A stretch of 64,000 bases of DNA from Anaerolineales bacterium (GTDB lineage Bacteria > Chloroflexota > Anaerolineae > Anaerolineales > UBA4823): positions 5,770 through 69,769 of the forward strand of contig JAFGQI010000170.1 of the NCBI GenBank assembly GCA_016935755.1. The letters run 5' to 3'. Positions 1 to 64,000 of this stretch are shown piece after piece. The notes beneath the pieces are model-generated. The model saw only the letters and a list, made by a program, of their open reading frames with translations, made no database searches and had not been told where the DNA came from. Numbering within the stretch: position 1 is the first letter of the stretch; every line of letters starts with the position of its first letter. The translations under genes and the position numbers were made by a program.

Positions 1-624
1 GGTCAGCGCGGGGGTGGCAAAACCATGCGCCAGGTTCAGCAGCGCGGCCCAGTGATGCTCGGCGTTGTAGGTGGCTGTGCCATCAACGGTGAAAAACACC
101 TCGTAGCCGCGCATGAAGGCCGAACGGGCGGTGGTCTCGCAGCACAGGTGCGTCATGACCCCACAGATGACCACCTGGCTCACCTCCTGGCTGCGCAGCA
201 GATCTTCCAGACTCGTGTGATAAAAAGCATCGTATTGGCTTTTATGAACCACCACTCCCCGAGAAAGATCGAGAGATGGAATAATCTCACTGAGCGGGTC
301 GCCCGGCAGAATTAACTGCTTCCACCAGGTCGCCATGCTGGCGGCATTCTCAGGGGTATTCAGGTGGCGGGTGAAAATAACCGGTAATTGGTGTTGCAGG
401 TAAAGCCTGACCAGGGCCTGGATGCCGGGGACGATCGCCGGAGCGGAGGGGATGAAGGCATGCGAGGCAGGCTCGAAAAAATAAGCCTGCATATCCAGCG
501 CCAGCAGGGCCGAGCGGCGCGGGATGAAGCGTTCTAAGCGGCGGCGCTGGCGCTGTTCGAGCTGCTGGCAGAATTCTTGCGCTTTGCGTTCAATGGATTC
601 AGGGGAGTAGTAGGCCTCCTTCAT
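1..624 (-). CDS. isochorismatase-family cysteine hydrolase; C-terminus runs off the window
   Basis: Absent from the ORF track because it is open at the window edge. Hand translation of the minus strand from ATG at 624 gives MKEAYYSPESIERKAQEF..LLALDMQAYFF..PVIFTRH..VVICGVMTHLCCETTARSAFMRGYEVFF, typical of the isochorismatase fold. The track ORF 25..315(+) is its shadow. Confidence 0.65.
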   Translation of the reverse strand, partial: MKEAYYSPESIERKAQEFCQQLEQRQRRRLERFIPRRSALLALDMQAYFFEPASHAFIPSAPAIVPGIQALVRLYLQHQLPVIFTRHLNTPENAASMATWWKQLILPGDPLSEIIPSLDLSRGVVVHKSQYDAFYHTSLEDLLRSQEVSQVVICGVMTHLCCETTARSAFMRGYEVFFTVDGTATYNAEHHWAALLNLAHGFATPALT

Positions 625-754
625 GATTGAACCGGAATTGTAACATACAACCGCACAAAACCAGTCTCACCCGGTGGATAATCTTCTATCTTGAAAACTG
701 GAACAAAAACGATATCCCCTAAAATCCACGGAGACAATCCTGGCTCAAGAGTTG

Positions 755-1123
755 CTACTCTTCGCCAGACTGATGCACACGCACGCGCCCGACCTCAACG
801 ATCCACAGCTGGCCTGCTGCTGGCATCTGTTCAACCACCCTTAAAAAATAACGCACAAGATTTTCGAGTACAGGCAGTCTCTGGTTTTCGGGCAGGCGAA
901 TCACAACGATGCCGGCAGAACCATCCGGCGAAAATCGCAGCACATTAGCGAAATCCAGATCCAATGTCACCAGGCAGCGCTGCTCCAACTGACATATCCC
1001 ATATAACTGCTCATCTGATACTCCTCGCAGTCCTTGCTGGTAAACTGTTTGCACATCATGACCAGAATCAATGAATATTTTCTGAGTGCGCGTGCCGAAA
1101 TTCTCGTCCAGTTTAAACTTCAT
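755..1123 (-). CDS. DUF5615-like (PIN-like fold) putative toxin
   Basis: MKFKLDENFGTR..GHDVQTVYQQGLRGVSDEQL..CLVTLDLDFANVL matches my memory of the DUF5615 pattern. Its ATG overlaps the upstream stop (TGATG). Confidence 0.6.
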   Translation of the reverse strand: MKFKLDENFGTRTQKIFIDSGHDVQTVYQQGLRGVSDEQLYGICQLEQRCLVTLDLDFANVLRFSPDGSAGIVVIRLPENQRLPVLENLVRYFLRVVEQMPAAGQLWIVEVGRVRVHQSGEE

Positions 1124-1362
1124 CAAACTGCCTCAGTCGGGAGCGACACAAACCGCTGGCGCGACATTTCAGCGCCATAGGCAATCGCAGCATAAATATC
1201 TTCATGAGTAAGTTGTGGATACTCAATCAGGATCTGATCAGGGGTCATCCCATTCGCCAGAAAATCAAGAATTAAAGACACCCATATCCGTGTGCCGCGA
1301 ATACATGGTTTACCAAAACATACATTTGGGTTTATAGAAATCCGGCTTAATAACGGGTTCAC
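1123..1362 (-). CDS. DUF433-family putative antitoxin
   Basis: ISINPNVCFGKPCIRGTRIWVSLILDFLANGMTPDQILIEYPQLTHEDIYAAIAY is the classic DUF433 motif. It is translationally coupled to the DUF5615 gene. Confidence 0.65.
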   Translation of the reverse strand: MNPLLSRISINPNVCFGKPCIRGTRIWVSLILDFLANGMTPDQILIEYPQLTHEDIYAAIAYGAEMSRQRFVSLPTEAV

Positions 1363-1451
1363 TGCTCACCTCATTTCGAGCATATCGCTTCAACATATCT
1401 CAAATGGATTATACCTCTTTGCATAAGCCAGTGAACCATATAAACACCAGC

Positions 1452-1901
1452 CTATGACTGCAGGGATAAAGCGCCTTCAATGAAATCCTTCCAGCGTGCA
1501 TCAGGGTTCCAGATGCGCTGCATATCGGCAAAAGCCTGCTCCCTGGTCCAGCCCAGACGCAGGATGCGATCCAGGGCCACAAAGGCCGAGACGCGCATAT
1601 TGGCGGCGCAGTGCAGAAACACCCTGCGCCCATGATTGGCCTGCATCACCGCCATGAAGTTCTCCAGATTCGTGCGGGTGGGCGCTTCCCAGATCACCGG
1701 GATATGGATGTACTCCATGCCGTTGGCCAGCACGGTGGAGGCTTCGTCGGGCAGGGAATAATCCTGCCCGGTGCGGGCCAGGTTGATCACCAGCTGACAG
1801 CCAGCCTGAGCGACCTCGGCGAGCTGCGCTTCGCTGGGCTGCCCGGCAGTCGCCAGATGATCGGTAAGCTGCAGGTAATTGTAGATCTCGTTTAGCGCCA
1901 T
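1452..1901 (-). CDS. DUF442/PTP-like phosphatase-fold protein
   Basis: The track ORF is 224 aa, but its N-terminal 75 codons run through the divergent cinA promoter and into the cinA coding start. The internal start MALNEIYNYLQLTDHLATAGQPS.. (ATG at 1901) gives a 149-aa protein with a VFLHCAANMRVS P-loop-like motif. Confidence 0.5.
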   Translation of the reverse strand: MALNEIYNYLQLTDHLATAGQPSEAQLAEVAQAGCQLVINLARTGQDYSLPDEASTVLANGMEYIHIPVIWEAPTRTNLENFMAVMQANHGRRVFLHCAANMRVSAFVALDRILRLGWTREQAFADMQRIWNPDARWKDFIEGALSLQS

Positions 1902-1966
1902 GTGCACCTCAGTGCTGGCGATTATACCAAGCGCAGGGCGATTATCCCGGTTATAATCATTCCACA

Positions 1967-2491
1967 ATGGATAAGATAAAAGAGAACGAACAGACCACAA
2001 CTGGCCAGCCGCCGCTCGAAGTGCAGGCTGGAGAGCTGCTGCGCCGCAGGGGGCTGCGCCTGGCAGTAGCCGAATCATGCACTGGCGGGCTGATCGGACA
2101 CCGCCTGACCAACATCCCTGGCTCATCCACCTATTACATGGGCAGCGTGACGGCTTACGCTTACGAAGCCAAAGTGCGCCTGTTGGGCGTGCGCTGGGCG
2201 ACGCTGGAGAAATTTGGCGCGGTCAGCAAGGAGACGGTGATCGAGATGGCGCGCGGCGTGCGCCACGCCCTGGCGGCGGATATCGGCCTCTCGGTGAGCG
2301 GCATCGCCGGGCCGGGCGGCGGCACCCCCGAGAAACCGGTCGGCCTGGTATGGATCGGCCTGAGCGCCGATGATGTCGACGAGGCCTGGAGCTTTGTGTG
2401 GCAGGGCGATCGCCTGCTCAACAAGGAGCTTTCCGCCGAACAGGCGCTGCAGCTCCTGGTGGATTACTTGAGCGAAGAAGTGGATGAATAG
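1967..2491 (+). CDS. pncC: CinA C-terminal domain / nicotinamide-nucleotide amidohydrolase (PncC-like)
   Basis: LAVAESCTGGLIGHRLTNIPGSSTYY..GAVSKETVIEMA..SGIAGPGGGTPEKPVGLVWIGL is the CinA-C signature. Confidence 0.85.
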   Translation: MDKIKENEQTTTGQPPLEVQAGELLRRRGLRLAVAESCTGGLIGHRLTNIPGSSTYYMGSVTAYAYEAKVRLLGVRWATLEKFGAVSKETVIEMARGVRHALAADIGLSVSGIAGPGGGTPEKPVGLVWIGLSADDVDEAWSFVWQGDRLLNKELSAEQALQLLVDYLSEEVDE

Positions 2492-2493
2492 GC

Positions 2494-2763
2494 ATGGAGC
2501 CGGTCGAAGTGATCGCCCGCTATGAATCTGGCCAGGCTGGCAGCGCTGGCAAGATCACCCCACTCAGGTTCACCTGGCAGGGGGGTGTCTATCCTGTCAC
2601 CTCCACCGGGCGCAGGTGGCAGGATGAGAGCGGCTATCATATCCTGGTCATGGCGCCCGGGCCTGTGCCTGGCGGGGAGCAGGTCTACGAGTTGCTGTTT
2701 GCCCTCGAGCGGGCCTGCTGGTATCTCAAATCCCCTGGCCAGGCGCGCAGAGCCGCGGCCTGA
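2494..2763 (+). CDS. hypothetical small protein
   Basis: 89-aa ORF starting 2 nt after the cinA stop, so probably coupled. No family recognised. Confidence 0.4.
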   Translation: MEPVEVIARYESGQAGSAGKITPLRFTWQGGVYPVTSTGRRWQDESGYHILVMAPGPVPGGEQVYELLFALERACWYLKSPGQARRAAA

Positions 2764-2823
2764 ACGCACCGCGGCTGATACGATATCAAAGACAGCGTTC
2801 TGATTACCGCTGCACCCCTGATT

Positions 2824-4611
2824 TCACTCGTGTTTCCCTAGTTTTGCCCTTTCTTCAGCGGCGACGCTGGGCTCCAGCTTGCGGAACAGCGGGGCTGGCT
2901 GGACCATAGCCTGTCCGGGTTTGAGTTGGCTGGGAAACCACTGCACCCCGGCCTGGCCCGGGCGGTAGCGCAGCACAGTATGCTCGCCCAGAGAATCGAT
3001 GTGGGTCTCGGTGTACTGCTCGCCGAACAAGGGGGTGGTATATCCCAGGTACTGGTGCAGGCGCTCACAGCTGAAAGGCAGGTAAGGGGCAAACAGCACT
3101 TTGAGCGAATCGATCACCCGCAGGGCAGTATAGATGGTCTTGGCTGCGGCGGCTTTATCGGTCTTGATTTCAAACCAGGGCGCGGCGCTGTCCAGGTATT
3201 TATTCCCCTCCGAGGCCAGGCGCAGCGCCTCATTCAAGGCAGCGCGCAGGCGCGCCGCGCTCAGATGATCGCTTACGTTCTGAAAGCCCGCCTCGACAAC
3301 CTGCAGGATTTCCTGATCCTGCGGGCGCAGCTCGCCCGGCTCGGGGACCCGCCCCTCCCAGTTGCGATAGGCGAAGGACAGGACGCGGTTCGCCAGGTTG
3401 CCCCAGGTCGCCACCAGTTCATCGTTATTGCGGCGCACGAAATCATCCCAATCCCAGTCGGTGTCCTTGGTTTCGGGCATATTGGCGGTCAGGTAGTAGC
3501 GCAGCGGATCAGGATCGTAACGGCTGAGGAAATCCAGCCCCCACACCGCCCAGTTGCGGCTGCCGGAGATCTTCTGCCCCTCCAGGTTCATGAATTCATT
3601 GGCTGGCACATCGAAAGGCAGAGTCAGGCGCCGCCCATCTTCCTGGAAGATTTTCCCAAACCACTCCCCCGCCCCGATCAGCTGTCCAGGCCAGATAACC
3701 GCATGGAAGGGGATATTGTCCTTGCCGATGAAATAGAAGGCGCGCGCCTCCGGGTTGAACCACCAATCCTCCCAGGCCTTAGGCTGGCCTGACAGCTGCG
3801 CCCACTCGATCGCCGCTGAGAGATAGCCGATCACCGCTTCGAACCAGACATACAGGCACTTGCCCTGCCAGCCTTCCACCGGCACCGGGATGCCCCAATC
3901 CAGGTCGCGGGTGATGGCGCGCCCGTGCAGATGATCCGCCAGGATCTGGCCCAGCGATTGGCGCAGAACATTCGGGCGCCAGTAGCCCTGACGCTGGCGC
4001 AAGAAGTCGACAATGGCCGGTTCGAGCGCCCCCAGATCCATATAGAAATGTTCCGTCTCACGCAGTTCGGGCGTGGAGCCATCCGTCTTCGCCCGCGGGT
4101 CGATCAGCAGAGTGGCATCCAGCAGGCTGCCGCAGCCATCACACTGGTCGCCGCGTGCATTGGGATAGCCGCACAGATAGCAGGTGCCTTCGACATAGCG
4201 GTCGGGCAGGAAGCGCCCCTGGGAAGGCGCATACCACTGCTGCTGGCGCTCGGTGTACAGATAGCCGTTCTGTTTCAACGCCAGGAAGATCGCCTGGGAT
4301 ACCTTGAAGTGGTTTTCGGTATGCGTGCTGCTGAACAGATCATAGGCCAGGCCCAGCTTCTGGAACAGCTCGATAAACGAGGCGTGATACTTCTGGTAGA
4401 CCTGCAGCGGGGTGAGGCCTTCTGCATCGGCGCGCACAGTGACCGGGGTGCCATGTGCATCTGAGCCAGAGACCATGATCACCCGGTTACCCCGCAGGCG
4501 GTGGTAGCGGGCAAAGATATCCGCCGGCAGATAAGAACCAGTGATGTTGCCAACATGGATCTCCGAGTTGGCATATGGCCAGGCAACAGCTACAAGAATA
4601 GTTTCAGACAT
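2824..4611 (-). CDS. metG: methionine--tRNA ligase
   Basis: PYANSEIHVGN (HIGH-type motif), KISGSRN (KMSKS-type motif) and a Zn knuckle CYLCGYPNARGDQCDGCG. GGAGG lies 7 nt before the ATG. Confidence 0.95.
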   Translation of the reverse strand: MSETILVAVAWPYANSEIHVGNITGSYLPADIFARYHRLRGNRVIMVSGSDAHGTPVTVRADAEGLTPLQVYQKYHASFIELFQKLGLAYDLFSSTHTENHFKVSQAIFLALKQNGYLYTERQQQWYAPSQGRFLPDRYVEGTCYLCGYPNARGDQCDGCGSLLDATLLIDPRAKTDGSTPELRETEHFYMDLGALEPAIVDFLRQRQGYWRPNVLRQSLGQILADHLHGRAITRDLDWGIPVPVEGWQGKCLYVWFEAVIGYLSAAIEWAQLSGQPKAWEDWWFNPEARAFYFIGKDNIPFHAVIWPGQLIGAGEWFGKIFQEDGRRLTLPFDVPANEFMNLEGQKISGSRNWAVWGLDFLSRYDPDPLRYYLTANMPETKDTDWDWDDFVRRNNDELVATWGNLANRVLSFAYRNWEGRVPEPGELRPQDQEILQVVEAGFQNVSDHLSAARLRAALNEALRLASEGNKYLDSAAPWFEIKTDKAAAAKTIYTALRVIDSLKVLFAPYLPFSCERLHQYLGYTTPLFGEQYTETHIDSLGEHTVLRYRPGQAGVQWFPSQLKPGQAMVQPAPLFRKLEPSVAAEERAKLGKHE

Positions 4612-4643
4612 AAGAGACCTCCGGTGTAATATAAGCTCAGATC

Positions 4644-4674
4644 AAAAAAAAGGGCTGTCCCATGTGGACAGCCC
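4644..4674 (-). terminator. intrinsic terminator inside the metG leader
   Basis: Minus strand reads GGGCTGTCC-ACATG-GGACAGCCC followed by 8 T: a 9-bp GC-rich stem with a U-tract. The U-tract ends 32 nt before the metG ATG. Confidence 0.7.
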
Positions 4675-4696
4675 GCAGATTGCTTAGGAGTCAGGA

Positions 4697-4810
4697 TCAA
4701 CAAGAATCCCCAAACCAACTGGCTGCCCGTCGCTGAGCGCGACCCGACATGGCCATCATGGCCGCCATCGAGACACGCATCATCATATAGTTAATCCGCA
4801 CAGGCACCAT
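4697..4810 (-). CDS. candidate Met-rich leader peptide (37 codons) of metG
   Basis: MVPVRINYMMMRVSMAAMMAMSGRAQRRAASWFGDSC. It has 8 ATG codons, 7 of them within codons 9-21. AGGA lies 8 nt upstream. The ORF sits between the promoter and the terminator. Confidence 0.4.
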   Translation of the reverse strand: MVPVRINYMMMRVSMAAMMAMSGRAQRRAASWFGDSC

Positions 4811-4844
4811 CGCGCATATCCTTTCGAGCAAAGAAGTAAAGCAG

Positions 4845-4873
4845 AGTCTAAAACCAGGGCAAGTTTTTGTCAA
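4845..4873 (-). promoter_or_regulatory. sigma-70-type promoter of the metG leader
   Basis: Minus strand reads TTGACA (4873-4868), a 17-nt spacer, then TAGACT (4850-4845). Confidence 0.5.
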
Positions 4874-4893
4874 GAGCATTTCGCGCCCGGGAC

Positions 4894-6057
4894 TCAGCTG
4901 TACTCGCGCAGCAGACGCGCCTTGCCTGGCTGGCGCAATCGCCGCAAAGCCTTGCCTTCGATCTGGCGGATGCGCTCGCGGGTCAGGCCGAACTTTTGCC
5001 CCACCTCTTCCAGAGTGTACGGGCGGTCCTGGCCCAGGCCAAAGCGCAGGCGCAAAACACGCGCTTCGCGTGGAGATAGGGTCGCCAACACCTGCTCCAC
5101 CCGCTCACGCAAGATATTCTCATAGGCCATCTGGGCCGGGCTGGGAGAGGCGATGTCCTCGACATACATACCCAGCTCAGCCTCCTCATCCTCTCCCACA
5201 GGCGTCTCCAGAGAGAGCGGTGTCAGGGCAACCTGGAGCATCCAGCGCAGCTTCGAGATTTCCAAATCAAGCCGGCCGGCCAATTCTTCTACCGTGGGCA
5301 CGCGGCCAAGCTGCTGTTCCATCTCTTGTGAGACCTTGTAAACCTGGCGGAGCCGGTCAACCATGTGCACCGGCACACGAATGGTGCGTCCCTGATCGGC
5401 TATCGAGCGGATGATCCCCTGGCGGATCCACCAGGTGGCATAGGTGGAAAAGCGAAAGCCGCGCTGGTACTCAAATTTATCGACTGCTTTCATTAAGCCC
5501 AGGTTGCCCTCCTGGATTAGATCCAGAAATGGGACGCCCCGGCCCACATAGCGGCGGGCGACGCTGACCACCAGGCGAGTGTTGGCTTTAATCAGAAATT
5601 CGCGCGCAATCTGTCCATCTTTCACCAGGGCTTCAAGTTCCAGGCGACGTTCGGGGTTTTGTCCGTTCAGGCGAACCAGTTCATCTCGCGCCTGGCTTGC
5701 CCGGGCAATCCGCTTAGCCAGGGCCAATTCTTCTTCCACGGTCAGCAAAGGGGTGAGCGACATCTCTTTTAGATAGAGCGTCACCGCATCATCGCCAGTC
5801 GTATATTCCAGCTGGCCCGGGTCCTTCTCCTCAACCTCTTGTAGGGGAGTTGCCTGCTCATCCGCCTCCTGCTCCAAAATTGCCACGCCCTGGAACTGCA
5901 ATGCCTCCACCAGGAGGGCCAGTTGATCCTTATTTTTCGAGGCGGCAGGATAGATTTCAAGGATGTCTTCGATACTGAGATATCCCTGTTGGCTGGCTTT
6001 GGCAACCAGCCTACTAAAAACTTGACTCCTCGGTGCAGTTTTATCTGGGCGAGCCAT
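4894..6057 (-). CDS. sigA: primary RNA polymerase sigma factor (sigma-70 family)
   Basis: Regions 1.2 to 4 are recognisable: FLDLIQEGNLGLMKAVDKFEYQRGFRFSTYATWWIRQGIIRSI, and LEEVGQKFGLTRERIRQIEGKALRRLR. Confidence 0.95.
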   Translation of the reverse strand: MARPDKTAPRSQVFSRLVAKASQQGYLSIEDILEIYPAASKNKDQLALLVEALQFQGVAILEQEADEQATPLQEVEEKDPGQLEYTTGDDAVTLYLKEMSLTPLLTVEEELALAKRIARASQARDELVRLNGQNPERRLELEALVKDGQIAREFLIKANTRLVVSVARRYVGRGVPFLDLIQEGNLGLMKAVDKFEYQRGFRFSTYATWWIRQGIIRSIADQGRTIRVPVHMVDRLRQVYKVSQEMEQQLGRVPTVEELAGRLDLEISKLRWMLQVALTPLSLETPVGEDEEAELGMYVEDIASPSPAQMAYENILRERVEQVLATLSPREARVLRLRFGLGQDRPYTLEEVGQKFGLTRERIRQIEGKALRRLRQPGKARLLREYS

Positions 6058-6143
6058 GAAAAGCCCTCATCCGTGCAGGTGCAGTCAAATTAAGCTGCTC
6101 ATTGTGGGTATTGCCAGCAGAGATGGAACTGCGGCTTTGGACC

Positions 6144-6656
6144 TTATTCTTTCTCCAATGAGCGCAGCGCGCTCAGACGAGGATCGATATCGTCATCCTC
6201 ATGGTTGCAGGTGGTTTCATTCAAGTTCTCCCCGCATACCGGACACAGGCCCTTACAGTCCGGCTTGCATAATGGGCTGATGGGAATAGCCAGGATCATC
6301 TCTTCCCGCAGCATCGGAGCCAGATCAATTTTTCCGCTTTCAGGCATCAATAAACCGGTCTCTGTGGTCTGGTTGAGGGTAAAGGCATACAATTCTGTGA
6401 AATCTGCCTCCAGAGGCTGCTGGAAATCCACCAGGCAGCGTACGCACTCAGAAGACGTGCTGGCTTTCATGTTCACCTGCACCAACAAACCCTGGGCAGT
6501 GCGCGTGACGCGCACAAATCCCTTCAGGTCACTTAAATTCATGTCCGGGGGCAGGTAGACCGATGGAGCCTCAATCGGGAAGTCCCGAGTGTAGCCTACC
6601 GTCTGATGTACGATAAAACCAACGTTAAGGGTAAGAAAATCGCGAGAGTCATTCAC
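6144..6656 (-). CDS. DUF177 / YceD-family protein
   Basis: C-terminal CKPDCKGLCPVCGENLNETTCNHE followed by an acidic tail is typical of YceD/DUF177. Confidence 0.8.
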   Translation of the reverse strand: MNDSRDFLTLNVGFIVHQTVGYTRDFPIEAPSVYLPPDMNLSDLKGFVRVTRTAQGLLVQVNMKASTSSECVRCLVDFQQPLEADFTELYAFTLNQTTETGLLMPESGKIDLAPMLREEMILAIPISPLCKPDCKGLCPVCGENLNETTCNHEDDDIDPRLSALRSLEKE

Positions 6657-6826
6657 GGGTCAGCATCGATTCTAGATTAAAATAGAGCCCGGTTATTTTT
6701 CACATCCCTGGAACGAGCTCCGGATTACCGGCTTGGGAAAACCGCACCAATAATTTTATCTGCGCCGAGATTATAACATAAACACTGCCTGCCAAAAGAA
6801 GACCGCTGCGCTTATCAGGAGAAATT

Positions 6827-7447
6827 ATGTCGAAATTACTGCTGGCATCCAACAATCCGGGTAAACTGATTGAAATTCAGGCTTTACTTCAAGATCTGGA
6901 GGTGGAACTGGTAACCCCTGCCCTGCTCGGCCTGGAACTCACAGTTGAAGAGAATGGTCAGACCTACGCAGAGAATGCCGCCCTCAAAGGCCTGGCATTC
7001 GCCCGCCTCTCGGGCATGCTGACTCTGGCGGATGACTCGGGGCTGGAAGTGGATGCCCTGGATGGCCTGCCCGGTTTGCATTCGGCGCGGTTTTCTCCAA
7101 AACCTGGGGCCAGCGATGCTGACCGGCGCCGCTACTTGCTGGAACGCCTGGAGGGGACGCCACCCCCGTGGCCGGCGCGCTTCCGCTGTCTCATCGCACT
7201 GGTCACCCCTGCTGGAGTGGTGCGCTCCACCGAGGGGGTATGCTCGGGAGAAATCATCTCACAGGAACGCGGCCAGAATGGATTCGGCTACGATCCCATC
7301 TTCCTGATCCCGCAGTTGGGGCGGACAATGGCTGAGCTGAGTATGGACGAAAAGAACCAGCTCAGCCACCGGGCCAGGGCTGTCCTGGCTGCCCGACCCT
7401 ACCTGGCAGACTACCTGCGGAACGAATCGCTCACAGATGAAGGTTGA
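6827..7447 (+). CDS. rdgB: non-canonical purine NTP pyrophosphatase (RdgB/HAM1)
   Basis: LLASNNPGKLIEIQ, LADDSGLEVDALDGLPG, GQNGFGYDPIF. Confidence 0.9.
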   Translation: MSKLLLASNNPGKLIEIQALLQDLEVELVTPALLGLELTVEENGQTYAENAALKGLAFARLSGMLTLADDSGLEVDALDGLPGLHSARFSPKPGASDADRRRYLLERLEGTPPPWPARFRCLIALVTPAGVVRSTEGVCSGEIISQERGQNGFGYDPIFLIPQLGRTMAELSMDEKNQLSHRARAVLAARPYLADYLRNESLTDEG

Positions 7448-7487
7448 TGTCTTGTCAAGCGCACTTTTTCGGTTATCATTATAGGGT

Positions 7488-9236
7488 ATGCGCAGCGTAA
7501 ATTTATCCACCTCGGTTGACTGGGTAATCCTGGTCATTCGCTGGGCCTTCTTGATTGGGCTCAGCGTCTGGATGATCAAGGGAGTTGGTTTCACCTTGCC
7601 TCTCTCCATTCTCCTGGGCGTTGCCACCTGTATGAACTTCTTCGCCACCATGTTGGTTGGGGTCAGCCGCCGCAAACGATCTTTTCGCACTGCGAACTTG
7701 TTGGGGGATTTCCTGTTTGCCCACCTGTTTTTCTACTTGAGCGCCCCTTACCAGTTGGATACCTACTGGGTAAGTCTGCTGCCGTTGATCACTGCTTCGT
7801 TATACTACCAGTGGGCCGGTGCAATCGTCTGTATCGTTCTAAACATCATTACCCAGGGTCTGGTTGCTAATTTATTTCTGCCCACAGAGGAAGTTTTCCG
7901 CTTGTTGGGTGTCCTGCTGCCGCTATGCCTGGTAGTTGGTTTGTTCTTCGCCTTCCTGAGCCAGGCGCTGGGGAAAGGGTTATTTCAACGATCCACCGGC
8001 TCTGCGCCGCCCGAGATTGACGAAAAGGAGCGCGAGAGGCGCCGGGCAATATACAATTTAATTTCTGCCCTCAGTTCTTCCTTGAACTATACGCGTGTCA
8101 TGGAGACAGCCCTGGACTTGAGCGCCAAGACATTGGTGGAGCTAAATGCCCCCGCCGAGAAACTGATCAGCGCGGTGATGCTCTATGCCCCTAATGCAAA
8201 CAAAGAACCCGAACTGCGCATCGGCACCTCCCGAGGCCTGGTGCTTTCCGATACGCGCATCACCATGCCTGGCACCACCGGGCTCATTGCCCGGGCGATT
8301 GATGAGGGGCAGCCCACCCTCTCACGGAATCTCCATCGAGACCAGGAGCTAAACCGCTTTCTCAGCCTGAGAGACTGCCGGTCTGTGTATTGCATTCCAC
8401 TGCGCTCAGGTCTGGATGCCTATGGCATTCTGATCTTTGCCCATCCCGAAATCGAGTTTTTCACCCCTGATCGCCGTGAAATCCTGGATATTATTGGCAA
8501 TCAGGCGATGATTGCCCTGCAAAACGCGCAGCTCTACCGTGACCTGGAGCTGGAAAAAGAACGCATGATGGAAATCCAGGAAGAAGCACGCAAAAAGATC
8601 GCCCGTGATCTGCACGATGGGCCTACCCAATCGGTGGCTGCCATTGCCATGCGAGTGAATTTTGCCCGGCGGTTGATCGAGCGCGACGCGAAATCCGCCT
8701 CCGAAGAACTGTTCAAGATCGAAGAGCTGGCCCGCCGCACTACCAAAGAAATCCGTCATATGCTCTTCACCCTGCGCCCCCTGGTGCTCGAGTCCCAGGG
8801 ACTGGTAGCTGCCCTGGAATCAATGGCTGAAAAGACCAAAGAAACATACAATCAGGAGGTGATTGTTCAAGTCGACCCGGAGATCGTGCAAACGCTCGAA
8901 GCCAGCAAACAGGCCGTGGTGTTCTACATTGCTGAAGAGGCGGTCAATAACGCCCGCAAGCATGCCCGGGCGGCGCATATCTGGGTACGCCTGAAATCCC
9001 TGAGGGAAAACCTGAACATGCTAGAAATCGAAGATGACGGGGTTGGGTTTAATGTCGGCGAGGTGGATGCATCATATAACAACCGGGGAAGCCTGGGAAT
9101 GGTGAATATGCGCGAGCGCGCCGAACTGGTCAACGGTGTCCTGCGAATTGAATCGTCCCCTGGACGCGGCACACGGGTGCGGGTGGTTATCCCCTTAAGC
9201 GAAGAAGCGGCTGACCGTTTGCGACACGGACTATGA
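7488..9236 (+). CDS. membrane sensor histidine kinase (multi-TM N-terminus, GAF, HisKA_3, HATPase)
   Basis: Hydrophobic N-terminus. H-box ARDLHDGPTQSV (NarX/DegS type). N/G boxes EEAVNNARKH and DDGVGF..GSLGMVNMRERA. Confidence 0.85.
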   Translation: MRSVNLSTSVDWVILVIRWAFLIGLSVWMIKGVGFTLPLSILLGVATCMNFFATMLVGVSRRKRSFRTANLLGDFLFAHLFFYLSAPYQLDTYWVSLLPLITASLYYQWAGAIVCIVLNIITQGLVANLFLPTEEVFRLLGVLLPLCLVVGLFFAFLSQALGKGLFQRSTGSAPPEIDEKERERRRAIYNLISALSSSLNYTRVMETALDLSAKTLVELNAPAEKLISAVMLYAPNANKEPELRIGTSRGLVLSDTRITMPGTTGLIARAIDEGQPTLSRNLHRDQELNRFLSLRDCRSVYCIPLRSGLDAYGILIFAHPEIEFFTPDRREILDIIGNQAMIALQNAQLYRDLELEKERMMEIQEEARKKIARDLHDGPTQSVAAIAMRVNFARRLIERDAKSASEELFKIEELARRTTKEIRHMLFTLRPLVLESQGLVAALESMAEKTKETYNQEVIVQVDPEIVQTLEASKQAVVFYIAEEAVNNARKHARAAHIWVRLKSLRENLNMLEIEDDGVGFNVGEVDASYNNRGSLGMVNMRERAELVNGVLRIESSPGRGTRVRVVIPLSEEAADRLRHGL

Positions 9237-9242
9237 AACCCC

Positions 9243-10010
9243 ATGCCTGTTGATGCGAATCTGTATTATCACCTGTATAAGGGGGGCGAGGAAGGGCTTC
9301 GCCCCCCGGTTGTTTTAATTCACGGAGCAGGAGGCACCCACCTTTATTGGCCGGCTGAAATTCGCCGCCTGGCCGGATATCGCGTTTTTGCACCCGATTT
9401 ACCCGGGCATGGGAAATCACCTGGGCGGGGCAAGCAAACCATCTCGGCATATGCAGATGCAGTGTTGGAATGGCTGACCGCGCTGGGAATGCATAGCCTG
9501 GTGTTCATCGGCCATTCGATGGGCAGCGCCGTCGCCATTCACCTGGCGCTGAACTATCCAGAGCATGTTCTAGGGCTGGGTCTGATTGGCGCGGGGGCGC
9601 GCCTGCGAGTCAACCCCTTGCTGCTGGAAAGCGCAGCCAACGATACTACTTTTCCCCGCGCAGTTGAAATGGTGGTGCAGTGGTCTTTCAGCTCGCATAC
9701 TTCCGCCCAACTGATTGAACTGGCAGGCCAGCGCATGGCTTCGACTCGTCCCAGTGTGCTGCAGGGAGATTTTATCGCTTGCAATGCCTTCGACGAGACC
9801 CAACGCATCTCCCAAATTCAGCGGCCAACCCTGATACTCTGCGGGGAAGAAGACAGGATGACCCCGGTGCGCAATGCCCAGTTCCTGGCGAATAACATCC
9901 CTGGCGCCGTTTTAAAGATTATCCCGCAGGCAGGTCACATGGTGATGCTGGAACAACCCCAAGAAGTGGCCAAATCGATCACAACTTTTCTCTCCACACT
10001 TTCATTTTGA
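9243..10010 (+). CDS. alpha/beta-fold hydrolase
   Basis: VVLIHGAGGT, nucleophile elbow GHSMGS, and a C-terminal AGHMVMLEQP. Confidence 0.8.
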   Translation: MPVDANLYYHLYKGGEEGLRPPVVLIHGAGGTHLYWPAEIRRLAGYRVFAPDLPGHGKSPGRGKQTISAYADAVLEWLTALGMHSLVFIGHSMGSAVAIHLALNYPEHVLGLGLIGAGARLRVNPLLLESAANDTTFPRAVEMVVQWSFSSHTSAQLIELAGQRMASTRPSVLQGDFIACNAFDETQRISQIQRPTLILCGEEDRMTPVRNAQFLANNIPGAVLKIIPQAGHMVMLEQPQEVAKSITTFLSTLSF

Positions 10011-10026
10011 ATCTTCCATCTGAACC

Positions 10027-10055
10027 TTGCCTATTTTCGACTGTGTGGGTATAAT
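10027..10055 (+). promoter_or_regulatory. promoter upstream of tRNA-Val
   Basis: TTGCCT, a 17-nt spacer, then TATAAT (10050-10055), 10 nt before the tRNA 5' end. Confidence 0.45.
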
Positions 10056-10065
10056 CTATTCTCTC

Positions 10066-10142
10066 GGGTGGATAGCTCAGTTGGTTAGAGCACTGCGTTG
10101 ACATCGCAGAGGTCGTAGGTTCGAGCCCTATTCCACCCACCA
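10066..10142 (+). tRNA. tRNA-Val (anticodon GAC), CCA encoded
   Basis: Cloverleaf folded by hand. Acceptor GGGTGGA/TCCACCC. D arm AGCTC-AGTTGGTTA-GAGC. Anticodon stem CTGCG/CGCAG with loop TTGACAT. T arm GTAGG-TTCGAGC-CCTAT. Then A-CCA. Confidence 0.9.
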
Positions 10143-10159
10143 CAATTCCATATTTGCAA

Positions 10160-10407
10160 ACGCAACGACCGGGACGAGTAACTGCTCGAGCTTCGACAGG
10201 GAATGGAGATCAGCGACTGAGAGTCTCCTGCGAAAGCCAAACGGCGAAAACCACCCGCGAGCGTGACCCTGAACAGGGCTGCCCCTCAGTAAGGTGAACG
10301 GCTGACACCGTTATCCGTCGCACAGAGATGCTCAATCTTGAGCAATCTGGGTGGAACCGTGTGAGTTTTTACTCTCGCCCCAGGCCGGGCGAGATTTTTT
10401 GTTTTTT
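10160..10407 (+). promoter_or_regulatory. T-box leader (Thr specifier) with terminator, controlling thrS
   Basis: T-box sequence AATCTGGGTGGAACCGTGTGAG at 10344-10365. Terminator CTCGCCC-CAGGCC-GGGCGAG followed by ATTTTTTGTTTTTT (10374-10407). Candidate specifier ACC followed by A at 10250-10253 in GAAAACCACC. Stem I distal GGAGA..AGAGTCTCC. Confidence 0.8.
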
Positions 10408-10423
10408 GAAAGGAGATTTCGAA

Positions 10424-12214
10424 ATGGATAAGAAGCATCACGAACGTTATGAAGACAGCGACCTTTACCGCATTCGCCATTCGGCGGCGCATGTGATGGC
10501 GCAGGCAGTACTGGAAATGTTCCCCGAGGCCCGCTACACGATCGGCCCTCCAGTGGAGGATGGTTTTTATTATGACTTCGAGCTGCCGCGCCCGCTGACT
10601 CCCGACGACCTGGAGGCCATCGAGAAACGCATGCGCGTCATCATTTCCGAGGGCCATCCTTTCGTCAAGCAGGTTGTCTCAGCAGACGAAGCCCGCCGTA
10701 TTTTCAAAGATCAGCCTTACAAGCTTGAACTGATTGATGGCCTGGAGACTGGAGATTTAGATGAATATGGCAACCCTCTTTCCACTCGCCCAGAAATCTC
10801 CATCTACACCCACGGCCAGTTTGTGGACTTGTGCCGCGGGCCGCATGTGGAAAACACACTGCAGATCAACCCTCATGCAATTAAATTGCTGACGGTTGCT
10901 GGAGCATACTGGCGCGGGGATGAAAGACAGGCGCAGCTTCAACGCATCTATGGAACAGCATGGGAGAAGGCTGAGGATTTAGAAGAGTATCTCTGGAAGT
11001 TGGAAGAAGCCAAGAAACGCGACCACCGGCGTTTGGGCCGCGAGCTGGATCTATTCAGCGTGAGCGATGAAGTCGGCCCAGGCCTGATCCTGTGGCATCC
11101 CAAGGGCGGCATGATCCGCAAGCTTGCCGAGGATTACTGCCGGGAGCAGCACGAAAAGGGCGGCTATGATTTCGTCTTCTCCCCCCACATCGGAAAAGCC
11201 AACTTGTGGGAGACCAGCGGACACCTGGACTGGTACGGCGAAAACATGTACTCGCCCCTGGATATTGAAGAGCAGCTTTACTACCTGAAACCGATGAACT
11301 GCCCCTTCCATATGCAGATCTACAAGAGCCAACTGCGCTCATACCGCGATTTGCCGCTGCGCTTTGCTGAATGGGGCACAGTCTACCGCTACGAACGCAG
11401 TGGGGTGCTGCACGGCTTGCTGCGCGTGCGCGGCTTTACCCAGGACGATGCGCATCTTTTCTGCCGGCCAGACCAGATGCCAGAAGAAATCGACCGCGTG
11501 CTGGATTTCAGCCTGAACATCCTGCGGGCTTTTGGGTTTCAGGACTTTCAGGCCTATCTTTCCACCCGCAACCCGGCAAAGGCCGCTGGCAAACCTGAGG
11601 AGTGGGTCGCTCCCACAGAAGCTCTGCGCCAGGCGCTCGACCGCGCCGGCATTCCCTATCAAGTCGATGAAGGTGAAGCCACTTTCTATGGGCCCAAGAT
11701 TGACATCAAGATCAAGGATGCCCTGGGGCGCGAGTGGCAGTTATCTACGATCCAATTCGATTTCAATCTGCCCGAGCGCTTCAACCTGACCTACGTTGGC
11801 AAAGATGGCCAAGAACATCGCCCTTATGTGATCCACCGGGCGCTGCTGGGCTCCATGGAGCGCTTCATGGGCGTGCTGATCGAGCACTATGCTGGAGCTT
11901 TTCCGGTCTGGCTGGCTCCGATCCAGGCAGTCATCATTCCCATCGCCGACCGGCACCTGGAATTTGCTGAACAGGTCATGAAGCAACTGAAGGAAGCCGG
12001 ACTGCGCGTGCAGCTGGATGATCGCGGCGAACGCATGAACGCAAAGATCCGCGACGCACAGGTACAAAAGATACCCTACATGTTGGTGATTGGCGACCGC
12101 GAGGTAGAAGCGGACAGCGTGGCAGTGCGCTTGCGCAGTGAGGAGAACCTGGGCGCTATGCGAGTAGAGCAGTTCCTGGCCCGCGCCCTGGATGATATTG
12201 AAAAGCGCGTCTAG
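10424..12214 (+). CDS. thrS: threonine--tRNA ligase (no N-terminal TGS domain)
   Basis: The track start at 10328 would run through the T-box terminator. The ATG at 10424 has an AAAGGAG RBS. HSAAH editing motif at residues 20-24. Class II motifs FRYE-type YRYERSG and GLLRVRGFTQDDAH. Confidence 0.93.
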   Translation: MDKKHHERYEDSDLYRIRHSAAHVMAQAVLEMFPEARYTIGPPVEDGFYYDFELPRPLTPDDLEAIEKRMRVIISEGHPFVKQVVSADEARRIFKDQPYKLELIDGLETGDLDEYGNPLSTRPEISIYTHGQFVDLCRGPHVENTLQINPHAIKLLTVAGAYWRGDERQAQLQRIYGTAWEKAEDLEEYLWKLEEAKKRDHRRLGRELDLFSVSDEVGPGLILWHPKGGMIRKLAEDYCREQHEKGGYDFVFSPHIGKANLWETSGHLDWYGENMYSPLDIEEQLYYLKPMNCPFHMQIYKSQLRSYRDLPLRFAEWGTVYRYERSGVLHGLLRVRGFTQDDAHLFCRPDQMPEEIDRVLDFSLNILRAFGFQDFQAYLSTRNPAKAAGKPEEWVAPTEALRQALDRAGIPYQVDEGEATFYGPKIDIKIKDALGREWQLSTIQFDFNLPERFNLTYVGKDGQEHRPYVIHRALLGSMERFMGVLIEHYAGAFPVWLAPIQAVIIPIADRHLEFAEQVMKQLKEAGLRVQLDDRGERMNAKIRDAQVQKIPYMLVIGDREVEADSVAVRLRSEENLGAMRVEQFLARALDDIEKRV

Positions 12215-12249
12215 CGCACAGCTATCCAGGCTGGCATCTAAAGCGGTGG

Positions 12250-12278
12250 TTGACGATTCGGGTGTTTTTTGGTATCAT
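12250..12278 (+). promoter_or_regulatory. promoter of infC-rpmI-rplT
   Basis: TTGACG, a 17-nt spacer, then TATCAT. Confidence 0.5.
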
Positions 12279-12330
12279 GCCCGTCACGTAAAACACGGCT
12301 GTGATTAACCAGTTTTGAGAGGAGTATCTT

Positions 12331-12867
12331 ATCAGCGCAATTACTTATCGAGTCAATGAGGCCATCCGAGTTCCGCAGGTGCGTCTGATCGGCCCTGCCG
12401 GCGAAAACATAGGTGTCGTATCTACCGAGGAAGCCCAACGTATCGCTCGTGACGCAGAACTTGACCTGGTCGAGGTCGCTCCCAACTCTGATCCCCCGGT
12501 GTGCCGGGTGATGGATTTCGGAAAATTTGTTTACGAGCGAGCGAAAAAAGAGCGGGAAGCCCGCAAGGCTCAGACAAAGATTGAAGTCAAGGAGATTCGC
12601 CTGCGCCCAAAAACCAACGAACATCATCGTGATCTCAAGGTCCGCGATGCTCGCCGCTGGTTGTCCGATGGGATGAAAGTCAAAGTGCGTATTCGCTTCC
12701 GGGGACGTGAAATTACTTATCCAGAACTGGCGCTCAATGACTTGAAAGAGGTTGCAGAAATCTTATCCGATGTCGGAATTGTTGAACAGGCCCCTGCTCT
12801 GGAAGGGCGAACCATGCTGATGGTTCTGGCTCCCGGAAAGGTAGCGAAGAAGAAAACCGACTCGTAG
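12331..12867 (+). CDS. infC: translation initiation factor IF-3, probable non-AUG start
   Basis: The conserved N-terminus (I)SAITYRVNEAIRVPQVRLIGPAGENIGV extends upstream of the track GTG at 12379. The frame opens after the TGA at 12316. GAGAGGAG RBS at 12317-12324. ATC at 12331 or ATT at 12340 are the only sensible starts. Confidence 0.8.
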   Translation: MSAITYRVNEAIRVPQVRLIGPAGENIGVVSTEEAQRIARDAELDLVEVAPNSDPPVCRVMDFGKFVYERAKKEREARKAQTKIEVKEIRLRPKTNEHHRDLKVRDARRWLSDGMKVKVRIRFRGREITYPELALNDLKEVAEILSDVGIVEQAPALEGRTMLMVLAPGKVAKKKTDS

Positions 12868-12904
12868 CGCTGTATCCAATCTCTGGTTCAAGGTTTTGTT
12901 GACA

Positions 12905-12937
12905 TCCGCGGATACGAACAAGATCCGCGGAATTTTG
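12905..12937 (+). promoter_or_regulatory. hairpin plus U-rich tract between infC and rpmI
   Basis: TCCGCGGAT (12905-12913) pairs with ATCCGCGGA (12923-12931): 9 bp with a 9-nt loop, followed by ATTTTGTGTG. Confidence 0.35.
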
Positions 12938-12955
12938 TGTGAGAGGAGTTCGATC

Positions 12956-13192
12956 GTGGCACGTAAACCTACTGTAGGAAAGTATAAAATCAAGACCCAT
13001 AAGGCTACATCTAAGCGTTTTCATGTAACCGGTTCGGGTAAGCTGATGCGCACCAAGATTGGCAAAGGCCACCTGCGCCGGCGTACATCCAGCCGCACGA
13101 AAGCCCTGTTTACCGAGACCGTGACCGTAAGAGGGCGCGGGATCGTAAAACGGGTGCACCGGCTGGCGCCTTACCTGAAGAAAGCAGAGTAG
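12956..13192 (+). CDS. rpmI: 50S ribosomal protein L35
   Basis: GTG start 7 nt after GAGAGGAG. The YKIKTHKATSKRFHVTGSGKLMR motif is present. The track ORF start at 12896 is too far upstream. Confidence 0.85.
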   Translation: MARKPTVGKYKIKTHKATSKRFHVTGSGKLMRTKIGKGHLRRRTSSRTKALFTETVTVRGRGIVKRVHRLAPYLKKAE

Positions 13193-13327
13193 CTTTCATT
13201 TGGGCCAGCAAGCCTGCCTTGGGCAGGTCTTGCCTATCCTATCCACCTTTTTAGTTGCGGCTGTTGGGTGTATGCAACGGGTAGTTCAGAAGCTACCGGC
13301 GCCCAGGGGTTCGCAGGAGAGAAAAAC

Positions 13328-13678
13328 ATGACACGTGTAAAGACTGGCCCTTACCGGCGCCAGCACCATAAGAAAGTACTGAAGATCACCAAGGGCCAAT
13401 TTGGCACCCGCCATCGCCTTTTCCGGCGCGCCAATGAAGCCATGCTGAAAAGCCTGTGGTACGCTTATCGCGACCGCCGCGTCCGCAAACGCGATCTGCG
13501 CCGCCTGTGGATTGCCCGCATAAACGCCGCCGCCCGGCAGCATGGGATGACCTACAGCCGCCTGATCCATGGGATGAAGGAAAGCCAGATTACCCTGAAC
13601 CGCAAGATTTTGGCGGACCTGGCTGTGCGCGACCCACAAGCTTTCGCCGCCGTGGTCGCCAAAGCACAAGCGAACTGA
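13328..13678 (+). CDS. rplT: 50S ribosomal protein L20
   Basis: [37 protein letters not shown]. The ATG at 13328 follows GGAGAG. Confidence 0.95.
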
Positions 13679-13701
13679 TTGAATTCCTCAGTCAACACAC
13701 G

Positions 13702-13746
13702 CGGGATGGCAAAGGGCAGGATATGCCCGGCGCCATCCCGTTTTTC
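13702..13746 (+). terminator. intrinsic terminator after rplT
   Basis: CGGGATGGC ... GCCATCCCG followed by TTTTT. Confidence 0.7.
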
Positions 13747-13822
13747 ATTCCTCACATCCCAGAGGGATTAACCTGTCGCCAGGCCCCCTGAAAGGGTATA
13801 ATCTTTCTGGTGAGGAGGCATT

Positions 13823-14212
13823 ATGTCTGAAAACAAAAACCGAAAAATAATCTACCCCGGGAAGGGCGTGCTCGGCGACCTCTCCCAGCGGATAAAACTG
13901 ATCCTGCGCCTGATTGGTGACCCGCGCGTCAGCCCACTGCTCAAGTTAATTCCGATCGGATCCCTGGCGTATTTTTTGATCCCCGACCTGGCTCCCGGCC
14001 CAATCGATGACGTTGCCGTGATGTGGCTGGCAACATACCTTTTTGTTGAAGTGTGCCCGCCAGATGTAGTACAGGAGCACATGGATTCGCTAAAATCCGT
14101 GCTCCCTGGGGAATGGGGCGATTCTGACACCACCCCAGACGACATCATCGATGCAGAAGCCTGGGAAAGAGAAGATGAGAGCGATTCCAATCCAAATCCT
14201 CCTGGAGCGTGA
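13823..14212 (+). CDS. DUF1232 (YkvA-like) membrane protein with acidic tail
   Basis: DPRVSPLLKLIPIGSLAYFLIPDLAPGPIDDVAVMW resembles the DUF1232 core. GAGGAGG RBS. Confidence 0.55.
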   Translation: MSENKNRKIIYPGKGVLGDLSQRIKLILRLIGDPRVSPLLKLIPIGSLAYFLIPDLAPGPIDDVAVMWLATYLFVEVCPPDVVQEHMDSLKSVLPGEWGDSDTTPDDIIDAEAWEREDESDSNPNPPGA

Positions 14213-14244
14213 ACTGATACCGCGCCTCAGAAGTATTTTTATTG

Positions 14245-15546
14245 ATGCAAAAGACGCTGATCATTATTTTATTGTCTGCTCTCCTGATGGCGTGCAGCGG
14301 GAGGGTCAGTGAAACACCTCTGGCTGTCCCTCTGCCTACCTCATTGCCCTCCAGCCCCACTCACCCGGCTCCACCGACCAGCACAGCTGCCCCAATAGCG
14401 ACTTCACCCCCGGCAGCAGAGACTGCTCTGCCCCCTGGCGCTGCCGCGACCATCACGCCCTTGCCTGTCAAGCCAATCCCCGATTCCTCGGCATTCCAAT
14501 GGGCTGCAATCACCACCGGCCTGGCTAAACCAGTGGGATTGACCCACGCCGGAGATGGATCGGGGCGCATCTTTGTGATCGAACAGAGCGGACTGATCCG
14601 CGTAATCCAGGCAGACAGGCTCGACCCGCAGTCTTTTCTGGACATCCGCGACCGGGTAGGCAGCCAGGGCTTTGAACAGGGGCTGCTCGGGCTGGCTTTC
14701 CATCCGGATTACCCAGAAAATAATACCTTCTACGTCAACTATACAGATCGCGATGGGAATACGGTCATCGCCCGCTTTCAAGTATCGGCAGCCGACCCAG
14801 GCAAAGCAGATCCAACCTCCGAGGTGCAGCTATTGCAGGTCCAGCAGCCTTATGCCAACCATAATGGAGGGGAAATCGCCTTCGGGCCGGATGGCTACCT
14901 GTACATCGGCCTGGGCGATGGCGGCTCGGGCGGCGATCCTCTAGGGTCAGGGCAATCGTTGGCGACCCTGTTAGGCAAGATCTTACGTCTCAATGTGAAT
15001 ACTGAGGGCCCCTACGCTATCCCGCCCGATAACCCTTTCATCAATGGCGAGGGCAGACCCGAAATATGGGCTTATGGCCTGCGTAATCCCTGGCGATTCT
15101 CATTCGACCGCCTGACCGGCGATCTTTATATTGGCGATGTGGGTCAAAGCCAGTGGGAAGAGATCAACTTCCTGCCTGCTGGCGCCGCTGGTGGGGCGAA
15201 TTTCGGCTGGAATCTTTACGAGGGCAGCCACCCATTCAAAAATGATCTTGCCCCTGGCGCTGCGGTCATCCCACCCATCGCTGAATACGATCATAACCAG
15301 GGCTGCTCAGTCACCGGCGGAGTTGTGTACCGCGGGACGAGCCTGCCAGCCATGCAGGGCGTCTACCTGTATGGCGATTACTGCAGTGGAAATATCTGGG
15401 GATTGAAACAGAGCGCCAATGGCAGCTGGGAGAACCGGCTGCTGTTTCAGGGTATTGGAGCTATCTCCTCTTTTGGCGAAGATGAAGCCGGGGAAGTTTA
15501 CCTGGTGGATCATCGCGGCAACATCTTCCGTCTGACAGGACAATAA
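14245..15546 (+). CDS. PQQ-dependent sugar (glucose/sorbosone) dehydrogenase-family lipoprotein
   Basis: Lipobox LLMAC, then a Pro/Thr-rich linker. HNGGEIAFGPDGYLYIGLGDGGSGGDP, GLRNPWRFSFD, GDVGQSQWEEIN. Confidence 0.85.
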   Translation: MQKTLIIILLSALLMACSGRVSETPLAVPLPTSLPSSPTHPAPPTSTAAPIATSPPAAETALPPGAAATITPLPVKPIPDSSAFQWAAITTGLAKPVGLTHAGDGSGRIFVIEQSGLIRVIQADRLDPQSFLDIRDRVGSQGFEQGLLGLAFHPDYPENNTFYVNYTDRDGNTVIARFQVSAADPGKADPTSEVQLLQVQQPYANHNGGEIAFGPDGYLYIGLGDGGSGGDPLGSGQSLATLLGKILRLNVNTEGPYAIPPDNPFINGEGRPEIWAYGLRNPWRFSFDRLTGDLYIGDVGQSQWEEINFLPAGAAGGANFGWNLYEGSHPFKNDLAPGAAVIPPIAEYDHNQGCSVTGGVVYRGTSLPAMQGVYLYGDYCSGNIWGLKQSANGSWENRLLFQGIGAISSFGEDEAGEVYLVDHRGNIFRLTGQ

Positions 15547-15547
15547 T

Positions 15548-18139
15548 ATGCAAGAGAATATCGCATTGGCAAAGGCCAGGATTGGGGCAGATAGGGTATC
15601 TTTGGGGATAGTATTCGGATTCCTGGCGGGGTCGGGCTTCACCCTGGCATTATGGGGATATGAGGCAGTTCTTCTCTCAAACGCCTCGGCAGAACTCCCC
15701 TGGCTGAAATTTGCTATCGGTGCGCCTGCCTGCCTGTTGATCAGCATTCTGGCAGGCTGGCTGACCGCCCGCTTCGACAACAGCCTGTTAGGATTTATCA
15801 TCTGGGGGCTGTCCGGGCTGGGCTTTGTCTGGATTGCCAGCCACACGCCATTCGAAGGTCTCACACTGGTTCTCACCCGCCTGGAACCAGTGTTCCAGGG
15901 GTTTGATCTTTATCCCTTCGTTCTCAGCGCCTGGGCGCGCATGCAGCTGCTGTATATCATCGCCGGGCTGCTCACCGGTCTGGCAGGATCTTTTGAACTC
16001 TTTCTGATCGAGTCGGCTTTGCGATCTGCTTATTTTTTCGCCCGGCTCTTTACCTTCTTGATCTTCCTGCTCATTCTCGCCCCTATTGGCCTGGCAATTG
16101 ACAATCTGATCAACCAGCCTCTGCGAGAGCCCATCCTGGTGATCGATGATTTGATCCAGACCGGGCTGCAGGCGGAGATCACGCCTTTTACCAAGGATGA
16201 GGCGCGCCAGCTGGGTTTGAGCGCGATCAAAACCTTCGGCAGCCTGATCCACCAACCCTATCAGATCAACCTGGGCAGGTACGATCCCGAGTCGCTCTCG
16301 GAGACCTCCGTGCATATCAATTTCAATGGCACCTGGGGAACTTGCTTTGTGCTGGATAACCGGCCCATGTACTGCCAGTTGAGCCGTGATCTCTATCTGA
16401 AGAGATTCGCCTGCAGCCTGGACAGCAGCCGGCGAAAATCCTGCCTGATGAAGATCGAGCCAGAGGCGGATGAAGAATTAGACGAACTCGCCCAGGCCCT
16501 GGGCGGGTCGCCAGTGATTCAAACGATCGATCAGCGAGGCGCGATTGTCTTGCTGGCTGTAACCGGTCCTTCCGGGCAGAAATTCCAATGCGCCCTGGAA
16601 ATCGCCGGGAACATCTATTTTAACTCCTGCAAGCCCCTGACTACGCCGCTCGAAATCATCGGAGAGCCAACCAGCACGCTGTTGCCCAGCTCCATACCAG
16701 CAGTCACCCTCCAGCCAACCCTGGCAGCCTCCCCTATCTCAGCGCTGATCTCCCCGCAGGATCTGGACCACCCCGCCCTGCAGGATGCGCCGCGCTATGC
16801 CATCACGCTGACCATCGATTACTCCGGGCATGCCCTGGATGGGCTCATGCAGGTCGATTATGTTAACACGGAAAACACCGCTCTTGATTCACTGTACTTC
16901 CGCCTGCTGCCCAACGGCAAGGGCAGCTATGGGGACGGCTCGCTGACGGTCAAGAACGTGGATGTCAATGGGCAGCCAGTCCAAACCAGCCTCTCTGTCA
17001 ACGATACTGTCCTGAAAGTCGACCTGCCCGCCCGGCTGGAGCCAGGCCAGGCCGCGCAGATCGAACTGGAGTTCAGCGGACAGGTGCCGCTCGATTTTGG
17101 CGGCGAGGCTACCCCGGCGGGATACGGCATCTATAACCTGAGCCAGGGGGTGATGGCGCTCTCCGGCTGGTACCCCACCCTGGCCGTATACGATCAGGAT
17201 GGCTGGAACCTGGATGCGCCTTCGGAGATCGGCGACTCGGGCTTCAGCGACATGGCTTTTTATTCCGTGGATGTCACCGCCCTCAGCAGCCTGGTGATGG
17301 CCGCCACAGGCACCCAGACTGGCATGGAAGCTCTGATCGGGAAGCGGGTCTACCATTACGAAAGTGGGCCGGCGCGCGACTTTTTCTTGATCGCCAGCCC
17401 GGACTTCAAAATTGCCAGCCGGATAGTGGATGGGACAATGGTCAATTCATACTATTTACGCGGCCAGGAGGCGGCGGGCGAGACCGTCCTGCAGGTGGCA
17501 AGCGACTCACTGAAGATCTTCAACCAGCTCTTCGGCGCCTACCCCTATGCTGAATTCGATGTGGTGCAGGCGCCCATGCGCAACGCGCTGGGAGTGGAAT
17601 TCCCCGGGATTGTCTTGATCGGCGCGGACGAGTATGCCGACTACGACCAATCGGACGTCCACACAACCATCGCCCATGAAGTCGCTCACCAATGGTGGTA
17701 CAACCTGGTGGGCAACGATGTGTTCGACGAGCCCTGGCTGGATGAGGCCCTGGTCACCTACGTGTCCAGCTTCTATTTTGAGTTTGGGCCCTCCCACAGC
17801 GTGCCGCTGCCCCTGATCCAATACTGGCAGGGGCGCTACGATCAGCTGCGCCAGGACGGGCTGGACGAACCGATCGCCTCCACGCTGGCGCACTTCGAAA
17901 GCCTGAACAACCCGCGCGTCTACGGCGGGGTGGCCTATTCCAAGGGGGCGCTTTTCTTCTATGCCCTGCGCCAGGAGATCGGCGACCCGGCTTTCTTCCA
18001 GGCCTTGAAGGATTATTTCCAGGCTTACCAGTACCGCATCGCCCGTGGGCAGGATCTGCTGGATATCTTCGAGCAGGCCGCCGGGCAAGATTTGGATGAT
18101 TTCTACCAGCAGTGGCTGTACACCAAGAGCACGCCTTGA
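15548..18139 (+). CDS. membrane-anchored M1-family zinc aminopeptidase
   Basis: About 5 predicted TM helices in the first ~200 aa. HEVAHQWWYNLVGND...WLDEALVTY (HEXXH-X18-E). Confidence 0.85.
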   Translation: MQENIALAKARIGADRVSLGIVFGFLAGSGFTLALWGYEAVLLSNASAELPWLKFAIGAPACLLISILAGWLTARFDNSLLGFIIWGLSGLGFVWIASHTPFEGLTLVLTRLEPVFQGFDLYPFVLSAWARMQLLYIIAGLLTGLAGSFELFLIESALRSAYFFARLFTFLIFLLILAPIGLAIDNLINQPLREPILVIDDLIQTGLQAEITPFTKDEARQLGLSAIKTFGSLIHQPYQINLGRYDPESLSETSVHINFNGTWGTCFVLDNRPMYCQLSRDLYLKRFACSLDSSRRKSCLMKIEPEADEELDELAQALGGSPVIQTIDQRGAIVLLAVTGPSGQKFQCALEIAGNIYFNSCKPLTTPLEIIGEPTSTLLPSSIPAVTLQPTLAASPISALISPQDLDHPALQDAPRYAITLTIDYSGHALDGLMQVDYVNTENTALDSLYFRLLPNGKGSYGDGSLTVKNVDVNGQPVQTSLSVNDTVLKVDLPARLEPGQAAQIELEFSGQVPLDFGGEATPAGYGIYNLSQGVMALSGWYPTLAVYDQDGWNLDAPSEIGDSGFSDMAFYSVDVTALSSLVMAATGTQTGMEALIGKRVYHYESGPARDFFLIASPDFKIASRIVDGTMVNSYYLRGQEAAGETVLQVASDSLKIFNQLFGAYPYAEFDVVQAPMRNALGVEFPGIVLIGADEYADYDQSDVHTTIAHEVAHQWWYNLVGNDVFDEPWLDEALVTYVSSFYFEFGPSHSVPLPLIQYWQGRYDQLRQDGLDEPIASTLAHFESLNNPRVYGGVAYSKGALFFYALRQEIGDPAFFQALKDYFQAYQYRIARGQDLLDIFEQAAGQDLDDFYQQWLYTKSTP

Positions 18140-18216
18140 AATGATGCCACCCGCATCCACTGCCGCTCACACCCTGGCCGCATCGACTGGCTACACCCGG
18201 CGAGGCGCTTCACTGT

Positions 18217-18270
18217 GCGCACGGCAGTACAACTGCCGTGCGCCTCTCGCCCCGCAGTGCAACTGCGGGG
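18217..18270. repeat. two adjacent related perfect hairpins (REP-like or terminator)
   Basis: GCGCACGGCAG-TACAA-CTGCCGTGCGC (11 bp) and CCCCGCAG-TGCAA-CTGCGGGG (8 bp). Both have a GCAGTRCAACTGC core. Confidence 0.5.
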
Positions 18271-18356
18271 CAAACGAGGGGATGCGTTACACGCACCCTA
18301 CTTACTATGTCGATCATAAAAATTGAATGGAGCGAAAAACATTCTAGAGGTCGAAA

Positions 18357-18638
18357 ATGGAACTTGTCGCAATAATATTTATTACTCACTTCATTGTTTA
18401 TTCGCTTTGTATGTATTCAATCCGAATCGGTATGTTAACTGCGTGGAAAGCGGCTGCAATGATGGCTGTCCTAAGTATCCTTGGAGGATATGTTTATTAC
18501 CGTCTAAGTGGCTTTGGGATTCTAGGTGCAATGTGTCTGTGGCCTATGCTATTTATCCCACTCGCAGGAAGTGCATTGGTATGGGGTAAAAATATCGAGA
18601 AAAATGCCCAGCATCGTCACCACTCTATCGCTAAATGA
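18357..18638 (+). CDS. small hydrophobic membrane protein, hypothetical
   Basis: 93-aa ORF with about 3 hydrophobic segments, located in the AT-richer stretch. No family recognised. Confidence 0.4.
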   Translation: MELVAIIFITHFIVYSLCMYSIRIGMLTAWKAAAMMAVLSILGGYVYYRLSGFGILGAMCLWPMLFIPLAGSALVWGKNIEKNAQHRHHSIAK

Positions 18639-18653
18639 TCTGGGTAAGATGCG

Positions 18654-19574
18654 ATGAGGCCGGGTATCAATCTCCTTCTTGTGTTATGCGCGCTCATTCT
18701 GCTAAGCGGCTGCAAGTCTGCGTGGCAGCAGCCTTTCCCAGATGCAGAGATTGTGTACCAGACTGGATTAATCAAGCAAAAGCAGATTGGCTTTGTAAAT
18801 GCCGATGGCACCAACGCGATTGTCCTAGAAGTTGGAGAGTATCTTAGAAAACCTGTCTGGTCATCAGAGGGTAACCTTATCTATGGGATGGCAGAGGGTT
18901 TATTGCCAAATTATAGGGATGGATCACCAGCTTACTGGTACCAAAACCGGGGGTTGAAGAAATGCAGAGTGTGGGATCTATTCTGGAGCGTGGAAGGCTC
19001 TGGAAATCAAGCCAATCCGATGGATGTTTTAATCTATGACTATAAGAAAATATTACTGGCGAACCTTGAGAATTGCATGGAAATAAAAGTGCTAGTTGAT
19101 TATATGGAGCGGAGTGAACTAGGTGTGCTTGGAGCGGCTTATCTCTGGGATGAAGAAATACTATTGTATGGGCTTGAAGAGAATAAATCTCTTGGGAAAA
19201 GAAACTATCGGGTCATAAAAATCGATCTCAAAACAAACCAAGCAGTTGATTTGGCAAACGGGATCAATCCATCCTGGTCGCCAGACGGTGCACAGGTCGC
19301 ATATTTGCAGGGCGACGGAATTTACATAATAAATGCCGATGGAACTCAAGCTCGACGGCTGGTAAGGCATACCTTTGTAGATTTATCTTTAAGATGGTTC
19401 GGCGTTTTGTCTCCTCTACCACGGTGGTCGCCGGATGGGAAGTGGCTTGTATATCATCGTTGTGAGAAGGACAGCTGTATGATAAACGATAATACAATCT
19501 ATAAGGTGGATGTATTGACTGGAACAGAAGTAAAAATCATCGATGGAGGTGCATTCCCGGATTGGAGAAGGTGA
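18654..19574 (+). CDS. lipoprotein with PD40/TolB-like beta-propeller repeats
   Basis: Lipobox LLSGC. Repeated WSPDG motifs (NPSWSPDGAQVAYLQGDGIYIINADGT and PRWSPDGKWLVYHR). Confidence 0.6.
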   Translation: MRPGINLLLVLCALILLSGCKSAWQQPFPDAEIVYQTGLIKQKQIGFVNADGTNAIVLEVGEYLRKPVWSSEGNLIYGMAEGLLPNYRDGSPAYWYQNRGLKKCRVWDLFWSVEGSGNQANPMDVLIYDYKKILLANLENCMEIKVLVDYMERSELGVLGAAYLWDEEILLYGLEENKSLGKRNYRVIKIDLKTNQAVDLANGINPSWSPDGAQVAYLQGDGIYIINADGTQARRLVRHTFVDLSLRWFGVLSPLPRWSPDGKWLVYHRCEKDSCMINDNTIYKVDVLTGTEVKIIDGGAFPDWRR

Positions 19575-19660
19575 ATAGCAGCCTGCACTGGCTGCTCAGC
19601 GATCATTTGGGCAGCACAGTCAAAATGGTGGAGGCAGGGAATAGCGCGAGGGTGGAACAA
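19574..19660 (+). pseudogene. relic of an RHS-repeat core domain
   Basis: Hand translation gives NSSLHWLLSDHLGSTVKMVEAGNSARVEQ. The xxDHLGS motif is characteristic of the start of RHS/YD core domains. There is no start codon and no continuation. Confidence 0.35.
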
Positions 19661-19681
19661 GCGCAACAAACAACGAATCAC

Positions 19682-19710
19682 TTGACATGCGTCGCAATCT
19701 GTTGTACAGT
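19682..19710 (+). promoter_or_regulatory. promoter of yefM-yoeB
   Basis: TTGACA, a 17-nt spacer, then TACAGT. GGAGG lies 5 nt before the ATG at 19738. Confidence 0.5.
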
Positions 19711-19737
19711 ATATCAGTACATGTATTGGAGGCTGTT

Positions 19738-20028
19738 ATGACCATTCAAACTACCTATACCCAGGCGCGCGCCAGCCTGGCAAAGCTGCTGAGGCAGGTT
19801 ACCCATGACCGCGACGTGGTGATCATCCAGCGCCGCGGCCAGGAGGATGTGGCTATGATCTCGGCTTCTGAGCTTTCCAGCCTGATCGAGACCGCCTACC
19901 TGCTGCGATCACCCAAGAATGCCGAGCGTTTGTTGGGAGCGTTGGCACGCGCCTTGAAAGACGATGGTGCGCCGCAAACGATTGATGAACTGCGCCAGGA
20001 GGTCGGGATTGACCAGGAAAGCGCGTGA
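19738..20028 (+). CDS. yefM: Phd/YefM-family antitoxin
   Basis: TYTQARASLAKLL..VVIIQRRGQEDVAMISASELSSLIETAYLLRSPKNAERL is close to the E. coli YefM pattern. Confidence 0.85.
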   Translation: MTIQTTYTQARASLAKLLRQVTHDRDVVIIQRRGQEDVAMISASELSSLIETAYLLRSPKNAERLLGALARALKDDGAPQTIDELRQEVGIDQESA

Positions 20029-20281
20029 AGCTGTTTTCCACCCGGAGTTCATTGAAGAAATGCGCTATTGGGTCGAAACAGACCGCAAGCTGGCCTTACG
20101 CGCCTTTGACTTGATCGAAGCGATCCTGCGTGATCCATTTCAAGGCAGCGGAAAACCAGAGCCGCTCAAGTACCTGGCGCCAGGGGTCTGGTCGCGACGG
20201 CTGACCCACGAGCACCGGATTGTGTACCTGGTGCGTGACGAGCGGATTGATTTTCTGCAGGGGCGATACCACTATGTTTGA
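20009..20281 (+). CDS. yoeB: YoeB/Txe-family mRNA interferase toxin
   Basis: YWVETDRKLALRAFDLIEAILRDPFQGSGKPEPLKYLAPGVWSRRLTHEHRIVYLV..GRYHY. A TTG start 6 nt after AGGAGG is proposed; ATG at 19985 is the alternative. It overlaps the yefM 3' end. Confidence 0.8.
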   Translation: MTRKAREAVFHPEFIEEMRYWVETDRKLALRAFDLIEAILRDPFQGSGKPEPLKYLAPGVWSRRLTHEHRIVYLVRDERIDFLQGRYHYV

Positions 20282-20302
20282 TCTCTCGTTCGTCCATATC
20301 AC

Positions 20303-20344
20303 CAAAATTGGGGCTTGACAATTTTGCAAGGGTTATGATAAACT
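20303..20344 (+). promoter_or_regulatory. promoter with overlapping operator-like palindrome
   Basis: CAAAATTG-N8-CAATTTTG (20303-20326) overlaps the -35 TTGACA (20315-20320). An 18-nt spacer leads to TAAACT (20339-20344). TTAACG recurs (twice in full, plus an abutting TAACG) at 20353-20375. Confidence 0.4.
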
Positions 20345-20393
20345 CACGATCGCTTAACGAATCCTTAACGTAACGAAAGGAAAGACGCACTTC

Positions 20394-20483
20394 ATGGTCA
20401 ACACAGTTCTTGCCAATTCTTGCGCTTGCACCCTGGTCGATAGCGGTGGTGCAGCTGTTGCCTTCTCGGAGTGCGCCTGCTGA
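20394..20483 (+). CDS. unannotated 29-codon Cys-rich small ORF
   Basis: Hand translation gives MVNTVLANSCACTLVDSGGAAVAFSECAC*. A GAAAGGAAAG purine tract lies upstream. The ORF is too short for the ORF track and is flanked by the promoter above and the terminators below. Confidence 0.45.
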   Translation: MVNTVLANSCACTLVDSGGAAVAFSECAC

Positions 20484-20513
20484 TCGGAAAGTAATTCCGG
20501 TTATGTGATTACC

Positions 20514-20550
20514 AGCCACGGGCGCCCTCCGGTCCCGTGGCTTTTTTATT
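20514..20550 (+). terminator. intrinsic terminator T1
   Basis: AGCCACGGG, an 11-nt loop, CCCGTGGCT, then TTTTTATT. Confidence 0.7.
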
Positions 20551-20573
20551 CTTGCTTGCCTATCCTCACCTGG

Positions 20574-20609
20574 CCAGCCACGGGAAAACCCTGTGGCTGG
20601 TTTTGTTTT
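20574..20609 (+). terminator. intrinsic terminator T2 (same arm sequence as T1)
   Basis: CCAGCCACGGG-AAAA-CCCTGTGGCTGG followed by TTTTGTTTT. Confidence 0.7.
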
Positions 20610-20647
20610 AGCAGCTTTTGTTTTGGATGTACGTTGTGGAGGTCGCG

Positions 20648-21517
20648 ATGTTTGCTCAAACGAATACCGCTATTCAGGTACGCGAAGCCTACAAGCAGTT
20701 CGGCAGCCCGATCCTGCCGCTCTGGCGCCGCATGCCCCGCTCAAACGGCAAGCCCAATGGCGCGCCGAACACGAACAGTCACGCCTCCTTTGTGGTGGCG
20801 GTGGATCATGTCTCGTTCAGCGTCGCCCAGGGCGAAATTTTCGGCATCCTGGGACCGAACGGCTCGGGCAAGTCCACCCTGATCCGTCTGCTGGCAACCC
20901 TGCTGCTGCCGGATGGCGGCGACATTCGCGTCTTCGGCTACGATGTCGTGCGCCAGCCGATGCAGGTGCAGCGCCTGATCAACCGCGTCTCGGTGGAAGC
21001 CAGCTTCTTCAAGAAGCTCTCGCCGATGGAGAACCTGGTCTACGGCGCACGGCTGTATGGCATGCGCGGCGCCGAGACCCGCCAGCAGGTGGTCGAAATC
21101 CTGACCCGCCTGGGCCTGGAGCAGCGCGCTATCCACAAACCAATGGAGGAAATGTCGCGCGGCATGCAGCAGAAAGTGGCCATTGCCAGAGCGCTGCTCT
21201 CGCGGCCGCGCCTGCTGCTGCTGGACGAACCCACTACCGGCCTCGATCCGCGCTCAAAGCGGGAAGTCCAGCAAGTAGTGCAGGAATTGCGCCAGGAACA
21301 CGGCACCACCATCCTGCTCACCACCCACGACATGACCGAAGCCGACCAGCTGTGCGACCGCATCGCCATCATCGAAGGCGGAAAGATTGTCGCCCTGGAC
21401 ACGCCGGACGCGCTGAAGCGCATCATCCCGCGCAACGGGCACGAACCGACCCTTGAGGACGTGTTCCTGGAACTGACCGGCAAGAAGCTGGTCAAGGAAG
21501 AAGAGACCGTTGCATAA
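20648..21517 (+). CDS. ABC transporter ATP-binding protein (ABC-2/DrrA type)
   Basis: Walker A GPNGSGKST, signature MSRGMQQK, Walker B LLLLDEPTTGLD. The ATG at 20648 lies 5 nt after GGAGG. Confidence 0.9.
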   Translation: MFAQTNTAIQVREAYKQFGSPILPLWRRMPRSNGKPNGAPNTNSHASFVVAVDHVSFSVAQGEIFGILGPNGSGKSTLIRLLATLLLPDGGDIRVFGYDVVRQPMQVQRLINRVSVEASFFKKLSPMENLVYGARLYGMRGAETRQQVVEILTRLGLEQRAIHKPMEEMSRGMQQKVAIARALLSRPRLLLLDEPTTGLDPRSKREVQQVVQELRQEHGTTILLTTHDMTEADQLCDRIAIIEGGKIVALDTPDALKRIIPRNGHEPTLEDVFLELTGKKLVKEEETVA

Positions 21518-21601
21518 CACGATCCATGGGCTGGCCTGGCAGTGAACCAACCAGGCCAGCCCGGACACACATGAAAAGATAAGGCATGAGGAGCATCAAC
21601 A

Positions 21602-22183
21602 ATGAGAATTAACGAACCACTATTATCCAGCGAGCACATCTGCCTGGCGCCGATCGACCACGAGAAGGATCCCGAGATCGAGGCCGGCTGGAGCAACGAC
21701 GCCTATTATCTGCGCATGCTCAGCTTTGACCCGGTCCGTCCGATCTCTGCGGCCCAGCAGAAGAAAAAATACGAGGCAATCGAGAAAGAACAGGAAGATG
21801 ACAAAAACCTGTTCTACTACACCATCCGCATGCGCGAAGACGACCGCCTGATCGGTTTTGCTCGCATCCAATGGATCGAGTGGTCGAACAGCACTGGATT
21901 CGTCCAGCTCGGCATCGGCGATGGAAACGCTCGCCTGAAAGGCTATGGCAGTGAAGCGCTGCGCATGCTGCTGCGTCTGGCTTTCGAAGAATATAACCTG
22001 TACCGGCTGACTGCCCTGATCGGCGAATACAACCCGGTCGCCCTGCATGTCTTTGCAAAAGCCGGCTTTGTCGAAGAAGTCCGCCGGCGCCAGGCGCTCT
22101 ACCGGGATGGCCGCCGCTGGGATCTCATCCATATGGGCATCCTGCGGCCAGAGTGGGAACAGGCGAACCGGATAGAAGCCTGA
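21602..22183 (+). CDS. GNAT N-acetyltransferase (RimJ/RimL-like)
   Basis: LIGFARIQWIEW..GIGDGNARLKGYGSEALRMLLRLAFEEYNLYRLTALIGEYNPVALHVFAKAGF. Confidence 0.85.
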   Translation: MRINEPLLSSEHICLAPIDHEKDPEIEAGWSNDAYYLRMLSFDPVRPISAAQQKKKYEAIEKEQEDDKNLFYYTIRMREDDRLIGFARIQWIEWSNSTGFVQLGIGDGNARLKGYGSEALRMLLRLAFEEYNLYRLTALIGEYNPVALHVFAKAGFVEEVRRRQALYRDGRRWDLIHMGILRPEWEQANRIEA

Positions 22184-22226
22184 TCGAGCAACGTGGGAAT
22201 TTTCGCCCACCAGAAAGGATCACCAG

Positions 22227-22787
22227 ATGATAACAGACCTGTTTCGCGGACAGCTTGTCCGCCTGACCGCCGAAGACCCGGAACTGATGGGTAAAGCGTT
22301 TTCGCGCTGGTATCGCGATACAGAATACCATCGCCTGTTGGATACCAGCCCCTCACAGCTCTGGTCAGCTAAAAAGTTCAAGGAATGGATCGAAAAGGAT
22401 TACGAGAAGGACCAGCCAAATTTTTTCCCCTTCCAGATCCACACCTTGAGCGATGACCAGCTGATCGGTTTTCTTGGGTTATTTTTGCCCACCTGGTCTC
22501 ATGGAGACTGCTGGGTAGGCATCGGGCTGGGCGAACGCGAGTATTGGGGCAAAGGCTACGGCACAGACGCCATGCGCCTGGCCCTGCGCTACGCCTTCGC
22601 CGAGCTGAACCTGCACCGCGTTACCCTGGGCGTGTTTGAATATAACCCGCGCGCCATCCGCTCCTACGAAAAAGCCGGCTTCAGGCTGGAAGGCCGCGAA
22701 CGCCAGGTGCTTCACCGGGATGGACAGCGCTGTGATATCTTGATCATGGGAATTTTGCACGAAGATTGGGACAGGATGCAGGCATGA
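22227..22787 (+). CDS. GNAT N-acetyltransferase (RimJ/RimL-like), tandem paralog A
   Basis: GIGLGEREYWGKGYGTDAMRLALRYAFAELNLHRVTLGVFEYNPRAIRSYEKAGF. Confidence 0.85.
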   Translation: MITDLFRGQLVRLTAEDPELMGKAFSRWYRDTEYHRLLDTSPSQLWSAKKFKEWIEKDYEKDQPNFFPFQIHTLSDDQLIGFLGLFLPTWSHGDCWVGIGLGEREYWGKGYGTDAMRLALRYAFAELNLHRVTLGVFEYNPRAIRSYEKAGFRLEGRERQVLHRDGQRCDILIMGILHEDWDRMQA

Positions 22788-23365
22788 ACACAGAGATGAA
22801 ATTGAGTGTTACTTTGTTCCAGGGAGAACTGGTGCGCCTGACCGCCGCCGACCCCCAGACCACCGCCGAGGCCTTCAGCCGCTGGTCGAGAGACTCGGAA
22901 TACTGGCGTCTGCTGGCCAGCGATCCCTGCCTTCCCCATTCTGTCAAGGCCATCAAACAGTGGCTGGAGAAAGACCAGGAGAAAGATCCTCTGCCCTACA
23001 CGATGTTCTTGATCCACACCCTGGAAGATGACCGCCTGATCGGGGATATCGGGCTGGAAGGCTACCTGGGCAGCCACGGCGACACCTTTGTCGGCATCGG
23101 CCTGGGAGAGCGCGAGTATTGGGGCAAGGGTTACGGCACAGACGCCATGCGCATTATCCTGCGCTACGCCTTTTTCGAGCTGAACCTGGAGCGCGTTTCC
23201 CTGGATGTGTTCGAATACAACCCGCGCGCCATCCGCTCTTACGAGAGAGCCGGCTTCAAGCATGAGGGCCGCCTGCGTGGGTATCTCAACCGGGGCGGCA
23301 AACGCTACGATCTCATCTTTATGGGCATCCTGCGCGCTGAATGGCTGGAGATATACGGTAAGTGA
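22784..23365 (+). CDS. GNAT N-acetyltransferase (RimJ/RimL-like), tandem paralog B
   Basis: GIGLGEREYWGKGYGTDAMRIILRYAFFELNLERVSLDVFEYNPRAIRSYERAGF. ATGA overlap with paralog A. Long near-identical nucleotide runs are shared with A. Confidence 0.85.
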   Translation: MNTEMKLSVTLFQGELVRLTAADPQTTAEAFSRWSRDSEYWRLLASDPCLPHSVKAIKQWLEKDQEKDPLPYTMFLIHTLEDDRLIGDIGLEGYLGSHGDTFVGIGLGEREYWGKGYGTDAMRIILRYAFFELNLERVSLDVFEYNPRAIRSYERAGFKHEGRLRGYLNRGGKRYDLIFMGILRAEWLEIYGK

Positions 23366-23434
23366 TCTGGCTTAAAAAATAAACCAGACAAACCCGCTTC
23401 ATGCTGCGGGTTGATTGAAAGGAACGAGGGTAAG

Positions 23435-24262
23435 ATGACAACGCTGGCTCACGAATTCAGGGCGACCTACGCCTTTGTCGAGCGCAACGCCAACCTGATC
23501 AAACGCTACTGGTCATGGGAACTGGTCTGGATGGCCTATTCCATCGCCAACAGCCTCTCGGTCAGCTATATCGGCCTGGGGATGGAGAAGATCGGCGGCA
23601 GCGAAAATGTAGACGGACGCTACCTGGTGCTGTATCTGGTGGTCGGCACGCTGGTCTGGCGCTACCTGTCGATGATTTTCTACTGGATCACCGATGTGAT
23701 CGGCATGGAGCGCTGGGAAGGCACGATCGAATACACCCTGATGGCGCCCATCCACCGCATCACCCATATGGCCGGGCAGACCCTGTTCGCAGTGGTCTAC
23801 AGCATGTTTTTCACCGGCATCATCCTGGCGGTGACCGTGGCGATGTTCGACATCGATTTGAGCCAGGCCAACCTGTGGGGCGGTGTGCTGATGCTCATCG
23901 CCGGCAGCCTGTCTTTCATCGGCGTTGGCATCATGGGCTCCGTCCTGCCGATGCTTTTTCCGGAGCGCGGCTCGCAGATGACGCATGTCATCATCGCTGT
24001 GCTGCTGCTGGTATCTGGCGTGTACTATCCCGTGGATGTACTGCCCAGCCTGCTGCAGAAGCTGGCTGTGGTCAGCCCGGCCACCTATGTGCTGGATGGC
24101 ACCCGCCGCGCCCTGCTGGAAGGTCTGGCAACCCGCCACCTGTGGCCCTACATCTGGCCCACGCTGTTGATGGGGCTGGTCGCCATCCCGGTTGGCCTGT
24201 GGGTGTTCGAACAGGCCGAGCGCTACGCCAAGCGCACGGGTAAACTGCACCGCAACGGGTAG
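23435..24262 (+). CDS. ABC-2 type transporter permease
   Basis: About 6 TM segments. N-terminal FVERNANLIKRYWSWELVW is typical of the ABC-2 permease family. It pairs with the ATPase at 20648. Confidence 0.85.
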   Translation: MTTLAHEFRATYAFVERNANLIKRYWSWELVWMAYSIANSLSVSYIGLGMEKIGGSENVDGRYLVLYLVVGTLVWRYLSMIFYWITDVIGMERWEGTIEYTLMAPIHRITHMAGQTLFAVVYSMFFTGIILAVTVAMFDIDLSQANLWGGVLMLIAGSLSFIGVGIMGSVLPMLFPERGSQMTHVIIAVLLLVSGVYYPVDVLPSLLQKLAVVSPATYVLDGTRRALLEGLATRHLWPYIWPTLLMGLVAIPVGLWVFEQAERYAKRTGKLHRNG

Positions 24263-24277
24263 AAAACGAGTCCAGAG

Positions 24278-25204
24278 ATGAACCAACCCCGCCCATACCA
24301 GAACGGCCAGGATTTCAAGCGCATGAAAGCTTTGCTGGTAGAAGGCCGCAAAGCTGCCAATGGCACCTATTACGTCCACCCCGGCGACCTGAGCTGGTGG
24401 TTGTTTTACAACCTGCCGGAGGACGATCTATGGGCCAACATCTACCTGTGGGAAGATCAGCGCCAGGGCAGCGAGCTGCTCGGTTGGACGCTGTTCAGCC
24501 CGAAATGGTCCAGCTTCGATGTCTTCTTTTACCCAAGCCTCAGAAACAGCGGCCTGGTGGAGCATATGTTCACCTGGAGCATGGAACGCGCCCAGCAGAT
24601 GGCCCGGCAGGCAGGCAAAGCGCGCATCGCCACCGTGTGGATATCGGAAAAAGATACCCGCCTCAGCGGTCTCTTAGGGCGCTGCGGCTGCCTGCCCAGC
24701 CCAGAAGGCCTGCTCTATCTGACCCGCTCTCTGGAAGGCCCGCTGCCCGAAAGCGCGCTTCCTGCAGGCTTTCAGGTGCGCTCAGTAAAAGATGAAAGCG
24801 AGGCGGGGATGCGCGCGGCGGCTTCCTATGCCGCTTTCGAATCAACAATGCCCTTCGAAACGTACCAGCAGCGCTACCTGCGCTTCATGCGCTCCCCGGT
24901 TTATCGCTCAGAGAATGACCTCATCATCACGGCCCCAGACGGGCAGGGCGCGGCTTTCTGCATCCTCTGGCTGGATTCCACCAACCAGGTGGGGCTGTTT
25001 GAACCGGTTGGCGCCCACCCCGCTCACCAGCGGAAGGGCCTGGGCAAAGCCGTTATGCTGGAAGGGCTCAGGCGTATGCAAACCCAGGGGATAAAGACCG
25101 CCATGGTCTGCGTGGAGCAGGATAATCTGCCCGCCCAGCGGCTGTACCTGTCCTGCGGTTTCAAGATCACGGACCGCCTAATCACATATGAAAAGAATCT
25201 ATAA
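24278..25204 (+). CDS. two-domain GNAT-family acetyltransferase
   Basis: C-terminal GNAT motif A VGAHPAHQRKGLGKAVMLEGLRRM. The 308-aa length implies a degenerate N-terminal GNAT-like half. Confidence 0.7.
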   Translation: MNQPRPYQNGQDFKRMKALLVEGRKAANGTYYVHPGDLSWWLFYNLPEDDLWANIYLWEDQRQGSELLGWTLFSPKWSSFDVFFYPSLRNSGLVEHMFTWSMERAQQMARQAGKARIATVWISEKDTRLSGLLGRCGCLPSPEGLLYLTRSLEGPLPESALPAGFQVRSVKDESEAGMRAAASYAAFESTMPFETYQQRYLRFMRSPVYRSENDLIITAPDGQGAAFCILWLDSTNQVGLFEPVGAHPAHQRKGLGKAVMLEGLRRMQTQGIKTAMVCVEQDNLPAQRLYLSCGFKITDRLITYEKNL

Positions 25205-25239
25205 GTCACGCTTTGGCGTGTGAAAGAAGAGAAAATACA

Positions 25240-26253
25240 ATGTTAGCTTTAGAAAATACTGATCTGCTCATACTCCCAGATGCGCCGGCAATCCCGGGGC
25301 TGATCTTCCGCCGTTTTCAGGGCGAGAGCGATTTCCCCCACATGCACGCCATCATCCACGGATGTAAACAAGCCGATGACAGCGAACGCTCAGATACGGT
25401 GGAGGATATCCGCCGCAACTATTCCCACCTGGTCAACAGCGACCCCGATCGCGACATGCTCTTTGCCGAGATCGCTGGCGAAGCCATCGCCTACAGCCGG
25501 GTCAGCTGGCGCACGGAGCCTGATGGCAAGCGAATATTCCAGCACTTCGGCTTTTTGCTGCCCGCCTGGCGACGCCAGGGCATTGGCCGCGCCATGCTGA
25601 GATACAACCAGGCGCACATCCGCCAGCTGGCAGCTGCCCAGACCAACCATGCCCCGCAAATGTTTGAGTCTTTTGCCGGGGATAAAGAAACCTCGGCCAC
25701 CGCCCTGCTGCTGAGCGAAGGCTACCTGGCGGTGCGACACTTCTACGAAATGGTGCGCCCGGACTTAGAAAATATCCCCGAAGCCCCCATGCCGGAGGGG
25801 TTAGAAGTGCGCCCCGCCGGGCCTGAGCAGTTCCAGGCCATCATCGACGCCAGCAAGGAGGCTTTCAGAGATCACTGGGGCTTCAGCGAGGATGATGAGC
25901 CGACCGTCGCGCAGATCGCCGAGGACCCCAATACGGATCCCCGCCTGTGGCGGGTTGCCTGGGCCGGGGACGAAATTGCCGGAATGGTGCTGAGTTTCAT
26001 TGATCAAAATCAGAACGCCGAGTACAATCGCTTGCGAGGCTGGACGGAAAATATCTGCGTCCGCCGCCCCTGGCGGCGCCTCGGTCTGGCGCGCTCTCTG
26101 CTGGTGCAGAGTCTGCACGCCGTCAAGGAACGCGGCATGCGCGAGGCGGCTCTGGGCGTGGATACGGAAAACCTGTCTGGCGCTCTGCGATTATATGAAA
26201 GCGTAGGGTTCAGACCCGTCAAGCGCTTTACAACCTATCACAAACCCTTCTAA
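25240..26253 (+). CDS. two-domain GNAT acetyltransferase (MshD-like architecture)
   Basis: Two motif-A copies: WRRQGIGRAMLRY and WRRLGLARSLLVQSLHAVKERG. ATG at 25240 is preferred over the track TTG at 25213. Confidence 0.7.
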   Translation: MLALENTDLLILPDAPAIPGLIFRRFQGESDFPHMHAIIHGCKQADDSERSDTVEDIRRNYSHLVNSDPDRDMLFAEIAGEAIAYSRVSWRTEPDGKRIFQHFGFLLPAWRRQGIGRAMLRYNQAHIRQLAAAQTNHAPQMFESFAGDKETSATALLLSEGYLAVRHFYEMVRPDLENIPEAPMPEGLEVRPAGPEQFQAIIDASKEAFRDHWGFSEDDEPTVAQIAEDPNTDPRLWRVAWAGDEIAGMVLSFIDQNQNAEYNRLRGWTENICVRRPWRRLGLARSLLVQSLHAVKERGMREAALGVDTENLSGALRLYESVGFRPVKRFTTYHKPF

Positions 26254-26269
26254 GATCGGAGATTTACCT

Positions 26270-26881
26270 GTGATTCGAGCCGTAATCTGGGATTTAGGTG
26301 GTGTGCTGGTGCGCACAGAGGACAGCAGGTCTCGCGAGGATTTAGCCAGGCGCAGCGGGAAAACACGCCGGGAATTAGAAGATCTGGTTTTTGGTCTCGA
26401 GGCGGGCCGCCGGGCGCAGCTGGGCGAGCTCAGCCATGCTGAGCATTGGGAATATTTGCGGCAGTACTTCCATTACACCCCTGAAGAAATCCAGGCCTTT
26501 CGCCTGGATTTCTTCAGGGGAGACAGGCTCGATCATGATTTGATCGATTATATCCGCAGCCTGCGCGGGCGCTGCAAAACTGGGCTGCTCAGCAATGCCT
26601 TCTCCGATTTGCGCCATCTGGTCACCGAGGTCTGGAACATTGCGGATGCCTTCGACGAGATGATTATCTCTGCCGAGGCCGGGATAATGAAGCCCGACCC
26701 GCGCATCTATCACCTGGCGCTCTCCAGGCTGGGTGTGGAACCTCAAGAAGCCATCTTCATCGATGACTTCGCCCACAACGTGGATGGAGCAAGAGCAGTC
26801 CAGATGCATGCCATCCACTTCAAAAATCCCGCCCAGGCGCGCGCAGAGTTGGAAGCCCTCTTGAATGGAGACAGGGCATGA
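26270..26881 (+). CDS. HAD-superfamily hydrolase (subfamily IA)
   Basis: VIWDLGGVLV motif I, LLSNAF motif II, and AIFIDDFAHNVDGA motifs III/IV. Confidence 0.8.
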   Translation: MIRAVIWDLGGVLVRTEDSRSREDLARRSGKTRRELEDLVFGLEAGRRAQLGELSHAEHWEYLRQYFHYTPEEIQAFRLDFFRGDRLDHDLIDYIRSLRGRCKTGLLSNAFSDLRHLVTEVWNIADAFDEMIISAEAGIMKPDPRIYHLALSRLGVEPQEAIFIDDFAHNVDGARAVQMHAIHFKNPAQARAELEALLNGDRA

Positions 26882-28275
26882 CAGATATGGATCTGACCGG
26901 CCTGCGCCTGTCCGAGGCCGCCGAGCTGATCGCCCGGCGGGCGATCACCCCGCTTGACCTGACCCAGGCGCACCTGGAGCGTATCGCCAGCCTGGACTCC
27001 CACCTGAACTGCTTCATCACCCTGACTGCCGACCTGGCCCTGCAGCAGGCTCACCAGGCAGGCCAGGCCCTGCGCCGCCTGGGGCAGCCTCCCAGCCCGC
27101 TCTTTGGCCTCCCCATCGGATTGAAGGACCTTTACGAAACCCAGGGCGTCCGCACCACCGCTGGTTCGACCTTCTTTGCGGACTACATCCCCGCCGCAGA
27201 CTCGGCAGTGGTGGCGAAGCTCAAGAGCTGCGGGGCCATCCTGCTGGGCAAGCTCAACATGCACGAGATTGCCCTGGGCGTGACCAATGTCAACCCCCAT
27301 TACGGCGCCTGCCGCAATCCCTGGGCGCTCGAGCGCGTCTCTGGGGGATCCTCGGGCGGCAGCGCGGCCGCCCTGGCGACCTGCCTCTGCCTGGGCGCGC
27401 TGGGCTCAGACACGGGCGGCTCCATCCGCATCCCGGCTGCGCTGTGCGGGATCGTGGGCTTGAAGCCGACCTATGGAGCGGTCAGCCTGCGCGGGGTGAT
27501 GCCGCTGAGCTGGAACCTGGATCACGCCGGGCCGATGGCGCGGCGGGTGCGGGATGTTGCCATACTCCTACAGAGCATCGTCGGCTATGACCCAAGCGAT
27601 CCTTACTCGCTGCAGGGAAAAGCGGAGAATTATACCGCCCAGATTAGTGAGGGCGTGCGCGGCTGGCGCGTGGCTCTGGCGACCGGTGATTTCTTCGAGG
27701 GGATTGACTCCGAAGTCTGGGGAGCTGTTCAGCAGGCCAGCCAAGTCTTCGAAGGGCTGGGGGCGCGGGTGGAGCGGGTGGAACTGCCATTTGCTCGGCA
27801 GGCGGCCCTTGCCAACGGGCAGATGGTCGTCGCCGAGGCGGCCTTCATCCATCGCGAGCGACTGCAGAACCAGCCTGAGATGTTCGGGGCAGATGTCCTG
27901 GCGCGTTTGCAGAGCGGCGCGGCGCTGGGACAGCCAGAATACATTCAGGCGCGGCGCACGCAGTCCCTGCTGCGGCGCGAGTTCGAGCGGTTCTTCGACC
28001 ATTTTGATCTTCTGCTCACGCCCACCACGCCCATTCCCGCGCCGCTGATCGAAGGCCCGGATGCGGTCGAGCAGGCGCGCCTGCTGACCCGTTTCACCGC
28101 GCCCTTCAACCTGACCGGCCTTCCGGCAATATCGCTGCCCTGCGGCTTCAGTTCCCAGGGGCTGCCCATCGGCCTGCAGATCATCGCCCGCCCCTGGGCA
28201 GAGGCCGCCCTGCTGCGCGCCGCCTATGCCTACGAGCAGGTCACCGACTGGCATACCAGAACACCCAATCTGTGA
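26878..28275 (+). CDS. amidase-signature family amidase
   Basis: GGSSGGSAAALA..GSDTGGSIRIPAALCG is the amidase signature. ATGA overlap with the HAD gene. Confidence 0.9.
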   Translation: MTDMDLTGLRLSEAAELIARRAITPLDLTQAHLERIASLDSHLNCFITLTADLALQQAHQAGQALRRLGQPPSPLFGLPIGLKDLYETQGVRTTAGSTFFADYIPAADSAVVAKLKSCGAILLGKLNMHEIALGVTNVNPHYGACRNPWALERVSGGSSGGSAAALATCLCLGALGSDTGGSIRIPAALCGIVGLKPTYGAVSLRGVMPLSWNLDHAGPMARRVRDVAILLQSIVGYDPSDPYSLQGKAENYTAQISEGVRGWRVALATGDFFEGIDSEVWGAVQQASQVFEGLGARVERVELPFARQAALANGQMVVAEAAFIHRERLQNQPEMFGADVLARLQSGAALGQPEYIQARRTQSLLRREFERFFDHFDLLLTPTTPIPAPLIEGPDAVEQARLLTRFTAPFNLTGLPAISLPCGFSSQGLPIGLQIIARPWAEAALLRAAYAYEQVTDWHTRTPNL

Positions 28276-29522
28276 AAAAACCAGGTGCATACCAGGTTTA
28301 CCTCTTTCTAGAGGGAGCCTCCGCTCTGCTCTATTCGATGATCTTTGCCGCCAGCAGCGTCTATCAGGTGACGGTGGCGGGACTGAGCCCTTTACAGCTC
28401 GTCCTGGTGGGCACCACCCTGGAAACGGCGGTCTTCTTGTTCGAAATTCCCACCGGCGTGGTAGCAGATGTCTACAGCCGCAAGCTGTCGATTATCATCG
28501 GGTTGATCCTGGTAGGCGGTGGGTTTATCCTGGAAGGCTCAATCCCTATATTTTGGACCATCCTGCTGGCGCAAATCTTGTGGGGGCTGGGCTACACCTT
28601 CACCAGCGGGGCCACCCAGGCCTGGATCAGCGATGAAATCGGTGAGCAGGAGGCCAACCGGGCCTTCCTGCGCGCAAACCAGGTCGGCAACATCGCCGGA
28701 CTGGTCGGGCTGGCAGCCGGGATGACGCTGGGCAGCTTCCAGATCAATATCCCCATCCAGCTTGGCGGAGGGCTGCTCGTCGGGTTAGGCCTTTTTCTCA
28801 TCTGGAGCATGCCCGAAAGCGGGTTTCAGCCCATCCCTCGGGAGGATCGCAGTTCGTGGCAGAATCTTGTCCACACATTTCGTCTGGGGATCCAGACCGT
28901 GCGCAGCCGCCCGGCTCTGCTGAACATCCTGAGCGTCGGCCTGATCTATGGGCTGTACAGCGAGGGCTTTGACCGCCTGTGGACCAAGCATCTGCTGGAT
29001 AATTTCATCCTGCCGACAGCTTTCAACCTGCAGCCGGTGTTCTGGATCGGCTTGATGCGCGTGGCTGGCCTGCTGCTGGCGGTGGGCTTTACAGAGATCG
29101 CCCGGCGGAAGATCAACACCGGCAGCTTCACTGCCATCGCCCGCGCCCTGTTTTTCCTTTCGGTTTTACTGATCGCTGGCTTGTTCAGCTTCGCTCTGGC
29201 AGGCAGTTTAGCATTTGCCGTGCTGGCCTATTGGCTGATCTCGATCACCCGCGACCTGATCGGACCTATTTACACCGCCTGGGTGAACCAGCGGCTGGAG
29301 CCGGGCGTGCGGGCGACGGTGATCTCGATGAGCAGTCAGGTAGACGCCATCGGGCAGATCGCTGGCGGGCCGGTCCTGGGGGTGATTGGCAGCGCAGTAT
29401 CCGTGCGCGCCGCGCTGGTCGCCTCGAGCGCCATCCTTTCGCCCATCCTGATCCTTTACCGGCGCGCGATCCACAGCCCAGCAGTCCATTCAAACAATGA
29501 AATAAAAGAGCAGCACCTGTAA
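28272..29522 (+). CDS. MFS transporter
   Basis: About 12 hydrophobic segments. GTGA overlap with the amidase gene. Confidence 0.8.
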   Translation: MKKPGAYQVYLFLEGASALLYSMIFAASSVYQVTVAGLSPLQLVLVGTTLETAVFLFEIPTGVVADVYSRKLSIIIGLILVGGGFILEGSIPIFWTILLAQILWGLGYTFTSGATQAWISDEIGEQEANRAFLRANQVGNIAGLVGLAAGMTLGSFQINIPIQLGGGLLVGLGLFLIWSMPESGFQPIPREDRSSWQNLVHTFRLGIQTVRSRPALLNILSVGLIYGLYSEGFDRLWTKHLLDNFILPTAFNLQPVFWIGLMRVAGLLLAVGFTEIARRKINTGSFTAIARALFFLSVLLIAGLFSFALAGSLAFAVLAYWLISITRDLIGPIYTAWVNQRLEPGVRATVISMSSQVDAIGQIAGGPVLGVIGSAVSVRAALVASSAILSPILILYRRAIHSPAVHSNNEIKEQHL

Positions 29523-29545
29523 TCATGGGTGCTGCTCTTTTAAGT
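29504..29545. terminator. bidirectional intrinsic terminator (MFS gene / metK)
   Basis: AAAAGAGCAGCACC (29504-29517) pairs with GGTGCTGCTCTTTT (29528-29541): a 14-bp stem. The A-run and T-run give a U-tract on both strands. Confidence 0.7.
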
Positions 29546-29566
29546 TTTCTTTTGAATAAGAGAATC

Positions 29567-30778
29567 TTACAACCCGGCTGCTTTTCTCAGCGCATCGGCT
29601 TTGCCCGTCCGCTCCCAGGGCAGGTCCAGGTCATCGCGGCCGAAGTGCCCGTAGGCCGCCACCTGGCGGTAGATCGGCCGCCGCAGGCCCAGGTCGCGGA
29701 TGATGGCTCCGGGGCGCAGGTCGAAGTGCTCCAGGATCAGTTGGGCAATCTGCTCATCAGAGATTTTGCCCGTGCCGAAGGTCTCCACGTTGACGCTGAG
29801 AGGGTGCGCCACGCCGATGGCGTAGGCCACCTGGATTTCACAGCGGCTGGCTAACCCTGCGGCAACGATATTCTTGGCTGCCCAGCGCGCCGCGTAGGCG
29901 GCCGAGCGGTCCACCTTGGTGGGATCCTTACCGCTGAAGGCGCCGCCGCCATGCCGGCCCATGCCGCCATAGCTGTCGACAATAATCTTCCGCCCGGTCA
30001 CCCCGGCGTCGCCCTGCGGGCCGCCGATGACAAAACGGCCGGTCGGATTGACGAAGATCTTCATCTGGTCGTCTACCATCTCGGGTGGGATGATCGGCTT
30101 GATAATATGCTCGATTACCGCGGCGCGGATCTCTTCCTGTGAAATATCTGGGGCATGCTGTGTGCTCACCAGGACGGTATCCACCCGCACGGGCCGGCCG
30201 AAACTGTATTCCACCGTCACCTGGGTCTTGCCGTCCGGGCGCAGCCAGGGCAAAGTCCCGTCCTTGCGCTTGACACTCAACTGGCGGGCTAACTTATGCG
30301 CCAGGTAGATGGGCATCGGCATCAGCACGGGGGTCTCATCGCAGGCATAACCGAACATCATGCCTTGATCGCCCGCACCGATGGTATCCAGTTCATCGGC
30401 GCTCATCTCCCCGGTCTTGGTCTCCAGAGCGTGGTTCACGCCCATAGCGATATCCCCCGACTGCTTGGCAATTGACAGCAGCACGCCGCAGTTATTGCCA
30501 TCCAGGCCTTGCGAAGTGTCATCGTAACCAATTTCGATGATCACCCGGCGAGCCAGGTCATCAAAGTTGAACTGGGCATTGGTAGTAATTTCGCCCAACA
30601 GCAGCACAAAACCCGTCTTCGAGGCCGTTTCACAGGCCACGCGAGAAGCAGGATCCTGCTCCAGACAGGCGTCTACCACCGCATCGCTGATCTGGTCGCA
30701 CAGCTTGTCCGGATGGCCTTCGGTCACCGATTCAGAGGTGAACAGCAGGCGGGGTGAGCTCATAAACGTAGATGTCAT
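29567..30778 (-). CDS. metK: S-adenosylmethionine synthetase
   Basis: [53 protein letters not shown]. Confidence 0.97.
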
Positions 30779-30789
30779 ATATTCTCCTT

Positions 30790-30960
30790 TTTTAATAAGA
30801 TTTGCCCCTTCCGGTCTACAAGAAAGGGCAAAACGCGAGAACTCACTGCCGCCCTCTCATCTTCCAGAACCTCCGTCTGCCGGAATTGGCACCGTCGATT
30901 CATATAGAACCCGGTTGCCGAGGCTTCATAGGGCCGGTCCCTCCGCCTCTCTGGATAAGA
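30790..30960 (-). promoter_or_regulatory. SAM-I (S-box) riboswitch with expression-platform hairpin
   Basis: Minus strand reads TCTTATCCAGAGAGGCGGAGGGACCGGCCCTATGAAGCCTCGGCAACC..GGTGCCAATTCCGGCAG..GGAAGATGAGA, matching the S-box core consensus from memory. It is followed by the TTTGCCCTTTC..GAAGGGGCAAA hairpin and then the AAGGAG RBS of metK. Confidence 0.85.
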
Positions 30961-30993
30961 GCGCCATTTAGGGGCTATAAATTTGTAGACAAC

Positions 30994-31022
30994 ATCATAC
31001 CATGAGCGATAATGGCTGTCAA
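30994..31022 (-). promoter_or_regulatory. promoter of the metK riboswitch leader
   Basis: Minus strand reads TTGACA, a 17-nt spacer, then TATGAT. Confidence 0.5.
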
Positions 31023-31048
31023 TTCTATGACCTGACCCAAGCAAACTG

Positions 31049-31867
31049 CTAGAGAAAAAACCAGACGATGAGATAATAACCAATCACGCTGGCCCACAGC
31101 CAGGAATCAACCCGATCTAAAAATCCCCCATGCCCGGGGAGCAGATTGCTCGAATCCTTCATCCCCACCTGTCTCTTGAGCATGCTTTCACCCAGATCGC
31201 CCAAAATTGTCAGAACCCCCATCGCCAGCCCGAGGGCCGCGCCGCTCCAGGCCGTCAGCGAGACGCCCGGCCCGGCTGCCCAGGCCCATAAAGCCGCCAG
31301 CCCGGCTGTCCCAAGAACAGCCACCGGGATCCCGCCCAGATAGCCCTCCCAGGATTTCTTCGGGCTCAGCCGGGGCGTGATCTTGTGACGTCCAAAACGA
31401 GTGCCGAACACATACGCCCCACTATCTGCCAGCCAAACGGCCGGCAAGGCCACCAATACCCACCATTTCCCATCCGGTAAGTTCCGCAGCGAAATGAAAT
31501 ATCCCCCAATCCAGCCAAGATATAGGATGCCCGCCAGGGTGATGGCGAAATCAGTCCCGGCCTGGTCGCGGCCCCGCTCATATGCCACCAGATGGTAAGC
31601 CATGCTCACCAGGAAGATCAGGCTCAAAATCCAGGGGGCGCTGGTGAAACCGTCGACCCCCCTGCCCACCAGCAGGGCCAAAGTCCCGCCAATCACCACC
31701 ACGCCTGCAGGCTGCCACCCCCCGGCGCGAAATAAGCCCACATATTCCCAGGCTGCCAGACCAAGGAGTATCATGATCACCGCAGCATAGGCCAGCCCCC
31801 CCAGCGCGATGGCAGCTATACCCAGCGGTAACAAAACAATCGCTACCAGCAGGCGATTAACAAGCAT
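31049..31867 (-). CDS. cdsA: phosphatidate cytidylyltransferase
   Basis: Polytopic membrane protein. C-terminal signature SMLKRQVGMKDSSNLLPGHGGFLDRVDS. Confidence 0.9.
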   Translation of the reverse strand: MLVNRLLVAIVLLPLGIAAIALGGLAYAAVIMILLGLAAWEYVGLFRAGGWQPAGVVVIGGTLALLVGRGVDGFTSAPWILSLIFLVSMAYHLVAYERGRDQAGTDFAITLAGILYLGWIGGYFISLRNLPDGKWWVLVALPAVWLADSGAYVFGTRFGRHKITPRLSPKKSWEGYLGGIPVAVLGTAGLAALWAWAAGPGVSLTAWSGAALGLAMGVLTILGDLGESMLKRQVGMKDSSNLLPGHGGFLDRVDSWLWASVIGYYLIVWFFL

Positions 31868-32615
31868 TTGAATCTATTTCTTCAGCGCCTGGAGATAGCC
31901 GCCCATACCGCCGCTCGCGGTGGCCGTACTCTTCCAGGGTTAAACGAAGCTGCTCTTTATCAAAGTCCGGCCAATAAACCGGCGGGAAAAACCACTCTGA
32001 ATAGGCCCCTTGCCAGATCAAAAAATTACTGCCACGCAGTTCACCAGAGGTGCGAATGATCATATCCGGGTCGGGTACCCCGGCGGTAAACAGGTATTGG
32101 TTAACCAGATCCGCCGTCACAGCATCACTAGTGACTCCATCCTTGATCATATGCTGGATTGCACAAATAATCTCGTCTCGTCCCCCATAATTAAAAGCCA
32201 CATTAAGAATCAGTCGTTGGTTATTTTTAGTAAAATCCAGGGCATGCAATACTTTATCGCGAAAGACCGGCTCCAACTGGTCCAGGCGCCCGATGTGGCG
32301 GAGCTGTACCCCCTGATCGCTTAATTCTTGCAGTTCTTGATCGATCACATCCTCGAAGATATCCATCAAGCCTTCGACTTCTTCTTTTGGCCTACCCCAA
32401 TTCTCGGTAGAAAAGGCATAAATAGTCAAATAGCGGATGCCAAATTCGATGCAGGCTTCAATCACCCGGCGGAGGTTTTCAGTGCCGGCGCGGTGCCCTG
32501 CCAGGCGAGGCAATCCACGCGCCAGGGCCCAGCGCCCATTGCCATCCATAATAATGGCAATGTGGGTCGGAATTATCTCGGGCAATTCTGAACTGTCGTG
32601 TGAGTCCATAACCAT
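31857..32615 (-). CDS. uppS: isoprenyl transferase (undecaprenyl-diphosphate synthase)
   Basis: HIAIIMDGNGRWA, YAFSTENWGRP, IIRTSGELRGSNFLIWQ. Confidence 0.93.
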   Translation of the reverse strand: MVMDSHDSSELPEIIPTHIAIIMDGNGRWALARGLPRLAGHRAGTENLRRVIEACIEFGIRYLTIYAFSTENWGRPKEEVEGLMDIFEDVIDQELQELSDQGVQLRHIGRLDQLEPVFRDKVLHALDFTKNNQRLILNVAFNYGGRDEIICAIQHMIKDGVTSDAVTADLVNQYLFTAGVPDPDMIIRTSGELRGSNFLIWQGAYSEWFFPPVYWPDFDKEQLRLTLEEYGHRERRYGRLSPGAEEIDSNAC

Positions 32616-32630
32616 TCCCGGGAGCGTCGC

Positions 32631-33188
32631 TTAGACCTCCATAATCTCCTTTTCCTTGCGTTCCCCAATCATATTGATCTGCTCAATATGGCGATCGGTA
32701 ATCTTTTGAACCTCTTCTTCCCCGCGTTTGCGCTCATCCTCAGAGATCATTTTCTCCTGCTCATAATCACGCAAGTCTTTGATGATATCCCGGCGGATAT
32801 TGCGCACAGCCACCCGCGCATCCTCCGCGCGGCTGTGCACCAGTTTCACCAGATCTCGGCGGCGTTCTTCCGTCAGAGCAGGCAGGTTGAGGCGAATAGA
32901 TTTGCCATCATTATTGGGAGTCAATCCCAAATCAGAAGCCAGAATCCCTCGCTCGATAGCCTTCAAGGTGCTGACGTCAAATGGGCGAATCAACAGCGAG
33001 CGTGGGTCAGGTACACTAATGCTGGCAAGCTGGATCAGGGGGGTTGGCGCGCCGTAGTACTCCACAGATAATTTTTCGATCAGGGCAGGATGGGCGCGAC
33101 CGGTGCGAATCCCGGAGAGGTCTTCTTCGAAAGCCTGAATGGCTCCCTTCATCCTGGTTTCAGCGTCTTGATAGATATCCTTGAGCAT
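32631..33188 (-). CDS. frr: ribosome recycling factor
   Basis: ATG at 33188 is preferred because GGAGG lies 5 nt upstream. The track start at 33200 sits within that SD. IRTGRAHPALIEKLSVEYYG. Confidence 0.92.
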   Translation of the reverse strand: MLKDIYQDAETRMKGAIQAFEEDLSGIRTGRAHPALIEKLSVEYYGAPTPLIQLASISVPDPRSLLIRPFDVSTLKAIERGILASDLGLTPNNDGKSIRLNLPALTEERRRDLVKLVHSRAEDARVAVRNIRRDIIKDLRDYEQEKMISEDERKRGEEEVQKITDRHIEQINMIGERKEKEIMEV

Positions 33189-33268
33189 ACAAGCCTCCAT
33201 ACATCGTAATCAATCCTCAATCATCCCCTATAGGATACCCGAAAAATCGAAGCGCGAGAAGGGTCAAA

Positions 33269-33997
<729 letters not shown>

Positions 33998-34039
33998 TTA
34001 TAACAAAAGAGCCAACCCTGCTGGTTGGCTCTTTGATAA

Positions 34040-34639
34040 TCAACTCACTTCGCCCAATTCCCAACGCATAAAGCGCCGGATGACAATATTTTCACCGATG
34101 GAGGCGACATGCTGCAGCAGCAACTTCTCAACCGTGATTTCTTCGTCACGAATATAAGCCTGGCGCAGCAAGCAAACATCATCTTTAAATTTCTCCAGGC
34201 GACCATCCACAATCCGGTCAACTACCGCTTCGGGCTTGCCCTCTTCGCGGGCCCGGGCGCGAGCAATTTCTCTTTCATGCTCTATAACATCGGCTGGAAT
34301 ATCTTCCGGGCGTAGATAGAGCGGAGCGCCGGCGGCAATCTGCAAGGCTAACTCATGGGCAAAAGTGCGGAAGGACTCGGAGCGAGCCACAAAATCGGTT
34401 TCGCAGTTCACTTCAACCATCACACCGACGCGCCCATTTCCATGCGAGTAAAGCTCGACCACGCCTTCGGAAGCCTGACGGTCGGAGCGTTTGGCTGCCG
34501 TAGCAAGCCCTTTCTCGCGCAGAAAGTCAACTGCTTTGTCGTAATCCCCATTGGCCTGTTCCAGGGCCTTGCGGCAGTCCAAGATGCCTGCCCCAGTCAT
34601 TTCCCGCAATTCTTTGATTTGCTGTGTTGTTATTGCCAT
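34040..34639 (-). CDS. tsf: elongation factor Ts (short form)
   Basis: IKELREMTGAGILDCRKALEQANGDYDKAVDFLREKG. Confidence 0.93.
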   Translation of the reverse strand: MAITTQQIKELREMTGAGILDCRKALEQANGDYDKAVDFLREKGLATAAKRSDRQASEGVVELYSHGNGRVGVMVEVNCETDFVARSESFRTFAHELALQIAAGAPLYLRPEDIPADVIEHEREIARARAREEGKPEAVVDRIVDGRLEKFKDDVCLLRQAYIRDEEITVEKLLLQHVASIGENIVIRRFMRWELGEVS

Positions 34640-34641
34640 GA

Positions 34642-35622
34642 CTAGTCCTCTTTTTCATCGAGTTCTTCTTCGATGATTTCCTCTTTTTCGCCTTCGTCCA
34701 CATAATCTGCGTAGACATCAACCTCTTCTTCGATACCTACGATCTCATCTACGAGACCTGCAGCAACTTCTTCGACATCCTCAATTTCCTCATCATACTC
34801 AGCAGCGAGGGGCTTCTTAGAAGTGATCTTTGCCAGCGTTGCCGCGCCCAGCAATTCTTCATCTGGAATTTCGAGTTCTTCTGCACCTGGTATGGTTACA
34901 CTCTCGGGTGCAAGAGGCATTTCCTCTTCGACATCCTTGCGCAGCGCACGCCCTTCGATGGCCGCATCGGCAATCTTGCCCACCAGCAGCTTGATCGCGC
35001 GGATTGCGTCATCATTGGAGGGAATAACATAATCGATGTAACGCGGATCGCAGTTGGTATCCACCAGAGCCACAACCGGGATATTCAGCAGATTCGCCTC
35101 ATGAATCGCGGTAGCTTCTCTGTGCACATCCACCACAAAGAGCAGTTCCGGCACCTTCACCATGCTGCGAATGCCGCCCAACAAAATTTCCAGGCGCTCG
35201 ATGACACGGCTGAGGATCAGAGCTTCTTTCTTGGTGAGCCGGCCAAAATCGCCGCGCTCGCGCATACGCTCGAGGCGCTCTAGCTCATTAATTCTCTGGC
35301 GGATAGTGCGCCAGTTGGTGAGCATGCCGCCCAACCAGCGAGCCGTCACATACGGCATACCGGCGCGGGTGGCCTCTTCCTGGATGGTCTCTTGAGCCTG
35401 GCGCTTGGTGCCCACAAATAACACCACACCCCCAGACGAGACCGTATCTCGCACCAGGTTATAAGCCTGCTCCAGTGCTTTTACTGTCTTTTGTAAATCA
35501 ATGATGTGAATGCCGTTGCGTTCGGTGAAAATATACGGCTTCATCGACGGGTGCCACTTGTGGGTGCGATGCCCAAAGTGAACGCCGCTTTCGAGAAGCG
35601 CTTTCATGGGAACAATACTCAT
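34642..35622 (-). CDS. rpsB: 30S ribosomal protein S2 with a long acidic C-terminal extension
   Basis: [31 protein letters not shown] is the S2 core. About 75 C-terminal residues are rich in E/D. Confidence 0.95.
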
Positions 35623-35846
35623 TTTCCTTACTCCTTTGCGTTAAGCCTCCGTTTCCATCATCCCAAATCGGCACCTGAGTCAGGCACGCCCCATCTGGTC
35701 AGGAAACGTGTGAGATATGTCTTGTGCAAGGCACAAGATCTCCCGCCTGGGGCGGGAGCGGACGCAAGTATATCATATAGCAGCCGGATTCGTCCAGAGT
35801 TTTCCTAAATCTTCAGAAAGAAAGGTTTGTGCGGTAGAATACATCC

Positions 35847-36695
35847 ATGAACGCCGAGGAAGTGCAGAGGAGCTTGATAGGATTGCCATTGGGTCAACTG
35901 CGATATTTTGACCAAATTGACTCAACCAATGTGGAAGCGGCGAACTGGGCTGACGCTGGCGCGCCAAACCTGTCGTTAGTAGTCGCCAACGAGCAACTGT
36001 CTGGGCGCGGCAGAGCAGGGCGTAAATGGTTCACCCCGGCGGAAGCTGCCCTGGCTTTCAGCCTGGTGATCAGAAATCAGCCCCCCACCTGCTTTCCCAC
36101 AACCTACCCCATCGATCAACTCGTATACAGGCTGACCGCCCTGGGCGCAATCGCAGTTTCCCAGGCTTTACTGCTGGATTATGGGCTAACAGCAGAAATC
36201 AAATGGCCTAACGATGTGCTCCTGGGAAGGCGCAAGGTTGCCGGCGTGCTGACCGAAGCCCATTGGATGGCTGGCAGCCTGACCGCGGTCATCCTGGGAA
36301 TAGGAGTAAATATCACCCCCGCGGCGGTGCCGCGCGAGGGCGAATTCCTGTTCCCTGCCACGTGCATCGAAACCAACCTGGGAAGAGCCGTTCAGCGCTA
36401 TGATGTCCTGCGATCCATTCTATCCCAAATCTTATCCTGGTTTGCTCGCTTAGATGCCCCAGAATTCATGGAATGCTGGAACAGCCAGCTGGCCTTCAAA
36501 GGTGAATGGGTATATCTAGTCACAGAAACCGTGGACAGCGAGCAGCAGTGGCGCCCCGGGTTGGTGCTCGGACTGGATGATAGTGGCTGCCTGAGAGTAG
36601 AAGACCAGTCTGGCGTTATCCTGGCGCTGCGTTCGGGGGAAGTGCGCCTGAGACCATTCCCATCCGAGAAAAAGGGCTCAAACCAGGATCAGTGA
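35847..36695 (+). CDS. birA: biotin--[acetyl-CoA-carboxylase] ligase (class I, no HTH)
   Basis: QLSGRGRAGRKWFTP (GRGRxGRxW motif), IKWPNDVL. Confidence 0.8.
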   Translation: MNAEEVQRSLIGLPLGQLRYFDQIDSTNVEAANWADAGAPNLSLVVANEQLSGRGRAGRKWFTPAEAALAFSLVIRNQPPTCFPTTYPIDQLVYRLTALGAIAVSQALLLDYGLTAEIKWPNDVLLGRRKVAGVLTEAHWMAGSLTAVILGIGVNITPAAVPREGEFLFPATCIETNLGRAVQRYDVLRSILSQILSWFARLDAPEFMECWNSQLAFKGEWVYLVTETVDSEQQWRPGLVLGLDDSGCLRVEDQSGVILALRSGEVRLRPFPSEKKGSNQDQ

Positions 36696-36751
36696 TCATA
36701 ACTGACGCTCTGCGCAGCAAGCGCTTCATACCGAAATGAGGAGCAGCGAAT

Positions 36752-36973
36752 ATGTTGGATGATTTCCGTAAACAAGCTGATGATTCGTTCTTTGAGGAGC
36801 CTGAAAGCGAGGAAAACCTTGCGCCGCTGGAACCCGCCCGCCGGCGCGGTTTCTTCATGGGTATGACACCATTCCAGCGCTTTATCATCGCGATGATGCT
36901 CCTGGCAATCACCTGCCTGTTGAGCACCTTCTGCCTGTTGGTCTCTGAAAAAATCGTCTTACCGTTTATGTGA
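36752..36973 (+). CDS. small single-TM protein, hypothetical
   Basis: 73-aa ORF with an acidic N-terminus and one hydrophobic helix. Its 3' end overlaps the gyrA 3' end by 8 nt. Confidence 0.35.
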
Positions 36974-39452
36974 TCGCTGGCGGCCGGGGGGAAGTTGCTT
37001 CTGCCCGGCGCAAATCTGCATCCGCGACCCGCGCCATGGATGCTACAGCATCATTGCCTTGCAGGTCAATCAACACCACGCCGCGTGTAGTCCGCCCGGT
37101 TTGTGAAACATCCTTAACCCTGGTGCGCAGCACCAGACCACCAGCCGACATGATGGTCAGTTCATCGGGCTCCTGAACTACCCGCGCGGCAGTAATCACC
37201 CCCACTTTCGCCAAAGCCTTCTTATCAATCGTAGCCACGCCCCCGGTTGCTCGCCCTTTGACCGGGTATTCGCCCAGAGGCGTGCGTTTGCCATACCCAT
37301 GCCTGGTGATAATCACCAGATCCGCGCCAGGTTCGATCACCTCCATACTGGCAACGTAATCCCCCTTCTCCAGCCGGATGGCTGTCACACCGCCAGCTGC
37401 ACGCCCCATGGCGCGCACTTCATCTTCAGCATAACGCAGCGCCTGGCCCTGTTCGGTCACCAGGATGACCTCATCGCTGCCATTGGTCAGGCGCGCCCAG
37501 CCCAACTCATCGCCCTCATCCAGGGTGATCGCAATCAGGCCTGCAGGACGCACGGAGGCAAAATCGCTCAGTGCAATGCGCTTGATGCGCCCCTGGCGGG
37601 TCGCCATAATGCAGTAATGCGTTTCGTCGAACAGCGGCACAGCTACAGCTGCAGTGATCGTCTCGCCTGCTTCCAGGGCGAGCACGTTGACCATCGGGAT
37701 GCCGCGCGCCGCCCGGTCTGCATCGGGGATCTGGTAGGCTTTTTCTGAGTAGACTTTGCCGCGATCCGAGAAGAACAGCACAGTGTCCAGCGTGCGCGCC
37801 GGGAAGACGATCAGCACCTCATCCTCTTCCCGGGTGGTGTGCCCGGTGACGCCGCGCCCGCCGCGGCTTTGGGCGCGCAGCGCTTTGGCTGCCATGCGCT
37901 TGACGTAGCCGCGCTGGGTGATGCTGATCAGGACAAACTCATCCGGCACCAGGTCCGCCTCGCTGAGTTCTTCGCGGGCTTCGCGGGCGATGCGGGTGCG
38001 CCGGTCGTCGCCGTATTGGGCAGCCAGTTCGCCCAGATCCATCTGGATGACCGCCAGGATTTTCTTAGGATGCTCCAGCAGATCTTCCAGATAGGCGATA
38101 CGCTCCAATGTCTGGCGCTGTTCATCTTCGATTTTCTGCCTTTCCAGAGCCGCCAGGCGGCGCAGCTGCATATCCAATATCGCCTGTGCCTGGCGCTCGC
38201 TCAGTTTGAAGCGCTCCATCAGGCGCTCCTTGGCGACATCCGCGTCCGGCGACTGGCGGATGGTCTGGATGACCGCGTCCAGGTTCTGCAGGGCAATCAG
38301 CAGCCCAGCCAGGATGTGGGCGCGCTCGCGAGCCTTCTCCAACTCAAAACGCGAGCGGCGGGTGATCACCTCTCGGCGATGTTCAATGAACAGCTGCAGC
38401 GCCCGCTTGAGCGAGAGCAGGCGCGGCTCGCCATCCACCAGCGCCAGCAGCTGCACGCCGAAGGTGGACTGCAGCGGGGTGTACTTATACAGCTGGTTGA
38501 GCACCTTCTTGGGCTGCGCCCCGCGCTTTAGCTCGATCACAATGCTCATCCCACGCCGGTCGGATTCATCGCGCAGATCAGAGATATCATCCAGCTTCCC
38601 ATCCCGGGCCAGCTCGGCAATGCGCTCGATCAGGCTGGACTTGTTGAGCTGGTAGGGGATTTCGGTGATGACGATGCGGTGGCGGCTGCTGCCCATCTCC
38701 TCGATATGCGCCAGGCCGCGCAGCACGATCCGCCCGCGCCCGGTGCTGTAGGCCTGCAGGATGCCCTCATCCCCGACGATGATCCCACCGGTGGGGAAAT
38801 CCGGCCCCGGCAGCAGCTTCATCAGCTCATCCACGGTCACATCTTCGCTGCGCTCATCCTGATCGATCAGGTAGCTGATGGCGGCGATCAGCTCGCGCAG
38901 GTTGTGGGGCGGGATATTGGTTGCCATGCCCACCGCAATGCCGGAGGAGCCGTTCAGCAGCAGGTTAGGCAGCCGGGCTGGCAGCACCAGCGGTTCTTTC
39001 AGCGAGCTGTCGAAGTTATCGCCAAAATCGACCGTGTCCTTGTCGATATCCAGCAGCATCTCATCCGCCATCTTGGCCAGACGGGCCTCAGTGTAGCGCA
39101 TGGCGGCGGGGGCGTCGCCATCCACCGAGCCGAAGTTGCCCTGCCCATCCACCAGCAGGTAGCGCATGGAGAAATCCTGCGCCATGCGCGCCATGGTATC
39201 GTAGACGGCCGCGTCGCCGTGGGGATGGTACTTGCCCAGCACCTCGCCCACGATGCGGGCGGACTTCTTATAGGCGCTGTTCGAGCGAATGCCCATATCA
39301 TGCATGGCGTACAGGATGCGCCGATGGGCGGGCTTGAGGCCATCGCGCCCGTCCGGCAGGGCGCGCGCCACAATCACGCTCATGGCATAGTCCAGATACG
39401 CGGCGCGCATCTGCTCATCAATATCAACCTGCTGCACAGAACCAATTTCCAT
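36966..39452 (-). CDS. gyrA: DNA gyrase subunit A
   Basis: [53 protein letters not shown] at 39452 (AGAAGG RBS) is preferred over the track start at 39506. Confidence 0.95.
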
Positions 39453-39813
39453 AGACTGCCTTCTTGTGTGCTGGATTTCCTGTCGAGGTGCTCTCGCCTG
39501 GAGCACGGCGAATAATTATACCCCAACGACATATTCTCTTCCTGGGTTATTCAACACTCCAGTTGGTTTTGTTGTCACAAGTTTATTGCTATCGTCTATC
39601 CAGAAGCCCAAATATTCTCACGGAATTCTCAGCCAATACTTGCAAAATTCTGATGCAGAGGTGAGCTTTTTCGAGGTAGAATCAATGTTCGTGATAAATT
39701 GGTATAGTTTATCTGTCCAATAATTCGACAAGTCTTATATAACACAGGCGAGAGCTGTTGCTTGAACAGCCCGCTTGTAGGTTCGCTGATTGTAAAAACA
39801 GAAAGAGGCTGAG

Positions 39814-41196
39814 ATGAAAAAGATCGTCTATATTTTATTCGCGCTTGTCGCCCTTGGCGGGGCTGCCGCAGGCGTGTGGTTCTGGCAGACGCAACAAGCT
39901 GAAGCCGCCCTATCCGACTATGAGTTAGTGGCTGTCTCGCGTGGCAACCTGACTGCATCCATCGGCGCCACGGGAGTGGTGCATTCCAATCAAGTTGCCA
40001 TCTTGAAATGGCAAACCTCCGGGACGGTTGACACGGTTAACGTTGAGGTTGGCGATATGGTCAGGACAGATCAGGCGTTGGCCTCCCTGGTTCAGACCAC
40101 CCTGCCGCAGAACGTGATCCTGGCGCAGGTTGATCTTAATAACGCCCAGAAGGCGCTGAATGATCTCAAGAACTCCCAGGTTGCCCAGGCGCAGGCGCTC
40201 CAGGCAGTCGAAGAAGCCAGAAAAGCCGTCATCGAGGCCGAGCGGATAGCGGATACATACGAAGAAGACAAGTACCAGGATAAGCTGGAAGACGCCGAGG
40301 ATGATGTAGTTGATCTGAAAGAGGACCTGGATGAGGCGATTGAAGACTTTGAGCCTTATCAAGACCTGGATCCAGAGAATTCTACTCGCAAAAACCGCAA
40401 AGAAGACCTGGACGAGGCCCAGCGCGACTATGATGAGGCCGTTCGCAAACGCGACCTGCTGATTCTAGAAAAAGAGATGGCGCTCTCAAAGGTGGAGACA
40501 GCCAAAGCCAAACTGGCAGATGCCCAGCGCGAGTATGACCGCCTGAAAAATGGCCCCGATCCCCAGGATATCGCCAATCTTGAAGCCCGCATCGCGGCCG
40601 CACAGGCCACATTGAACCTGGCGCGCATTGTGGCCCCCTTTGACGGCACGATCACCGATATTCAGATCGTACCAGGGGATCAAGTCGCCTCGGGCGCGGT
40701 TGCCTTTCAAATTGATGATCTGTCCCGCCTGCTGGTTGACGTGAAAGTCTCAGAAGTGGATATCAACCGCATCCAGCTGGATCAGGAAGCTATTCTGACC
40801 TTCGACGCCATCCAGGGACAGGAATACAACGGCCTGGTCATCGACATTGACCGCGTCGGAGTCTCCACCCAGGGTGTGGTAGATTTCATAGTGACGGTCG
40901 AGCTAACCAATGCGGATGAAAACGTGAAACCCGGCATGACCGCTGCGGTGAACATCCTGGTGGATCAAGTCGAGAATGTAATCCAGGTGCCCAACCGGGC
41001 GGTAAGGATCAAAGACGGTAAACGTGTGGTGTATGTGCTGCGCGACAACCAGCTCACCCTGGTAGAAATCAAGCTGGGCGCATCATCCGAGCAGTACAGC
41101 CAAGTGTTGGATGGCGCTCTGCAAGCTGGAGAGCAGATTGTGCTCAACCCACCCCAGGAGTTCGAGACGAATGGGCCTCCACCCTTCGTCAGATAG
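39814..41196 (+). CDS. efflux periplasmic adaptor (HlyD/MacA family)
   Basis: N-terminal TM, a long coiled-coil, and lipoyl/beta-barrel motifs ([20 protein letters not shown]). Confidence 0.85.
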
Positions 41197-41204
41197 AGGC
41201 AGCC

Positions 41205-41882
41205 ATGACTGAATGGGTAATTCAGGCCGAAAACCTGATCAAGACATACCAGATGGGTGAAGTACAGGTTCACGCACTGCGCGGCCTTTCCACCCAGATT
41301 GCGCGAGGCGAAATCGTATCCATTATGGGGCCTTCCGGATCCGGCAAATCCACTTTGATGAACATCATTGGCTGCCTGGATCGTCCCACTTCTGGCGAAT
41401 ATGTTCTGGATGGCGAACAAGTATCAAATATGAAGGATGACCAGCTGGCCTCCATCCGCAACCGCAAAGTGGGCTTCGTCTTCCAGAGCTTCAATCTGCT
41501 TCCCCGCGCCACCGCGCTCGCCAATGTTGAACTGCCCATGCGCTATGCCGCCATCACCAGCGGGCGGAAAGACCGGGCGCGCTCAGCTCTGGAGGCTGTC
41601 GGGCTGGGCGACCGGATTTACCATCGTCCCAACGAACTTTCTGGTGGGCAGCAGCAGCGTGTAGCAATTGCTCGCGCCCTGGTCAATGACCCGGCAATAA
41701 TCCTGGCTGACGAGCCTACCGGCAATCTGGACAGCCAGTCTGGGACAGAGATTATGAATCTGCTGCTCTCACTGAATCGGGAGCGCGGCACAACCCTGGT
41801 GATCGTCACCCACGACCCGGATGTGGCCGCCCAATCCCAAAGGATCATCCACATCCGCGATGGCGTTGTGGTGGAGGAGTAA
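41205..41882 (+). CDS. ABC transporter ATP-binding protein (MacB/LolD type)
   Basis: [38 protein letters not shown]. Confidence 0.9.
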
Positions 41883-41884
41883 AA

Positions 41885-43111
41885 ATGAAACTATTACAAT
41901 CGGTTATCGAGGCTCTGGAGAGCTTATCGTCCAACAAAATGCGCTCTGGCCTTACGATCATCGGGATCGTGATCGGCGTCGCCGCCGTGATCGCCATCGT
42001 CTCGATCGGGCGGGGAGCAGAAAATTCGATCACCGGATCCATCCAGGGTATCGGCACGAATTTGCTGTTTGTTTTTCGCGGCGGCTCTGATGAGGTGCGT
42101 AACCCTAAACCACTGACCCTGAGCGACGCAGAAGCCATGGCTGACCCTCTCCAGGCGCCATCCGTGGGAGGCGTCGCCCCCATGCTGCGCGGAGATGGCA
42201 AGGTATCCGCCGGCGGCGAGAGCACGAACACCAGCATCGAGGGTGTCACTCCCGAATATGCACCGGTGCGCAATACGGAAGTCAGCGAGGGCGAGTTTAT
42301 CAGCCAGGAACACATGCTCGGGCAGGCCTCGGTGGTCTTGCTGGGCAGTGAAGTGGCTGACCAGCTGTTCGGGCGCACAACGGGCCTGGTGGGAGAGACC
42401 GTGCGGATCGAAGGGCGTCCTTTTCGGGTCATCGGCGTGCTTCAATCGCGTGGCGGCTCTGGCTTCTCGAATGAAGATGATCGCGTCCTGGTGCCGCTAA
42501 CTACTGCCCAAACGCGTCTGATCCGACGCTCCCCGGCCAATCGCGTCGATCTGGTAATGGTTCAGGCAGCCAGCGCAGAATTAGTGCCGCAGGCCGGGGA
42601 GGAAATCTCCCAGATCCTGCGCACACGCCACCGCACTGCCATTGGAGCAGACGACTTTACCATCCTGACTCAACAGAACTTTCTGGATACAGCCAAGACA
42701 ATTACCAGTGTTCTAACCATCTTCCTGGGAGGCATTGCTGCCATCTCACTGCTGGTAGGCGGGATCGGCATCATGAACATCATGTTGGTCTCCGTCACCG
42801 AACGCACACGCGAGATTGGCCTGCGCAAAGCCCTGGGAGCGCGCAAGATTGATATCCTGGTTCAATTCCTGGCAGAATCTTCTTTGCTGAGCTTGATCGG
42901 GGGTTTAATCGGGATTGGTCTCGGCGCAGCAATTTCATTAGTTGTTAGGGAAATTGCCGCGGCTCAAAACACCCCCATTGTCCCATCCATTGGCATGGAT
43001 GTGGTTTTGCTGGCGACCGTTTTTTCAACCGCTGTGGGCCTGTTCTTTGGCCTATATCCTGCCAACCGTGCCGCCAGCCTGGAACCTGTCGAAGCTTTAA
43101 GATACGAATAA
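41885..43111 (+). CDS. ABC transporter permease (MacB/FtsX-like)
   Basis: MacB_PCD-type periplasmic domain between TM1 and TM2. C-terminal FtsX fold (GIMNIMLVSVTERTREIGLRKALGA). Confidence 0.9.
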   Translation: MKLLQSVIEALESLSSNKMRSGLTIIGIVIGVAAVIAIVSIGRGAENSITGSIQGIGTNLLFVFRGGSDEVRNPKPLTLSDAEAMADPLQAPSVGGVAPMLRGDGKVSAGGESTNTSIEGVTPEYAPVRNTEVSEGEFISQEHMLGQASVVLLGSEVADQLFGRTTGLVGETVRIEGRPFRVIGVLQSRGGSGFSNEDDRVLVPLTTAQTRLIRRSPANRVDLVMVQAASAELVPQAGEEISQILRTRHRTAIGADDFTILTQQNFLDTAKTITSVLTIFLGGIAAISLLVGGIGIMNIMLVSVTERTREIGLRKALGARKIDILVQFLAESSLLSLIGGLIGIGLGAAISLVVREIAAAQNTPIVPSIGMDVVLLATVFSTAVGLFFGLYPANRAASLEPVEALRYE

Positions 43112-43133
43112 CACGCAGTTTAGTGGCTTTACT

Positions 43134-43173
43134 ATCCACCAGGGATCCAAATGCCCTGGTGGATATTCTTTAT
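43134..43173 (+). terminator. intrinsic terminator after the efflux operon
   Basis: ATCCACCAGGG, a 9-nt loop, CCCTGGTGGAT, then ATTCTTTAT. Confidence 0.6.
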
Positions 43174-43250
43174 GAGGAATTCCGCCAACTTCTGACTTTT
43201 CCGCTATAATTAGGCAGGCACAACAATAGGGTCCTAAATGCAGGGGTCTT

Positions 43251-45893
43251 GTGAGTAATGAACTTATCCTCGTAGTGGATGACAACCAGGAATTGGCAGA
43301 TTTTGTCGCGGGACAACTCCTGCCCAGCCTGAACTATTCCGCTCGCGTGGTCTATTCTGCCCAGGCAGGGCTTCAGGCCGTGCGCGCCTCGCCGCCTGAT
43401 CTGATGCTATTGGATCTGGAAATGCCGGATATGAGTGGGTTAGATTTGCTGCGTATTCTAGCCAAAGAAGAGCGCAGCGTCCCAACGATCCTGGTCACTG
43501 CTCATGGCTCAGAGCAAGTAGCGACGGATGCATTCCGCCTTGGCGTTCAAGATTACCTGACCAAACCCGTAGATGCCGAACAGCTCGACCAGGCAATCAC
43601 GAAGGCTCTATCAGAGACCCGCCTGAGGGATGAAAAGGACCGGCTGACGATCCAACTGCAAGAACAGGTGAATTGGCAGAACATCCTGGTAAGGATTGGC
43701 CAAAGCATCACCTCGACATTGGACCCAAGCCAGGTGCTGCGCCGTATTGTCGAGGCGGGTGTACAGCTTACCCACGCTGAAGAAGGCTTCCTGGCGCTGC
43801 TGGATCCGAATTCCGGCCAACTGCTGACGCGGGCGGTAAAAAACATCGATGCAGACACCACCCGCACCATGCGCTTGCCTGTACAAGACTCGCTGGTGGG
43901 TGAAGTCTTTAAAACCAAGCAGCCCTTGCGTGTTGACAGCCAGGCAGCCGGCTCGACGGTTAAAGTCGTCACCGGGTTTCTGGTTAACAGTCTTTTGTAT
44001 GTGCCCATCCTGGCCAAGGGCCAACCGCTAGGCGTGCTCTCTGTGATCAACCGGCACAACCAACGCGCCTTCGACGCGCGGGACGAAAGGATGCTGGTTT
44101 CGTTGGCCGATTACGCCTCCGTTGCTCTGGAAAACGCCCGGCTGTACCAAAATGCCCAGCATGAACTCCAGGAACGCCGCCGTGTGGAGCAGGCCCTGCG
44201 CGAAAGCGAAGATCGCTATGCCCGCGCCCTCCAGGGGGCAAATGACGGCATCTGGGATTGGAACCTGAAAACCAATCGAGTCTTTTTCTCATCCCGTTGG
44301 AAAGAGATGCTGGGCTACGATGAAAGCGAGATCAGCGATGATCCCAAAGAATGGCTGGAGCGAGTTCACCCAACAGATGTAGAAAAGGTCAAGCTGGATA
44401 TCTCCAGGCATATTCGCGGGGTGACAGAACACTTCGAGAACGAACATCGCATCCAGCACAAAGATGGAAGCTACCGCTGGGTGCTCTGCCGTGGTCTGGC
44501 TGTCAGAGATCAAAATGATGTGGTCAGCCGGATGGCTGGCTCTCAAACCGACATTACTTCCCGCAAGGTGGCGGAAGCTCGCCTGGTACACGATGCTTTT
44601 TATGATCGACTGACAGGCCTGCCGAACCGATCGCTTTTCATGGATCGTTTGCGTAATGCGATTGAACGGGCCAGAAGACGCAAAGATTTTCTTTACGCTG
44701 TGCTGTTCCTGGACCTGGATCAATTTAAGAACGTGAATGACAGCCTCGGGCATCCAGTAGGCGACCAACTGCTGGTTGCCATAGCCAATATTCTGCGGGG
44801 CAACCTGCGCGCCACCGACACTGTGGCGCGGTTGGGTGGTGATGAATTTGTAATCCTGTTGGAGGATATCCGCGATCATGCTGCAGCCAGCGAAATCGCC
44901 GAATGGGTACTGCGGCAATTTACATCCTCCATCCGCCTCCCCGAGCACCAGGTCTATATCACCACCAGTATCGGGATCGTACTTGGCCATCAGACATACA
45001 GCCACCCCGAGGATGTCTTACGGGACGCCGACATCGCCATGTACGAAGCAAAAATGCAAGGCAAAGCTACTTATGCTGTGTTTACTACCAGCATGCGCGA
45101 GCGCATCCTGAAGCGGGTCGAGATCGAAGCCGATTTGCGCCTGGCGATCGACCTTGAACAGTTGCGCATTCATTATCAGCCTATCTTCGATCTGAAGACG
45201 GAAAAACTCTGGGGTTTCGAAGCCTTGATCCGCTGGCAGCATCCCCGGCAGGGGCTGATCGCTCCCAAAGAATTTATCTCTGTAGCTTACGAAACCGGTT
45301 TGATCAACTCTATGGATCGCTGGGTGCTTAGAGAGGTTTGCCAGCAGGCGCGAAGATGGCAAAGTCAATATCCCCAAGACCCGCCCTTAAAAGTAAACGT
45401 TAATATCACCAGTAAGCTCATTGCTCAGCCCGATCTGCTCGCCACCATCCAGGGAATTCTGGCAGAGACGGGGCTGGCGGAACACACCCTGGGGCTCGAA
45501 ATCACCGAACAAACTGTAATCGAATATAACGAAACCATCTCTGAAGTCATCAACACCTTGAAGGGCATGGGGGTCGAAATTCACATTGACGACTTCGGGA
45601 CCGGCTATTCATCCTTGATTTACCTGCGGCAGTTCCCAATCAACGCCCTGAAAATTGACCGCTCGTTTGTCCAACAAATTGAGGAGCAGACCCCTCAAAC
45701 CGAAATCATCAAGACGATTATCCGCCTGGCGCATGACCTGGGCATGCGCGCCTGTGCAGAAGGAATCGAGACTCCGAATCAACTCTTCCAGCTCAAGGAA
45801 CTGGGCTGCGACTACGGACAGGGGTATCTCTTTGCCAAAGCCCTCAGCCTTGAAGAAACCAGCGCCTTTCTTGAAACGACGCTAAATGCTTAG
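43251..45893 (+). CDS. response-regulator receiver / GAF / PAS / GGDEF / EAL protein
   Basis: REC domain (LVVDDN..DLMLLDLEMPDMSG). GGDEF domain (RLGGDEFVILL). EAL domain (EALIRW..DDFGTGYSSL). Confidence 0.9.
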   Translation: MSNELILVVDDNQELADFVAGQLLPSLNYSARVVYSAQAGLQAVRASPPDLMLLDLEMPDMSGLDLLRILAKEERSVPTILVTAHGSEQVATDAFRLGVQDYLTKPVDAEQLDQAITKALSETRLRDEKDRLTIQLQEQVNWQNILVRIGQSITSTLDPSQVLRRIVEAGVQLTHAEEGFLALLDPNSGQLLTRAVKNIDADTTRTMRLPVQDSLVGEVFKTKQPLRVDSQAAGSTVKVVTGFLVNSLLYVPILAKGQPLGVLSVINRHNQRAFDARDERMLVSLADYASVALENARLYQNAQHELQERRRVEQALRESEDRYARALQGANDGIWDWNLKTNRVFFSSRWKEMLGYDESEISDDPKEWLERVHPTDVEKVKLDISRHIRGVTEHFENEHRIQHKDGSYRWVLCRGLAVRDQNDVVSRMAGSQTDITSRKVAEARLVHDAFYDRLTGLPNRSLFMDRLRNAIERARRRKDFLYAVLFLDLDQFKNVNDSLGHPVGDQLLVAIANILRGNLRATDTVARLGGDEFVILLEDIRDHAAASEIAEWVLRQFTSSIRLPEHQVYITTSIGIVLGHQTYSHPEDVLRDADIAMYEAKMQGKATYAVFTTSMRERILKRVEIEADLRLAIDLEQLRIHYQPIFDLKTEKLWGFEALIRWQHPRQGLIAPKEFISVAYETGLINSMDRWVLREVCQQARRWQSQYPQDPPLKVNVNITSKLIAQPDLLATIQGILAETGLAEHTLGLEITEQTVIEYNETISEVINTLKGMGVEIHIDDFGTGYSSLIYLRQFPINALKIDRSFVQQIEEQTPQTEIIKTIIRLAHDLGMRACAEGIETPNQLFQLKELGCDYGQGYLFAKALSLEETSAFLETTLNA

Positions 45894-46031
45894 CCGCGCC
45901 CCCGCCATTCATCATCATACATTGATAAGGCCGTGACTGGTAAGGAATACTTGACTTAAGGTAAAATCATGGGGAACGAACATTTGGCTTGTTCTCAGAA
46001 TACATAACATTGCCTCAGTGGAGAAAATTTC

Positions 46032-47534
46032 ATGCAATCCAAACTCACTCAGTTAAAGACCCTGCTCAACGAGATTCACGATATCAACTCTTCAGCTGCC
46101 CTGCTTGCCTGGGACCAACAAACCTATATGCCTGAAGGCGGCACCGAGGGACGCTCTTATCAACTCAGCACCCTGGAAACGCTTGCGCACCTAAAATTTA
46201 CATCAGCAGAGGTGGGGAACCTGCTAGAAGAATTGCTGCCTTATGCAGACCAGATTGATCCGGATTCGGACGATGCCCGGTTGATCAAGGTTACCCACCG
46301 CCACTTCCAAAAAAGCACCCGTGTACCGACTGAACTGGTGGCTGAGTTTGCCCAGACTTCTGCCAGGGCGCATCCGGTCTGGCAGCAAGCCCGGGCCGAG
46401 AATAATTTTGCCCTGTTTCAGCCAGTGTTGGAAAGAATTTTCGAGCTGCGCCGCCGTTACGCGGCCTTATTTGCCCCCTATGACCATATCTACGACCCGC
46501 TGTTGGACGATTACGAGCCCGGCCTGAAAACAGCCGATGTACAGGCAATCTTCCAGGCTTTGCGCCCACAGCAGGTAGCCCTGATCCAGGCAATCTCCAG
46601 GCAAACTCCGCCTGAGGATGCCTTCATACATCAGCATTATGATGAACAAAAACAATGGGATTTCGGGGTGGATGTGATCACCCGCTTTGGTTATGATTGG
46701 ACTCGCGGGCGACAGGACCGCGCCCCTCATCCTTTCACCCAGGGCTTTGGCATCGATGATGTGCGGATCACCACCCGCTTTCCAGAAAACAACGGGGTCT
46801 CGGGTCTGTTCAGCACGATGCACGAGGCCGGCCATGCGCTCTATGAACTCGGCGTCGATCACGCCCTGGCGCGCCTTCCCCTGGCACACGGCGCCTCCCT
46901 GGCGCTGCACGAGTCGCAATCACGCATGTGGGAAAACCTGGTTGGTCGCTCTCTGCCTTTCTGGGAATATTTCTACCCGCGCATGCAGACTTATTTCCCT
47001 GCCCAACTCGGCAAGATCAATCTGGATCAGTTCTATAAGGCGATCAACCTGGTAAAGCCCACTTTTATCCGCGTAGAAGCGGATGAGGCGACCTACAACC
47101 TGCACATCATGCTGCGTTTGGAGATCGAGATCGCCCTGATCGAGGGCAGCCTGGAAGTACGTGACCTGCCCGAAGCCTGGAACATGCGCATGAAAGACTA
47201 TCTGGGGGTCACCCCACCGACGGATACGTTGGGCGTCTTACAAGATGTGCACTGGTCAATGGGCCTGATCGGCTACTTCTCAACCTATGCCCTGGGCAAC
47301 CTAATTTCGGCGCAGTTATGGGAGAGCATTCATCGAGACATCCCCGACCTGGAAGACCAGATTCGCACAGCGGAGTTCTCCAGCCTGCTGGGCTGGCTGC
47401 GTGAAAATCTGCACCGTCACGGCGCAAAATTCGAACCCCAAGAAATGGTACAGCGGATCACCGCATCCAAGATTGATCCACAGCCTTATATGCGCTACCT
47501 GCAGACCAAGTACGGTGCAATATATGGCCTATGA
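46032..47534 (+). CDS. M32-family carboxypeptidase (Taq type)
   Basis: HEAGHALYE zinc motif, HESQSRMWEN, and IRVEADEATYNLHI. Confidence 0.9.
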   Translation: MQSKLTQLKTLLNEIHDINSSAALLAWDQQTYMPEGGTEGRSYQLSTLETLAHLKFTSAEVGNLLEELLPYADQIDPDSDDARLIKVTHRHFQKSTRVPTELVAEFAQTSARAHPVWQQARAENNFALFQPVLERIFELRRRYAALFAPYDHIYDPLLDDYEPGLKTADVQAIFQALRPQQVALIQAISRQTPPEDAFIHQHYDEQKQWDFGVDVITRFGYDWTRGRQDRAPHPFTQGFGIDDVRITTRFPENNGVSGLFSTMHEAGHALYELGVDHALARLPLAHGASLALHESQSRMWENLVGRSLPFWEYFYPRMQTYFPAQLGKINLDQFYKAINLVKPTFIRVEADEATYNLHIMLRLEIEIALIEGSLEVRDLPEAWNMRMKDYLGVTPPTDTLGVLQDVHWSMGLIGYFSTYALGNLISAQLWESIHRDIPDLEDQIRTAEFSSLLGWLRENLHRHGAKFEPQEMVQRITASKIDPQPYMRYLQTKYGAIYGL

Positions 47535-47562
47535 TTTCCCACTCCCAGGGTAAGGGCCAGGC

Positions 47563-48642
47563 ATGAGATTCCCCATTTTAATGGCCGGGCTGCTCGTCGC
47601 TGGCATGCTCAGTAGTTGTTCAGGTCAGCCGCAGAACAGCCTGGCCACACCGATTCCAACTGAATATCTCCCAACCGCAATTGCACAAACATTAGAAGCA
47701 AGTGGATTAAAACCCCCTCCAACCCGGCTGGCCTCACCTACCCCACGTCTGGCATCATCGACAGCCACCAAGACTCAGACCAAACTGGCCATTACAAAAA
47801 CCCCAACATCGAAAGCGACCCGCACAAAGACGCCCTCGGCGACCCACACGCAAACGGTTACAGAAATTCTCGCCCCCGAATCCACACCTGAGCCGACCCT
47901 CGAACCCACAGAGAGCCAGGCCGCTGCTCTTACACCAACCCTGCTCTCTACGCCGCCTACAGCCACGCCGCTGCCCGAAACCCCGGAAGGGCGAATCCAG
48001 ATATTTAGATATGGCGAACTTTCCCTGGTTACCTCACCAATCCAGGTGTCCGCCAAATTGACATCGCAGGTTGGGAAGGTTGTCCGCGTGGAGTTGTATG
48101 GCGAGGATGGGCGCATGCTGGCCCGGCAGGTAAAAATATTCGGCACGCTGCCCTGGCAGGTTGGGAATGTCAATACCACGCTAGATTTCGAAATCAGCGG
48201 CGCGGCCGAAACGGGCCGGTTGGTCATCAGCGTAGAAGATGTTTTTGGTCGTCTGATCGATGTGAACTCAGTCAACCTGATTCTGCTATCGACAGGCGTG
48301 ACTGAACTCAATCCCCCGACTGCCGTGAACCAGAAGATCGTCATTCAGGAACCAGCCCCGAAGGCGCTCATCCAGGGTGGACTGGTGTATGTAGCTGGTC
48401 TGGCCCAACCCAACAAGGATCTGCCCTTGCGGGTGGCTTTAATTGCCGAAGATGGCCGCGTGCTGGGGCAGCGATTGGCAGGAGTCAGCATCCCGGTGCC
48501 CGGAGGCTATGGCTTCTTCGCCGCGGAAGTACCTTATACAGTTGCTGCCGCCACCGAGGTGCTGCTGGTCGTTTACGAAGAAGGCCAACCTGTATCAGAT
48601 ATCACTTACCTTTCCAGCACAATTATTCTGATATCGCCATAA
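47563..48642 (+). CDS. lipoprotein with Thr/Pro-rich linker and two Ig-like (Gmad2-like) modules, hypothetical
   Basis: Lipobox LSSC. Low-complexity T/P/S region. The C-terminal module ends in GGYGFFAAEVPYTV. Confidence 0.55.
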   Translation: MRFPILMAGLLVAGMLSSCSGQPQNSLATPIPTEYLPTAIAQTLEASGLKPPPTRLASPTPRLASSTATKTQTKLAITKTPTSKATRTKTPSATHTQTVTEILAPESTPEPTLEPTESQAAALTPTLLSTPPTATPLPETPEGRIQIFRYGELSLVTSPIQVSAKLTSQVGKVVRVELYGEDGRMLARQVKIFGTLPWQVGNVNTTLDFEISGAAETGRLVISVEDVFGRLIDVNSVNLILLSTGVTELNPPTAVNQKIVIQEPAPKALIQGGLVYVAGLAQPNKDLPLRVALIAEDGRVLGQRLAGVSIPVPGGYGFFAAEVPYTVAAATEVLLVVYEEGQPVSDITYLSSTIILISP

Positions 48643-48668
48643 TTTATCGACCTTGAGAGCATCTTCAT

Positions 48669-48697
48669 TTGACCCAAGATCAATTATCCTTTACAAT
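48669..48697 (+). promoter_or_regulatory. promoter of the kamA operon
   Basis: TTGACC, a 17-nt spacer, then TACAAT. This implies a 5' UTR of about 160 nt. Confidence 0.45.
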
Positions 48698-48863
48698 TCA
48701 TTGAGATATGGTGTGGTTTTGGACTGACTTTTTTACCGGATTTTTCCGCACCGATCATGATCCACCAGCCTTCCAATAAGCATGTGAAACCTGGTGGAAT
48801 CTCTCGGCGTAATACTTGCCGTGTATGAATGGTTTATTTTGTTTATTGATAAGGAGAGACTTC

Positions 48864-50216
48864 ATGGCATCTACACCTTTCACATCCAAGCGAGCTAAAG
48901 CCTACGCAGACATTTCTGATGATAAGTGGAACAACTGGCGTTGGCAGCTAAGCAACCGAATCAATACCGTTGAGGAATTTGAACGCGTTTTACCGCTGAC
49001 AGATAGTGAGCGCAGAGCTCTGTCTGCCGCCAACCTGTTTCGTGTGGATATCACGCCCTATTTTATTTCGCTGATCAACCCAGATGATCCGGATGACCCG
49101 GTGCGCAAGCAGGTTGTCCCCACTGACTCCGAACTGGTCCCTTTCACCGCGATGATGGAGGATTCGCTGGCAGAGGATCGCCACTCGCCAGTGCCAGGGC
49201 TGGTGCACCGCTATCCAGATCGCGTCTTGATGCTGGTGACCACCCAATGCGCTTCCTACTGCCGCTACTGCACCCGTTCGCGCATCGTTGGCGATCCTTC
49301 AGCGACCTTCTCGCGGGCCGAATTCGAAATGCAGATTGAATACCTGAAGCACACACCGCAGGTCAGGGATGTGCTGCTGTCTGGGGGCGATCCGCTCGTC
49401 CTGGCGCCTAAAATTTTGGAGGAGATTCTCAGCCGCCTGCGCGAGATACCGCATATCGAGATTGTGCGCATCGGGTCGCGCGTACCGGTCTTCCTGCCGA
49501 TGCGTATCACCACTGAACTGACAGATATGCTGCAAAAATACCATCCTTTGTGGATGAATATCCATGTCAACCATCCCAATGAAATCTCGGCTGAATTAGC
49601 CGAAGCATGCGACCGGCTCACCCGGGCGGGCATCCCGCTGGGCAACCAGGCTGTGCTGCTGGCGGGTGTCAATGATAACGTGCACATTCAGCGCGAGCTG
49701 GTTCACAAGCTGGTGCGCATCCGTGTGCGCCCGTACTATCTCTACCAGTGCGATCTGGTAGAAGGCGCAGGGCACTTCCGCACCCCGGTCGCCAAGGGCA
49801 TCGAGATCATGGAGGGTCTGCGGGGGCATACCTCAGGTTATGCCGTCCACCAGTACATTATTGACGCGCCGGGCGGCGGTGGAAAGATCCCGGTCTCGCC
49901 CAATTATCTGCTCAGCATGTCTGACCATAAAGTCGTGCTGCGCAACTACGAAGGGTATGTAACCACCTACGAAGAGCCAACCGACTACCTGCCCAGCCGT
50001 TCAGCCCAATTCCGCGGCGTTAAACGCCCCGAGCCTGGTCAGAGCGGTGTCTTTGGTCTGCTGGAAGGTGAGCAGATGTTTATCAAACCTGAGACCTTTG
50101 ATGAGGTTCACGAACGGAGCGGCATCCAGCATCGCCTGAAAGATCCCAAGAAATGGGTTCCGCTGGGAATTGGCTCGGGAGAATCGCCCAAAAACGACCC
50201 TGAAGAACAGACGTGA
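48864..50216 (+). CDS. kamA: lysine 2,3-aminomutase-family radical SAM enzyme
   Basis: NNWRWQLSNRI, radical-SAM CASYCRYCTRS, VLLSGGDPL, and PYYLYQCD. The ATG at 48864 follows AAGGAGAG. Confidence 0.85.
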   Translation: MASTPFTSKRAKAYADISDDKWNNWRWQLSNRINTVEEFERVLPLTDSERRALSAANLFRVDITPYFISLINPDDPDDPVRKQVVPTDSELVPFTAMMEDSLAEDRHSPVPGLVHRYPDRVLMLVTTQCASYCRYCTRSRIVGDPSATFSRAEFEMQIEYLKHTPQVRDVLLSGGDPLVLAPKILEEILSRLREIPHIEIVRIGSRVPVFLPMRITTELTDMLQKYHPLWMNIHVNHPNEISAELAEACDRLTRAGIPLGNQAVLLAGVNDNVHIQRELVHKLVRIRVRPYYLYQCDLVEGAGHFRTPVAKGIEIMEGLRGHTSGYAVHQYIIDAPGGGGKIPVSPNYLLSMSDHKVVLRNYEGYVTTYEEPTDYLPSRSAQFRGVKRPEPGQSGVFGLLEGEQMFIKPETFDEVHERSGIQHRLKDPKKWVPLGIGSGESPKNDPEEQT

Positions 50217-50239
50217 TTTTTTAAGCCAGTTTTTTTACA

Positions 50240-52093
50240 ATGTGTGGCTTATCCGGCCTCATTTCACCTGATCTCCCCAGAGACAGACTCGAGCGAGTCA
50301 ACAACCTGCTAGAGCATCGTGGGCCGGATGATGCAGGTGTGTACACCGATGAGGGTATTGGCTTGACAGTCCGCCGGTTGAGTATCATTGATCTCACTGG
50401 CGGACACCAACCCATCAGCAACGAAAATAAAGATATCTGGCTGGTTCTAAACGGGGAAATTTTTAATGCCCCCGCTTTACGCTGTGAACTCGAGGCGGCT
50501 GGCCATCTCTTCTCTACCTGCACAGACACAGAAACTGTCGTCCATGCATATGAACAGTGGGGAGATGAAGCTTTCAGCCGTCTGAGAGGTATGTTCGCTT
50601 TTGCACTCTGGGAGAAAAAGCGGCAGCGCCTGATCCTGGGGCGCGATCGCTTCGGAATCAAGCCCCTGTATTACGCCCATTCGGGAAGCAAGCTGGCTTT
50701 TGCCTCCGAAATCCTGCCTATCCTGGAACTCATGCCAGAGATTCCCCGCCAGGCCAACCCGGAGGCGCTTTGGCGGCTGTTCGAGATCGGCTTTATCCCC
50801 TGCCCGTGGACTGCTTTCATGGGTATTTTCAAGCTGTCGCCAGGCCATATCCTGATTTGCCAGGGTGGGCAGGTGAATATTCGCGCTTACTGGCAGCTTC
50901 GCTATTCGTCAGATTCAGAACAAATCCGGTTTTCCTTGCGCCAGGCAAGCCAGGAGTTTATTGAACAGCTGATCGAAACTGTAAACGCCTGGCGGATGAG
51001 CGATGTCCCGGTTGCCTCTCTGCTGAGCGGCGGCATTGACTCATCTGCGCTGGCGGCTGTGCTCACCGAAGTGAGTGGAGCGCCCATCCGAACTTTCAAC
51101 ATCGGCTTCGCCAATTGGGAGCGAGATGAAGCCGTCCAGGCGAGAGCAACGGCGCAATTTATCGGGAGCCAGCATACCGAAATAGTTTTTACTCTGGCAG
51201 ACTTTGATCTATTGCCCAGGGTTGTCAACCGCCTGGAAGAGCCTGAGTGTTCTGGAACCAGCGTAGCGTTATATTTGTTATACCAGGCCTGCCATCAGGC
51301 AGGATATAAGGTTGTCATGACTGGCGAAGGCTCGGATGAACTGTTGGGTGGCTATCCCTGGTATCAGGGAGACCAGCGAGTCAGACCCTTTTTGCGCCTG
51401 CCACCGAGCCTGCGCGGTCTGGTCGCGAACCTGGCTGCGCCAGTATTTCGAGGCAGCCGGCGTGTTTTGCTTCAGGGGAGTGCAGATCCGATTCAACGCT
51501 ATATTTTATGGCAGCGCGCTGATCTGCCTAGAAAGATTGAAGCTCTCCTGAAGGGCGAACCGCCTCCCAGTTTACTTCAGGTCTGGCATGAACAATACGC
51601 CCAGACAATCCAGGGATACCATCCACTCCACCAGATGTTATATCTGGAGAGCCAGACCCGATTGGCAAATTATGTCAACCTGATGATGGATCGGATGAGC
51701 ATGGCGCACTCCGTGGAAGCCCGCCCACCCTTCCTGGATCATCAATTATGGGAGTTTACGGCTCGCTTCAGTCCACGGGTCAAACTGGGCTGGCATGAAA
51801 ACAAACGTTTGTTACGTCATGGGATGCAGGGACGCTTGCCGGCGCCTGTGCTCCAACGCCCTAAAAAGGGGCTGTCTGCTCCGGAAAATATATGGTGGCG
51901 CTCCGCTCGATTGCCCATCTGGGCGAGTGAACTGATGCAACCCGGCGCGCTTGAAGAGAGCGGGTACTTTAAAACCCGAGAGATAATTCGTTTGCTGCAG
52001 CTGCACCAGAATGGAAAAGTAAACCTCGGCAGATTGCTAACCGGGATCCTGACCACACAGCTCTGGCATTTCCAGGTGTTGAAGCCATCCTAA
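50240..52093 (+). CDS. asparagine synthase (glutamine-hydrolysing) family amidotransferase
   Basis: N-terminal MCG nucleophile, GHQP, NGEIFN, and PP-loop SLLSGGIDSS. Confidence 0.85.
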   Translation: MCGLSGLISPDLPRDRLERVNNLLEHRGPDDAGVYTDEGIGLTVRRLSIIDLTGGHQPISNENKDIWLVLNGEIFNAPALRCELEAAGHLFSTCTDTETVVHAYEQWGDEAFSRLRGMFAFALWEKKRQRLILGRDRFGIKPLYYAHSGSKLAFASEILPILELMPEIPRQANPEALWRLFEIGFIPCPWTAFMGIFKLSPGHILICQGGQVNIRAYWQLRYSSDSEQIRFSLRQASQEFIEQLIETVNAWRMSDVPVASLLSGGIDSSALAAVLTEVSGAPIRTFNIGFANWERDEAVQARATAQFIGSQHTEIVFTLADFDLLPRVVNRLEEPECSGTSVALYLLYQACHQAGYKVVMTGEGSDELLGGYPWYQGDQRVRPFLRLPPSLRGLVANLAAPVFRGSRRVLLQGSADPIQRYILWQRADLPRKIEALLKGEPPPSLLQVWHEQYAQTIQGYHPLHQMLYLESQTRLANYVNLMMDRMSMAHSVEARPPFLDHQLWEFTARFSPRVKLGWHENKRLLRHGMQGRLPAPVLQRPKKGLSAPENIWWRSARLPIWASELMQPGALEESGYFKTREIIRLLQLHQNGKVNLGRLLTGILTTQLWHFQVLKPS

Positions 52094-52140
52094 CGGCAGG
52101 TTTTGACCTGATAAGATGATCCAGCAAATAAGGTGACGAT

Positions 52141-53286
52141 ATGACCAGCATGCATATTTTTCCGGCAGAAATTTCTGAAGCAGGCCATCGGGTGCACGGC
52201 GTATTACAAATGGGCACCAGACAGCATGATATCTACTACCAAAGCGATGATTGTGAACTGTCCGGAAATCTGGAAACTTTTCTAGCCATCGCTCTCCTGC
52301 CCTGTATGAAGCAAAGGGCCGCCTGTGTTGTCGAAGGAAATGTCAGCCCTCGTTTCCTGTCCGGCATTCAAGAAATCCAGTCTGTTTTTCACTCCTGGAA
52401 ACCAGGGATGAAACCCATCGAAATTCAGGGAGCAACCCCACAGGCGACCCCGCGGACAGAGGCTGACCGAGTAGGCGTGTTTTTCTCCGGCGGGGTTGAC
52501 TCGTTCTACTCTTTCTTGAAAAACCGTGACGAGATCACAGATTTGATCTTTATCCAGGGGTTCGACATCCCCCACGAGCGTCAATCCATCCGCAGCCAGG
52601 CATCCGAAATGGTGCGAAAAGTTGGCCAACACTTTGGCAAAGGGGTGATCGAGGTTGATACCAATATTCGTTCTTTCCTTGACCAATACCTGTTCTGGGG
52701 TTACTCGCATGGCGCAGCCATGGCCAGCGTGGGGCATTTGCTGGCCCAGCAGTTTAAACGCATCTACATCGCTGCCAGCTACACCGAGCCCACCCTGGTG
52801 CCTTTTGGGTCGCACCCCCATCTGGATCCATTTTGGAGCTCAGAGACTCTGGAATTCATACATGATGGGTTAGAAATCTCACGGGTTGGGAAAATTGCTC
52901 TACTCGCCGAACATGATATTGCGCTTCAATCCCTGAGAGTGTGCCTGTCTAACCCAGGTGGAGCCTATAATTGTGGGCGCTGCGAAAAATGCTTGAGGAC
53001 GATGATCTACCTGCGTGTACACGGGGTATTGGATCGCTGCACAACCTTTAGCCATCCTTTGGATCTCCGCCGGGTAGCCCGATTGAAAGCCACCAGCACG
53101 TTTTTCCCCTTCGAGGAGAGCCTAAAAATATTAGAAGAAAAACAAACCGACCCCGAACTGGCTGGCGCTCTGCGAAAGATCCTGTATCGGCCTGCGTGGC
53201 AAAAGAGAGTGATTAATTGGGTGCGGAAAGAACGGCGAAGAGCGCAGGCGGCCCTGCACAGCAAGAGAAAACTACCCGACTCTTAA
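52141..53286 (+). CDS. hypothetical PP-loop-like (adenine nucleotide alpha-hydrolase-type) protein
   Basis: VGVFFSGGVDSFYSF resembles an SGGxDS PP-loop. C-terminal CGRCEKC cluster. No specific family recognised. Confidence 0.45.
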   Translation: MTSMHIFPAEISEAGHRVHGVLQMGTRQHDIYYQSDDCELSGNLETFLAIALLPCMKQRAACVVEGNVSPRFLSGIQEIQSVFHSWKPGMKPIEIQGATPQATPRTEADRVGVFFSGGVDSFYSFLKNRDEITDLIFIQGFDIPHERQSIRSQASEMVRKVGQHFGKGVIEVDTNIRSFLDQYLFWGYSHGAAMASVGHLLAQQFKRIYIAASYTEPTLVPFGSHPHLDPFWSSETLEFIHDGLEISRVGKIALLAEHDIALQSLRVCLSNPGGAYNCGRCEKCLRTMIYLRVHGVLDRCTTFSHPLDLRRVARLKATSTFFPFEESLKILEEKQTDPELAGALRKILYRPAWQKRVINWVRKERRRAQAALHSKRKLPDS

Positions 53287-54245
53287 ATCTGGTGGGGCGT
53301 ACGGGCAACCCTTAGCGCTACCCAATCACCCAACTGGCGTTTTTCGACCAGCCACAAACCGTTTTTCGCGGCAGCTTCTTCCACCTCGGCAGATTGTTCA
53401 GCCAGGATGCCAGAGAGGATGAGCTGCCCAGCGGGGTTTAGCAGTTGGCCCAGGCCTTCATCCAATAAACGCACCAAAACAGGGGCCAGGATGTTGGCCA
53501 GCACCAGGTCGGCTGTACGCAGGGAAAAATCCCCGCGCAGGATTTCATCCAACGAGCCTACGCCCAACTCCAGATGCTCTAGAACAGAATTACTGGCGGC
53601 GTTTTCTACAGCCGCTTTTATGGCTTCAGGATCGATATCCACACCCAAGGCGCGGGCTGCCCCAAGCTTGAGAGCAGCCACAGCCAGAATAGCTGTCCCA
53701 CAGCCCAGGTCAATCACCTCCGCCCTTTGGGGGGCTGGATCGTCCTGGCTGCTGGTCAGGATCGCTTCAACAAACTCAAGACAAAGCTGCGTGGTTGGAT
53801 GAGTGCCGGTACCAAATGCCATCCCAGGATCAATTCGCACCGGGATGCGATCATTTGTGGATGGTTCCAGCCAGGCAGGGATGACAATCAAGCGCTTGCC
53901 GATCTGAATCGGATGATAGTGCTGTTTCCAGGATTCCGCCCAATTGGTTTGCTGGATCAGGCGAAACTGGGGCGCGGGAAGCGGTCGGATGCGTCCCAGG
54001 TACCACAATGCTTCTTCCAGGCGCTGACGGTTGGTTTCTAACATGTCATCGACGGGGAGATAGCCAAAAACACGCAGAGGGCCAACCGAATGACCTTCAG
54101 AATCATCCGGGTTGGCAGTCACCGAGGTACTTTCGACCACAATTCCATCGGATAAAAAGCGCGATAAAACCTCCGCGACTGGTTCTACCAGTTCACTGTC
54201 CACCATAAGAGATACTTCCAGCCAGCTGGCTTCGGGCTCACCCAC
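53283..54245 (-). CDS. prmA: ribosomal protein L11 methyltransferase
   Basis: [27 protein letters not shown], and NILA. Confidence 0.9.
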
Positions 54246-55365
54246 CTAATGTTTCCTTCAGCCAGTCCAGGAAACTGCGCTCCTGGGGGCGCACCTCACT
54301 TCCAAGACTCTTTGCCAGCTGTTCAAAGATTTGGCGCTGTTCAGTTGTGAGACGGGTCGGGATTTCCACATTTACGATCACAAGCTGGTCGCCGCGCCCG
54401 TTGCTGCGCAGTTTCGGCACGCCCTGACCTCGCAGGTATAGAATTTTGCCAGGCTGGGTGCCAGCAGGGATCTTCAAGGTGGTCGGGCCATCTACCGTCG
54501 GGATTTCAACCTCCGCTCCCATGGTGGCCTGGGCAATGTTCACATTCAGGTCGAGCAAGATATCAAATTCACGCCGGCGAAAGTATTTGTGCGCCTTAAC
54601 CTGAATAGCGATAAACAGATTCCCGTTTGGCCCGCCATTGATCCCCGGCTGCCCTTCCCCGGCCAGGCGCATTTGAGTGCCAGTGTCCACACCGGCAGGA
54701 ATTTCGATCATTTTCTTGCGCGTCCGCCGCTCCAGACCTCGTCCCTGGCAGGTATGGCAGGGCGTGGAGATGATCTCCCCTTGCCCACGACAGTTCGGAC
54801 ATGTAGCCACCTGCACCATTGATCCCAGAATAGTCTGGCGCACCTGGCGGACTTCTCCAGACCCATTGCAGGTCGAACAGCGGATAGGTTTCGTGCCTGG
54901 TTCGGACCCGCTGCCGCCGCACCGGCTGCATACCTCATCGCGGGAGATCTCAATCTCCTTTTCGACTCCAAAAACAGCTTCTTCAAAAGTCAAATCGAGG
55001 CGATACTGCAGATCGGCGCCGCGCCGGGGGGCATTGCGAGAGCGGGTAGAACTGCGCCCAAAACCGCCAAAACCGAATAAATCGCTGAAAATATCGGCGA
55101 AATCGGAAAAGTCTACCGTGAAATCCTGGCTCCCGCCGGGACCGCGCACCCCTGCGTGACCAAAACGGTCATACGCGGCGCGCTTTTCAGGATCAGAAAG
55201 CACTGCATAAGCTTCGTTGATCTCTTTAAACTTTTCTTCTGCGTCAGGCTCATTGTTTACGTCAGGATGATACTGGCGAGCCAGCCGCCGAAAAGCCGCT
55301 TTCAGGTCATCTGGAGAAGCGCTGCGTGGTACTTCCAGGATTTCGTAGTAGTCGCGTTGGGTCAT
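54238..55365 (-). CDS. dnaJ: molecular chaperone DnaJ
   Basis: J domain [18 protein letters not shown] region, and four CxxCxGxG motifs. The start is moved to MTQRDYY because the track start lies inside the dnaK-dnaJ hairpin. Confidence 0.93.
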
Positions 55366-55379
55366 TTTTTCTTCAATAG

Positions 55380-55405
55380 AGTGGGAAGGCTTACGCCTTC
55401 CCACT
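55380..55405 (-). promoter_or_regulatory. strong hairpin between dnaK and dnaJ
   Basis: Minus strand reads AGTGGGAAGGC-GTAA-GCCTTCCCACT: 11 bp with a GNRA loop and no U-tract. Confidence 0.4.
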
Positions 55406-55417
55406 CAGCTTGTAAGG

Positions 55418-57319
55418 CTAGGTATTGCGGAACTCTCCGTCAACTACATCTTCCCCACCTGACTCACTGCCTGAGTCGCCTTGTGGTTCAGGTTCTGGGG
55501 CGCCAGCCGCAGGTCCGCTGGGCTGGTAAGCCGCCGCGCCAACCTGCTGTAAGACCTGGTTAAGTTCATCTGTCGCCTGCCGGATGGCATTGGCATCTTC
55601 ACCGCTGAGCAACTGGCGCACTTTCGAAACGCCATCTTCCACGCTCTTTTTCAAATCAGCGGGGACTTTCTCGCCCAAATCCTTCAATACTTTCTCCGCA
55701 GCATAAGCCGCGTTATCGGCCTGGTTGCGCGCTTCAATAAGTTCTTTGCGGCGCAGGTCTTCATCAGCATGCAGTTCAGCATCCTTGCGCATCCGCTCGA
55801 CTTCCGAGTCCGACAGACCTGAAGAGGCGGTGATCGTGATATGCTGGCTGCGGCCTGTGGCTTTATCCTGGGCAGTTACTTTGATAATCCCATTTGCATC
55901 GATATCAAAGGTAACTTCGATTTGCGGAACGCCACGCGGCGAAGGGGGAATGCCATCCAGGATGAACCGGCCCAGAGATTTATTATCCGTCGCCATCGGG
56001 CGCTCGCCCTGGACCACATGGATTTCAACCTGAGATTGCATATCACTGGCAGTAGAGAAGATCTGCGATTTCCGCGTCGGGATGGTGGTATTGCGCTCGA
56101 TCAGCGGAGTGGCTACGCTGCCCAGGGTTTCAACAGACAGGGTGAGCGGGGTGACATCCAGCAGCAAAATATCTTTGACTTCGCCGCCCAAAACCCCTGC
56201 CTGGATGGCCGCGCCAATTGCCACGACCTCATCCGGATTGACCCCTTTGTGAGGCTCTTTGTTGAAGAGCTTCCGCACGGCATCCTGAACGGCTGGCATA
56301 CGGGTCATTCCACCCACCAGGACGATTTCGTTAATTTCAGAAGCCTGCGCCCCCGCATCCTTCAACGCCTGGCGGACCGGGCCCATCGTTCGTTCAACCA
56401 GATCGCCGGTCAGCTGCTCCAGCTTCGCCCGGGTGAGCGTGATCACAAAATGCTTGGGCCCGCTGGCATCCGCAGTGATATAGGGCAGATTGATCTCGGT
56501 TTGCATCAGGGTAGAAAGCTCGATCTTGGCCTTTTCTGCCGCTTCCTTGAGACGCTGCAGCGACTGGCGATCCCCGCGCAGGTCAATCCCATGCTCGCGC
56601 TTGAACTCATCGGCGAGATAGTCAATGATGCGCAGATCAAAGTCATCGCCGCCCAGGAAAGTGTCGCCGCTGGTGGAACGCACCTGGAAGACGCCATCAC
56701 CCACATCCAGGATGGAAATATCGAACGTACCGCCACCCAGATCGTAGACAGCAATGACCTCGTCTTTTTTCTTGTCCAGGCCATACGCCAGAGATGAGGC
56801 AGTCGGTTCATTGATGATTCTCAGCACGTCCAGCCCAGCAATTTTGCCAGCATCCTTGGTGGCATTGCGCTGCGCGTCATTAAAGTAAGCCGGCACTGTG
56901 ATCACAGCCTGGGTAATCGCCTCTCCCAGGTAGGCTTCTGCATCGGCCTTGAGTTTGCTCAAAATCATGGCAGAAATTTCGGGTGGCGAGTATTCCTTGC
57001 CATCCAAAACCACGCGCACATCCCCATTCGGGGCTTGAGTTACCTTGTAGGGAGCGCGTGAGACTGCCCGCTGTACTTCAGGATCGTTAAATTTACGACC
57101 CATAAATCGCTTGATGGAAAAGATTGTGTTCTCCGGGTTTACGACCGCCTGGTTGCGCGCCACGCGCCCAGTCATGCGCTCATGGTTCTTGTTTACAGCA
57201 ACAACTGAGGGCACCAGGCGTTCTCCCTCAGCCGAAGGGATCACGGTAGGCTCGCCGCCTTCCATAACGGCTACTACCGAGTTGGTCGTACCCAGATCGA
57301 TTCCAATAATTTTACCCAT
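55418..57319 (-). CDS. dnaK: molecular chaperone DnaK
   Basis: [25 protein letters not shown], and [10 protein letters not shown]. Confidence 0.97.
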
Positions 57320-57376
57320 AGAAAATTATGCCTCCATATGATCGATGAACATCTTTCCAGCTTCTAAAACGCTGGT

Positions 57377-57928
57377 TTACCGCGCCACTCGCACCAGCGC
57401 CGGGCGCAACACCCGATCCCCGAGCAAGTAGCCTTGTTTTACAACTTCGATGATCTGTCCGCTTTCGAAGTGATCGTTTTCCTCGGATGTGATTGCCTCA
57501 TGGTAAGCAGGATCAAACACCTGTCCCTGGCTTCCCATAGGTTTGACGCCCTCGCTTTCCAGAATCGCCAGCAGCTTCCGGTACACCAATTCAATCCCAT
57601 TCGCCCAGGATTCGCCATCGCCGCCTTGCGGCCGATTCTTCAATGCCCGTTCCAGATCATCAATGACCTCTAAATAACGCTTAATTATGTTTCCGGATGT
57701 GGTCTGGTATGCCTGCGCCTGTTCACGTTCCTGGCGTTTTTTATAGTTGGCAAACTCTGCGCGTGCCCGCTGCCATCCATCCAGGTATTCTTCTGCTTTT
57801 GCACGGGTTTCAGCCAGCTCCAGACGCAAGGTCTCAAGTTCCGCATTCAACATTACTTGAGCCTCTTGCTCACTCTCAACAGGTTCGGAAGTTTTAACTT
57901 CTTCCTGGTTCTCCGACTTCTTTCTCAA
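57377..57928 (-). CDS. grpE: nucleotide exchange factor GrpE
   Basis: RARAEFANYKKR..FDPAYHEA..GYLLGDRVLRPALVRV. Confidence 0.93.
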   Translation of the reverse strand: MRKKSENQEEVKTSEPVESEQEAQVMLNAELETLRLELAETRAKAEEYLDGWQRARAEFANYKKRQEREQAQAYQTTSGNIIKRYLEVIDDLERALKNRPQGGDGESWANGIELVYRKLLAILESEGVKPMGSQGQVFDPAYHEAITSEENDHFESGQIIEVVKQGYLLGDRVLRPALVRVAR

Positions 57929-57966
57929 ATCATGCTCCTCATCGTAGATATCTATTCAGCGAGTTG

Positions 57967-59004
57967 TTATTCCAACAGCATATCCTCAACCAGATCACTC
58001 AGCAAGCCTGAGACAAAACGCACCGTCGATATCGTGCGCCCGTAAGCCATTCGCATCGGCCCAAGGACACCCAGAGTGCCAGTCACCAGGCCAGGCACGC
58101 CATAACGCGCCAGGATCATCGAACAATCTCGCAGTTCTTCCCAGGTGCCTTCGCCGCCGATCAAGACCTGAACACCGCTCATTTCACTGGACAGCACTGT
58201 GCGAGTCAATAAATCGTCCAAGAGGGGACGTTCTTCCAGGATGCGCAGCGCTCGGCGAGCCACATCCGCCTCGCCAAATTCCGGTTCCGCCAGCACATTG
58301 GTCAGCCCATCGCGATACAATTCGCCGGTCAGCCCCGTGTTAGAACGGTGCATCTCATCTCCAATAAGTTTCAAGATATCCTGTTCTAAGGGGCCAATTG
58401 CCTGAGCGCGCAGGGTAGAAATCGCCTCGGGCTCCAACCCCAGGCAGACCTGGTTTAACTGCTGGGCAGCCTCGCTCAACTGCTCCTGTGAGACCGGTTC
58501 AGCCAGGCTGAGCATCTGTTGGCTGACCTCGCCCCCACCCATGACCAGGACCATCAAGACCTGTCTCCCACGCGTGGCAATCAATTCGAGGTGCTTGAAA
58601 CGCGGCTGCTCCGAGCGCGGAGCTGTGACCAGAGAGGCCGCCTGGGCCTGATGCGCCAATACCGAAGCTGCCAATCGCATCCACCGGTCGAGATCAGGGC
58701 CTACCTGGTAAAACTGGTGAACGATGGTGCGCTTGGTCGTGGTGGGTAATTCTGTATTGCCCATCAGCTGGCGCACAAAATAACGATAGCCTTCTTCGGT
58801 GGGGACGCGCCCGGCAGAGGTATGCGGCTGGCGCAAAAAGCCCATTTCGGTCAGCGCGACCATGTCATTCCGGATGGTGGCTGAACTCATATCCAGGCCG
58901 TAATAATCGACGATCCGCTGCGAGCCAACCGGCTGAGCGGTTTCGATATAATCCCGAATCACTAAGGCCAGGATCAGTTTTTGTCGTTCTGTCAGGTTTG
59001 TCAT
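57967..59004 (-). CDS. hrcA: heat-inducible transcription repressor HrcA
   Basis: LTERQKLILALVIRDYIETAQPVGSQ. The start is moved to ATG at 59004 because the track start at 59025 lies inside the CIRCE element. Confidence 0.92.
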   Translation of the reverse strand: MTNLTERQKLILALVIRDYIETAQPVGSQRIVDYYGLDMSSATIRNDMVALTEMGFLRQPHTSAGRVPTEEGYRYFVRQLMGNTELPTTTKRTIVHQFYQVGPDLDRWMRLAASVLAHQAQAASLVTAPRSEQPRFKHLELIATRGRQVLMVLVMGGGEVSQQMLSLAEPVSQEQLSEAAQQLNQVCLGLEPEAISTLRAQAIGPLEQDILKLIGDEMHRSNTGLTGELYRDGLTNVLAEPEFGEADVARRALRILEERPLLDDLLTRTVLSSEMSGVQVLIGGEGTWEELRDCSMILARYGVPGLVTGTLGVLGPMRMAYGRTISTVRFVSGLLSDLVEDMLLE

Positions 59005-59018
59005 GGCGTCTACATATT

Positions 59019-59045
59019 TTAGCACTCTCGATACGAGAGTGCTAA
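59019..59045 (-). promoter_or_regulatory. CIRCE operator (HrcA binding site)
   Basis: TTAGCACTC-N9-GAGTGCTAA, a perfect match to the CIRCE consensus. Confidence 0.9.
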
Positions 59046-59058
59046 TTCATCCTTAATG

Positions 59059-59087
59059 ATAATACCATGCGGGCATGAGAACGTCAA
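59059..59087 (-). promoter_or_regulatory. promoter of the hrcA-grpE-dnaK-dnaJ operon
   Basis: Minus strand reads TTGACG, a 17-nt spacer, then TATTAT, immediately upstream of CIRCE. Confidence 0.55.
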
Positions 59088-59177
59088 GAATTGGCGAACC
59101 ACCGGGCAGAATTTCTAATAAGAAGTTAACAAGGGTCGTATCAGGAACAATAAAAGCAAGAGCACGCCTGGCTGCCT

Positions 59178-59924
59178 TCAGCCCCCAGGATGGCGCAAAT
59201 GAGAAAGAGCAGAGGCAAAGTCATCCGGATAAGGCGCGTTGAAGTGCATGGGCTGCGCATTGGCGGGATGGCTCAACAACAGCGACCAGGCATGCAATCC
59301 CAGGCGGGATAATATCGCTGTTTCGCCTTCCGGCCCCAGGCTGCCAGGGTGGATATCCTTCAGAAACAATCCAGCGCTCTTGCCGTAGAGCCTGTCCCCC
59401 ACTAACGAATAACCTTGCGCAGCCAGGTGGACGCGGATCTGGTGGGTGCGCCCCGTGTGTGGGGCCGCCTCGATCAGGGCATAATCACCCAGGTTTTCCA
59501 TCAGGCGCAAGTCAGTTAAAGCCGGCTTCCCCCGTTGGGCGTCCACCACTGTGCGATGCCGGCGATCGCCATCCGGCCTCAATGGCAGATCTACAGACAT
59601 CGTCGCCCAATCGGGTACGCCGCGAACCAGGGCATGATAAACTTTGCTGGCTTTGCGCTGCTCGAACTGCGTGTTCAGGTTTCGATGGGCAGCGGCGTTG
59701 CGAGCGAATGCCATCACTCCGCTGGTTTCCTTATCCAGGCGGTGAATCACCCAGAGAGGCTGGTAGACCTGTTTCAGCAGCCCAACCAGATATGGGGCCT
59801 CTGGGTGATAACCGTCCGGTAAAGTAGGCAGACCCGCTGGCTTATTGACCACCAGCAGGTCCTTATCTAGAAAAAGTACCAGATCTGCAAGATCAGACGT
59901 TATTGCTCGAACCGGAGGGTGCAT
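59178..59924 (-). CDS. RluA-family pseudouridine synthase
   Basis: LLVVNKPAGLPT, HRLDKETSGVMAFA, and TGRTHQIRVHLA. Confidence 0.85.
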   Translation of the reverse strand: MHPPVRAITSDLADLVLFLDKDLLVVNKPAGLPTLPDGYHPEAPYLVGLLKQVYQPLWVIHRLDKETSGVMAFARNAAAHRNLNTQFEQRKASKVYHALVRGVPDWATMSVDLPLRPDGDRRHRTVVDAQRGKPALTDLRLMENLGDYALIEAAPHTGRTHQIRVHLAAQGYSLVGDRLYGKSAGLFLKDIHPGSLGPEGETAILSRLGLHAWSLLLSHPANAQPMHFNAPYPDDFASALSHLRHPGG

Positions 59925-59962
59925 TTGCTATCGCCCACGATGCGTGCCAGCGGTTAACATCT

Positions 59963-61216
59963 CTAAGCCGCTTCAACCACTTTTGCCTCTCCGCGCCGTA
60001 CACCGCTCATCATCAGGAAAGCTACGATCATGAAGAATGGGGCAATCATCATCGTGGAATTATAGTTTCGTCCGGTCAGCTCGATAATCCATCCATTCAC
60101 ATTGGGGCCAGCAATCGCCGCCAGGGTGGAGAACAGGTAATATAAACCGGTGTATGTGCCGAGACGAGATTCATCAGTCATATCCACCACCATAGGCAGT
60201 GAATTGATATTGATCAGCGCCCAGGCAGCTCCAGCAACCATCATCAGCAGACCCAATACCGGCACAACACCCACAACGGGCAGCTTCGTCACGAAAATCG
60301 TGAGGGTTACTTTCGGCAGGAAAAAGATCGATAGCATAACCAGGGTCATCAGGGTGATACCCGTCATAATGGTTTTGCGCCTGCCAAACCTGGCTCCAAT
60401 ATATCCCGCCGGTAAGGCATTGAGCACAAATATCAGCGAAAGCTGCCCCAAGAGGCGTGCGCCATCCGCCTCGGGCAATCCCAGATGTTTGTTGGCATAT
60501 AAAGTGAAGAAAGCCTCTACAGCATTGTAGCCCAGGAACCAAAAGAAGATCGCCAGCAGCATACGCAGAGCGCTTTTATCGCGATCCTTCAACACCTCCT
60601 CCAGGCTCTTCAACATACTGGGCTTTTCTTCGCTCACCTCATACACCTTTGATTCCTTGATGAAGAGAAACACCAGCAAGCTGGAGATGATCACCAGCAC
60701 TGAACCGAGCCAGAAGGGAAATGCAGGGTTCTTTTCATAAAGACTGGCGCCGACCAGGAAGGAAATAATTGCGCCCACGCCGCCCATAAAGTTAATCACC
60801 CCATTAGCCTGAGAGCGAAACTTCGAGGGGGTGATATCAGGCATCAAAGCAATCACTGGCGTGCGCCAGAAGGCCATGCTGAGCAGCAAGGTGCTGGTGC
60901 AGGCAACAAACAGCGGCAGGACAGCAGCAATGGGTATCAGGCCGAAAGCAAGTGCTCCAATTGGAGCGCCGATCAGGATAAATGGCATGCGCCGCCCGAT
61001 TGGAGTGCGCAGGCGGTCAGACCAGGCGCCTACAGGCGGTTGGATCAATAAGGCAGCGATGTTATCCAGGGTCATGAAAAAGCCAATCCAAACTGGCGAA
61101 AGCCCGAATTTATTCGCCAGGAAAAGCGGTACAAATGCATTGTAGACGCCCCAGATAACACTCACACCAAAGAACCCAAAACCGAGCAAGAATGTTTTGC
61201 CGTAATTAAGCTTCAT
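59963..61216 (-). CDS. MFS transporter (GPH/SLC45-like)
   Basis: 12 hydrophobic segments. WSDRLRTPIGRRMPFIL loop motif. Confidence 0.8.
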   Translation of the reverse strand: MKLNYGKTFLLGFGFFGVSVIWGVYNAFVPLFLANKFGLSPVWIGFFMTLDNIAALLIQPPVGAWSDRLRTPIGRRMPFILIGAPIGALAFGLIPIAAVLPLFVACTSTLLLSMAFWRTPVIALMPDITPSKFRSQANGVINFMGGVGAIISFLVGASLYEKNPAFPFWLGSVLVIISSLLVFLFIKESKVYEVSEEKPSMLKSLEEVLKDRDKSALRMLLAIFFWFLGYNAVEAFFTLYANKHLGLPEADGARLLGQLSLIFVLNALPAGYIGARFGRRKTIMTGITLMTLVMLSIFFLPKVTLTIFVTKLPVVGVVPVLGLLMMVAGAAWALININSLPMVVDMTDESRLGTYTGLYYLFSTLAAIAGPNVNGWIIELTGRNYNSTMMIAPFFMIVAFLMMSGVRRGEAKVVEAA

Positions 61217-61238
61217 GGTGCCCTCCGTTTATGTGTAC

Positions 61239-62018
61239 TCATGAATTGGGTGTTTCTTTATCGCGCAATTTCTGTAGGAATTTAAGATCCGTCTCACTCA
61301 GGGGAGCCTTCGCCAGCAGATCAGGGCGGCGCTGCCAGGTCCGCTGCAAAGCCTGCTCTCGCCGCCAGCGCGCCACCTTCCCATGATCGCCAGAAAGGAG
61401 CACCTCGGGCACACCCCAGCCGCGAAACTCGGCCGGCCGGGTATAGTGAGGGTACTCAAGCAGTCCCATGGCATGCGAATCATCGCTGGCCCCATCCGGA
61501 TCACCCAGCGCACCCGGTATCAGGCGGGTAACCGCATCGATCACCACCAGGGCAGCCAGTTCCCCTCCAGATATCACGTAATCGCCAATGGAAATTTCAT
61601 CCGTTACCAGGTACTGACAGACACGTTCATCGATTCCCTCGTAGCGACCGCACAACAGCGCCAACCGCCGGGGCTGGTAAATATCCACAAAACCCTCTCC
61701 TGCCAGTTCCTGAGCTATACGCTGGGTAAAAGTGCGCCCCTGGGGGCTGAGCAAAATCACCGGACAGGCAGGAGGCGCTCCCAGCACACTTTCAAGGGCG
61801 GCGAAAATAGGCTCAGGTTTCATCACCATGCCGCCGCCGCCGCCATAAGGCTCATCATCGGTAATATGATGTCGATCGGAAGTCCAATCACGGATGTTAT
61901 AGAGGTGGACAGCTACCAGACCGTGTTGTTGGGCGCGCTGCAGGATGCTGGTTTGCAGATAGGGTTCAAATACTTCAGGGAAAAGCGTAAATACCTCAAA
62001 CTCGACAGCCGGCTGCAT
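61239..62018 (-). CDS. trmD: tRNA (guanine37-N1)-methyltransferase
   Basis: [45 protein letters not shown]. Confidence 0.93.
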
Positions 62019-62062
62019 GGTAATCCCATTCTAGCCGCGAGCGACGGTCTTGGCAAGGTCAT

Positions 62063-62142
62063 CCGGCGGATGTTATCCGGCGGATGTTATCCGGCGGATG
62101 TTATCCGGCGGATGTTATCCGGCGGATGTTATAAACCGGCGG
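62063..62142. repeat. tandem repeat, 14-nt unit CCGGCGGATGTTAT: five full copies plus a partial sixth
   Basis: Perfect copies at 62063, 62077, 62091, 62105 and 62119. A partial copy (CCGGCGG) lies at 62136-62142. The array is intergenic between divergent trmD and the TPR gene. Confidence 0.9.
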
Positions 62143-62165
62143 CTTAGAGTTTGTTTAGCTTCGTC

Positions 62166-62194
62166 TTGCTTCATAACCCTGAGGATGGTATTAT
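62166..62194 (+). promoter_or_regulatory. promoter of the TPR gene (possibly leaderless)
   Basis: TTGCTT, a 17-nt spacer, then TATTAT. The ATG at 62201 begins 7 nt after the -10 hexamer. Confidence 0.4.
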
Positions 62195-62200
62195 GATAGT

Positions 62201-63442
62201 ATGTATCTTCGCGGAAACAAATGGACCATGACACGCCGCACGCGCCGCCCCAGTGTGTGGCGAATTGCCCTGTTAGTTATTCTGATTGGGGCCGCTCTAT
62301 ATATCAACCAGGTCGTCGTGCCAGCCACGCCCCCCTTGTTTATCCCAACCCCTACGCCCACTCGCAGCCCCGAATCATTCGTAAATCAGGCTCAAGAGTT
62401 TTACCAGGCTGGAAAACTGACACAAGCCAGTCAAGCCTATGAAAATGCCATTTTTGCTGATCCAACCAACCCTTCCAACTACATCGAGTTGGCCCGCATA
62501 CAGGCATTTACTGGTAAATATGATAAAGCCGTGGTCAATGCACAAAACGCTCTTTTGCGAAACCCCAACAATCCAACCGCGCATGCTGTTTTGGGCTGGG
62601 CGCTTGGTTTTCAGGAAAAATATGGCGAAGCGGAAATTGAAATTAAGAAAGCCCTCTCCCTGGATCCTAACAGTGCCCTGGCTTATGCATATTATGCAGA
62701 AATCCTGATCAACCAGAGTGATAATGCGCTCTATGACAAAGCCGCCGACGCCTCCAAGAGGGCGCTCAGTCTTGACCCAACCCTGTTGGAAGCTCACCGC
62801 GCCCGGGGAATCGTACTACTGAACACACAAAACCTGGAAGATGCCGTGCAGGAATTTCAGACCGCCATCGGCATCAACCAGAATATCGCGGATCTGCACC
62901 TGTACCTGGGAGTGACCTACCGGGCTTTGCAGGAGTATGACCTGGCGCAGGAATCCTTACTGGCATCCTATGCGCTGAATCCGACTGACACGGTGGCCCT
63001 GACCGAACTCTCGCGGGCCTTTTTCGCCGCCGGGCGCTTCGCCCAGGCAGCTCAATATGCCGAGGAGGCTGCCAAGGTGGACCCGGCTGACCCCCGTTTA
63101 CATGGCAATCTGGGCGTCATCTATTACAAACAGGGCGAATACAATAAAGCCATCTCCGAACTGCAGCTGGCGGTACGGGGTGGCACTGCCGGGGAGGGGG
63201 TCGCAGTCGAAGGCCTGCCTCTGGATTATGGCAGGGTGGAAGAATATTACTGGTTTTATGGTTTCGCCCTGGCCCGATCAGATCGCTGCGCTGAAGCTGT
63301 GCCTATTTTCCAGGCGCTGCTAACCGGCGTGCCCAACGATGAAATTGCTGTCTACAATGCCACGGAGGGTCTGGCTGTCTGCCAGGCCAGCCTCAATGCG
63401 CCAACCCCCACGCCCACCGTGCAGGTTACACCTACGCCCTAA
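62201..63442 (+). CDS. membrane-anchored TPR-repeat protein
   Basis: N-terminal TM helix followed by multiple TPR units (A..Y..AI..DP.N). ATG at 62228 is an alternative start. Confidence 0.8.
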   Translation: MYLRGNKWTMTRRTRRPSVWRIALLVILIGAALYINQVVVPATPPLFIPTPTPTRSPESFVNQAQEFYQAGKLTQASQAYENAIFADPTNPSNYIELARIQAFTGKYDKAVVNAQNALLRNPNNPTAHAVLGWALGFQEKYGEAEIEIKKALSLDPNSALAYAYYAEILINQSDNALYDKAADASKRALSLDPTLLEAHRARGIVLLNTQNLEDAVQEFQTAIGINQNIADLHLYLGVTYRALQEYDLAQESLLASYALNPTDTVALTELSRAFFAAGRFAQAAQYAEEAAKVDPADPRLHGNLGVIYYKQGEYNKAISELQLAVRGGTAGEGVAVEGLPLDYGRVEEYYWFYGFALARSDRCAEAVPIFQALLTGVPNDEIAVYNATEGLAVCQASLNAPTPTPTVQVTPTP

Positions 63443-63507
63443 ATGGATCATATTCATGGGCTGCATAGATCATGGGACAGGCAATATTGAACGGGACAAG
63501 GGAGCAA

Positions 63508-64000
63508 ATGGATCGAGAACTGGTTGGTAAACGGCCTTCTTTTCGCCCAGGCCGTCCAGGTTCGAATTTCTTTCGCGTTACCCTGTGGTTAGCTCTAATT
63601 CTGGGGTTTGTCTGGTTAATCCTCAGCTACCAACGAGGCCAGATTATCTCTCCATTGGCGCCCACTTCTACCCCTACACGTATGGCTGCCTCTTATTTCC
63701 TTGAAGCGCAGGCCTACTTCGCCGCTGGCAAACTGGATGACCCCAGCAATGCCACCCCTGGCCCAGGTGTGCCGCGCATTAACGACGCCATCGAAGCCTA
63801 CAAAGCTGCCCTGGAAACCGACCCCAACAACGCCCAGGCCTGGGCCGAACTGGCTCGCATCCAGGCCTATTCATCCAGTATGTTGCGGAACGACACAGAT
63901 AAACTAAATCGTCTGGCAGAAGCCAAGGCTTCTGCCGACAAAGCAATTGCGCTGGACACAGAGGACAGCACCATCCGCGCCATCCGCGCTTTTGTGTTGG
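63508..64000 (+). CDS. membrane-anchored TPR-repeat protein, 3' end beyond the window
   Basis: Hand translation gives MDRELVGKRPSF..VTLWLALILGFVWLIL..AIEAYKAALETDPNNAQAWAELARIQAY. AGGGAG RBS. Not in the ORF track because it is open at the edge. Confidence 0.7.
   Translation, partial: MDRELVGKRPSFRPGRPGSNFFRVTLWLALILGFVWLILSYQRGQIISPLAPTSTPTRMAASYFLEAQAYFAAGKLDDPSNATPGPGVPRINDAIEAYKAALETDPNNAQAWAELARIQAYSSSMLRNDTDKLNRLAEAKASADKAIALDTEDSTIRAIRAFVL

Follow-up and report, generated by a model that had tools for sequence, protein, structure and literature searches.

The DNA analyzed here is a stretch of 64,000 nt from an Anaerolineales bacterium, to which we refer as the window. On its minus strand, sigA lies directly upstream of metG, which encodes methionine--tRNA ligase (MetRS), and the two genes are separated by 282 nt. 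An earlier note, prepared from the nucleotide sequence alone, had claimed that this gap is not empty, and all of the elements that it listed are indeed present (Table 1). In the direction of transcription, they comprise a promoter, a short open reading frame (ORF) rich in Met codons, and an intrinsic terminator, the last of these positioned shortly before the Shine-Dalgarno (SD) sequence and start codon of metG.

Table 1. Features of the sigA-metG interval and its flanking genes, listed in the direction of transcription (positions are those of the window)
Feature	Position	Strand	Evidence
sigA	4894-6057	-	NCBIfam match; directly upstream of metG, same strand
-35 hexamer TTGACA, leader/metG promoter	4868-4873	-	CTTGACAAA aligned and conserved in relatives
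-10 hexamer TAGACT, 17-nt spacer	4845-4850	-	TAnACT conserved in alignment of relatives
SD-like AAAGGA (including AGGA 4822-4819), 8 nt before leader ATG at 4810	4819-4824	-	sequence
Leader ORF, 37 codons plus TGA (stop 4699-4697), encoding MVPVRINYMMMRVSMAAMMAMSGRAQRRAASWFGDSC	4697-4810	-	Met-rich orthologous ORFs in relatives
Possible segment 1, AUGGUGCCUGUG, start codon and codons 2-4	4799-4810	-	pairs with segment 2 in the untranslated-RNA MFE structure; tentative
Regulatory Met-codon cluster, 7 ATG in 13 codons	4748-4786	-	sequence; in-frame ATG conserved in relatives
CGCGC(C) box between Met cluster and segment 2, read as Arg-Ala codons	4737-4741	-	consensus CGCGCC; R at codon -4/-2, A at -3
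Segment 2, GGGCAGCC, predicted antiterminator 5' strand, near copy of terminator arm 4	4721-4728	-	pairing conserved with segment 3
Segment 3, GGGCTGTCC, terminator 5' arm, also predicted antiterminator strand	4666-4674	-	sequence and conserved pairing
Segment 4, GGACAGCCC, terminator 3' arm	4652-4660	-	sequence and conserved pairing
U-tract T8 of intrinsic terminator	4644-4651	-	sequence
metG Shine-Dalgarno GGAGGT	4617-4622	-	conserved in alignment; metG ATG at 4611
metG, methionine--tRNA ligase, 595 aa, putative regulated gene	2824-4611	-	TIGR00398, 486.8 bits against a cutoff of 336

The promoter, which the note had described as near-consensus, reads TTGACA-17-TAGACT at 4873-4845 and matches the consensus at 10 of 12 positions; only three promoter-like sequences were scored in 5 kb, and it ranks first among them. 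Upstream of its ATG, the leader ORF of the window has an untranslated region of ~28 nt with an SD sequence. As claimed, a 37-codon ORF follows, 8 nt downstream of an AGGA (4810-4697), and its unusual composition was likewise confirmed: it contains eight Met codons, seven of which fall within codons 9-21, including the run ATGATGATG at 4786-4778. This is the densest ATG cluster in the window. Across all six frames of the 64 kb, the maximum number of in-frame ATG codons per 15 codons is seven, a value reached in the leader only, with a runner-up of five.

Downstream of this ORF, we found the intrinsic terminator as it had been described, with a 9-bp GC stem and eight U residues ending 32 nt before the metG start. 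Seven of its nine pairs are G-C, and its loop is ACATG. The pattern formed by segment 3, the loop, and segment 4 occurs once in the 64-kb window and in none of 100 shuffles. A segment within the leader ORF was said to be able to pair with the terminator 5' arm, and this complementarity is also present: GGGCAGCC (4728-4721) is complementary to GGCTGTCC (4673-4666) over 8 bp, one of them G-U. The distance from the U-tract to the metG ATG, 32 nt here, is 22-60 nt in most relatives. Because the interval in the window measures only 32 nt and we found no promoter-like site within it, metG transcription must read through the terminator.

We collected related metG loci through a MetRS protein scan, taking one genome per GTDB species. 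This yielded 80 loci, all from Chloroflexota and mostly labelled Anaerolineales or Anaerolineaceae, with MetRS identities of 66-82%. Presence of the leader was scored by a strict automatic test, which called for a terminator with a T-tail, at least three in-frame ATG codons per 15 codons, and, between the two, a complement of at least 6 bp to the terminator 5' arm. The unit passes this test in 35 of the 80 loci and is recognizable by eye in approximately 45; the ~10 loci that make up the difference have its features but an imperfect hairpin or tail. Approximately 35 of the 80 loci are without the element, and in 19 related loci that have no leader, we detected no T-box or other element before metG at the Rfam gathering score. 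In 44 of the 80 loci, an exact TTGACA-N16-18-TAnnnT precedes metG by ~205-334 nt, and most loci have a short ORF with a Met cluster, as exemplified by YSMAMMCSMAM, MMSMSMAAM, MSMMMRMEM, MINMVMNMAM, and MHTMMKTMNMVM.

In an alignment of 35 leaders (A1), the blocks occur in the following order: promoter, SD (AAAGG[A/T]) or an ATG 6-9 nt past the -10 box, Met cluster, CGCGC(C), segment 2 (GGRCAGCC), stop codon, segment 3 (GGCTGYCC), loop, segment 4 (GGRCAGCC), T-run, and metG SD. Most of the 80 loci have the stem sequence of the terminator, GGCTGYCC ... GGRCAGCC, in front of metG. We additionally scanned metagenomes with the pattern CAGCC-N-GGCTGYCC-N-GGRCAGCC, which is unspecific and was used as a control only. 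Most of its 120 matches lie by chance inside genes. Only four have a Met cluster and a T-tail (L084, L134, L158, and L160), and all four of these are located directly before a MetRS gene.

The gene order around these loci bears on a plain account of the hairpin, namely that it is the terminator of sigA and that the rest of the interval is an ordinary metG promoter region. It is true that sigA is found directly upstream and on the same strand, not only in the window but also in 25 of the loci that carry the leader. However, in 19 other leader-bearing loci, sigA is absent from this position and the whole unit is kept, from which it follows that the leader unit travels with metG and not with sigA. 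Moreover, the promoter is upstream of the hairpin rather than downstream of it, the hairpin lies 220 nt past the sigA stop codon, and the stem sequence itself is conserved, which is not the case for ordinary terminators. We therefore consider it extremely unlikely that the hairpin serves sigA.

The comparison of orthologous leaders that the earlier note had proposed shows that the Met codons, the reading frame, the position of the stop codon, the antiterminator, and the terminator are all conserved at this degree of MetRS divergence. Within the 27 codons that end with segment 2, the frame that runs into this segment contains 161 ATG and two stop codons among 862 codons in the aligned leaders, as compared with 9 and 2 ATG and 76 and 19 stop codons in the other two frames of the same stretch. 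Counted in the relatives, in-frame ATG codons outnumber those out of frame by 189 to 10. The last Met codon is separated from segment 2 by 10, 13, 16, 19, 25, or 28 nt, mostly by 13-25 nt, and by 19 nt in the window; this distance equals 1 modulo 3 in 32 of the 35 leaders, so its changes in length amount to whole codons. The stop codon, which may be TGA, TAA, or TAG, occupies an aligned position 10-22 nt after segment 2 (22 nt in this genome) and, in most leaders, 21-26 nt before segment 3.

Within the open frame, the Met codons recur at particular places. Counted back from segment 2, codon -7 is Met in 26 of 32 leaders, codon -9 in 22, and codon -12 in 17, and Met accounts for 37% of codons -15 to -5 in the aligned leaders. 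The residues in between vary freely, and conservation of the peptide is confined to the Met codons and the part constrained by RNA pairing. Putative translation starts are also present: approximately 21 of the 35 leaders have an SD-like motif 3-12 nt before an in-frame start and approximately 10 have a leaderless-type start, with the ATG 6-9 nt after the -10 box, such that a start of one type or the other is present in 33 of 35. RNAalifold returned no consensus fold for the Met-cluster stretch of the aligned leaders, and on this basis a structured aptamer formed by the ATG repeats was rejected. Together, the open frame, the whole-codon gaps, the fixed position of the stop, the recurrent Met positions, the starts, and the missing RNA fold argue that selection acts on Met codons as read by the ribosome, rather than on an RNA motif.

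These patterns also speak to the possibility that the unit is an independent small gene, which has nothing to do with the control of metG and specifies, from a promoter and terminator of its own, either a Met-rich micro-protein or a small RNA of ~190 nt. Met-rich motifs can bind Cu(I), and promoter, ORF, and terminator do form a complete unit. In other bacteria, furthermore, attenuator RNAs and leader peptides can have functions in trans, as reported for rnTrpL and peTrpL of Sinorhizobium (PMC7968998, PMC7298713). Several observations nonetheless stand against this account. The peptide is not kept beyond the Met codons and the residues dictated by pairing, the unit always lies immediately 5' of metG on the same strand irrespective of the upstream gene, no promoter fits into the 32 nt before metG, and the conserved copy of the terminator arm in segment 2 is left unexplained. 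We judge an independent small gene to be highly improbable.

We also compared the leader with known RNA families. The earlier note had stated that it lacks the T-box core and had suggested a search with the T-box and other Rfam models; in the interval 4550-4950, this search gave no significant match, whether to the T-box (RF00230) or to another Rfam family, even at E<=10. The matches that do appear are below threshold and driven by the terminator (mmgR, 24 bits against 41; sbrA, 23 against 45), and no Rfam match near the gathering score was obtained in the leader for SAM riboswitches, for the His, Leu, Thr, Trp, and Phe leaders, or for sRNAs. At the gathering score, the whole window contains only a SAM riboswitch (30854-30961, minus strand), which belongs to metK, and a tRNA. 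The note had also reported a canonical T-box before thrS. At 10156-10385, with the Thr specifier ACC, we indeed obtained a match to the full length of the model (E 1.3e-15), although its score of 71.2 bits is under the Rfam gathering score of 93. Since the T-box model does detect the leader of thrS, its lack of a match before metG is informative, and we rejected a T-box or riboswitch reading of the metG leader, as nothing relevant was found in Rfam.

A cis-regulatory RNA that acts without being translated could, however, take forms that differ from the known families. A divergent T-box with AUG as its specifier would be one; another, an operator bound by MetRS, in the way that E. coli ThrRS binds its own leader. 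Either would operate through the same choice between terminator and antiterminator, alternatives that are usual in riboswitches and T-boxes, and the genome does possess a thrS T-box and a metK SAM riboswitch. The CAUG repeats of the leader, in addition, contain CAU, the anticodon of tRNA(Met). What such an RNA does not predict is a kept frame, insertions and deletions in multiples of three, a stop codon fixed in position and varying in identity, or starts of the SD or leaderless type; nor does it sit easily with the lack of both an Rfam match and a conserved fold on the Met cluster. An untranslated regulatory RNA thus appears very unlikely.

We next consider the two alternative helices, for which mutually exclusive folds are both predicted and both conserved, as the earlier note had thought worth checking. 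In the 35 leaders, the terminator pairing (3:4) is maintained in 99.4% of alignment cells, 19 of them compensatory, whereas registers slid along the alignment reach 33-59%. For the antiterminator (2:3), the complementarity between segments 2 and 3 that the earlier note had pointed out persists in 95.7% of cells, and slid registers give 24-47%. Only two cells are compensatory for 2:3, both from one lineage (L033), in which segments 2, 3, and 4 have changed together to CGGCAGCT, AGCTGCCG, and CGGCAGCT. Support for 2:3 is accordingly thin where covariation is concerned; it consists mostly of conservation, which would also suit any other constraint on GGRCAGCC. The CGCGC(C) box that precedes segment 2 may be the closing strand of a hairpin on the Met cluster, or a pause element.

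Folding predictions reproduce both states. Given the full alignment, RNAalifold returns the terminator; with segment 4 cut from the input, it returns the 2:3 helix. The window's RNA behaves in the same manner: for a stretch that starts immediately downstream of a stalled ribosome and ends with segment 3, the minimum free energy (MFE) structure contains the full 2:3 helix, and on addition of segment 4 it switches to the terminator. When the footprint of a ribosome stalled on the last Met codon is masked, the antiterminator is part of the MFE structure in 29 of 35 leaders, compared with only 10 of 35 for naked RNA. In the consensus, the antiterminator comprises 8 bp with approximately -10 kcal/mol, and it is on average ~7 kcal/mol weaker than the terminator state, so a decision between the two must be kinetic. 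The MFE of the whole leader is unremarkable (z-score -1.14), and thermodynamic stability by itself is neither for nor against the element. At the level of computation, the parts, their conservation, the kept reading frame, and the two exclusive pairings are thereby established.

The earlier note had raised a pairing scheme of the form 1:2/2:3/3:4 and had left its details unsettled. Its second and third helices are conserved, as set out above; a conserved 1:2 helix was not found. In the window, pairing of segments 1 and 2 does not exceed shuffled sequences (p=0.235), and across the family a 1:2 anti-antiterminator reaches p<=0.05 against dinucleotide shuffles in 4 of 35 leaders. A four-segment model of the trp type that includes 1:2 pairing performs no better than shuffles overall and was not adopted.

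Based on this comparative evidence, we propose that the metG leader is very probably a ribosome-mediated leader-peptide transcription attenuator, which would tune metG to the supply of charged elongator Met-tRNA. This is the Met-sensing attenuator for MetRS that the earlier note had suggested; the comparative data support it, and none of the tests run against it refuted it. Stalling of the ribosome, its coupling to the polymerase, and the direction of regulation are parts of the model that we infer, as follows. Transcription would begin at the TTGACA/TAGACT promoter, and a ribosome would load on the 37-codon leader ORF. With Met-tRNA(Met) plentiful, it would pass the seven clustered AUG codons and segment 2 and reach the stop codon between segments 2 and 3. 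Segment 2 would be kept from pairing with segment 3, the 3:4 hairpin and U8 would form, and transcription would terminate 32 nt before metG. With Met-tRNA(Met) scarce, through Met starvation or low MetRS activity, the ribosome would instead stall in the AUG cluster; segment 2 would then be free to pair with segment 3 as it emerges, no terminator would form, and the polymerase would read through into metG.

The spacing of the elements bears on both branches of this model. Since the cluster ends 19 nt before segment 2, this segment would stay free during a stall. A ribosome halted at the stop codon, 22 nt past segment 2, would sit between segments 2 and 3 and not on segment 2. As it would not cover segment 2, its block of 2:3 pairing would, judging from the geometry, have to be steric or kinetic.

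A less specific version of the same device would be a generic translation-coupled attenuator or upstream ORF without amino-acid specificity, in which readthrough follows overall translation capacity or coupling, as in pyrBI-type and antibiotic-sensing leaders. The Met codons would then be incidental or serve another purpose, for instance as internal starts. The ORF, terminator, and antiterminator would indeed serve any stall alike, and the 1:2 element, the source of the default-off state of the trp leader, is not conserved. Nevertheless, the peptide is otherwise free to vary and conserves only its Met codons, above all those at -7 and -9; these codons precede the one gene whose product charges tRNA(Met); and elsewhere in the window, no 15 codons hold more than five ATG. 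For these reasons, a generic attenuator, with Met codons that are incidental or otherwise employed, seems to us unlikely.

A Met-specific attenuator of MetRS might possess a further property. Because MetRS also charges the initiator tRNA, initiation on the leader depends on the regulated enzyme. Given that the one enzyme charges both initiator and elongator tRNA(Met), and that approximately one-third of the family seems to be leaderless, the switch could conceivably integrate failed initiation (fMet-tRNA) with failed elongation (Met-tRNA), above all in the leaderless variants, and be the first Met-codon attenuator, present family-wide in Anaerolineales-type Chloroflexota and acting on metG, an essential gene. 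We advance this broader reading tentatively and regard it as possible but rather doubtful. We know of no described attenuator with combined initiation and elongation logic.

Most documented cases of leader-peptide attenuation, a mechanism found in textbooks, concern Trp, His, Leu, Thr, Ile/Val, and Phe and come from Proteobacteria, Actinobacteria, and a few Firmicutes. A close parallel is E. coli pheM-pheST, a leader-peptide attenuator of an aminoacyl-tRNA synthetase gene. As appears to be the case here, a leader ORF rich in cognate codons is followed there by antiterminator and terminator hairpins, and the synthetase gene answers the charging of its own tRNA. The two differ in their codons (Phe there, Met here) and in phylum (a Proteobacterium as opposed to Chloroflexota), they share no sequence similarity, and part of the metG family, unlike pheM-pheST, appears to use leaderless leader mRNAs. 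With the trp, his, leu, thr, ilv, and phe operon leaders, the metG leader has in common the regulatory codons, the choice of 2:3 versus 3:4, and the U-tract. However, no Rfam model of such leaders (Trp_leader, His_leader, Leu_leader, Thr_leader) matches it; metG encodes a synthetase rather than forming a biosynthetic operon, and the amino acid is Met; and its ORF extends across segment 2 to a stop codon located ahead of segment 3, with no conserved 1:2 found.

Attenuation of aminoacyl-tRNA synthetase operons was reportedly also treated by Lopatovskaya et al. in 2010. For trpS and leuS of Streptomyces, classical attenuators were predicted by Seliverstov et al. (2005; PMC1262725), and for hisS paralogs and hisZ of bacilli, Naville & Gautheret (2010; PMC2965389) predicted His leader peptides. 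Both cases resemble ours in that leader-peptide attenuation of synthetase genes outside Proteobacteria emerges from comparative genomics, and both show a leader peptide replacing a T-box within a lineage (PMC1262725, PMC2965389). They concern different amino acids and phyla, and neither mentions metG or Met codons.

Short ORFs with a run of one codon are also found in mycobacteria. There, polycysteine ORFs of leaderless mRNAs are reported to act as Cys-responsive attenuators (bioRxiv 10.1101/834739). On our model, the two systems are alike in combining a one-codon run, a leaderless mRNA, a single amino acid sensed, and control of downstream genes. The likeness in mRNA type extends to the ~10 of 35 metG leaders with a leaderless-type start, whereas the window's leader has its ~28-nt untranslated region and SD sequence. 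The metG leader further differs in its intrinsic terminator and antiterminator, and in being directed, as we propose, at Met rather than Cys.

In Firmicutes, T-boxes stand before metS and metG. A Met-specific T-box riboswitch likewise forms the met leader of S. aureus (PMC3771891). Its signal, tRNA(Met) charging, and its output, antitermination, are the same as those that we propose for the metG leader. The difference lies in the mechanism, as T-boxes work without translation, through direct binding of uncharged tRNA, and in the sequence, as the T-box core and Stem I features are absent from the metG leader. In its proposed logic, then, the metG leader matches both the T-box control of synthetase genes and pheM-pheST.

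The earlier note knew of no Met-codon attenuator for metG. In the literature searched, which covered a minority of the subscription journals, we likewise came across neither a Met-codon leader nor attenuation of metG; an earlier prediction is possible. The metG leader would thus apparently represent an undescribed case of a known mechanism, new in its amino-acid specificity, its target, and its phylum. A Met-specific example would fill a gap among the amino acids sensed in this way, Met being the amino acid that starts every protein, and would extend leader-peptide attenuation to Chloroflexota. It would also mean that one genome carries three RNA sensors side by side: the thrS T-box, the metK SAM riboswitch, and the metG leader peptide. 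In practical terms, the element provides a ready-made rule by which a conserved small ORF, overlooked in automatic gene prediction, can be annotated, and the leaderless variants offer a natural comparison of sensing ORFs that are led by an SD sequence with those that are leaderless.

Two genes besides metG carry candidate RNA sensors in the window. Upstream of thrS, a T-box leader has the specifier ACC (Thr) and a terminator of its own, formed by CTCGCCC...GGGCGAG followed by a T-run. Its score of 71.2 bits lies below the Rfam gathering score of 93, and standard annotation would therefore overlook it. The thrS start is probably the ATG at 10425, which follows GAAAGGAG, and we do not favor the mechanical-ORF start at 10328. 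A SAM-I riboswitch stands before metK. Together with the predicted leader peptide of metG, these elements place three RNA sensor types on translation- or Met-related genes within 30 kb, and thus, judged by sequence, a single genome employs three different RNA sensors.

Positions of features in the window and at orthologous metG loci of Chloroflexota relatives (L numbers)
Feature	Location	Strand	Remarks
CGCGC(C) box	window 4737-4741	-	A1 columns ~171-176; between Met cluster and segment 2
YceD-like gene	window 6144-6656	-	upstream of sigA
tRNA-Val(GAC)	window 10066-10142		just 5' of thrS T-box
T-box leader	window 10156-10385	+	E 1.3e-15, full-length match; thrS next downstream
metK	window 29567-30778	-	TIGR01034, 585.8 bits
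SAM-I riboswitch	window 30854-30961	-	92 bits; directly 5' of metK
Leaderless-type leader ORFs	L015, L017, L020, L025, L027, L061, L062, L071, L075, L079		first bases 3' of -10 box
Fewer-Met short ORFs	L032, L035, L046		~-145 to -40 before metG
Fewer-Met short ORFs	L054; L069, L077
Cobalamin riboswitch	L058 7553-7692	+
Cobalamin riboswitch	L067 7639-7778	+
Cobalamin riboswitch	L068 7405-7547	+
Cobalamin riboswitch	L070 7568-7708	+

Within the Met leader, the Met-codon-rich ORF and predicted attenuator elements preceding metG, a CGCGC(C) box is conserved almost as well as the pairing segments (A1, an alignment of 35 Met leaders), and it encodes Arg-Ala in the leader-ORF frame. The model of exclusive antiterminator (2:3) and terminator (3:4) pairing gives this box no role; it could be a pause site, serve as the closing strand of a Met-cluster hairpin, or act through the peptide.

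The arrangement of the leader ORF start varies. Among some 10 relatives its ATG falls 6–9 nt past a TAnnnT -10 hexamer and lacks an SD, a spacing that implies translation of the putative sensing ORF from a leaderless mRNA. In contrast, the leader ORF of the window and of its nearest relatives is preceded by an SD within a 5' UTR of ~28 nt.

Short ORFs with fewer Met codons precede metG in more distant lineages, for example MDSKCMLMCSHIGRFTAR and MVMQKQMAMQMYFLFRRR. The terminator after them differs (AACGCTGGC-loop-GCCAGCGTT or AGGCTGGC-TGAG-GCCAGCTT), the upstream copy amounts to only the 5-bp GCCAG, and these loci may represent either divergent forms of the metG Met-leader switch or counterparts of it that arose independently. 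One locus bearing the Met leader (L056, contig DYIZ01000027.1) carries the label Candidatus Aquidulcis, a taxon assigned by NCBI to class Limnocylindria, not Anaerolineae; either the leader reaches beyond Anaerolineae or this bin is mislabelled.

At three loci with no Met leader upstream of metG (L012, L023, and L038), the gene that ends immediately 5' of metG is YceD/DUF177-like (C-terminal ...CPVCGGNRN...), whereas in the window a YceD-like gene lies 5' of sigA; the sigA-leader-metG order has therefore been rearranged in some lineages. Four lineages without the Met leader have cobalamin riboswitches ~2.7 kb 3' of metG.

Follow-up and report, generated by a model that had tools for sequence, protein, structure and literature searches.

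A conserved leader ORF and tandem terminators upstream of a DrrAB-like ABC/GNAT operon in Anaerolineae: evidence for a probable ribosome-dependent transcription attenuator

In the trp and his attenuators, a leader ORF precedes mutually exclusive hairpins, and the position of the translating ribosome decides which of them forms; when the leader is not translated, transcription terminates (superattenuation). The his leader arranges such hairpins as a domino-like chain, in which the pairings A:B, C:D and E:F stand against B:C and D:E. Among transporters, the best comparison is BmrCD, a half-transporter heterodimer. In Bacillus subtilis, the BmrB leader peptide governs bmrCD by ribosome-mediated transcription attenuation (PMC4191407). 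Similarly, short ORFs are located upstream of erm, cat, vmlR and lmo0919, where stalled ribosomes remodel the leader RNA and switch on the resistance or efflux gene (PMC9226507, PMC5418344).

Here we describe a small ORF and its surroundings in an Anaerolineales genome, within a stretch of 64,000 nucleotides that was analysed as a whole (the window). The product, MVNTVLANSCACTLVDSGGAAVAFSECAC, carries C-A-C motifs at residues 10-12 and 27-29 and an internal SGG, and a purine-rich ribosome-binding region precedes its start codon, all as described in the initial annotation. The location given there, between YoeB and the ABC/GNAT genes, agrees with Pfam, which places YefM/YoeB upstream and an ABC ATPase, GNATs and an ABC-2 permease downstream. 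Two roles had been suggested for the ORF, namely a RiPP or bacteriocin precursor and a regulatory leader peptide for the transporter operon, as in bmrB-bmrCD. The second is well supported by comparative evidence, as the leader ORF, its promoter, a putative antiterminator and two terminators are all conserved before the DrrAB-like ABC/GNAT operon. On the basis of comparative sequence analysis and thermodynamic folding, we consider it probable that the small ORF serves as leader ORF in the attenuation of this operon, by a mechanism in which transcription depends on the ribosome. The features of the locus are listed in Table 1.

Table 1. Leader element and downstream operon, with positions counted along the window.
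Feature	Position	Strand	Remarks
Sigma-70-type promoter	20315..20344	+	TTGACA 20315-20320, 18-nt spacer, extended -10 TGaTAAACT 20336-20344 (hexamer TAAACT 20339-20344 with TG extension); 10/12 matches
TTAACG / TTAACG / TAACG repeats	20354..20375	+	TTAACG 20354-20359 and 20365-20370, abutting TAACG 20371-20375; window form of the semi-conserved 5'-UTR motif TTAAT…CTAA(C/G)GAAAGG
Shine-Dalgarno region of leader ORF	20375..20384	+	GAAAGGAAAG; GAAAGGA or GGAGG precedes the start codon in 69/69 leaders
R1, putative anti-antiterminator box	20383..20393	+	AGACGCACUUC, between Shine-Dalgarno site and AUG; complementary to R2
Leader ORF, 29 codons	20394..20483	+	ATG 20394, TGA 20481-20483, 1 nt past R2; ORF of 28-35 codons in 69/69
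Mid-ORF hairpin	20428..20452	+	GC-rich CCGCCG…CGGCGG in relatives, encoding Ala-Ser-Gly-Gly codons; weak in the window
R2, near-invariant box, 5' half of putative antiterminator	20467..20479	+	CGGAGUGCGCCUG; nucleotide conservation; encodes …SECAC in the window frame
T1, terminator	20514..20547	+	5' arm AGCCACGGG 20514-20522, 3' arm CCCGUGGCU (R4) 20534-20542, U6 tail
T2, terminator	20572..20609	+	13-bp stem 20572-20584 / 20590-20602, then UUUUGUUUU
DrrA-like ABC ATPase, first gene of operon	20648..21517	+	own Shine-Dalgarno GGAGG 20638-20642
Three tandem small GNAT (Acetyltransf_3) genes	21602..23365	+	0 to 4 copies in relatives
ABC-2 (DrrB-like) permease	23411..24262	+	56-86% identical and syntenic in relatives
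Two large MshD-like GNATs, HAD hydrolase, AtzE/GatA-type amidase	24278..28275	+	co-oriented, possibly on the same transcript; syntenic in many relatives

Relatives of the locus were collected with the ATPase as anchor, which gave 80 loci from species-representative genomes with an ATPase identity of 63-77%; 79 of the 80 are labelled Chloroflexota, mostly Anaerolineae-type MAGs, together with Anaerolinea thermolimosa. A nucleotide profile (nhmmer) built on 23 seed sequences was searched across these ATPase loci. An element of ~240 nt was found directly 5' of the orthologous ATPase, always on the same strand, in 69/80 loci (E-values 1e-49 to 1e-10), a count that does not represent independent events, the 69 genomes being related. 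Among the carriers is the cultured strain Anaerolinea thermolimosa IMO-1, with the element at 7737-7993 of locus L053. The other 11 loci mostly had too little upstream sequence or gave partial matches. Common to all 69 are the promoter, the Shine-Dalgarno site, the ORF, the R2 box, the placement of the stop codon and two U-tailed hairpins with the same stem. In the literature collection searched, neither a description of this element nor an Anaerolineae leader peptide with a terminator turned up, and the one paper found on leader-peptide attenuation and ABC transporters in Chloroflexi deals with histidine regulation. A known non-coding leader family, one of the outcomes considered at annotation, was not recognized by Rfam at 20303-20609, even at E <= 10; a gathering-threshold scan of the whole window returned a SAM riboswitch and a tRNA only, both elsewhere.

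The downstream operon is conserved, with the ATPase, 0-4 small GNATs, the permease and, possibly on the same transcript, the MshD-like GNATs, HAD hydrolase and amidase. Its ATPase and permease are DrrA/DrrB-like, with scores below the family cut-offs, and a PDB sequence search with the permease gave no match. Among solved structures, the small GNATs come closest to SpeG-type diamine/spermidine N-acetyltransferases and AAC(6'). When contigs that encode the first of these GNATs (21602-22183) were looked up, a single one of 2.2 kb was obtained, and it has no leader. The YefM/YoeB pair that precedes the element in the window is not a conserved neighbour in relatives. In addition, no other promoter-like site was found between the end of T2 at 20609 and the start of the ATPase at 20648. 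The small ORF had been annotated as a self-contained gene running from promoter to terminator, which is not borne out; the operon that follows has the element as its 5' leader.

The promoter annotated as TTGACA-18-TAAACT is present in the window and conserved in 69/69 relatives as TTGAC(N)-17/18-TGnTA(A/G/C)ACT, 26-65 nt before the leader ATG, and transcription probably starts near 20351. The 8-N8-8 palindrome reported at its -35 is also there, with arms CAAAATTG (20303-20310) and CAATTTTG (20319-20326) that are 8 nt apart and overlap the -35. As an operator it was rejected, for it is not kept in relatives, many of which have an A/T-rich stretch 5' of the -35 at the position of the left arm. 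The TTAACG repeats, noted earlier as two full copies and an abutting TAACG, are found in the sequence as described. A further candidate, helix P0, would join the 5'-UTR CUAACG with a post-stop CGUUAG (CGUUAGG follows the stop codon); just 53% of its cells are paired, and it is not claimed.

The two strong intrinsic terminators annotated after the ORF are likewise present, both U-tailed and both conserved in relatives. In the window, T1 folds with -21.2 kcal/mol (z = -5.3) and T2 with -24.1 kcal/mol (z = -5.1). Across the alignment of 69 leaders, 96% of cells are paired in T1 and 88% in T2, with compensatory changes in both, including AU-to-GC and CG-to-UA in T1; U-rich tails follow T1 in 68/69 and T2 in 67/69. 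The consensus T1 consists of GGCCACGGG, a loop containing UGCGCUCC, and CCCGUGGCC, then a U-run, and T2 consists of the identical stem sequence and a U-run. Within each genome the T1 and T2 stems are alike, and between genomes they change together (CCACGGG, CCGCGGG, CCGUGGG). A role of T1 and T2 as DNA operator palindromes was rejected on account of their G·U pairs, variable loop lengths and U-tails. RNAalifold alone recovers T1 and T2 only, and 14/18 of their pairs show compensatory change.

Alternative pairings would link these terminators to the leader ORF through six RNA boxes: R1 before the AUG, R2 over the last codons, R3 and R4 as the arms of T1 (R3 including the loop), and R5 and R6 as the arms of T2. 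R3, the partner of R2, corresponds to the distal 5' arm and loop of T1 (20518-20531). The putative antiterminator R2:R3 has -24 kcal/mol in the window and is paired in 75.5% of cells of the alignment, with compensatory change at 8/13 pairs; alignment pair 145:220, which joins R2 with R3, is GC in 51 cases, UA in 4 and AU in 3. Variant R2 boxes are matched by variant R3 boxes, as in L076 (GUAUUGCGCC with GGCGCGUAC) and L023 (GGAGUGUGCC with GGUACACUCC), and L051 and L027 follow the same pattern. The observed covariation score was reached by 0/500 shuffles, for the terminator and antiterminator structures alike, and in slid controls ~40% of cells were paired.

R1 has the consensus GGCGCACUU in the aligned leaders and abuts the AUG. 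A repeat search found it complementary to R2 in the window over 9 nt at 89% (AGACGCACT / AGTGCGCCT), and the leader-ORF segment of the window folds with R1:R2 as its closing helix. Among relatives, 75.6% of R1:R2 cells are paired and 4/7 pairs have changed on both sides. The same search independently recovered T1 and T2 and found R4:R5 to be fully complementary in the window (20533-20542 with 20576-20585, 10 nt, 100%), and in the alignment 95.8% of its cells are paired, 5 pairs showing compensatory change. The mid-ORF hairpin, with about 70% of cells paired and changes on both sides at 6/6 pairs, may serve as an RNA polymerase pause hairpin.

In an alignment-free test, the duplex energy of each box with its own partner was compared with that of the partners from other genomes. 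Own partners were favoured for R1:R2 (p = 6e-6, R1 pairing better with its own R2 in 51/69), R2:R3 (1e-7), T1 (2e-12), R4:R5 (4e-6) and T2 (6e-12), and the control pairing R3:R6 covaries in this test too. The proposed relay step R4:R5 is suggested by the shared, co-changing stems of T1 and T2, the likeness of which could have a reason other than R4:R5 pairing.

The reading frame within this RNA also appears to be constrained. Leader ORFs start with ATG in 67 genomes and GTG in 2 and have 28-35 codons. Between the start codon and the R2 end, no stop interrupts frame 0 in 69/69 leaders; the two alternative frames are uninterrupted in 24/69 and 20/69. Over codons 2-12, moderately diverged pairs differ 100/136/219 times at codon positions 1/2/3, and single-base changes in the leader ORF are synonymous and non-synonymous in a ratio of 89:95. 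The openness of frame 0 and the excess of third-position differences suggest that the leader ORF is translated. The initial annotation had tied its proposal to conservation of the reading frame in relatives, and this was found as far as the ORF and its codon-position bias are concerned, with the frame over R2 itself switching. What is kept across leaders is the presence of the ORF, its length and a stop codon just past R2. By these comparative measures, the 29-codon reading frame is real. Among the ATPase loci, tblastn with the peptide found "…SECAC" just 5' of the ATPase in several cases, and an exact look-up of six leader peptides gave one match only, entered as "hypothetical protein".

These coding signatures bear on a different explanation, in which the ORF is incidental to an untranslated riboswitch or protein-binding leader RNA, and a ligand or RNA-binding protein picks between R2:R3 and R3:R4. 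Such a mechanism would account for the finding that R1, R2, R3 and the mid hairpin are conserved more strongly as nucleotides than the peptide, and its alternative pairings exist regardless of translation. It would leave aside the ATG/GTG ORF with a Shine-Dalgarno site, which persists in every leader at 28-35 codons despite repeated frame changes, other frames being open in ~30%, as well as the codon-position bias of substitutions and a stop codon that always lies where a terminating ribosome covers R2. Further, Rfam gives no match, and RNAalifold, which returns T1 and T2 only, found no conserved multi-helix aptamer-like fold. We therefore regard an untranslated switch as improbable.

At the 3' end of the ORF, the raw DNA of relatives retains the block CCUU(N)UCGGAGUGCGCCUG at the nucleotide level, both where a stop codon comes next and where none does. 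R2 is near-invariant and lies at the 3' end of the ORF in all 69 copies, with the stop codon 14-33 nt after the R2 start throughout, and it is read in two frames. Frame A, used by 18/69 leaders with the window counted in, gives …(F/L)SECAC*, with the variants SECAY, AECAS, SEYAY, SHCVC and LEWAC. Frame B, used by 51/69, gives …P(S/C)R(S/N)AP…, with the stop 18-33 nt past the R2 start. On the ATPase neighbour-joining tree, at least 10 switches of frame relative to R2 are required; L006 is the nearest relative of the window yet uses the opposite frame, and the indels are visible in the pairwise alignment. Even same-frame relatives have Tyr or Ser where the window has its terminal Cys. The "SECAC" C-terminus is, judged from these alignments, a by-product of R2, and the Cys-rich character is incidental, since the first C-A-C of the window (TGC GCT TGC) aligns with R-x-R (CGG CTT CGC) in relatives.

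The frame switches speak against the suggestion that the product of the ORF is a Cys-rich peptide that is secreted or modified (a RiPP or bacteriocin precursor), exported by the ABC transporter or acetylated by the GNATs. A short gene with its own promoter, a Cys-rich C-terminus, a Gly-Gly motif, hairpins after it and transporter and GNAT neighbours would fit such a product. The supposed core, however, is conserved as RNA and is read in the other frame by most relatives; its Cys residues are not kept even within the same frame (SECAY, AECAS, SEYAY), and the hairpins belong to the conserved antiterminator system. Among 10 neighbouring proteins, Pfam and NCBIfam recognized only YefM/YoeB, the DrrA-like ATPase, the ABC-2 permease, GNATs, the HAD hydrolase and the amidase, with no adjacent gene for a radical-SAM, YcaO or LanB/C/M-type maturase or a C39-peptidase ABC protein, and the transporter is of the DrrAB/ABC-2 type. 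With a C-terminus conserved as nucleotides rather than amino acids and no maturase or peptidase-ABC gene adjacent, the precursor role proposed at annotation is rejected, and we give it almost no credence.

A third possibility is a leader-peptide attenuator in which the nascent chain itself is the sensor, as in TnaC or SpeFL. A small molecule acting with the peptide (e.g. …P-S-R-S-A-P… in most relatives) would then stall translation, on R2 or once the stop codon is reached, and thereby hold the OFF state or time release. The frame-B motif P(S/C)R(S/N)AP hardly varies, with only synonymous changes in the Arg codon (CGG, CGT, CGC, CGA), and substitutions in N-terminal codons have a coding-like bias; the motif also bears a loose likeness to two arrest motifs, R-A-P-P and R-A-G-P. 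Against this, the leaders that use the other frame, the window among them, are devoid of the motif, frames switch repeatedly, the motif positions covary with R3 such that RNA pairing already explains the pattern, and the window peptide has no Arg. Peptide-specific arrest consequently seems to us an unlikely basis for the switch.

We return to the attenuator, in which it is the position of the ribosome that would matter. The locus has a conserved same-strand leader ORF with a ribosome-binding site, intrinsic terminators before the first structural gene, and a pairing, R2:R3, that excludes T1 and overlaps the ribosome-covered end of the leader ORF. Across the 69 leaders, 17-33 nt separate the stop codon from the downstream T1, and a terminating ribosome is therefore predicted to cover R2 and not T1. 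Full-length minimum-free-energy folds with R1 masked retained T1 and T2 and contained the antiterminator in just 13/69. As full-length folds favour T1/T2, the switch decision must be kinetic, as in classical attenuators. The ON state was examined in truncated folds, in which the transcript extends up to the T1 loop, before R4 exists. The antiterminator then formed in 68/69 leaders when the ribosome-binding site and early ORF were masked, in 56/69 as naked RNA and in 4/69 when a ribosome footprint was placed on the stop codon.

The proposed mechanism is as follows. In the OFF state, translation would proceed smoothly and the ribosome on the stop codon would cover R2, so that R3:R4 (T1) forms; for polymerases that pass T1, R5:R6 (T2) would serve as a backup, and transcription would end before the ATPase gene. 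If no ribosome loads, R1:R2 would form, leaving T1 and T2 free to form and the leader start site occluded. This no-translation branch would require R1:R2 to form first, as the folding model has naked RNA preferring the antiterminator in most leaders. In the ON state, a ribosome would stall earlier in the leader, upstream of R2, and the stalled or a queued ribosome would cover R1 and leave R2 free; the R2:R3 antiterminator would then form, and the freed R4 would capture R5, so that neither terminator forms and the operon is transcribed. Because R1 precedes the AUG, it would stay exposed if the only stalled ribosome were late in the ORF. The aligned sequences themselves show the elements and that these are conserved, complementary and covarying; from them we infer the order of events and its dependence on translation.

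As to the signal, an amino-acid-starvation attenuator of the trp/his/leu type is unlikely because the leader has no run or cluster of any one codon: no residue is enriched more than 1.9-fold in the leaders (Ile and Asn are highest, at 1.9-fold), and no runs were seen. The R-x-R motif occurs in 23/69 leaders and is absent from the window, whose peptide has no Arg at all. Our best guess is that the signal is slowed elongation on the leader, caused for example by translation-perturbing antibiotics or other polycationic amines, which would suit an operon that encodes an exporter and AAC(6')/SpeG-like acetyltransferases. Taken to its full extent, this would make the element an undescribed, Anaerolineae-wide RNA switch in which one antiterminator disarms two terminators via a relay, senses translation-perturbing polycations (aminoglycoside-like antibiotics or polyamines) and induces a detoxification operon of exporter and AAC(6')/SpeG-like acetyltransferases, a combined proposal that we put forward tentatively and consider more doubtful than probable.

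Several implications follow if the attenuator is correct. The tempting "Cys-rich peptide gene" would be the shadow of an RNA switch, which calls for caution in small-ORF and RiPP mining. The attenuator family would span a large, mostly uncultured bacterial class, for which 69 natural variants are now aligned, with covariation. Its design would also be instructive, as one sensor is coupled to two terminators and the frame has changed repeatedly over an invariant RNA box. If the inducer is a class of translation inhibitors or polyamines, the operon would give Chloroflexota a conserved detoxification system that can be induced.

Compared with the known systems, the element is closest in arrangement to bmrB-bmrCD, where a small ORF directly 5' of ABC exporter genes is co-transcribed with them and alternative stem-loops include an intrinsic terminator (PMC4191407). 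Readthrough is described there as set by the fate of the ribosome on the leader (PMC4191407), and the likeness is in mechanism only. BmrB is longer than the present leader, and its terminator is reported to lie within the bmrB coding region (PMC4191407). Here, two terminators are joined by a putative pairing relay and an anti-antiterminator box is placed at the ribosome-binding site, and the transporter, unlike BmrCD, consists of a separate DrrA-like ATPase and ABC-2 permease. Relative to the trp and his attenuators, the present leader is without a regulatory codon run and would regulate a transporter and acetyltransferases rather than biosynthesis; both downstream hairpins are U-tailed terminators, and R1 lies 5' of the AUG rather than within the ORF. 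The leaders of erm, cat, vmlR and lmo0919 tend to be much shorter or to work through translation initiation, and they are confined to a narrow range of taxa. The present element, by contrast, shows class-wide conservation before a highly conserved operon, with a link to antibiotics that is a guess. Set beside these systems, the element appears to represent an undescribed and non-homologous family of leader-peptide attenuators, distinguished by the putative relay between its two terminators and by a putative anti-antiterminator placed at the ribosome-binding site.

The leader, a ~240-nt element 5' of the DrrA-like ABC ATPase gene, is preceded in the window by a YefM/YoeB toxin-antitoxin pair that has a promoter-like site of its own (19682-19710). 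Because the pair is missing from the corresponding position in all 80 relatives, it looks from this sequence comparison like an insertion immediately 5' of the leader promoter. The palindrome spanning the leader -35 is likewise confined to the window when compared with the relatives, in which the region upstream of the -35 often carries an A/T-rich stretch followed by CCCC in its place.

Features in and around the leader region and Rfam matches (window coordinates)
Feature	Position	Strand	Remark
tRNA gene	10066-10139	+	Rfam gathering-level match
YefM/YoeB toxin-antitoxin pair	19687-20281		overlapping genes
Palindrome CAAAATTG-N8-CAATTTTG	20303-20326		spans leader -35
SAM riboswitch RF00162	30854-30961	-	Rfam gathering-level match, 92 bits

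Downstream of the leader, the ATPase and permease genes are separated in relatives by anywhere from 0 to 4 small GNAT paralogues of the Acetyltransf_3 type; in the window these genes occupy 21602-23365, with a 22-nt overlap between the second and third.

Extra leader-like copies were observed in two relatives. In L079, the promoter, leader ORF and R2 (the near-invariant RNA box at the ORF 3' end) are tandemly duplicated (7270-7770), the first copy (~7270-7450) lying directly 5' of a complete leader bearing both U-tailed terminator hairpins, T1 and T2. In L062 (400-1478), a second, diverged leader-like copy, consisting of a promoter, a 30-codon ORF (MGITNNIRMFRERTLPGGVGSRWSRMLGSR) and one U-tailed hairpin, lies ahead of a gene for a class I SAM methyltransferase (660-1478); this gene is in turn located 5' of the ABC operon and its main leader.

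Elsewhere in the window, a ~500-nt intergenic stretch (18140-18653) containing only short ORFs is flanked by an M1-like peptidase gene and a PD40-repeat gene. Gathering-level matches to known Rfam families across the whole window comprise the SAM riboswitch and the tRNA gene only.

Follow-up and report, generated by a model that had tools for sequence, protein, structure and literature searches.

A conserved leader with two alternative RNA structures before an operon of exporters and acetyltransferases in Anaerolineae

Leader attenuators described in other bacteria

In Bacillus subtilis, BmrB is a small translated leader ORF co-transcribed with the ABC exporter BmrCD, and alternative stem-loops, one of them an intrinsic terminator, give an attenuation that is inducible by protein-synthesis inhibitors (PMC4191407). 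In Actinobacteria, the whiB7/wblC attenuator is a uORF-dependent terminator/antiterminator switch which senses translation stress (PMC10274678, PMC10727445). It governs one transcription factor, which activates a dispersed regulon including eis, tap, erm and hflX (PMC10274678). One direct WhiB7 target is the tandem GNAT MAB_4324c, which acetylates amikacin weakly and is induced by ribosome-targeting antibiotics (PMC10727445). ARE ABC-F attenuators, such as those of vmlR, msrD and lmo0919, also combine a short leader ORF with an intrinsic terminator, upstream of ribosomal-protection-type ABC-F genes (PMC9226507, PMC10314930).

How does the locus found here compare with them? It lies in the window, by which we mean the whole stretch of 64,000 nucleotides that was analysed, and is known from sequence alone, in the phylum Chloroflexota. 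Its leader shares the build of the BmrB leader and also precedes BmrCD-like heterodimeric exporters in metagenomes, whereas the two leaders are unrelated in sequence; here two terminators stand in relay, the antiterminator takes the loop of terminator 1 before arm 2 captures arm 3, and the genes served are those of an ABC-2 (type V) pump, with GNAT genes embedded among them. The WhiB7 regulon is alike in content, with GNATs (MAB_4324c is the nearest solved homologue of g7 below), MFS pumps, ABC-F proteins and methyltransferases. Unlike in that system, however, no trans regulator is evident here, and a copy of the same cis leader stands directly before each effector operon. The two leaders have unrelated sequences, and the leader peptide here shows no Ala enrichment. 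As for the ARE ABC-F attenuators, at least six metagenome contigs (L087, L094, L104, L134, L162, L168) have the present leader immediately in front of such an ABC-F gene, but the window copy controls pumps and acetyltransferases, with no ABC-F gene in its own operon. Since no single frame of its peptide is conserved, nothing points to a specific drug-dependent arrest peptide.

The operon and its distribution

ORF calls in the window give a dense run on the plus strand from 20648 to 29522. The earlier note had counted eleven genes; the ORFs, and its own list, give ten, and eleven is reached only if the leader ORF at 20394-20483 is counted. The three 4-nt overlaps which it described are present (ATGA at 22784-22787, ATGA at 26878-26881 and GTGA at 28272-28275), and the gaps span 8-84 nt. 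Its gene order and family assignments hold at the Pfam level: ABC_tran, three Acetyltransf_3, ABC2_membrane, two tandem GNATs, HAD, Amidase and MFS_1. The ten genes are a real operon of exporters and acetyltransferases, with the following parts.

20315-20344, plus strand: promoter-like site, TTGACA, 18 nt, TG-n-TAAACT (extended -10), which would drive leader and operon
20648-21517, plus strand: g1, DrrA-like ABC ATPase (PF00005, 113.6 bits), with GGAGG 6 nt before its ATG
21602-22183, plus strand: g2, single-domain GNAT (PF13302)
22227-22787, plus strand: g3, single-domain GNAT (PF13302)
22784-23365, plus strand: g4, single-domain GNAT (PF13302), tandem duplicate of g3 and overlapping it by ATGA
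23435-24262, plus strand: g5, ABC-2 permease (PF01061), alternative TTG start at 23411
24278-25204, plus strand: g6, tandem-domain GNAT with two motif-A-like sites, of which Pfam detects the C-terminal GNAT domain
25240-26253, plus strand: g7, tandem-domain GNAT, two Acetyltransf_1 stretches and two motif-A-like sites, alternative TTG start at 25213
26270-26881, plus strand: g8, HAD-IA hydrolase (PF00702)
26878-28275, plus strand: g9, amidase-signature enzyme (PF01425, 407 bits)
28272-29522, plus strand: g10, MFS transporter, TetA(P)/Tet(40)-like (PF07690)
29503-29542, both strands: bidirectional terminator hairpin separating g10 from the convergent metK; its stem has 18 pairs and each strand carries a U-rich tail

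The double motif A ascribed to the second tandem GNAT is there, but g6 has two such sites as well. The likeness to RimJ/RimL, MshD and DrrAB stands at the level of superfamilies, while the NCBIfam equivalog and subfamily cut-offs are all missed. DrrAB-type ABC-2 exporters, AAC(6')/SpeG/RimL-type GNATs and TetA(P) MFS proteins share Pfam families and folds with the operon products and are the best-scoring curated families, yet g1 reaches 270 bits against TIGR01188 drrA (cut-off 312), g10 317 bits over its full length against NF000043 (cut-off 750), and g6 and g7 51.5 and 43 bits against MshD (cut-off 163). Likewise g9 stays below the cut-offs of AtzE (375 versus 461) and GatA (336 versus 481). 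The score of g8 exceeds the cut-off of TIGR01509 (74 bits versus 29). No enzyme of the operon reaches the cut-off of any resistance family in NCBIfam. Among the single-domain GNATs, g3 and g4 are 64% identical to each other and 40-42% identical to g2, and the solved structures nearest to g3 belong to diamine/spermidine N-acetyltransferases and to AAC(6') enzymes (E from about 1e-12 to 1e-10). Two solved tandem GNATs match g7 over its full length, 3tt2 (2e-27) and MAB_4324c (7q3a, 1e-26). More than 7000 relatives of g5 were found, and none bears a functional name.

Is this arrangement an accident of one genome? It was found again in 80 independent Chloroflexota genomes, and is therefore more than chance. 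Cultured carriers are Anaerolinea thermolimosa (locus L054) and Ornatilinea apprima (locus L043). The operon core is conserved across the class Anaerolineae, with identities of 55-78% for g1 orthologues in related loci and, for the g5 permease, of 63-87% across Anaerolineae and 53-55% in Ktedonobacteria. The word 'island' used earlier does not suit it, since, throughout the class, the transporter core and part of its upstream flank keep their synteny, and their divergence follows taxonomy. The GNAT number (0 to 5 copies, even among close relatives) and the accessory genes differ between genomes: in the 51 loci with enough downstream sequence, a HAD hydrolase gene is present in 25, an amidase gene in nine and an MFS gene in five, and in five other loci an MFS gene directly follows the permease. 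The DrrAB-type, AAC(6')/SpeG/RimL-type and TetA(P) systems do not share the placing of GNAT genes within a pump, after its ATPase gene and before its permease gene. In 11 genomes the ABC-2 operon contains an ABC-F gene, whose product passes NF000355, 'ribosomal protection-like ABC-F' (480 bits versus a cut-off of 380).

The leader RNA

The earlier note had asked whether the small ORF co-occurs with the block: nhmmer finds the leader once per locus, on the same strand and just upstream of the ATPase gene, in about 60 of 69 loci, and finds no second copy in the window. The leader is a conserved, previously undescribed element tied to the ABC-2 transporter. In metagenomes it also stands before BmrCD-like fused exporter pairs (L098, L129, L161, L165, L187 and others), before GNAT arrays without a transporter (L091, L111, L114 and others) and before an MFS gene. 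Its parts in the window are as follows.

20384-20393, plus strand: segment A, GACGCACUUC, between SD and AUG; can pair with motif M; candidate anti-antiterminator
20394-20483, plus strand: leader ORF ('small Cys-rich ORF'), 29 codons, MVNTVLANSCACTLVDSGGAAVAFSECAC and stop
20459-20478, plus strand: conserved nucleotide motif UGCCUUCUCGGAGUGCGCCU, an 18-nt RNA motif; its core M, GGAGUGCGCC at 20468-20477, is the antiterminator strand
20514-20548, plus strand: terminator 1, with arm 1 (20514-20522), loop (20523-20533), arm 2 (20534-20542) and a U-tract after it
20572-20609, plus strand: terminator 2, 13 pairs; the 5' arm (arm 3, 20576-20584) and arm 2 of terminator 1 are complementary

Both upstream hairpins and the bidirectional one downstream had been noticed before, and are present. 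The upstream two are of the intrinsic-terminator type with the same stem, but they do not bound the block as had been thought: the sole promoter-like site upstream of g1, whose -10 element TGgTAAACT has the same placement in many related loci, precedes the small ORF, and none occurs in the 38 nt that separate the last position of the terminator 2 U-tract (20609) from the g1 start codon. Therefore, the terminators sit inside the 5' leader of the operon.

An ORF of 15-42 codons with SD and start codon is kept in 96 of 97 full-length leaders, and its stop falls from -7 to +25 nt of the motif end. The motif itself occurs upstream of the ATPase gene in 47 of 69 loci (at most five mismatches) and has invariant columns in alignment A1, while the frame in which it is read varies by lineage. 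In the window the peptide contains four Cys, and its last residues are CAC (SECAC, then stop); 65 of 96 leaders read the same nucleotides in the other frame as P-x-R-S-A-P (...PSRSAP...), free of Cys, and four more stop inside the motif. Thus the cysteines of the leader are incidental. This frame switch across lineages rules out the leader peptide as a conserved RiPP core.

The leader RNA has two mutually exclusive structures, each with covariation. In the first, the two terminators fold: 94% of cells are paired in terminator 1, with four pairs changed on both sides and its loop sequence conserved, and 83% in terminator 2; RNAalifold recovers terminator 1 independently, and the stem cores of both change in parallel (CACG/CGCG/CGUG). 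In the alternative, M, to which terminator 1 is complementary over 20521-20530, pairs with the terminator 1 loop (92-97% of cells, with compensatory changes), and arm 2 pairs with arm 3 (91% of cells, four covarying pairs). Taken together, 92% of cells are paired in the alternative structure against 32-46% in slid controls, and eight of its pairs have changes on both sides, a number reached by none of 500 shuffles. The MFE fold of the window leader is the antiterminator when taken from M to terminator 1 (-34.2 kcal/mol) or from M to arm 3 (-51.2 kcal/mol), and consists of A:M with terminators 1 and 2 at full length. Support for the A:M helix is weaker than for the others (59-76% of cells paired in 39 leaders), and the helix is missing in some lineages (L011, L021, L025 group). 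A covarying hairpin lies inside the leader ORF, and no pairing partner was identified for the invariant CCUU 5' of M. Pairing of A with M also occludes the ribosome-binding site of the leader.

Possible roles of the operon

What, then, may the leader do? It most likely turns the operon on upon ribosome stalling, as known antibiotic-sensing attenuators do. A single transcript of the ten genes would start from the promoter at about 20315-20344, with the 29-codon ORF, M and the two terminators as the parts of a putative attenuator. If the leader is translated efficiently, the ribosome would terminate on or just after M, and if it is not translated, A would pair with M; in both cases M would be masked, terminators 1 and 2 would fold, and transcription would end before g1. 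If translation inhibitors, a shortage of charged tRNA or the like delay the ribosome at an earlier point of the leader, M would still be free while the first half of terminator 1 is being made, and would pair with the end of arm 1 and the loop of that terminator. Left without its partner, the 3' arm of terminator 1 might then capture the 5' arm of terminator 2; neither terminator would form, and RNA polymerase would read through into the ten genes. It is to be noted that the majority-frame stop lies 12 nt past M, and a terminating ribosome would therefore cover only part of it. Since the A:M helix is only moderately supported and missing in some lineages, the arm by which an untranslated leader gives OFF is uncertain.

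We consider it somewhat probable that translation stress induces the operon through a ribosome-mediated attenuator, and that its products serve detoxification and efflux. Which way the switch works, what signal induces it and all of the substrates are inferred. The GNATs would N-acetylate toxic compounds bearing amines, candidates being aminoglycoside-like inhibitors, aminoacyl-nucleotides, amino-acid analogues and polyamine-like amines. Export of compounds would fall to the ABC-2 pump and to the MFS transporter resembling TetA(P), with the HAD hydrolase and amidase as accessory hydrolases. Detoxification or resistance, which the earlier note had also proposed, fits best with the anatomy of a ribosome-sensing attenuator, with the leader's place before ABC-F and BmrCD-like genes, and with the nearness of g7 to MAB_4324c. 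If it is true, the operon would resemble the WhiB7 regulon in content and BmrB-BmrCD in control. Several observations count against detoxification: the window operon has no ABC-F gene, its enzymes miss the cut-offs of all curated resistance families, the pump is so well conserved (up to 87-89% identity) that housekeeping export would suit it too, and polyamine acetyltransferases are among the solved proteins that best match the single-domain GNATs.

The latter match leads to homeostasis of polyamines or other endogenous amines, in which SpeG-like GNATs would acetylate excess polyamines, both pumps would export them, and the leader would sense polyamine-dependent ribosome stalling. A known precedent is the blt-bltD pair of B. 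subtilis, which joins an efflux pump to an acetyltransferase for polyamines, and g3 has diamine and spermidine N-acetyltransferases as top solved matches, beside weak SpeG and PaiA matches in NCBIfam. However, none of these matches is strong (E about 1e-12; 43 bits, where the cut-off is 218), elsewhere the leader serves ABC-F genes of the ribosomal-protection-like kind and multidrug exporters like BmrCD, and a variable GNAT number suggests diversifying substrates rather than one metabolite, so we regard this as unlikely.

Could the GNATs instead modify the translation machinery, by RimI/J/L-like N-terminal acetylation of ribosomal proteins or factors in a translation-stress response, with the pumps as unrelated passengers? 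PF13302 is the RimJ/RimL family, weak RimJ and RimI matches exist, the leader senses translation, and WhiB7-type regulons likewise hold many GNATs that lack a resistance phenotype (PMC10727445). The idea is quite improbable, as the RimJ and RimI equivalog cut-offs are missed widely (31 versus 190; 22-39 versus 86), GNAT copies vary among close relatives, unlike housekeeping modifiers, and GNAT genes sit between the two subunits of one pump.

Just as doubtful is a metabolite riboswitch or protein-bound leader to whose function the small ORF is irrelevant. Conservation of the motif as nucleotides whatever its frame, and the covarying hairpin within the ORF, would agree with it, but the nearly universal SD and start codon, the narrow range of ORF lengths and the stop at the motif do not; moreover, terminator/antiterminator pairing accounts for the only conserved primary sequence, and the leader has no multi-helix aptamer-like core and no match to an Rfam family. 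Lastly, a cluster for a RiPP or thiol metabolite, with a Cys-rich precursor acetylated and exported as had been suggested, or with a cysteine-responsive attenuator of a mycothiol-like pathway, is hardly credible: the four Cys and CAC end, the distant MshD-likeness of the tandem GNATs and the polycysteine attenuators which exist in mycobacteria (bioRxiv 10.1101/834739) speak for it, but it is largely refuted by the frame switch, MshD scores fall below the cut-off, and neither the block nor related loci hold a RiPP maturation enzyme (cyclodehydratase, LanM, radical SAM or similar).

Anatomy of the operon and its conservation

An ORF scan of the window returned ten consecutive ORFs on the plus strand, which span 20648-29522 with intergenic gaps of 84 nt at most, and the anatomy of this operon is established. 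The three 4-nt overlaps (ATGA, ATGA and GTGA) are exactly those claimed in the earlier note, and the families which it had proposed for these genes, here g1-g10, were confirmed by Pfam; its count of eleven genes was a miscount of a real block, as its own list sums to ten. The genes, and the leader element that precedes g1, are arranged as follows.

20315-20344: promoter-like site with an extended -10, upstream of the leader ORF
20394-20483, plus strand: leader ORF of 29 codons, behind the promoter-like site
20514-20548, plus strand: terminator 1, hairpin with a U-tract
20572-20609, plus strand: terminator 2, hairpin with a U-tract and the same stem as terminator 1
20648-21517, plus strand: g1, ABC ATPase, ABC_tran (PF00005)
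21602-22183, plus strand: g2, single-domain GNAT, Acetyltransf_3 (PF13302)
22227-22787, plus strand: g3, single-domain GNAT, Acetyltransf_3 (PF13302)
22784-23365, plus strand: g4, single-domain GNAT, Acetyltransf_3 (PF13302)
23435-24262, alternative TTG start 23411, plus strand: g5, ABC-2 permease, ABC2_membrane (PF01061)
24278-25204, plus strand: g6, tandem GNAT, Pfam GNAT domain
25240-26253, alternative TTG start 25213, plus strand: g7, tandem GNAT, Pfam GNAT domains in two stretches
26270-26881, plus strand: g8, HAD
26878-28275, plus strand: g9, Amidase (PF01425), 407 bits, with a GGSSGGS motif
28272-29522, plus strand: g10, MFS transporter, MFS_1
29503-29542: long hairpin between g10 and the convergent metK, bidirectional terminator

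The permease read from its TTG start has no exact-sequence record, and its ATG-start form is on record as P0001. Strong stem-loops without U-tracts are found on the plus strand in the g1-g2 gap (21528-21562, a perfect 12-bp stem, GGGCUGGCCUGG...CCAGGCCAGCCC) and in the g4-g5 gap (23391-23412), flanking the GNAT insert on either side; candidate roles are RNA processing, RNA stability or partial termination, and insertion scars are a further possibility. Directly 5′ of the leader promoter lie overlapping genes for a YefM antitoxin (PF02604) and a YoeB toxin (PF06769) at 19738-20281 on the plus strand, with a promoter-like site of their own at 19682-19710. On the other side, metK, encoding SAM synthetase (29567-30961, minus strand), is convergent with the operon, has the bidirectional terminator in common with it, and is preceded by a SAM-I riboswitch (RF00162, 92 bits, 30854-30961). 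The wider surroundings are housekeeping-like, with tRNA-Val(GAC) at 10066-10142 (plus), a GSDH-like dehydrogenase and an M1-family peptidase upstream at 14242-18139 (plus), and cdsA (PF01148) and uppS (PF01255) downstream at 31049-32615 (minus).

A scan with the permease, taking one genome per species, gave 80 loci, all from Chloroflexota; the permeases of Anaerolineae and Thermoflexales are 63-87% identical to the query, those of Ktedonobacteria 53-55%. All proteins of the window were run against these loci by tblastn. The ATPase gene is always 5′ of the permease gene on the same strand in the related loci, and the number of single-domain GNATs between the two varies: of 67 loci, 37 have none, 21 have two, eight have three and one has four. 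Accessory genes were counted in the 51 loci having at least 8 kb of downstream sequence: one to six tandem GNATs are present in 41 of them, the HAD gene in 25, the amidase gene in nine, and a TetA(P)-like MFS gene in five, while in five other loci the latter stands right behind the permease. A census of ORF families combined with Pfam added further members on the same strand, namely an ABC-F gene directly 3′ of the permease in 11 loci (the window's own operon is without it), an Eis-like Acetyltransf_9 GNAT in 15 and a second MFS gene in 22; a SAM methyltransferase, a YegS-like kinase and a metallophosphoesterase also occur among the relatives. The upstream GSDH-like gene is syntenic with the operon in 14 loci and the M1 peptidase in seven, and by tblastn neither metK nor YefM/YoeB is a conserved neighbour in the related loci. 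The operon is thus chromosomal and vertically inherited; its pump core is constant and its accessory genes vary. Its earlier reading as an island is not supported, a mobile element being rejected on the synteny across relatives.

The leader and its two terminators

Attenuators in which a leader peptide reports stalled ribosomes have been described from Firmicutes, Actinobacteria and Proteobacteria; our literature search found no paper describing the present leader, or any leader-peptide attenuator, in Chloroflexota. Most likely, the leader is a new and widespread variant of ribosome-sensing attenuator, which defines a stress-response gene set in Anaerolineae. Three features expected of such an attenuator are present: a leader ORF with SD and start codon, an intrinsic terminator before g1, and a covarying antiterminator that excludes it. 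The leader ORF has at its 3′ end a 20-nt sequence (20459-20478, UGCCUUCUCGGAGUGCGCCU) that recurs with five mismatches or fewer upstream of the ATPase gene in 47 of 69 loci, and a profile made from an alignment of 39 leaders (A1) finds one element per locus, on the coding strand just 5′ of the ATPase gene, in about 60 of the 69; the profile finds no second copy elsewhere in the window.

Both terminators are supported by covariation in A1, where 94% of cells are paired for terminator 1 and 83% for terminator 2, and RNAalifold on the MAFFT alignment independently returns these two hairpins and nothing else. Their stem cores vary in parallel among lineages, being CACGG, CGCGG or CGUGG in both, a pattern to be expected only where arm 2, the 3′ arm of terminator 1, is constrained to remain complementary to arm 3, the 5′ arm of terminator 2. 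Moreover, the loop sequence of terminator 1 is conserved and complementary to the motif core M (GGAGUGCGCC), the 10-nt antiterminator strand at 20468-20477, and compensatory changes are seen in L025 (M GGAGUACGCC, loop GGUGUAUUCC) and in L017 (M GGAGUGUGCC, loop GGUACACUCC). When the alternative helices, named by hand, were counted on A1, the structure combining M:loop with arm 2:arm 3 had 92.2% of its cells paired against 32-46% with slid partners, and eight of its pairs were changed on both sides, a number reached in none of 500 shuffles. A third helix, between M and segment A (20384-20393, lying between the SD and the AUG), is weaker, with 59-76% paired, and is missing from some lineages. 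Terminators and antiterminator are therefore mutually exclusive alternatives, both supported by covariation. Folding of successively longer transcripts of the window gave the following.

M to the terminator 1 loop: M:loop, -30.9 kcal/mol
M to complete terminator 1: still M:loop, terminator 1 absent, -34.2 kcal/mol
M to arm 3: M:loop with arm 2:arm 3, -51.2 kcal/mol
Full leader: A:M with terminators 1 and 2, -89.3 kcal/mol

According to these folds, M that is free as terminator 1 emerges diverts the RNA into a fold disabling both terminators, and masked M lets both of them form. It is an unusual relay, in which two terminators are under one antiterminator. How could translation enter into this choice? 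Termination would follow when M is masked, either by a ribosome that has translated the leader ORF to its end or by A:M pairing, and a ribosome stalled earlier would leave M free and allow read-through. The inducers might be translation inhibitors or starvation. Of the 97 full-length leaders taken from genomes and metagenomes, 96 have an SD and a start ORF of 15-42 codons (median 31), and in these 96 the stop ends from -7 to +25 nt relative to the motif end, which fits occlusion of M; the most frequent spacing is +12, at which M would be covered only in part by a terminating ribosome.

Genes behind the leader and what they may act on

A metagenome scan with CCTTNNCGGAGTGCGCCT, a pattern of 18 nt with 16 specified bases, gave 120 contigs, about 75 of which contain the full leader; some 40 matches lack a surrounding leader and were put down to chance or to other contexts. 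In all, at least 100 examples of the leader were recovered. The first gene behind the leader encodes an ABC-2-type ATPase in about 30 contigs, and an ABC-F gene stands right behind it in six (L087, L094, L104, L134, L162 and L168). In seven (L091, L110, L111, L114, L151, L152 and L169) it is followed by a row of two to five single-domain GNAT genes without a pump, in L115 by an MFS gene, in L145 by HAD and amidase genes, and in L190 by a tandem GNAT gene with HAD and amidase genes. Pairs of fused ABC exporters of about 600 residues are found in about ten contigs (L098, L129, L161, L165, L187 and others); their matches are to MsbA and SmdAB and, at weak scores, to Tet(46), and they are called BmrCD-like here from their architecture and not from direct comparison with BmrCD. 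The leader before them has one terminator only, and M pairs directly with the 5′ arm of that terminator. A representative of the ABC-F proteins passes NF000355, "ribosomal protection-like ABC-F" (480 bits against a cut-off of 380), with EttA, YbiT, VgaL and Lmo0919 as its closest solved relatives. The leader is thus linked to the pump across the class and is associated with translation-related genes of resistance type, by which otherwise anonymous "ABC transporter" and "GNAT family" genes are flagged as a co-regulated stress response.

Two known systems invite comparison. In Bacillus subtilis, the leader-peptide attenuator BmrB controls the ABC multidrug exporter BmrCD and is induced by protein-synthesis inhibitors (PMC4191407). 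The mechanism of the whiB7 leader is of the same kind: efficient translation of the uORF favours a terminator and translation stress an antiterminator, and the WhiB7 regulon includes eis, tap, erm and hflX (PMC10274678); direct WhiB7 targets in Mycobacterium abscessus include several RimI- and RimL-type GNATs, MFS pumps, ABC-F proteins and MAB_4324c, which acetylates amikacin weakly (PMC10727445). In gene content the Anaerolineae system is like the WhiB7 response, in mechanism like the BmrB and ABC-F leaders; it is set apart by a sensor copied in cis before each operon and by the terminator relay. It is possible, and we say so tentatively, that it is a cis-encoded counterpart of the actinobacterial WhiB7 response, in which one leader sensing translation stress, a relay with a single 10-nt antiterminator disarming two terminators, has been copied before operons for the ABC-2 pump with its GNAT array, for ARE-like ABC-F proteins, for BmrCD-like exporters and for MFS transporters. 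The GNAT arrays, which grow and shrink between genomes, would then be a diversified battery acetylating amine-bearing translation inhibitors; the acetyltransferases might detoxify amine-bearing compounds and the pumps export them. Of the earlier interpretation, the half that spoke of detoxification or resistance is favoured, its support coming from context.

The enzymes themselves are placed less narrowly, and no operon enzyme reaches a curated resistance-family threshold in NCBIfam. The AAC(6') models of NCBIfam AMR are missed by g2-g4 (35-47 bits against 250-450), the matches covering the C-terminal 55-80 residues only. The pump genes g1 and g5 fall below DrrA TIGR01188 (270 bits against 312) and DrrB TIGR01247 (44.5 against 223), passing the superfamily models PF00005 and PF01061 and not the DrrAB-specific ones, and a sequence search gave no usable solved relative of g5. 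The transporter g10 aligns over its full length with TetA(P) below the cut-offs of NF000043 (317 against 750) and NF000049 (292 against 800); g9 is below the equivalog cut-offs of AtzE (375 against 461) and GatA (336 against 481), and g8 passes HAD-IA TIGR01509 (HAD-SF-IA-v3; 74.4 against 29.4), the sole NCBIfam cut-off passed in the operon. The tandem GNATs g6 and g7, each having two motif-A-like sites, show the tandem architecture and miss MshD TIGR03448 (51.5 and 43.5 bits against 163), and g7 aligns full-length with the tandem GNATs 3tt2 and 7q3a, the latter being MAB_4324c. Identity is 25% between g6 and g7, 40-42% between g2 and g3 or g4, and 64% between g3 and g4, from which a recent tandem duplication of the last two is deduced. 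Where g3 and g4 have RSYE(K/R)AGF, g2 has HVFAKAGF, its Phe replacing the Tyr that serves as general acid in related PF13302 enzymes.

The closest solved structures to g3 are diamine/spermidine acetyltransferases together with AAC(6') enzymes (E about 1e-12 to 1e-10), and the former would suit a role in polyamine homeostasis, which we judge unlikely beside the ABC-F genes and exporters that share the leader. Acetylation directed at the translation apparatus itself appears slightly less probable still, with g3 and g4 at 25-31 bits against 190 for RimJ PRK10809 and with RimI TIGR01575 missed as well (22-39 bits against 86). Anaerolineae are abundant in wastewater sludge, sediments and soils. The leader offers a testable handle on their intrinsic tolerance to antibiotics or xenobiotics, and if the cis-encoded, WhiB7-like reading is true, an unexplored intrinsic resistome exists in an abundant and mostly uncultured phylum.

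One motif in different reading frames

The probability that the leader is of riboswitch type is about as small as that of an action on the translation apparatus: the window has no Rfam match that reaches the gathering score, and only two sRNA matches at chance level (E 4-10) appeared when 20250-20680 was scanned permissively, whereas an ORF is kept in nearly every leader. What, then, is the ORF for? It had been regarded in the earlier note as a peptide gene bounded by terminators, with the block as its possible tailoring and export module, but ORF and terminators are one conserved leader and the putative core is read in different frames in different lineages. The motif is read as (F/L)(S/A)ECAC before the stop in 30 leaders, including that of the window and four which stop inside the motif, and as P-(S/Y/C/F)-R-S-A-P-x-x-R before the stop in 65, and the remaining frame is used by one. 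The switch of frame goes back to 1 nt gained or lost between the motif and a hairpin inside the ORF, and it accounts for the apparently weak conservation of the peptide (a regular-expression search for peptides ending in ECxC found only about 12 loci), as was revealed by searches at the nucleotide level and for SD-anchored ORFs. Since the same motif is decoded in different frames, the cysteines are a by-product of the RNA sequence UGC-GCC-UGC, and being incidental they remove both the RiPP-precursor and the thiol idea. A RiPP or thiol cluster is thus scarcely credible, and the RiPP cluster is rejected: there is no conserved core peptide, and Pfam finds no RiPP maturation enzyme family in the block or its relatives. 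An amino-acid-specific attenuator was rejected too, because no residue is consistently enriched in the leader peptides besides the Cys and Ser encoded by the motif. One RNA motif decoded in two reading frames plainly shows the peptide overridden by constraint on the RNA, and in genome scanning, Cys-rich small ORFs beside transporters need a test of frame conservation before they are labelled RiPP precursors.

Several smaller features of the leader deserve mention. Just 5′ of the antiterminator core, CCUU at 20461-20464 (A1 columns 121-124) is invariant or nearly so among the 39 leaders; it pairs with nothing in the two proposed structures and gives a Pro codon (CCU) in the majority frame only. 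The hairpin inside the leader ORF (P2; 20432-20455, A1 columns ~85-110; ccgcu...agcgg, guccgauauuggac, auccgaaucgUGAAcgguuuggau) overlaps the conserved S/A-G-G codons and, judged by eye in a region where the MAFFT alignment is not structural, seems to covary; it could be a transcriptional pause hairpin. The distance from the leader end to the ATPase start, the latter extrapolated from the tblastn match, is 150-600 nt in twelve loci (L004, L005, L012-L015, L019, L028, L034, L041, L043 and L067), and in L067 a partial leader (7180-7305) and a complete one (7381-7614) stand in tandem upstream of one ATPase gene.
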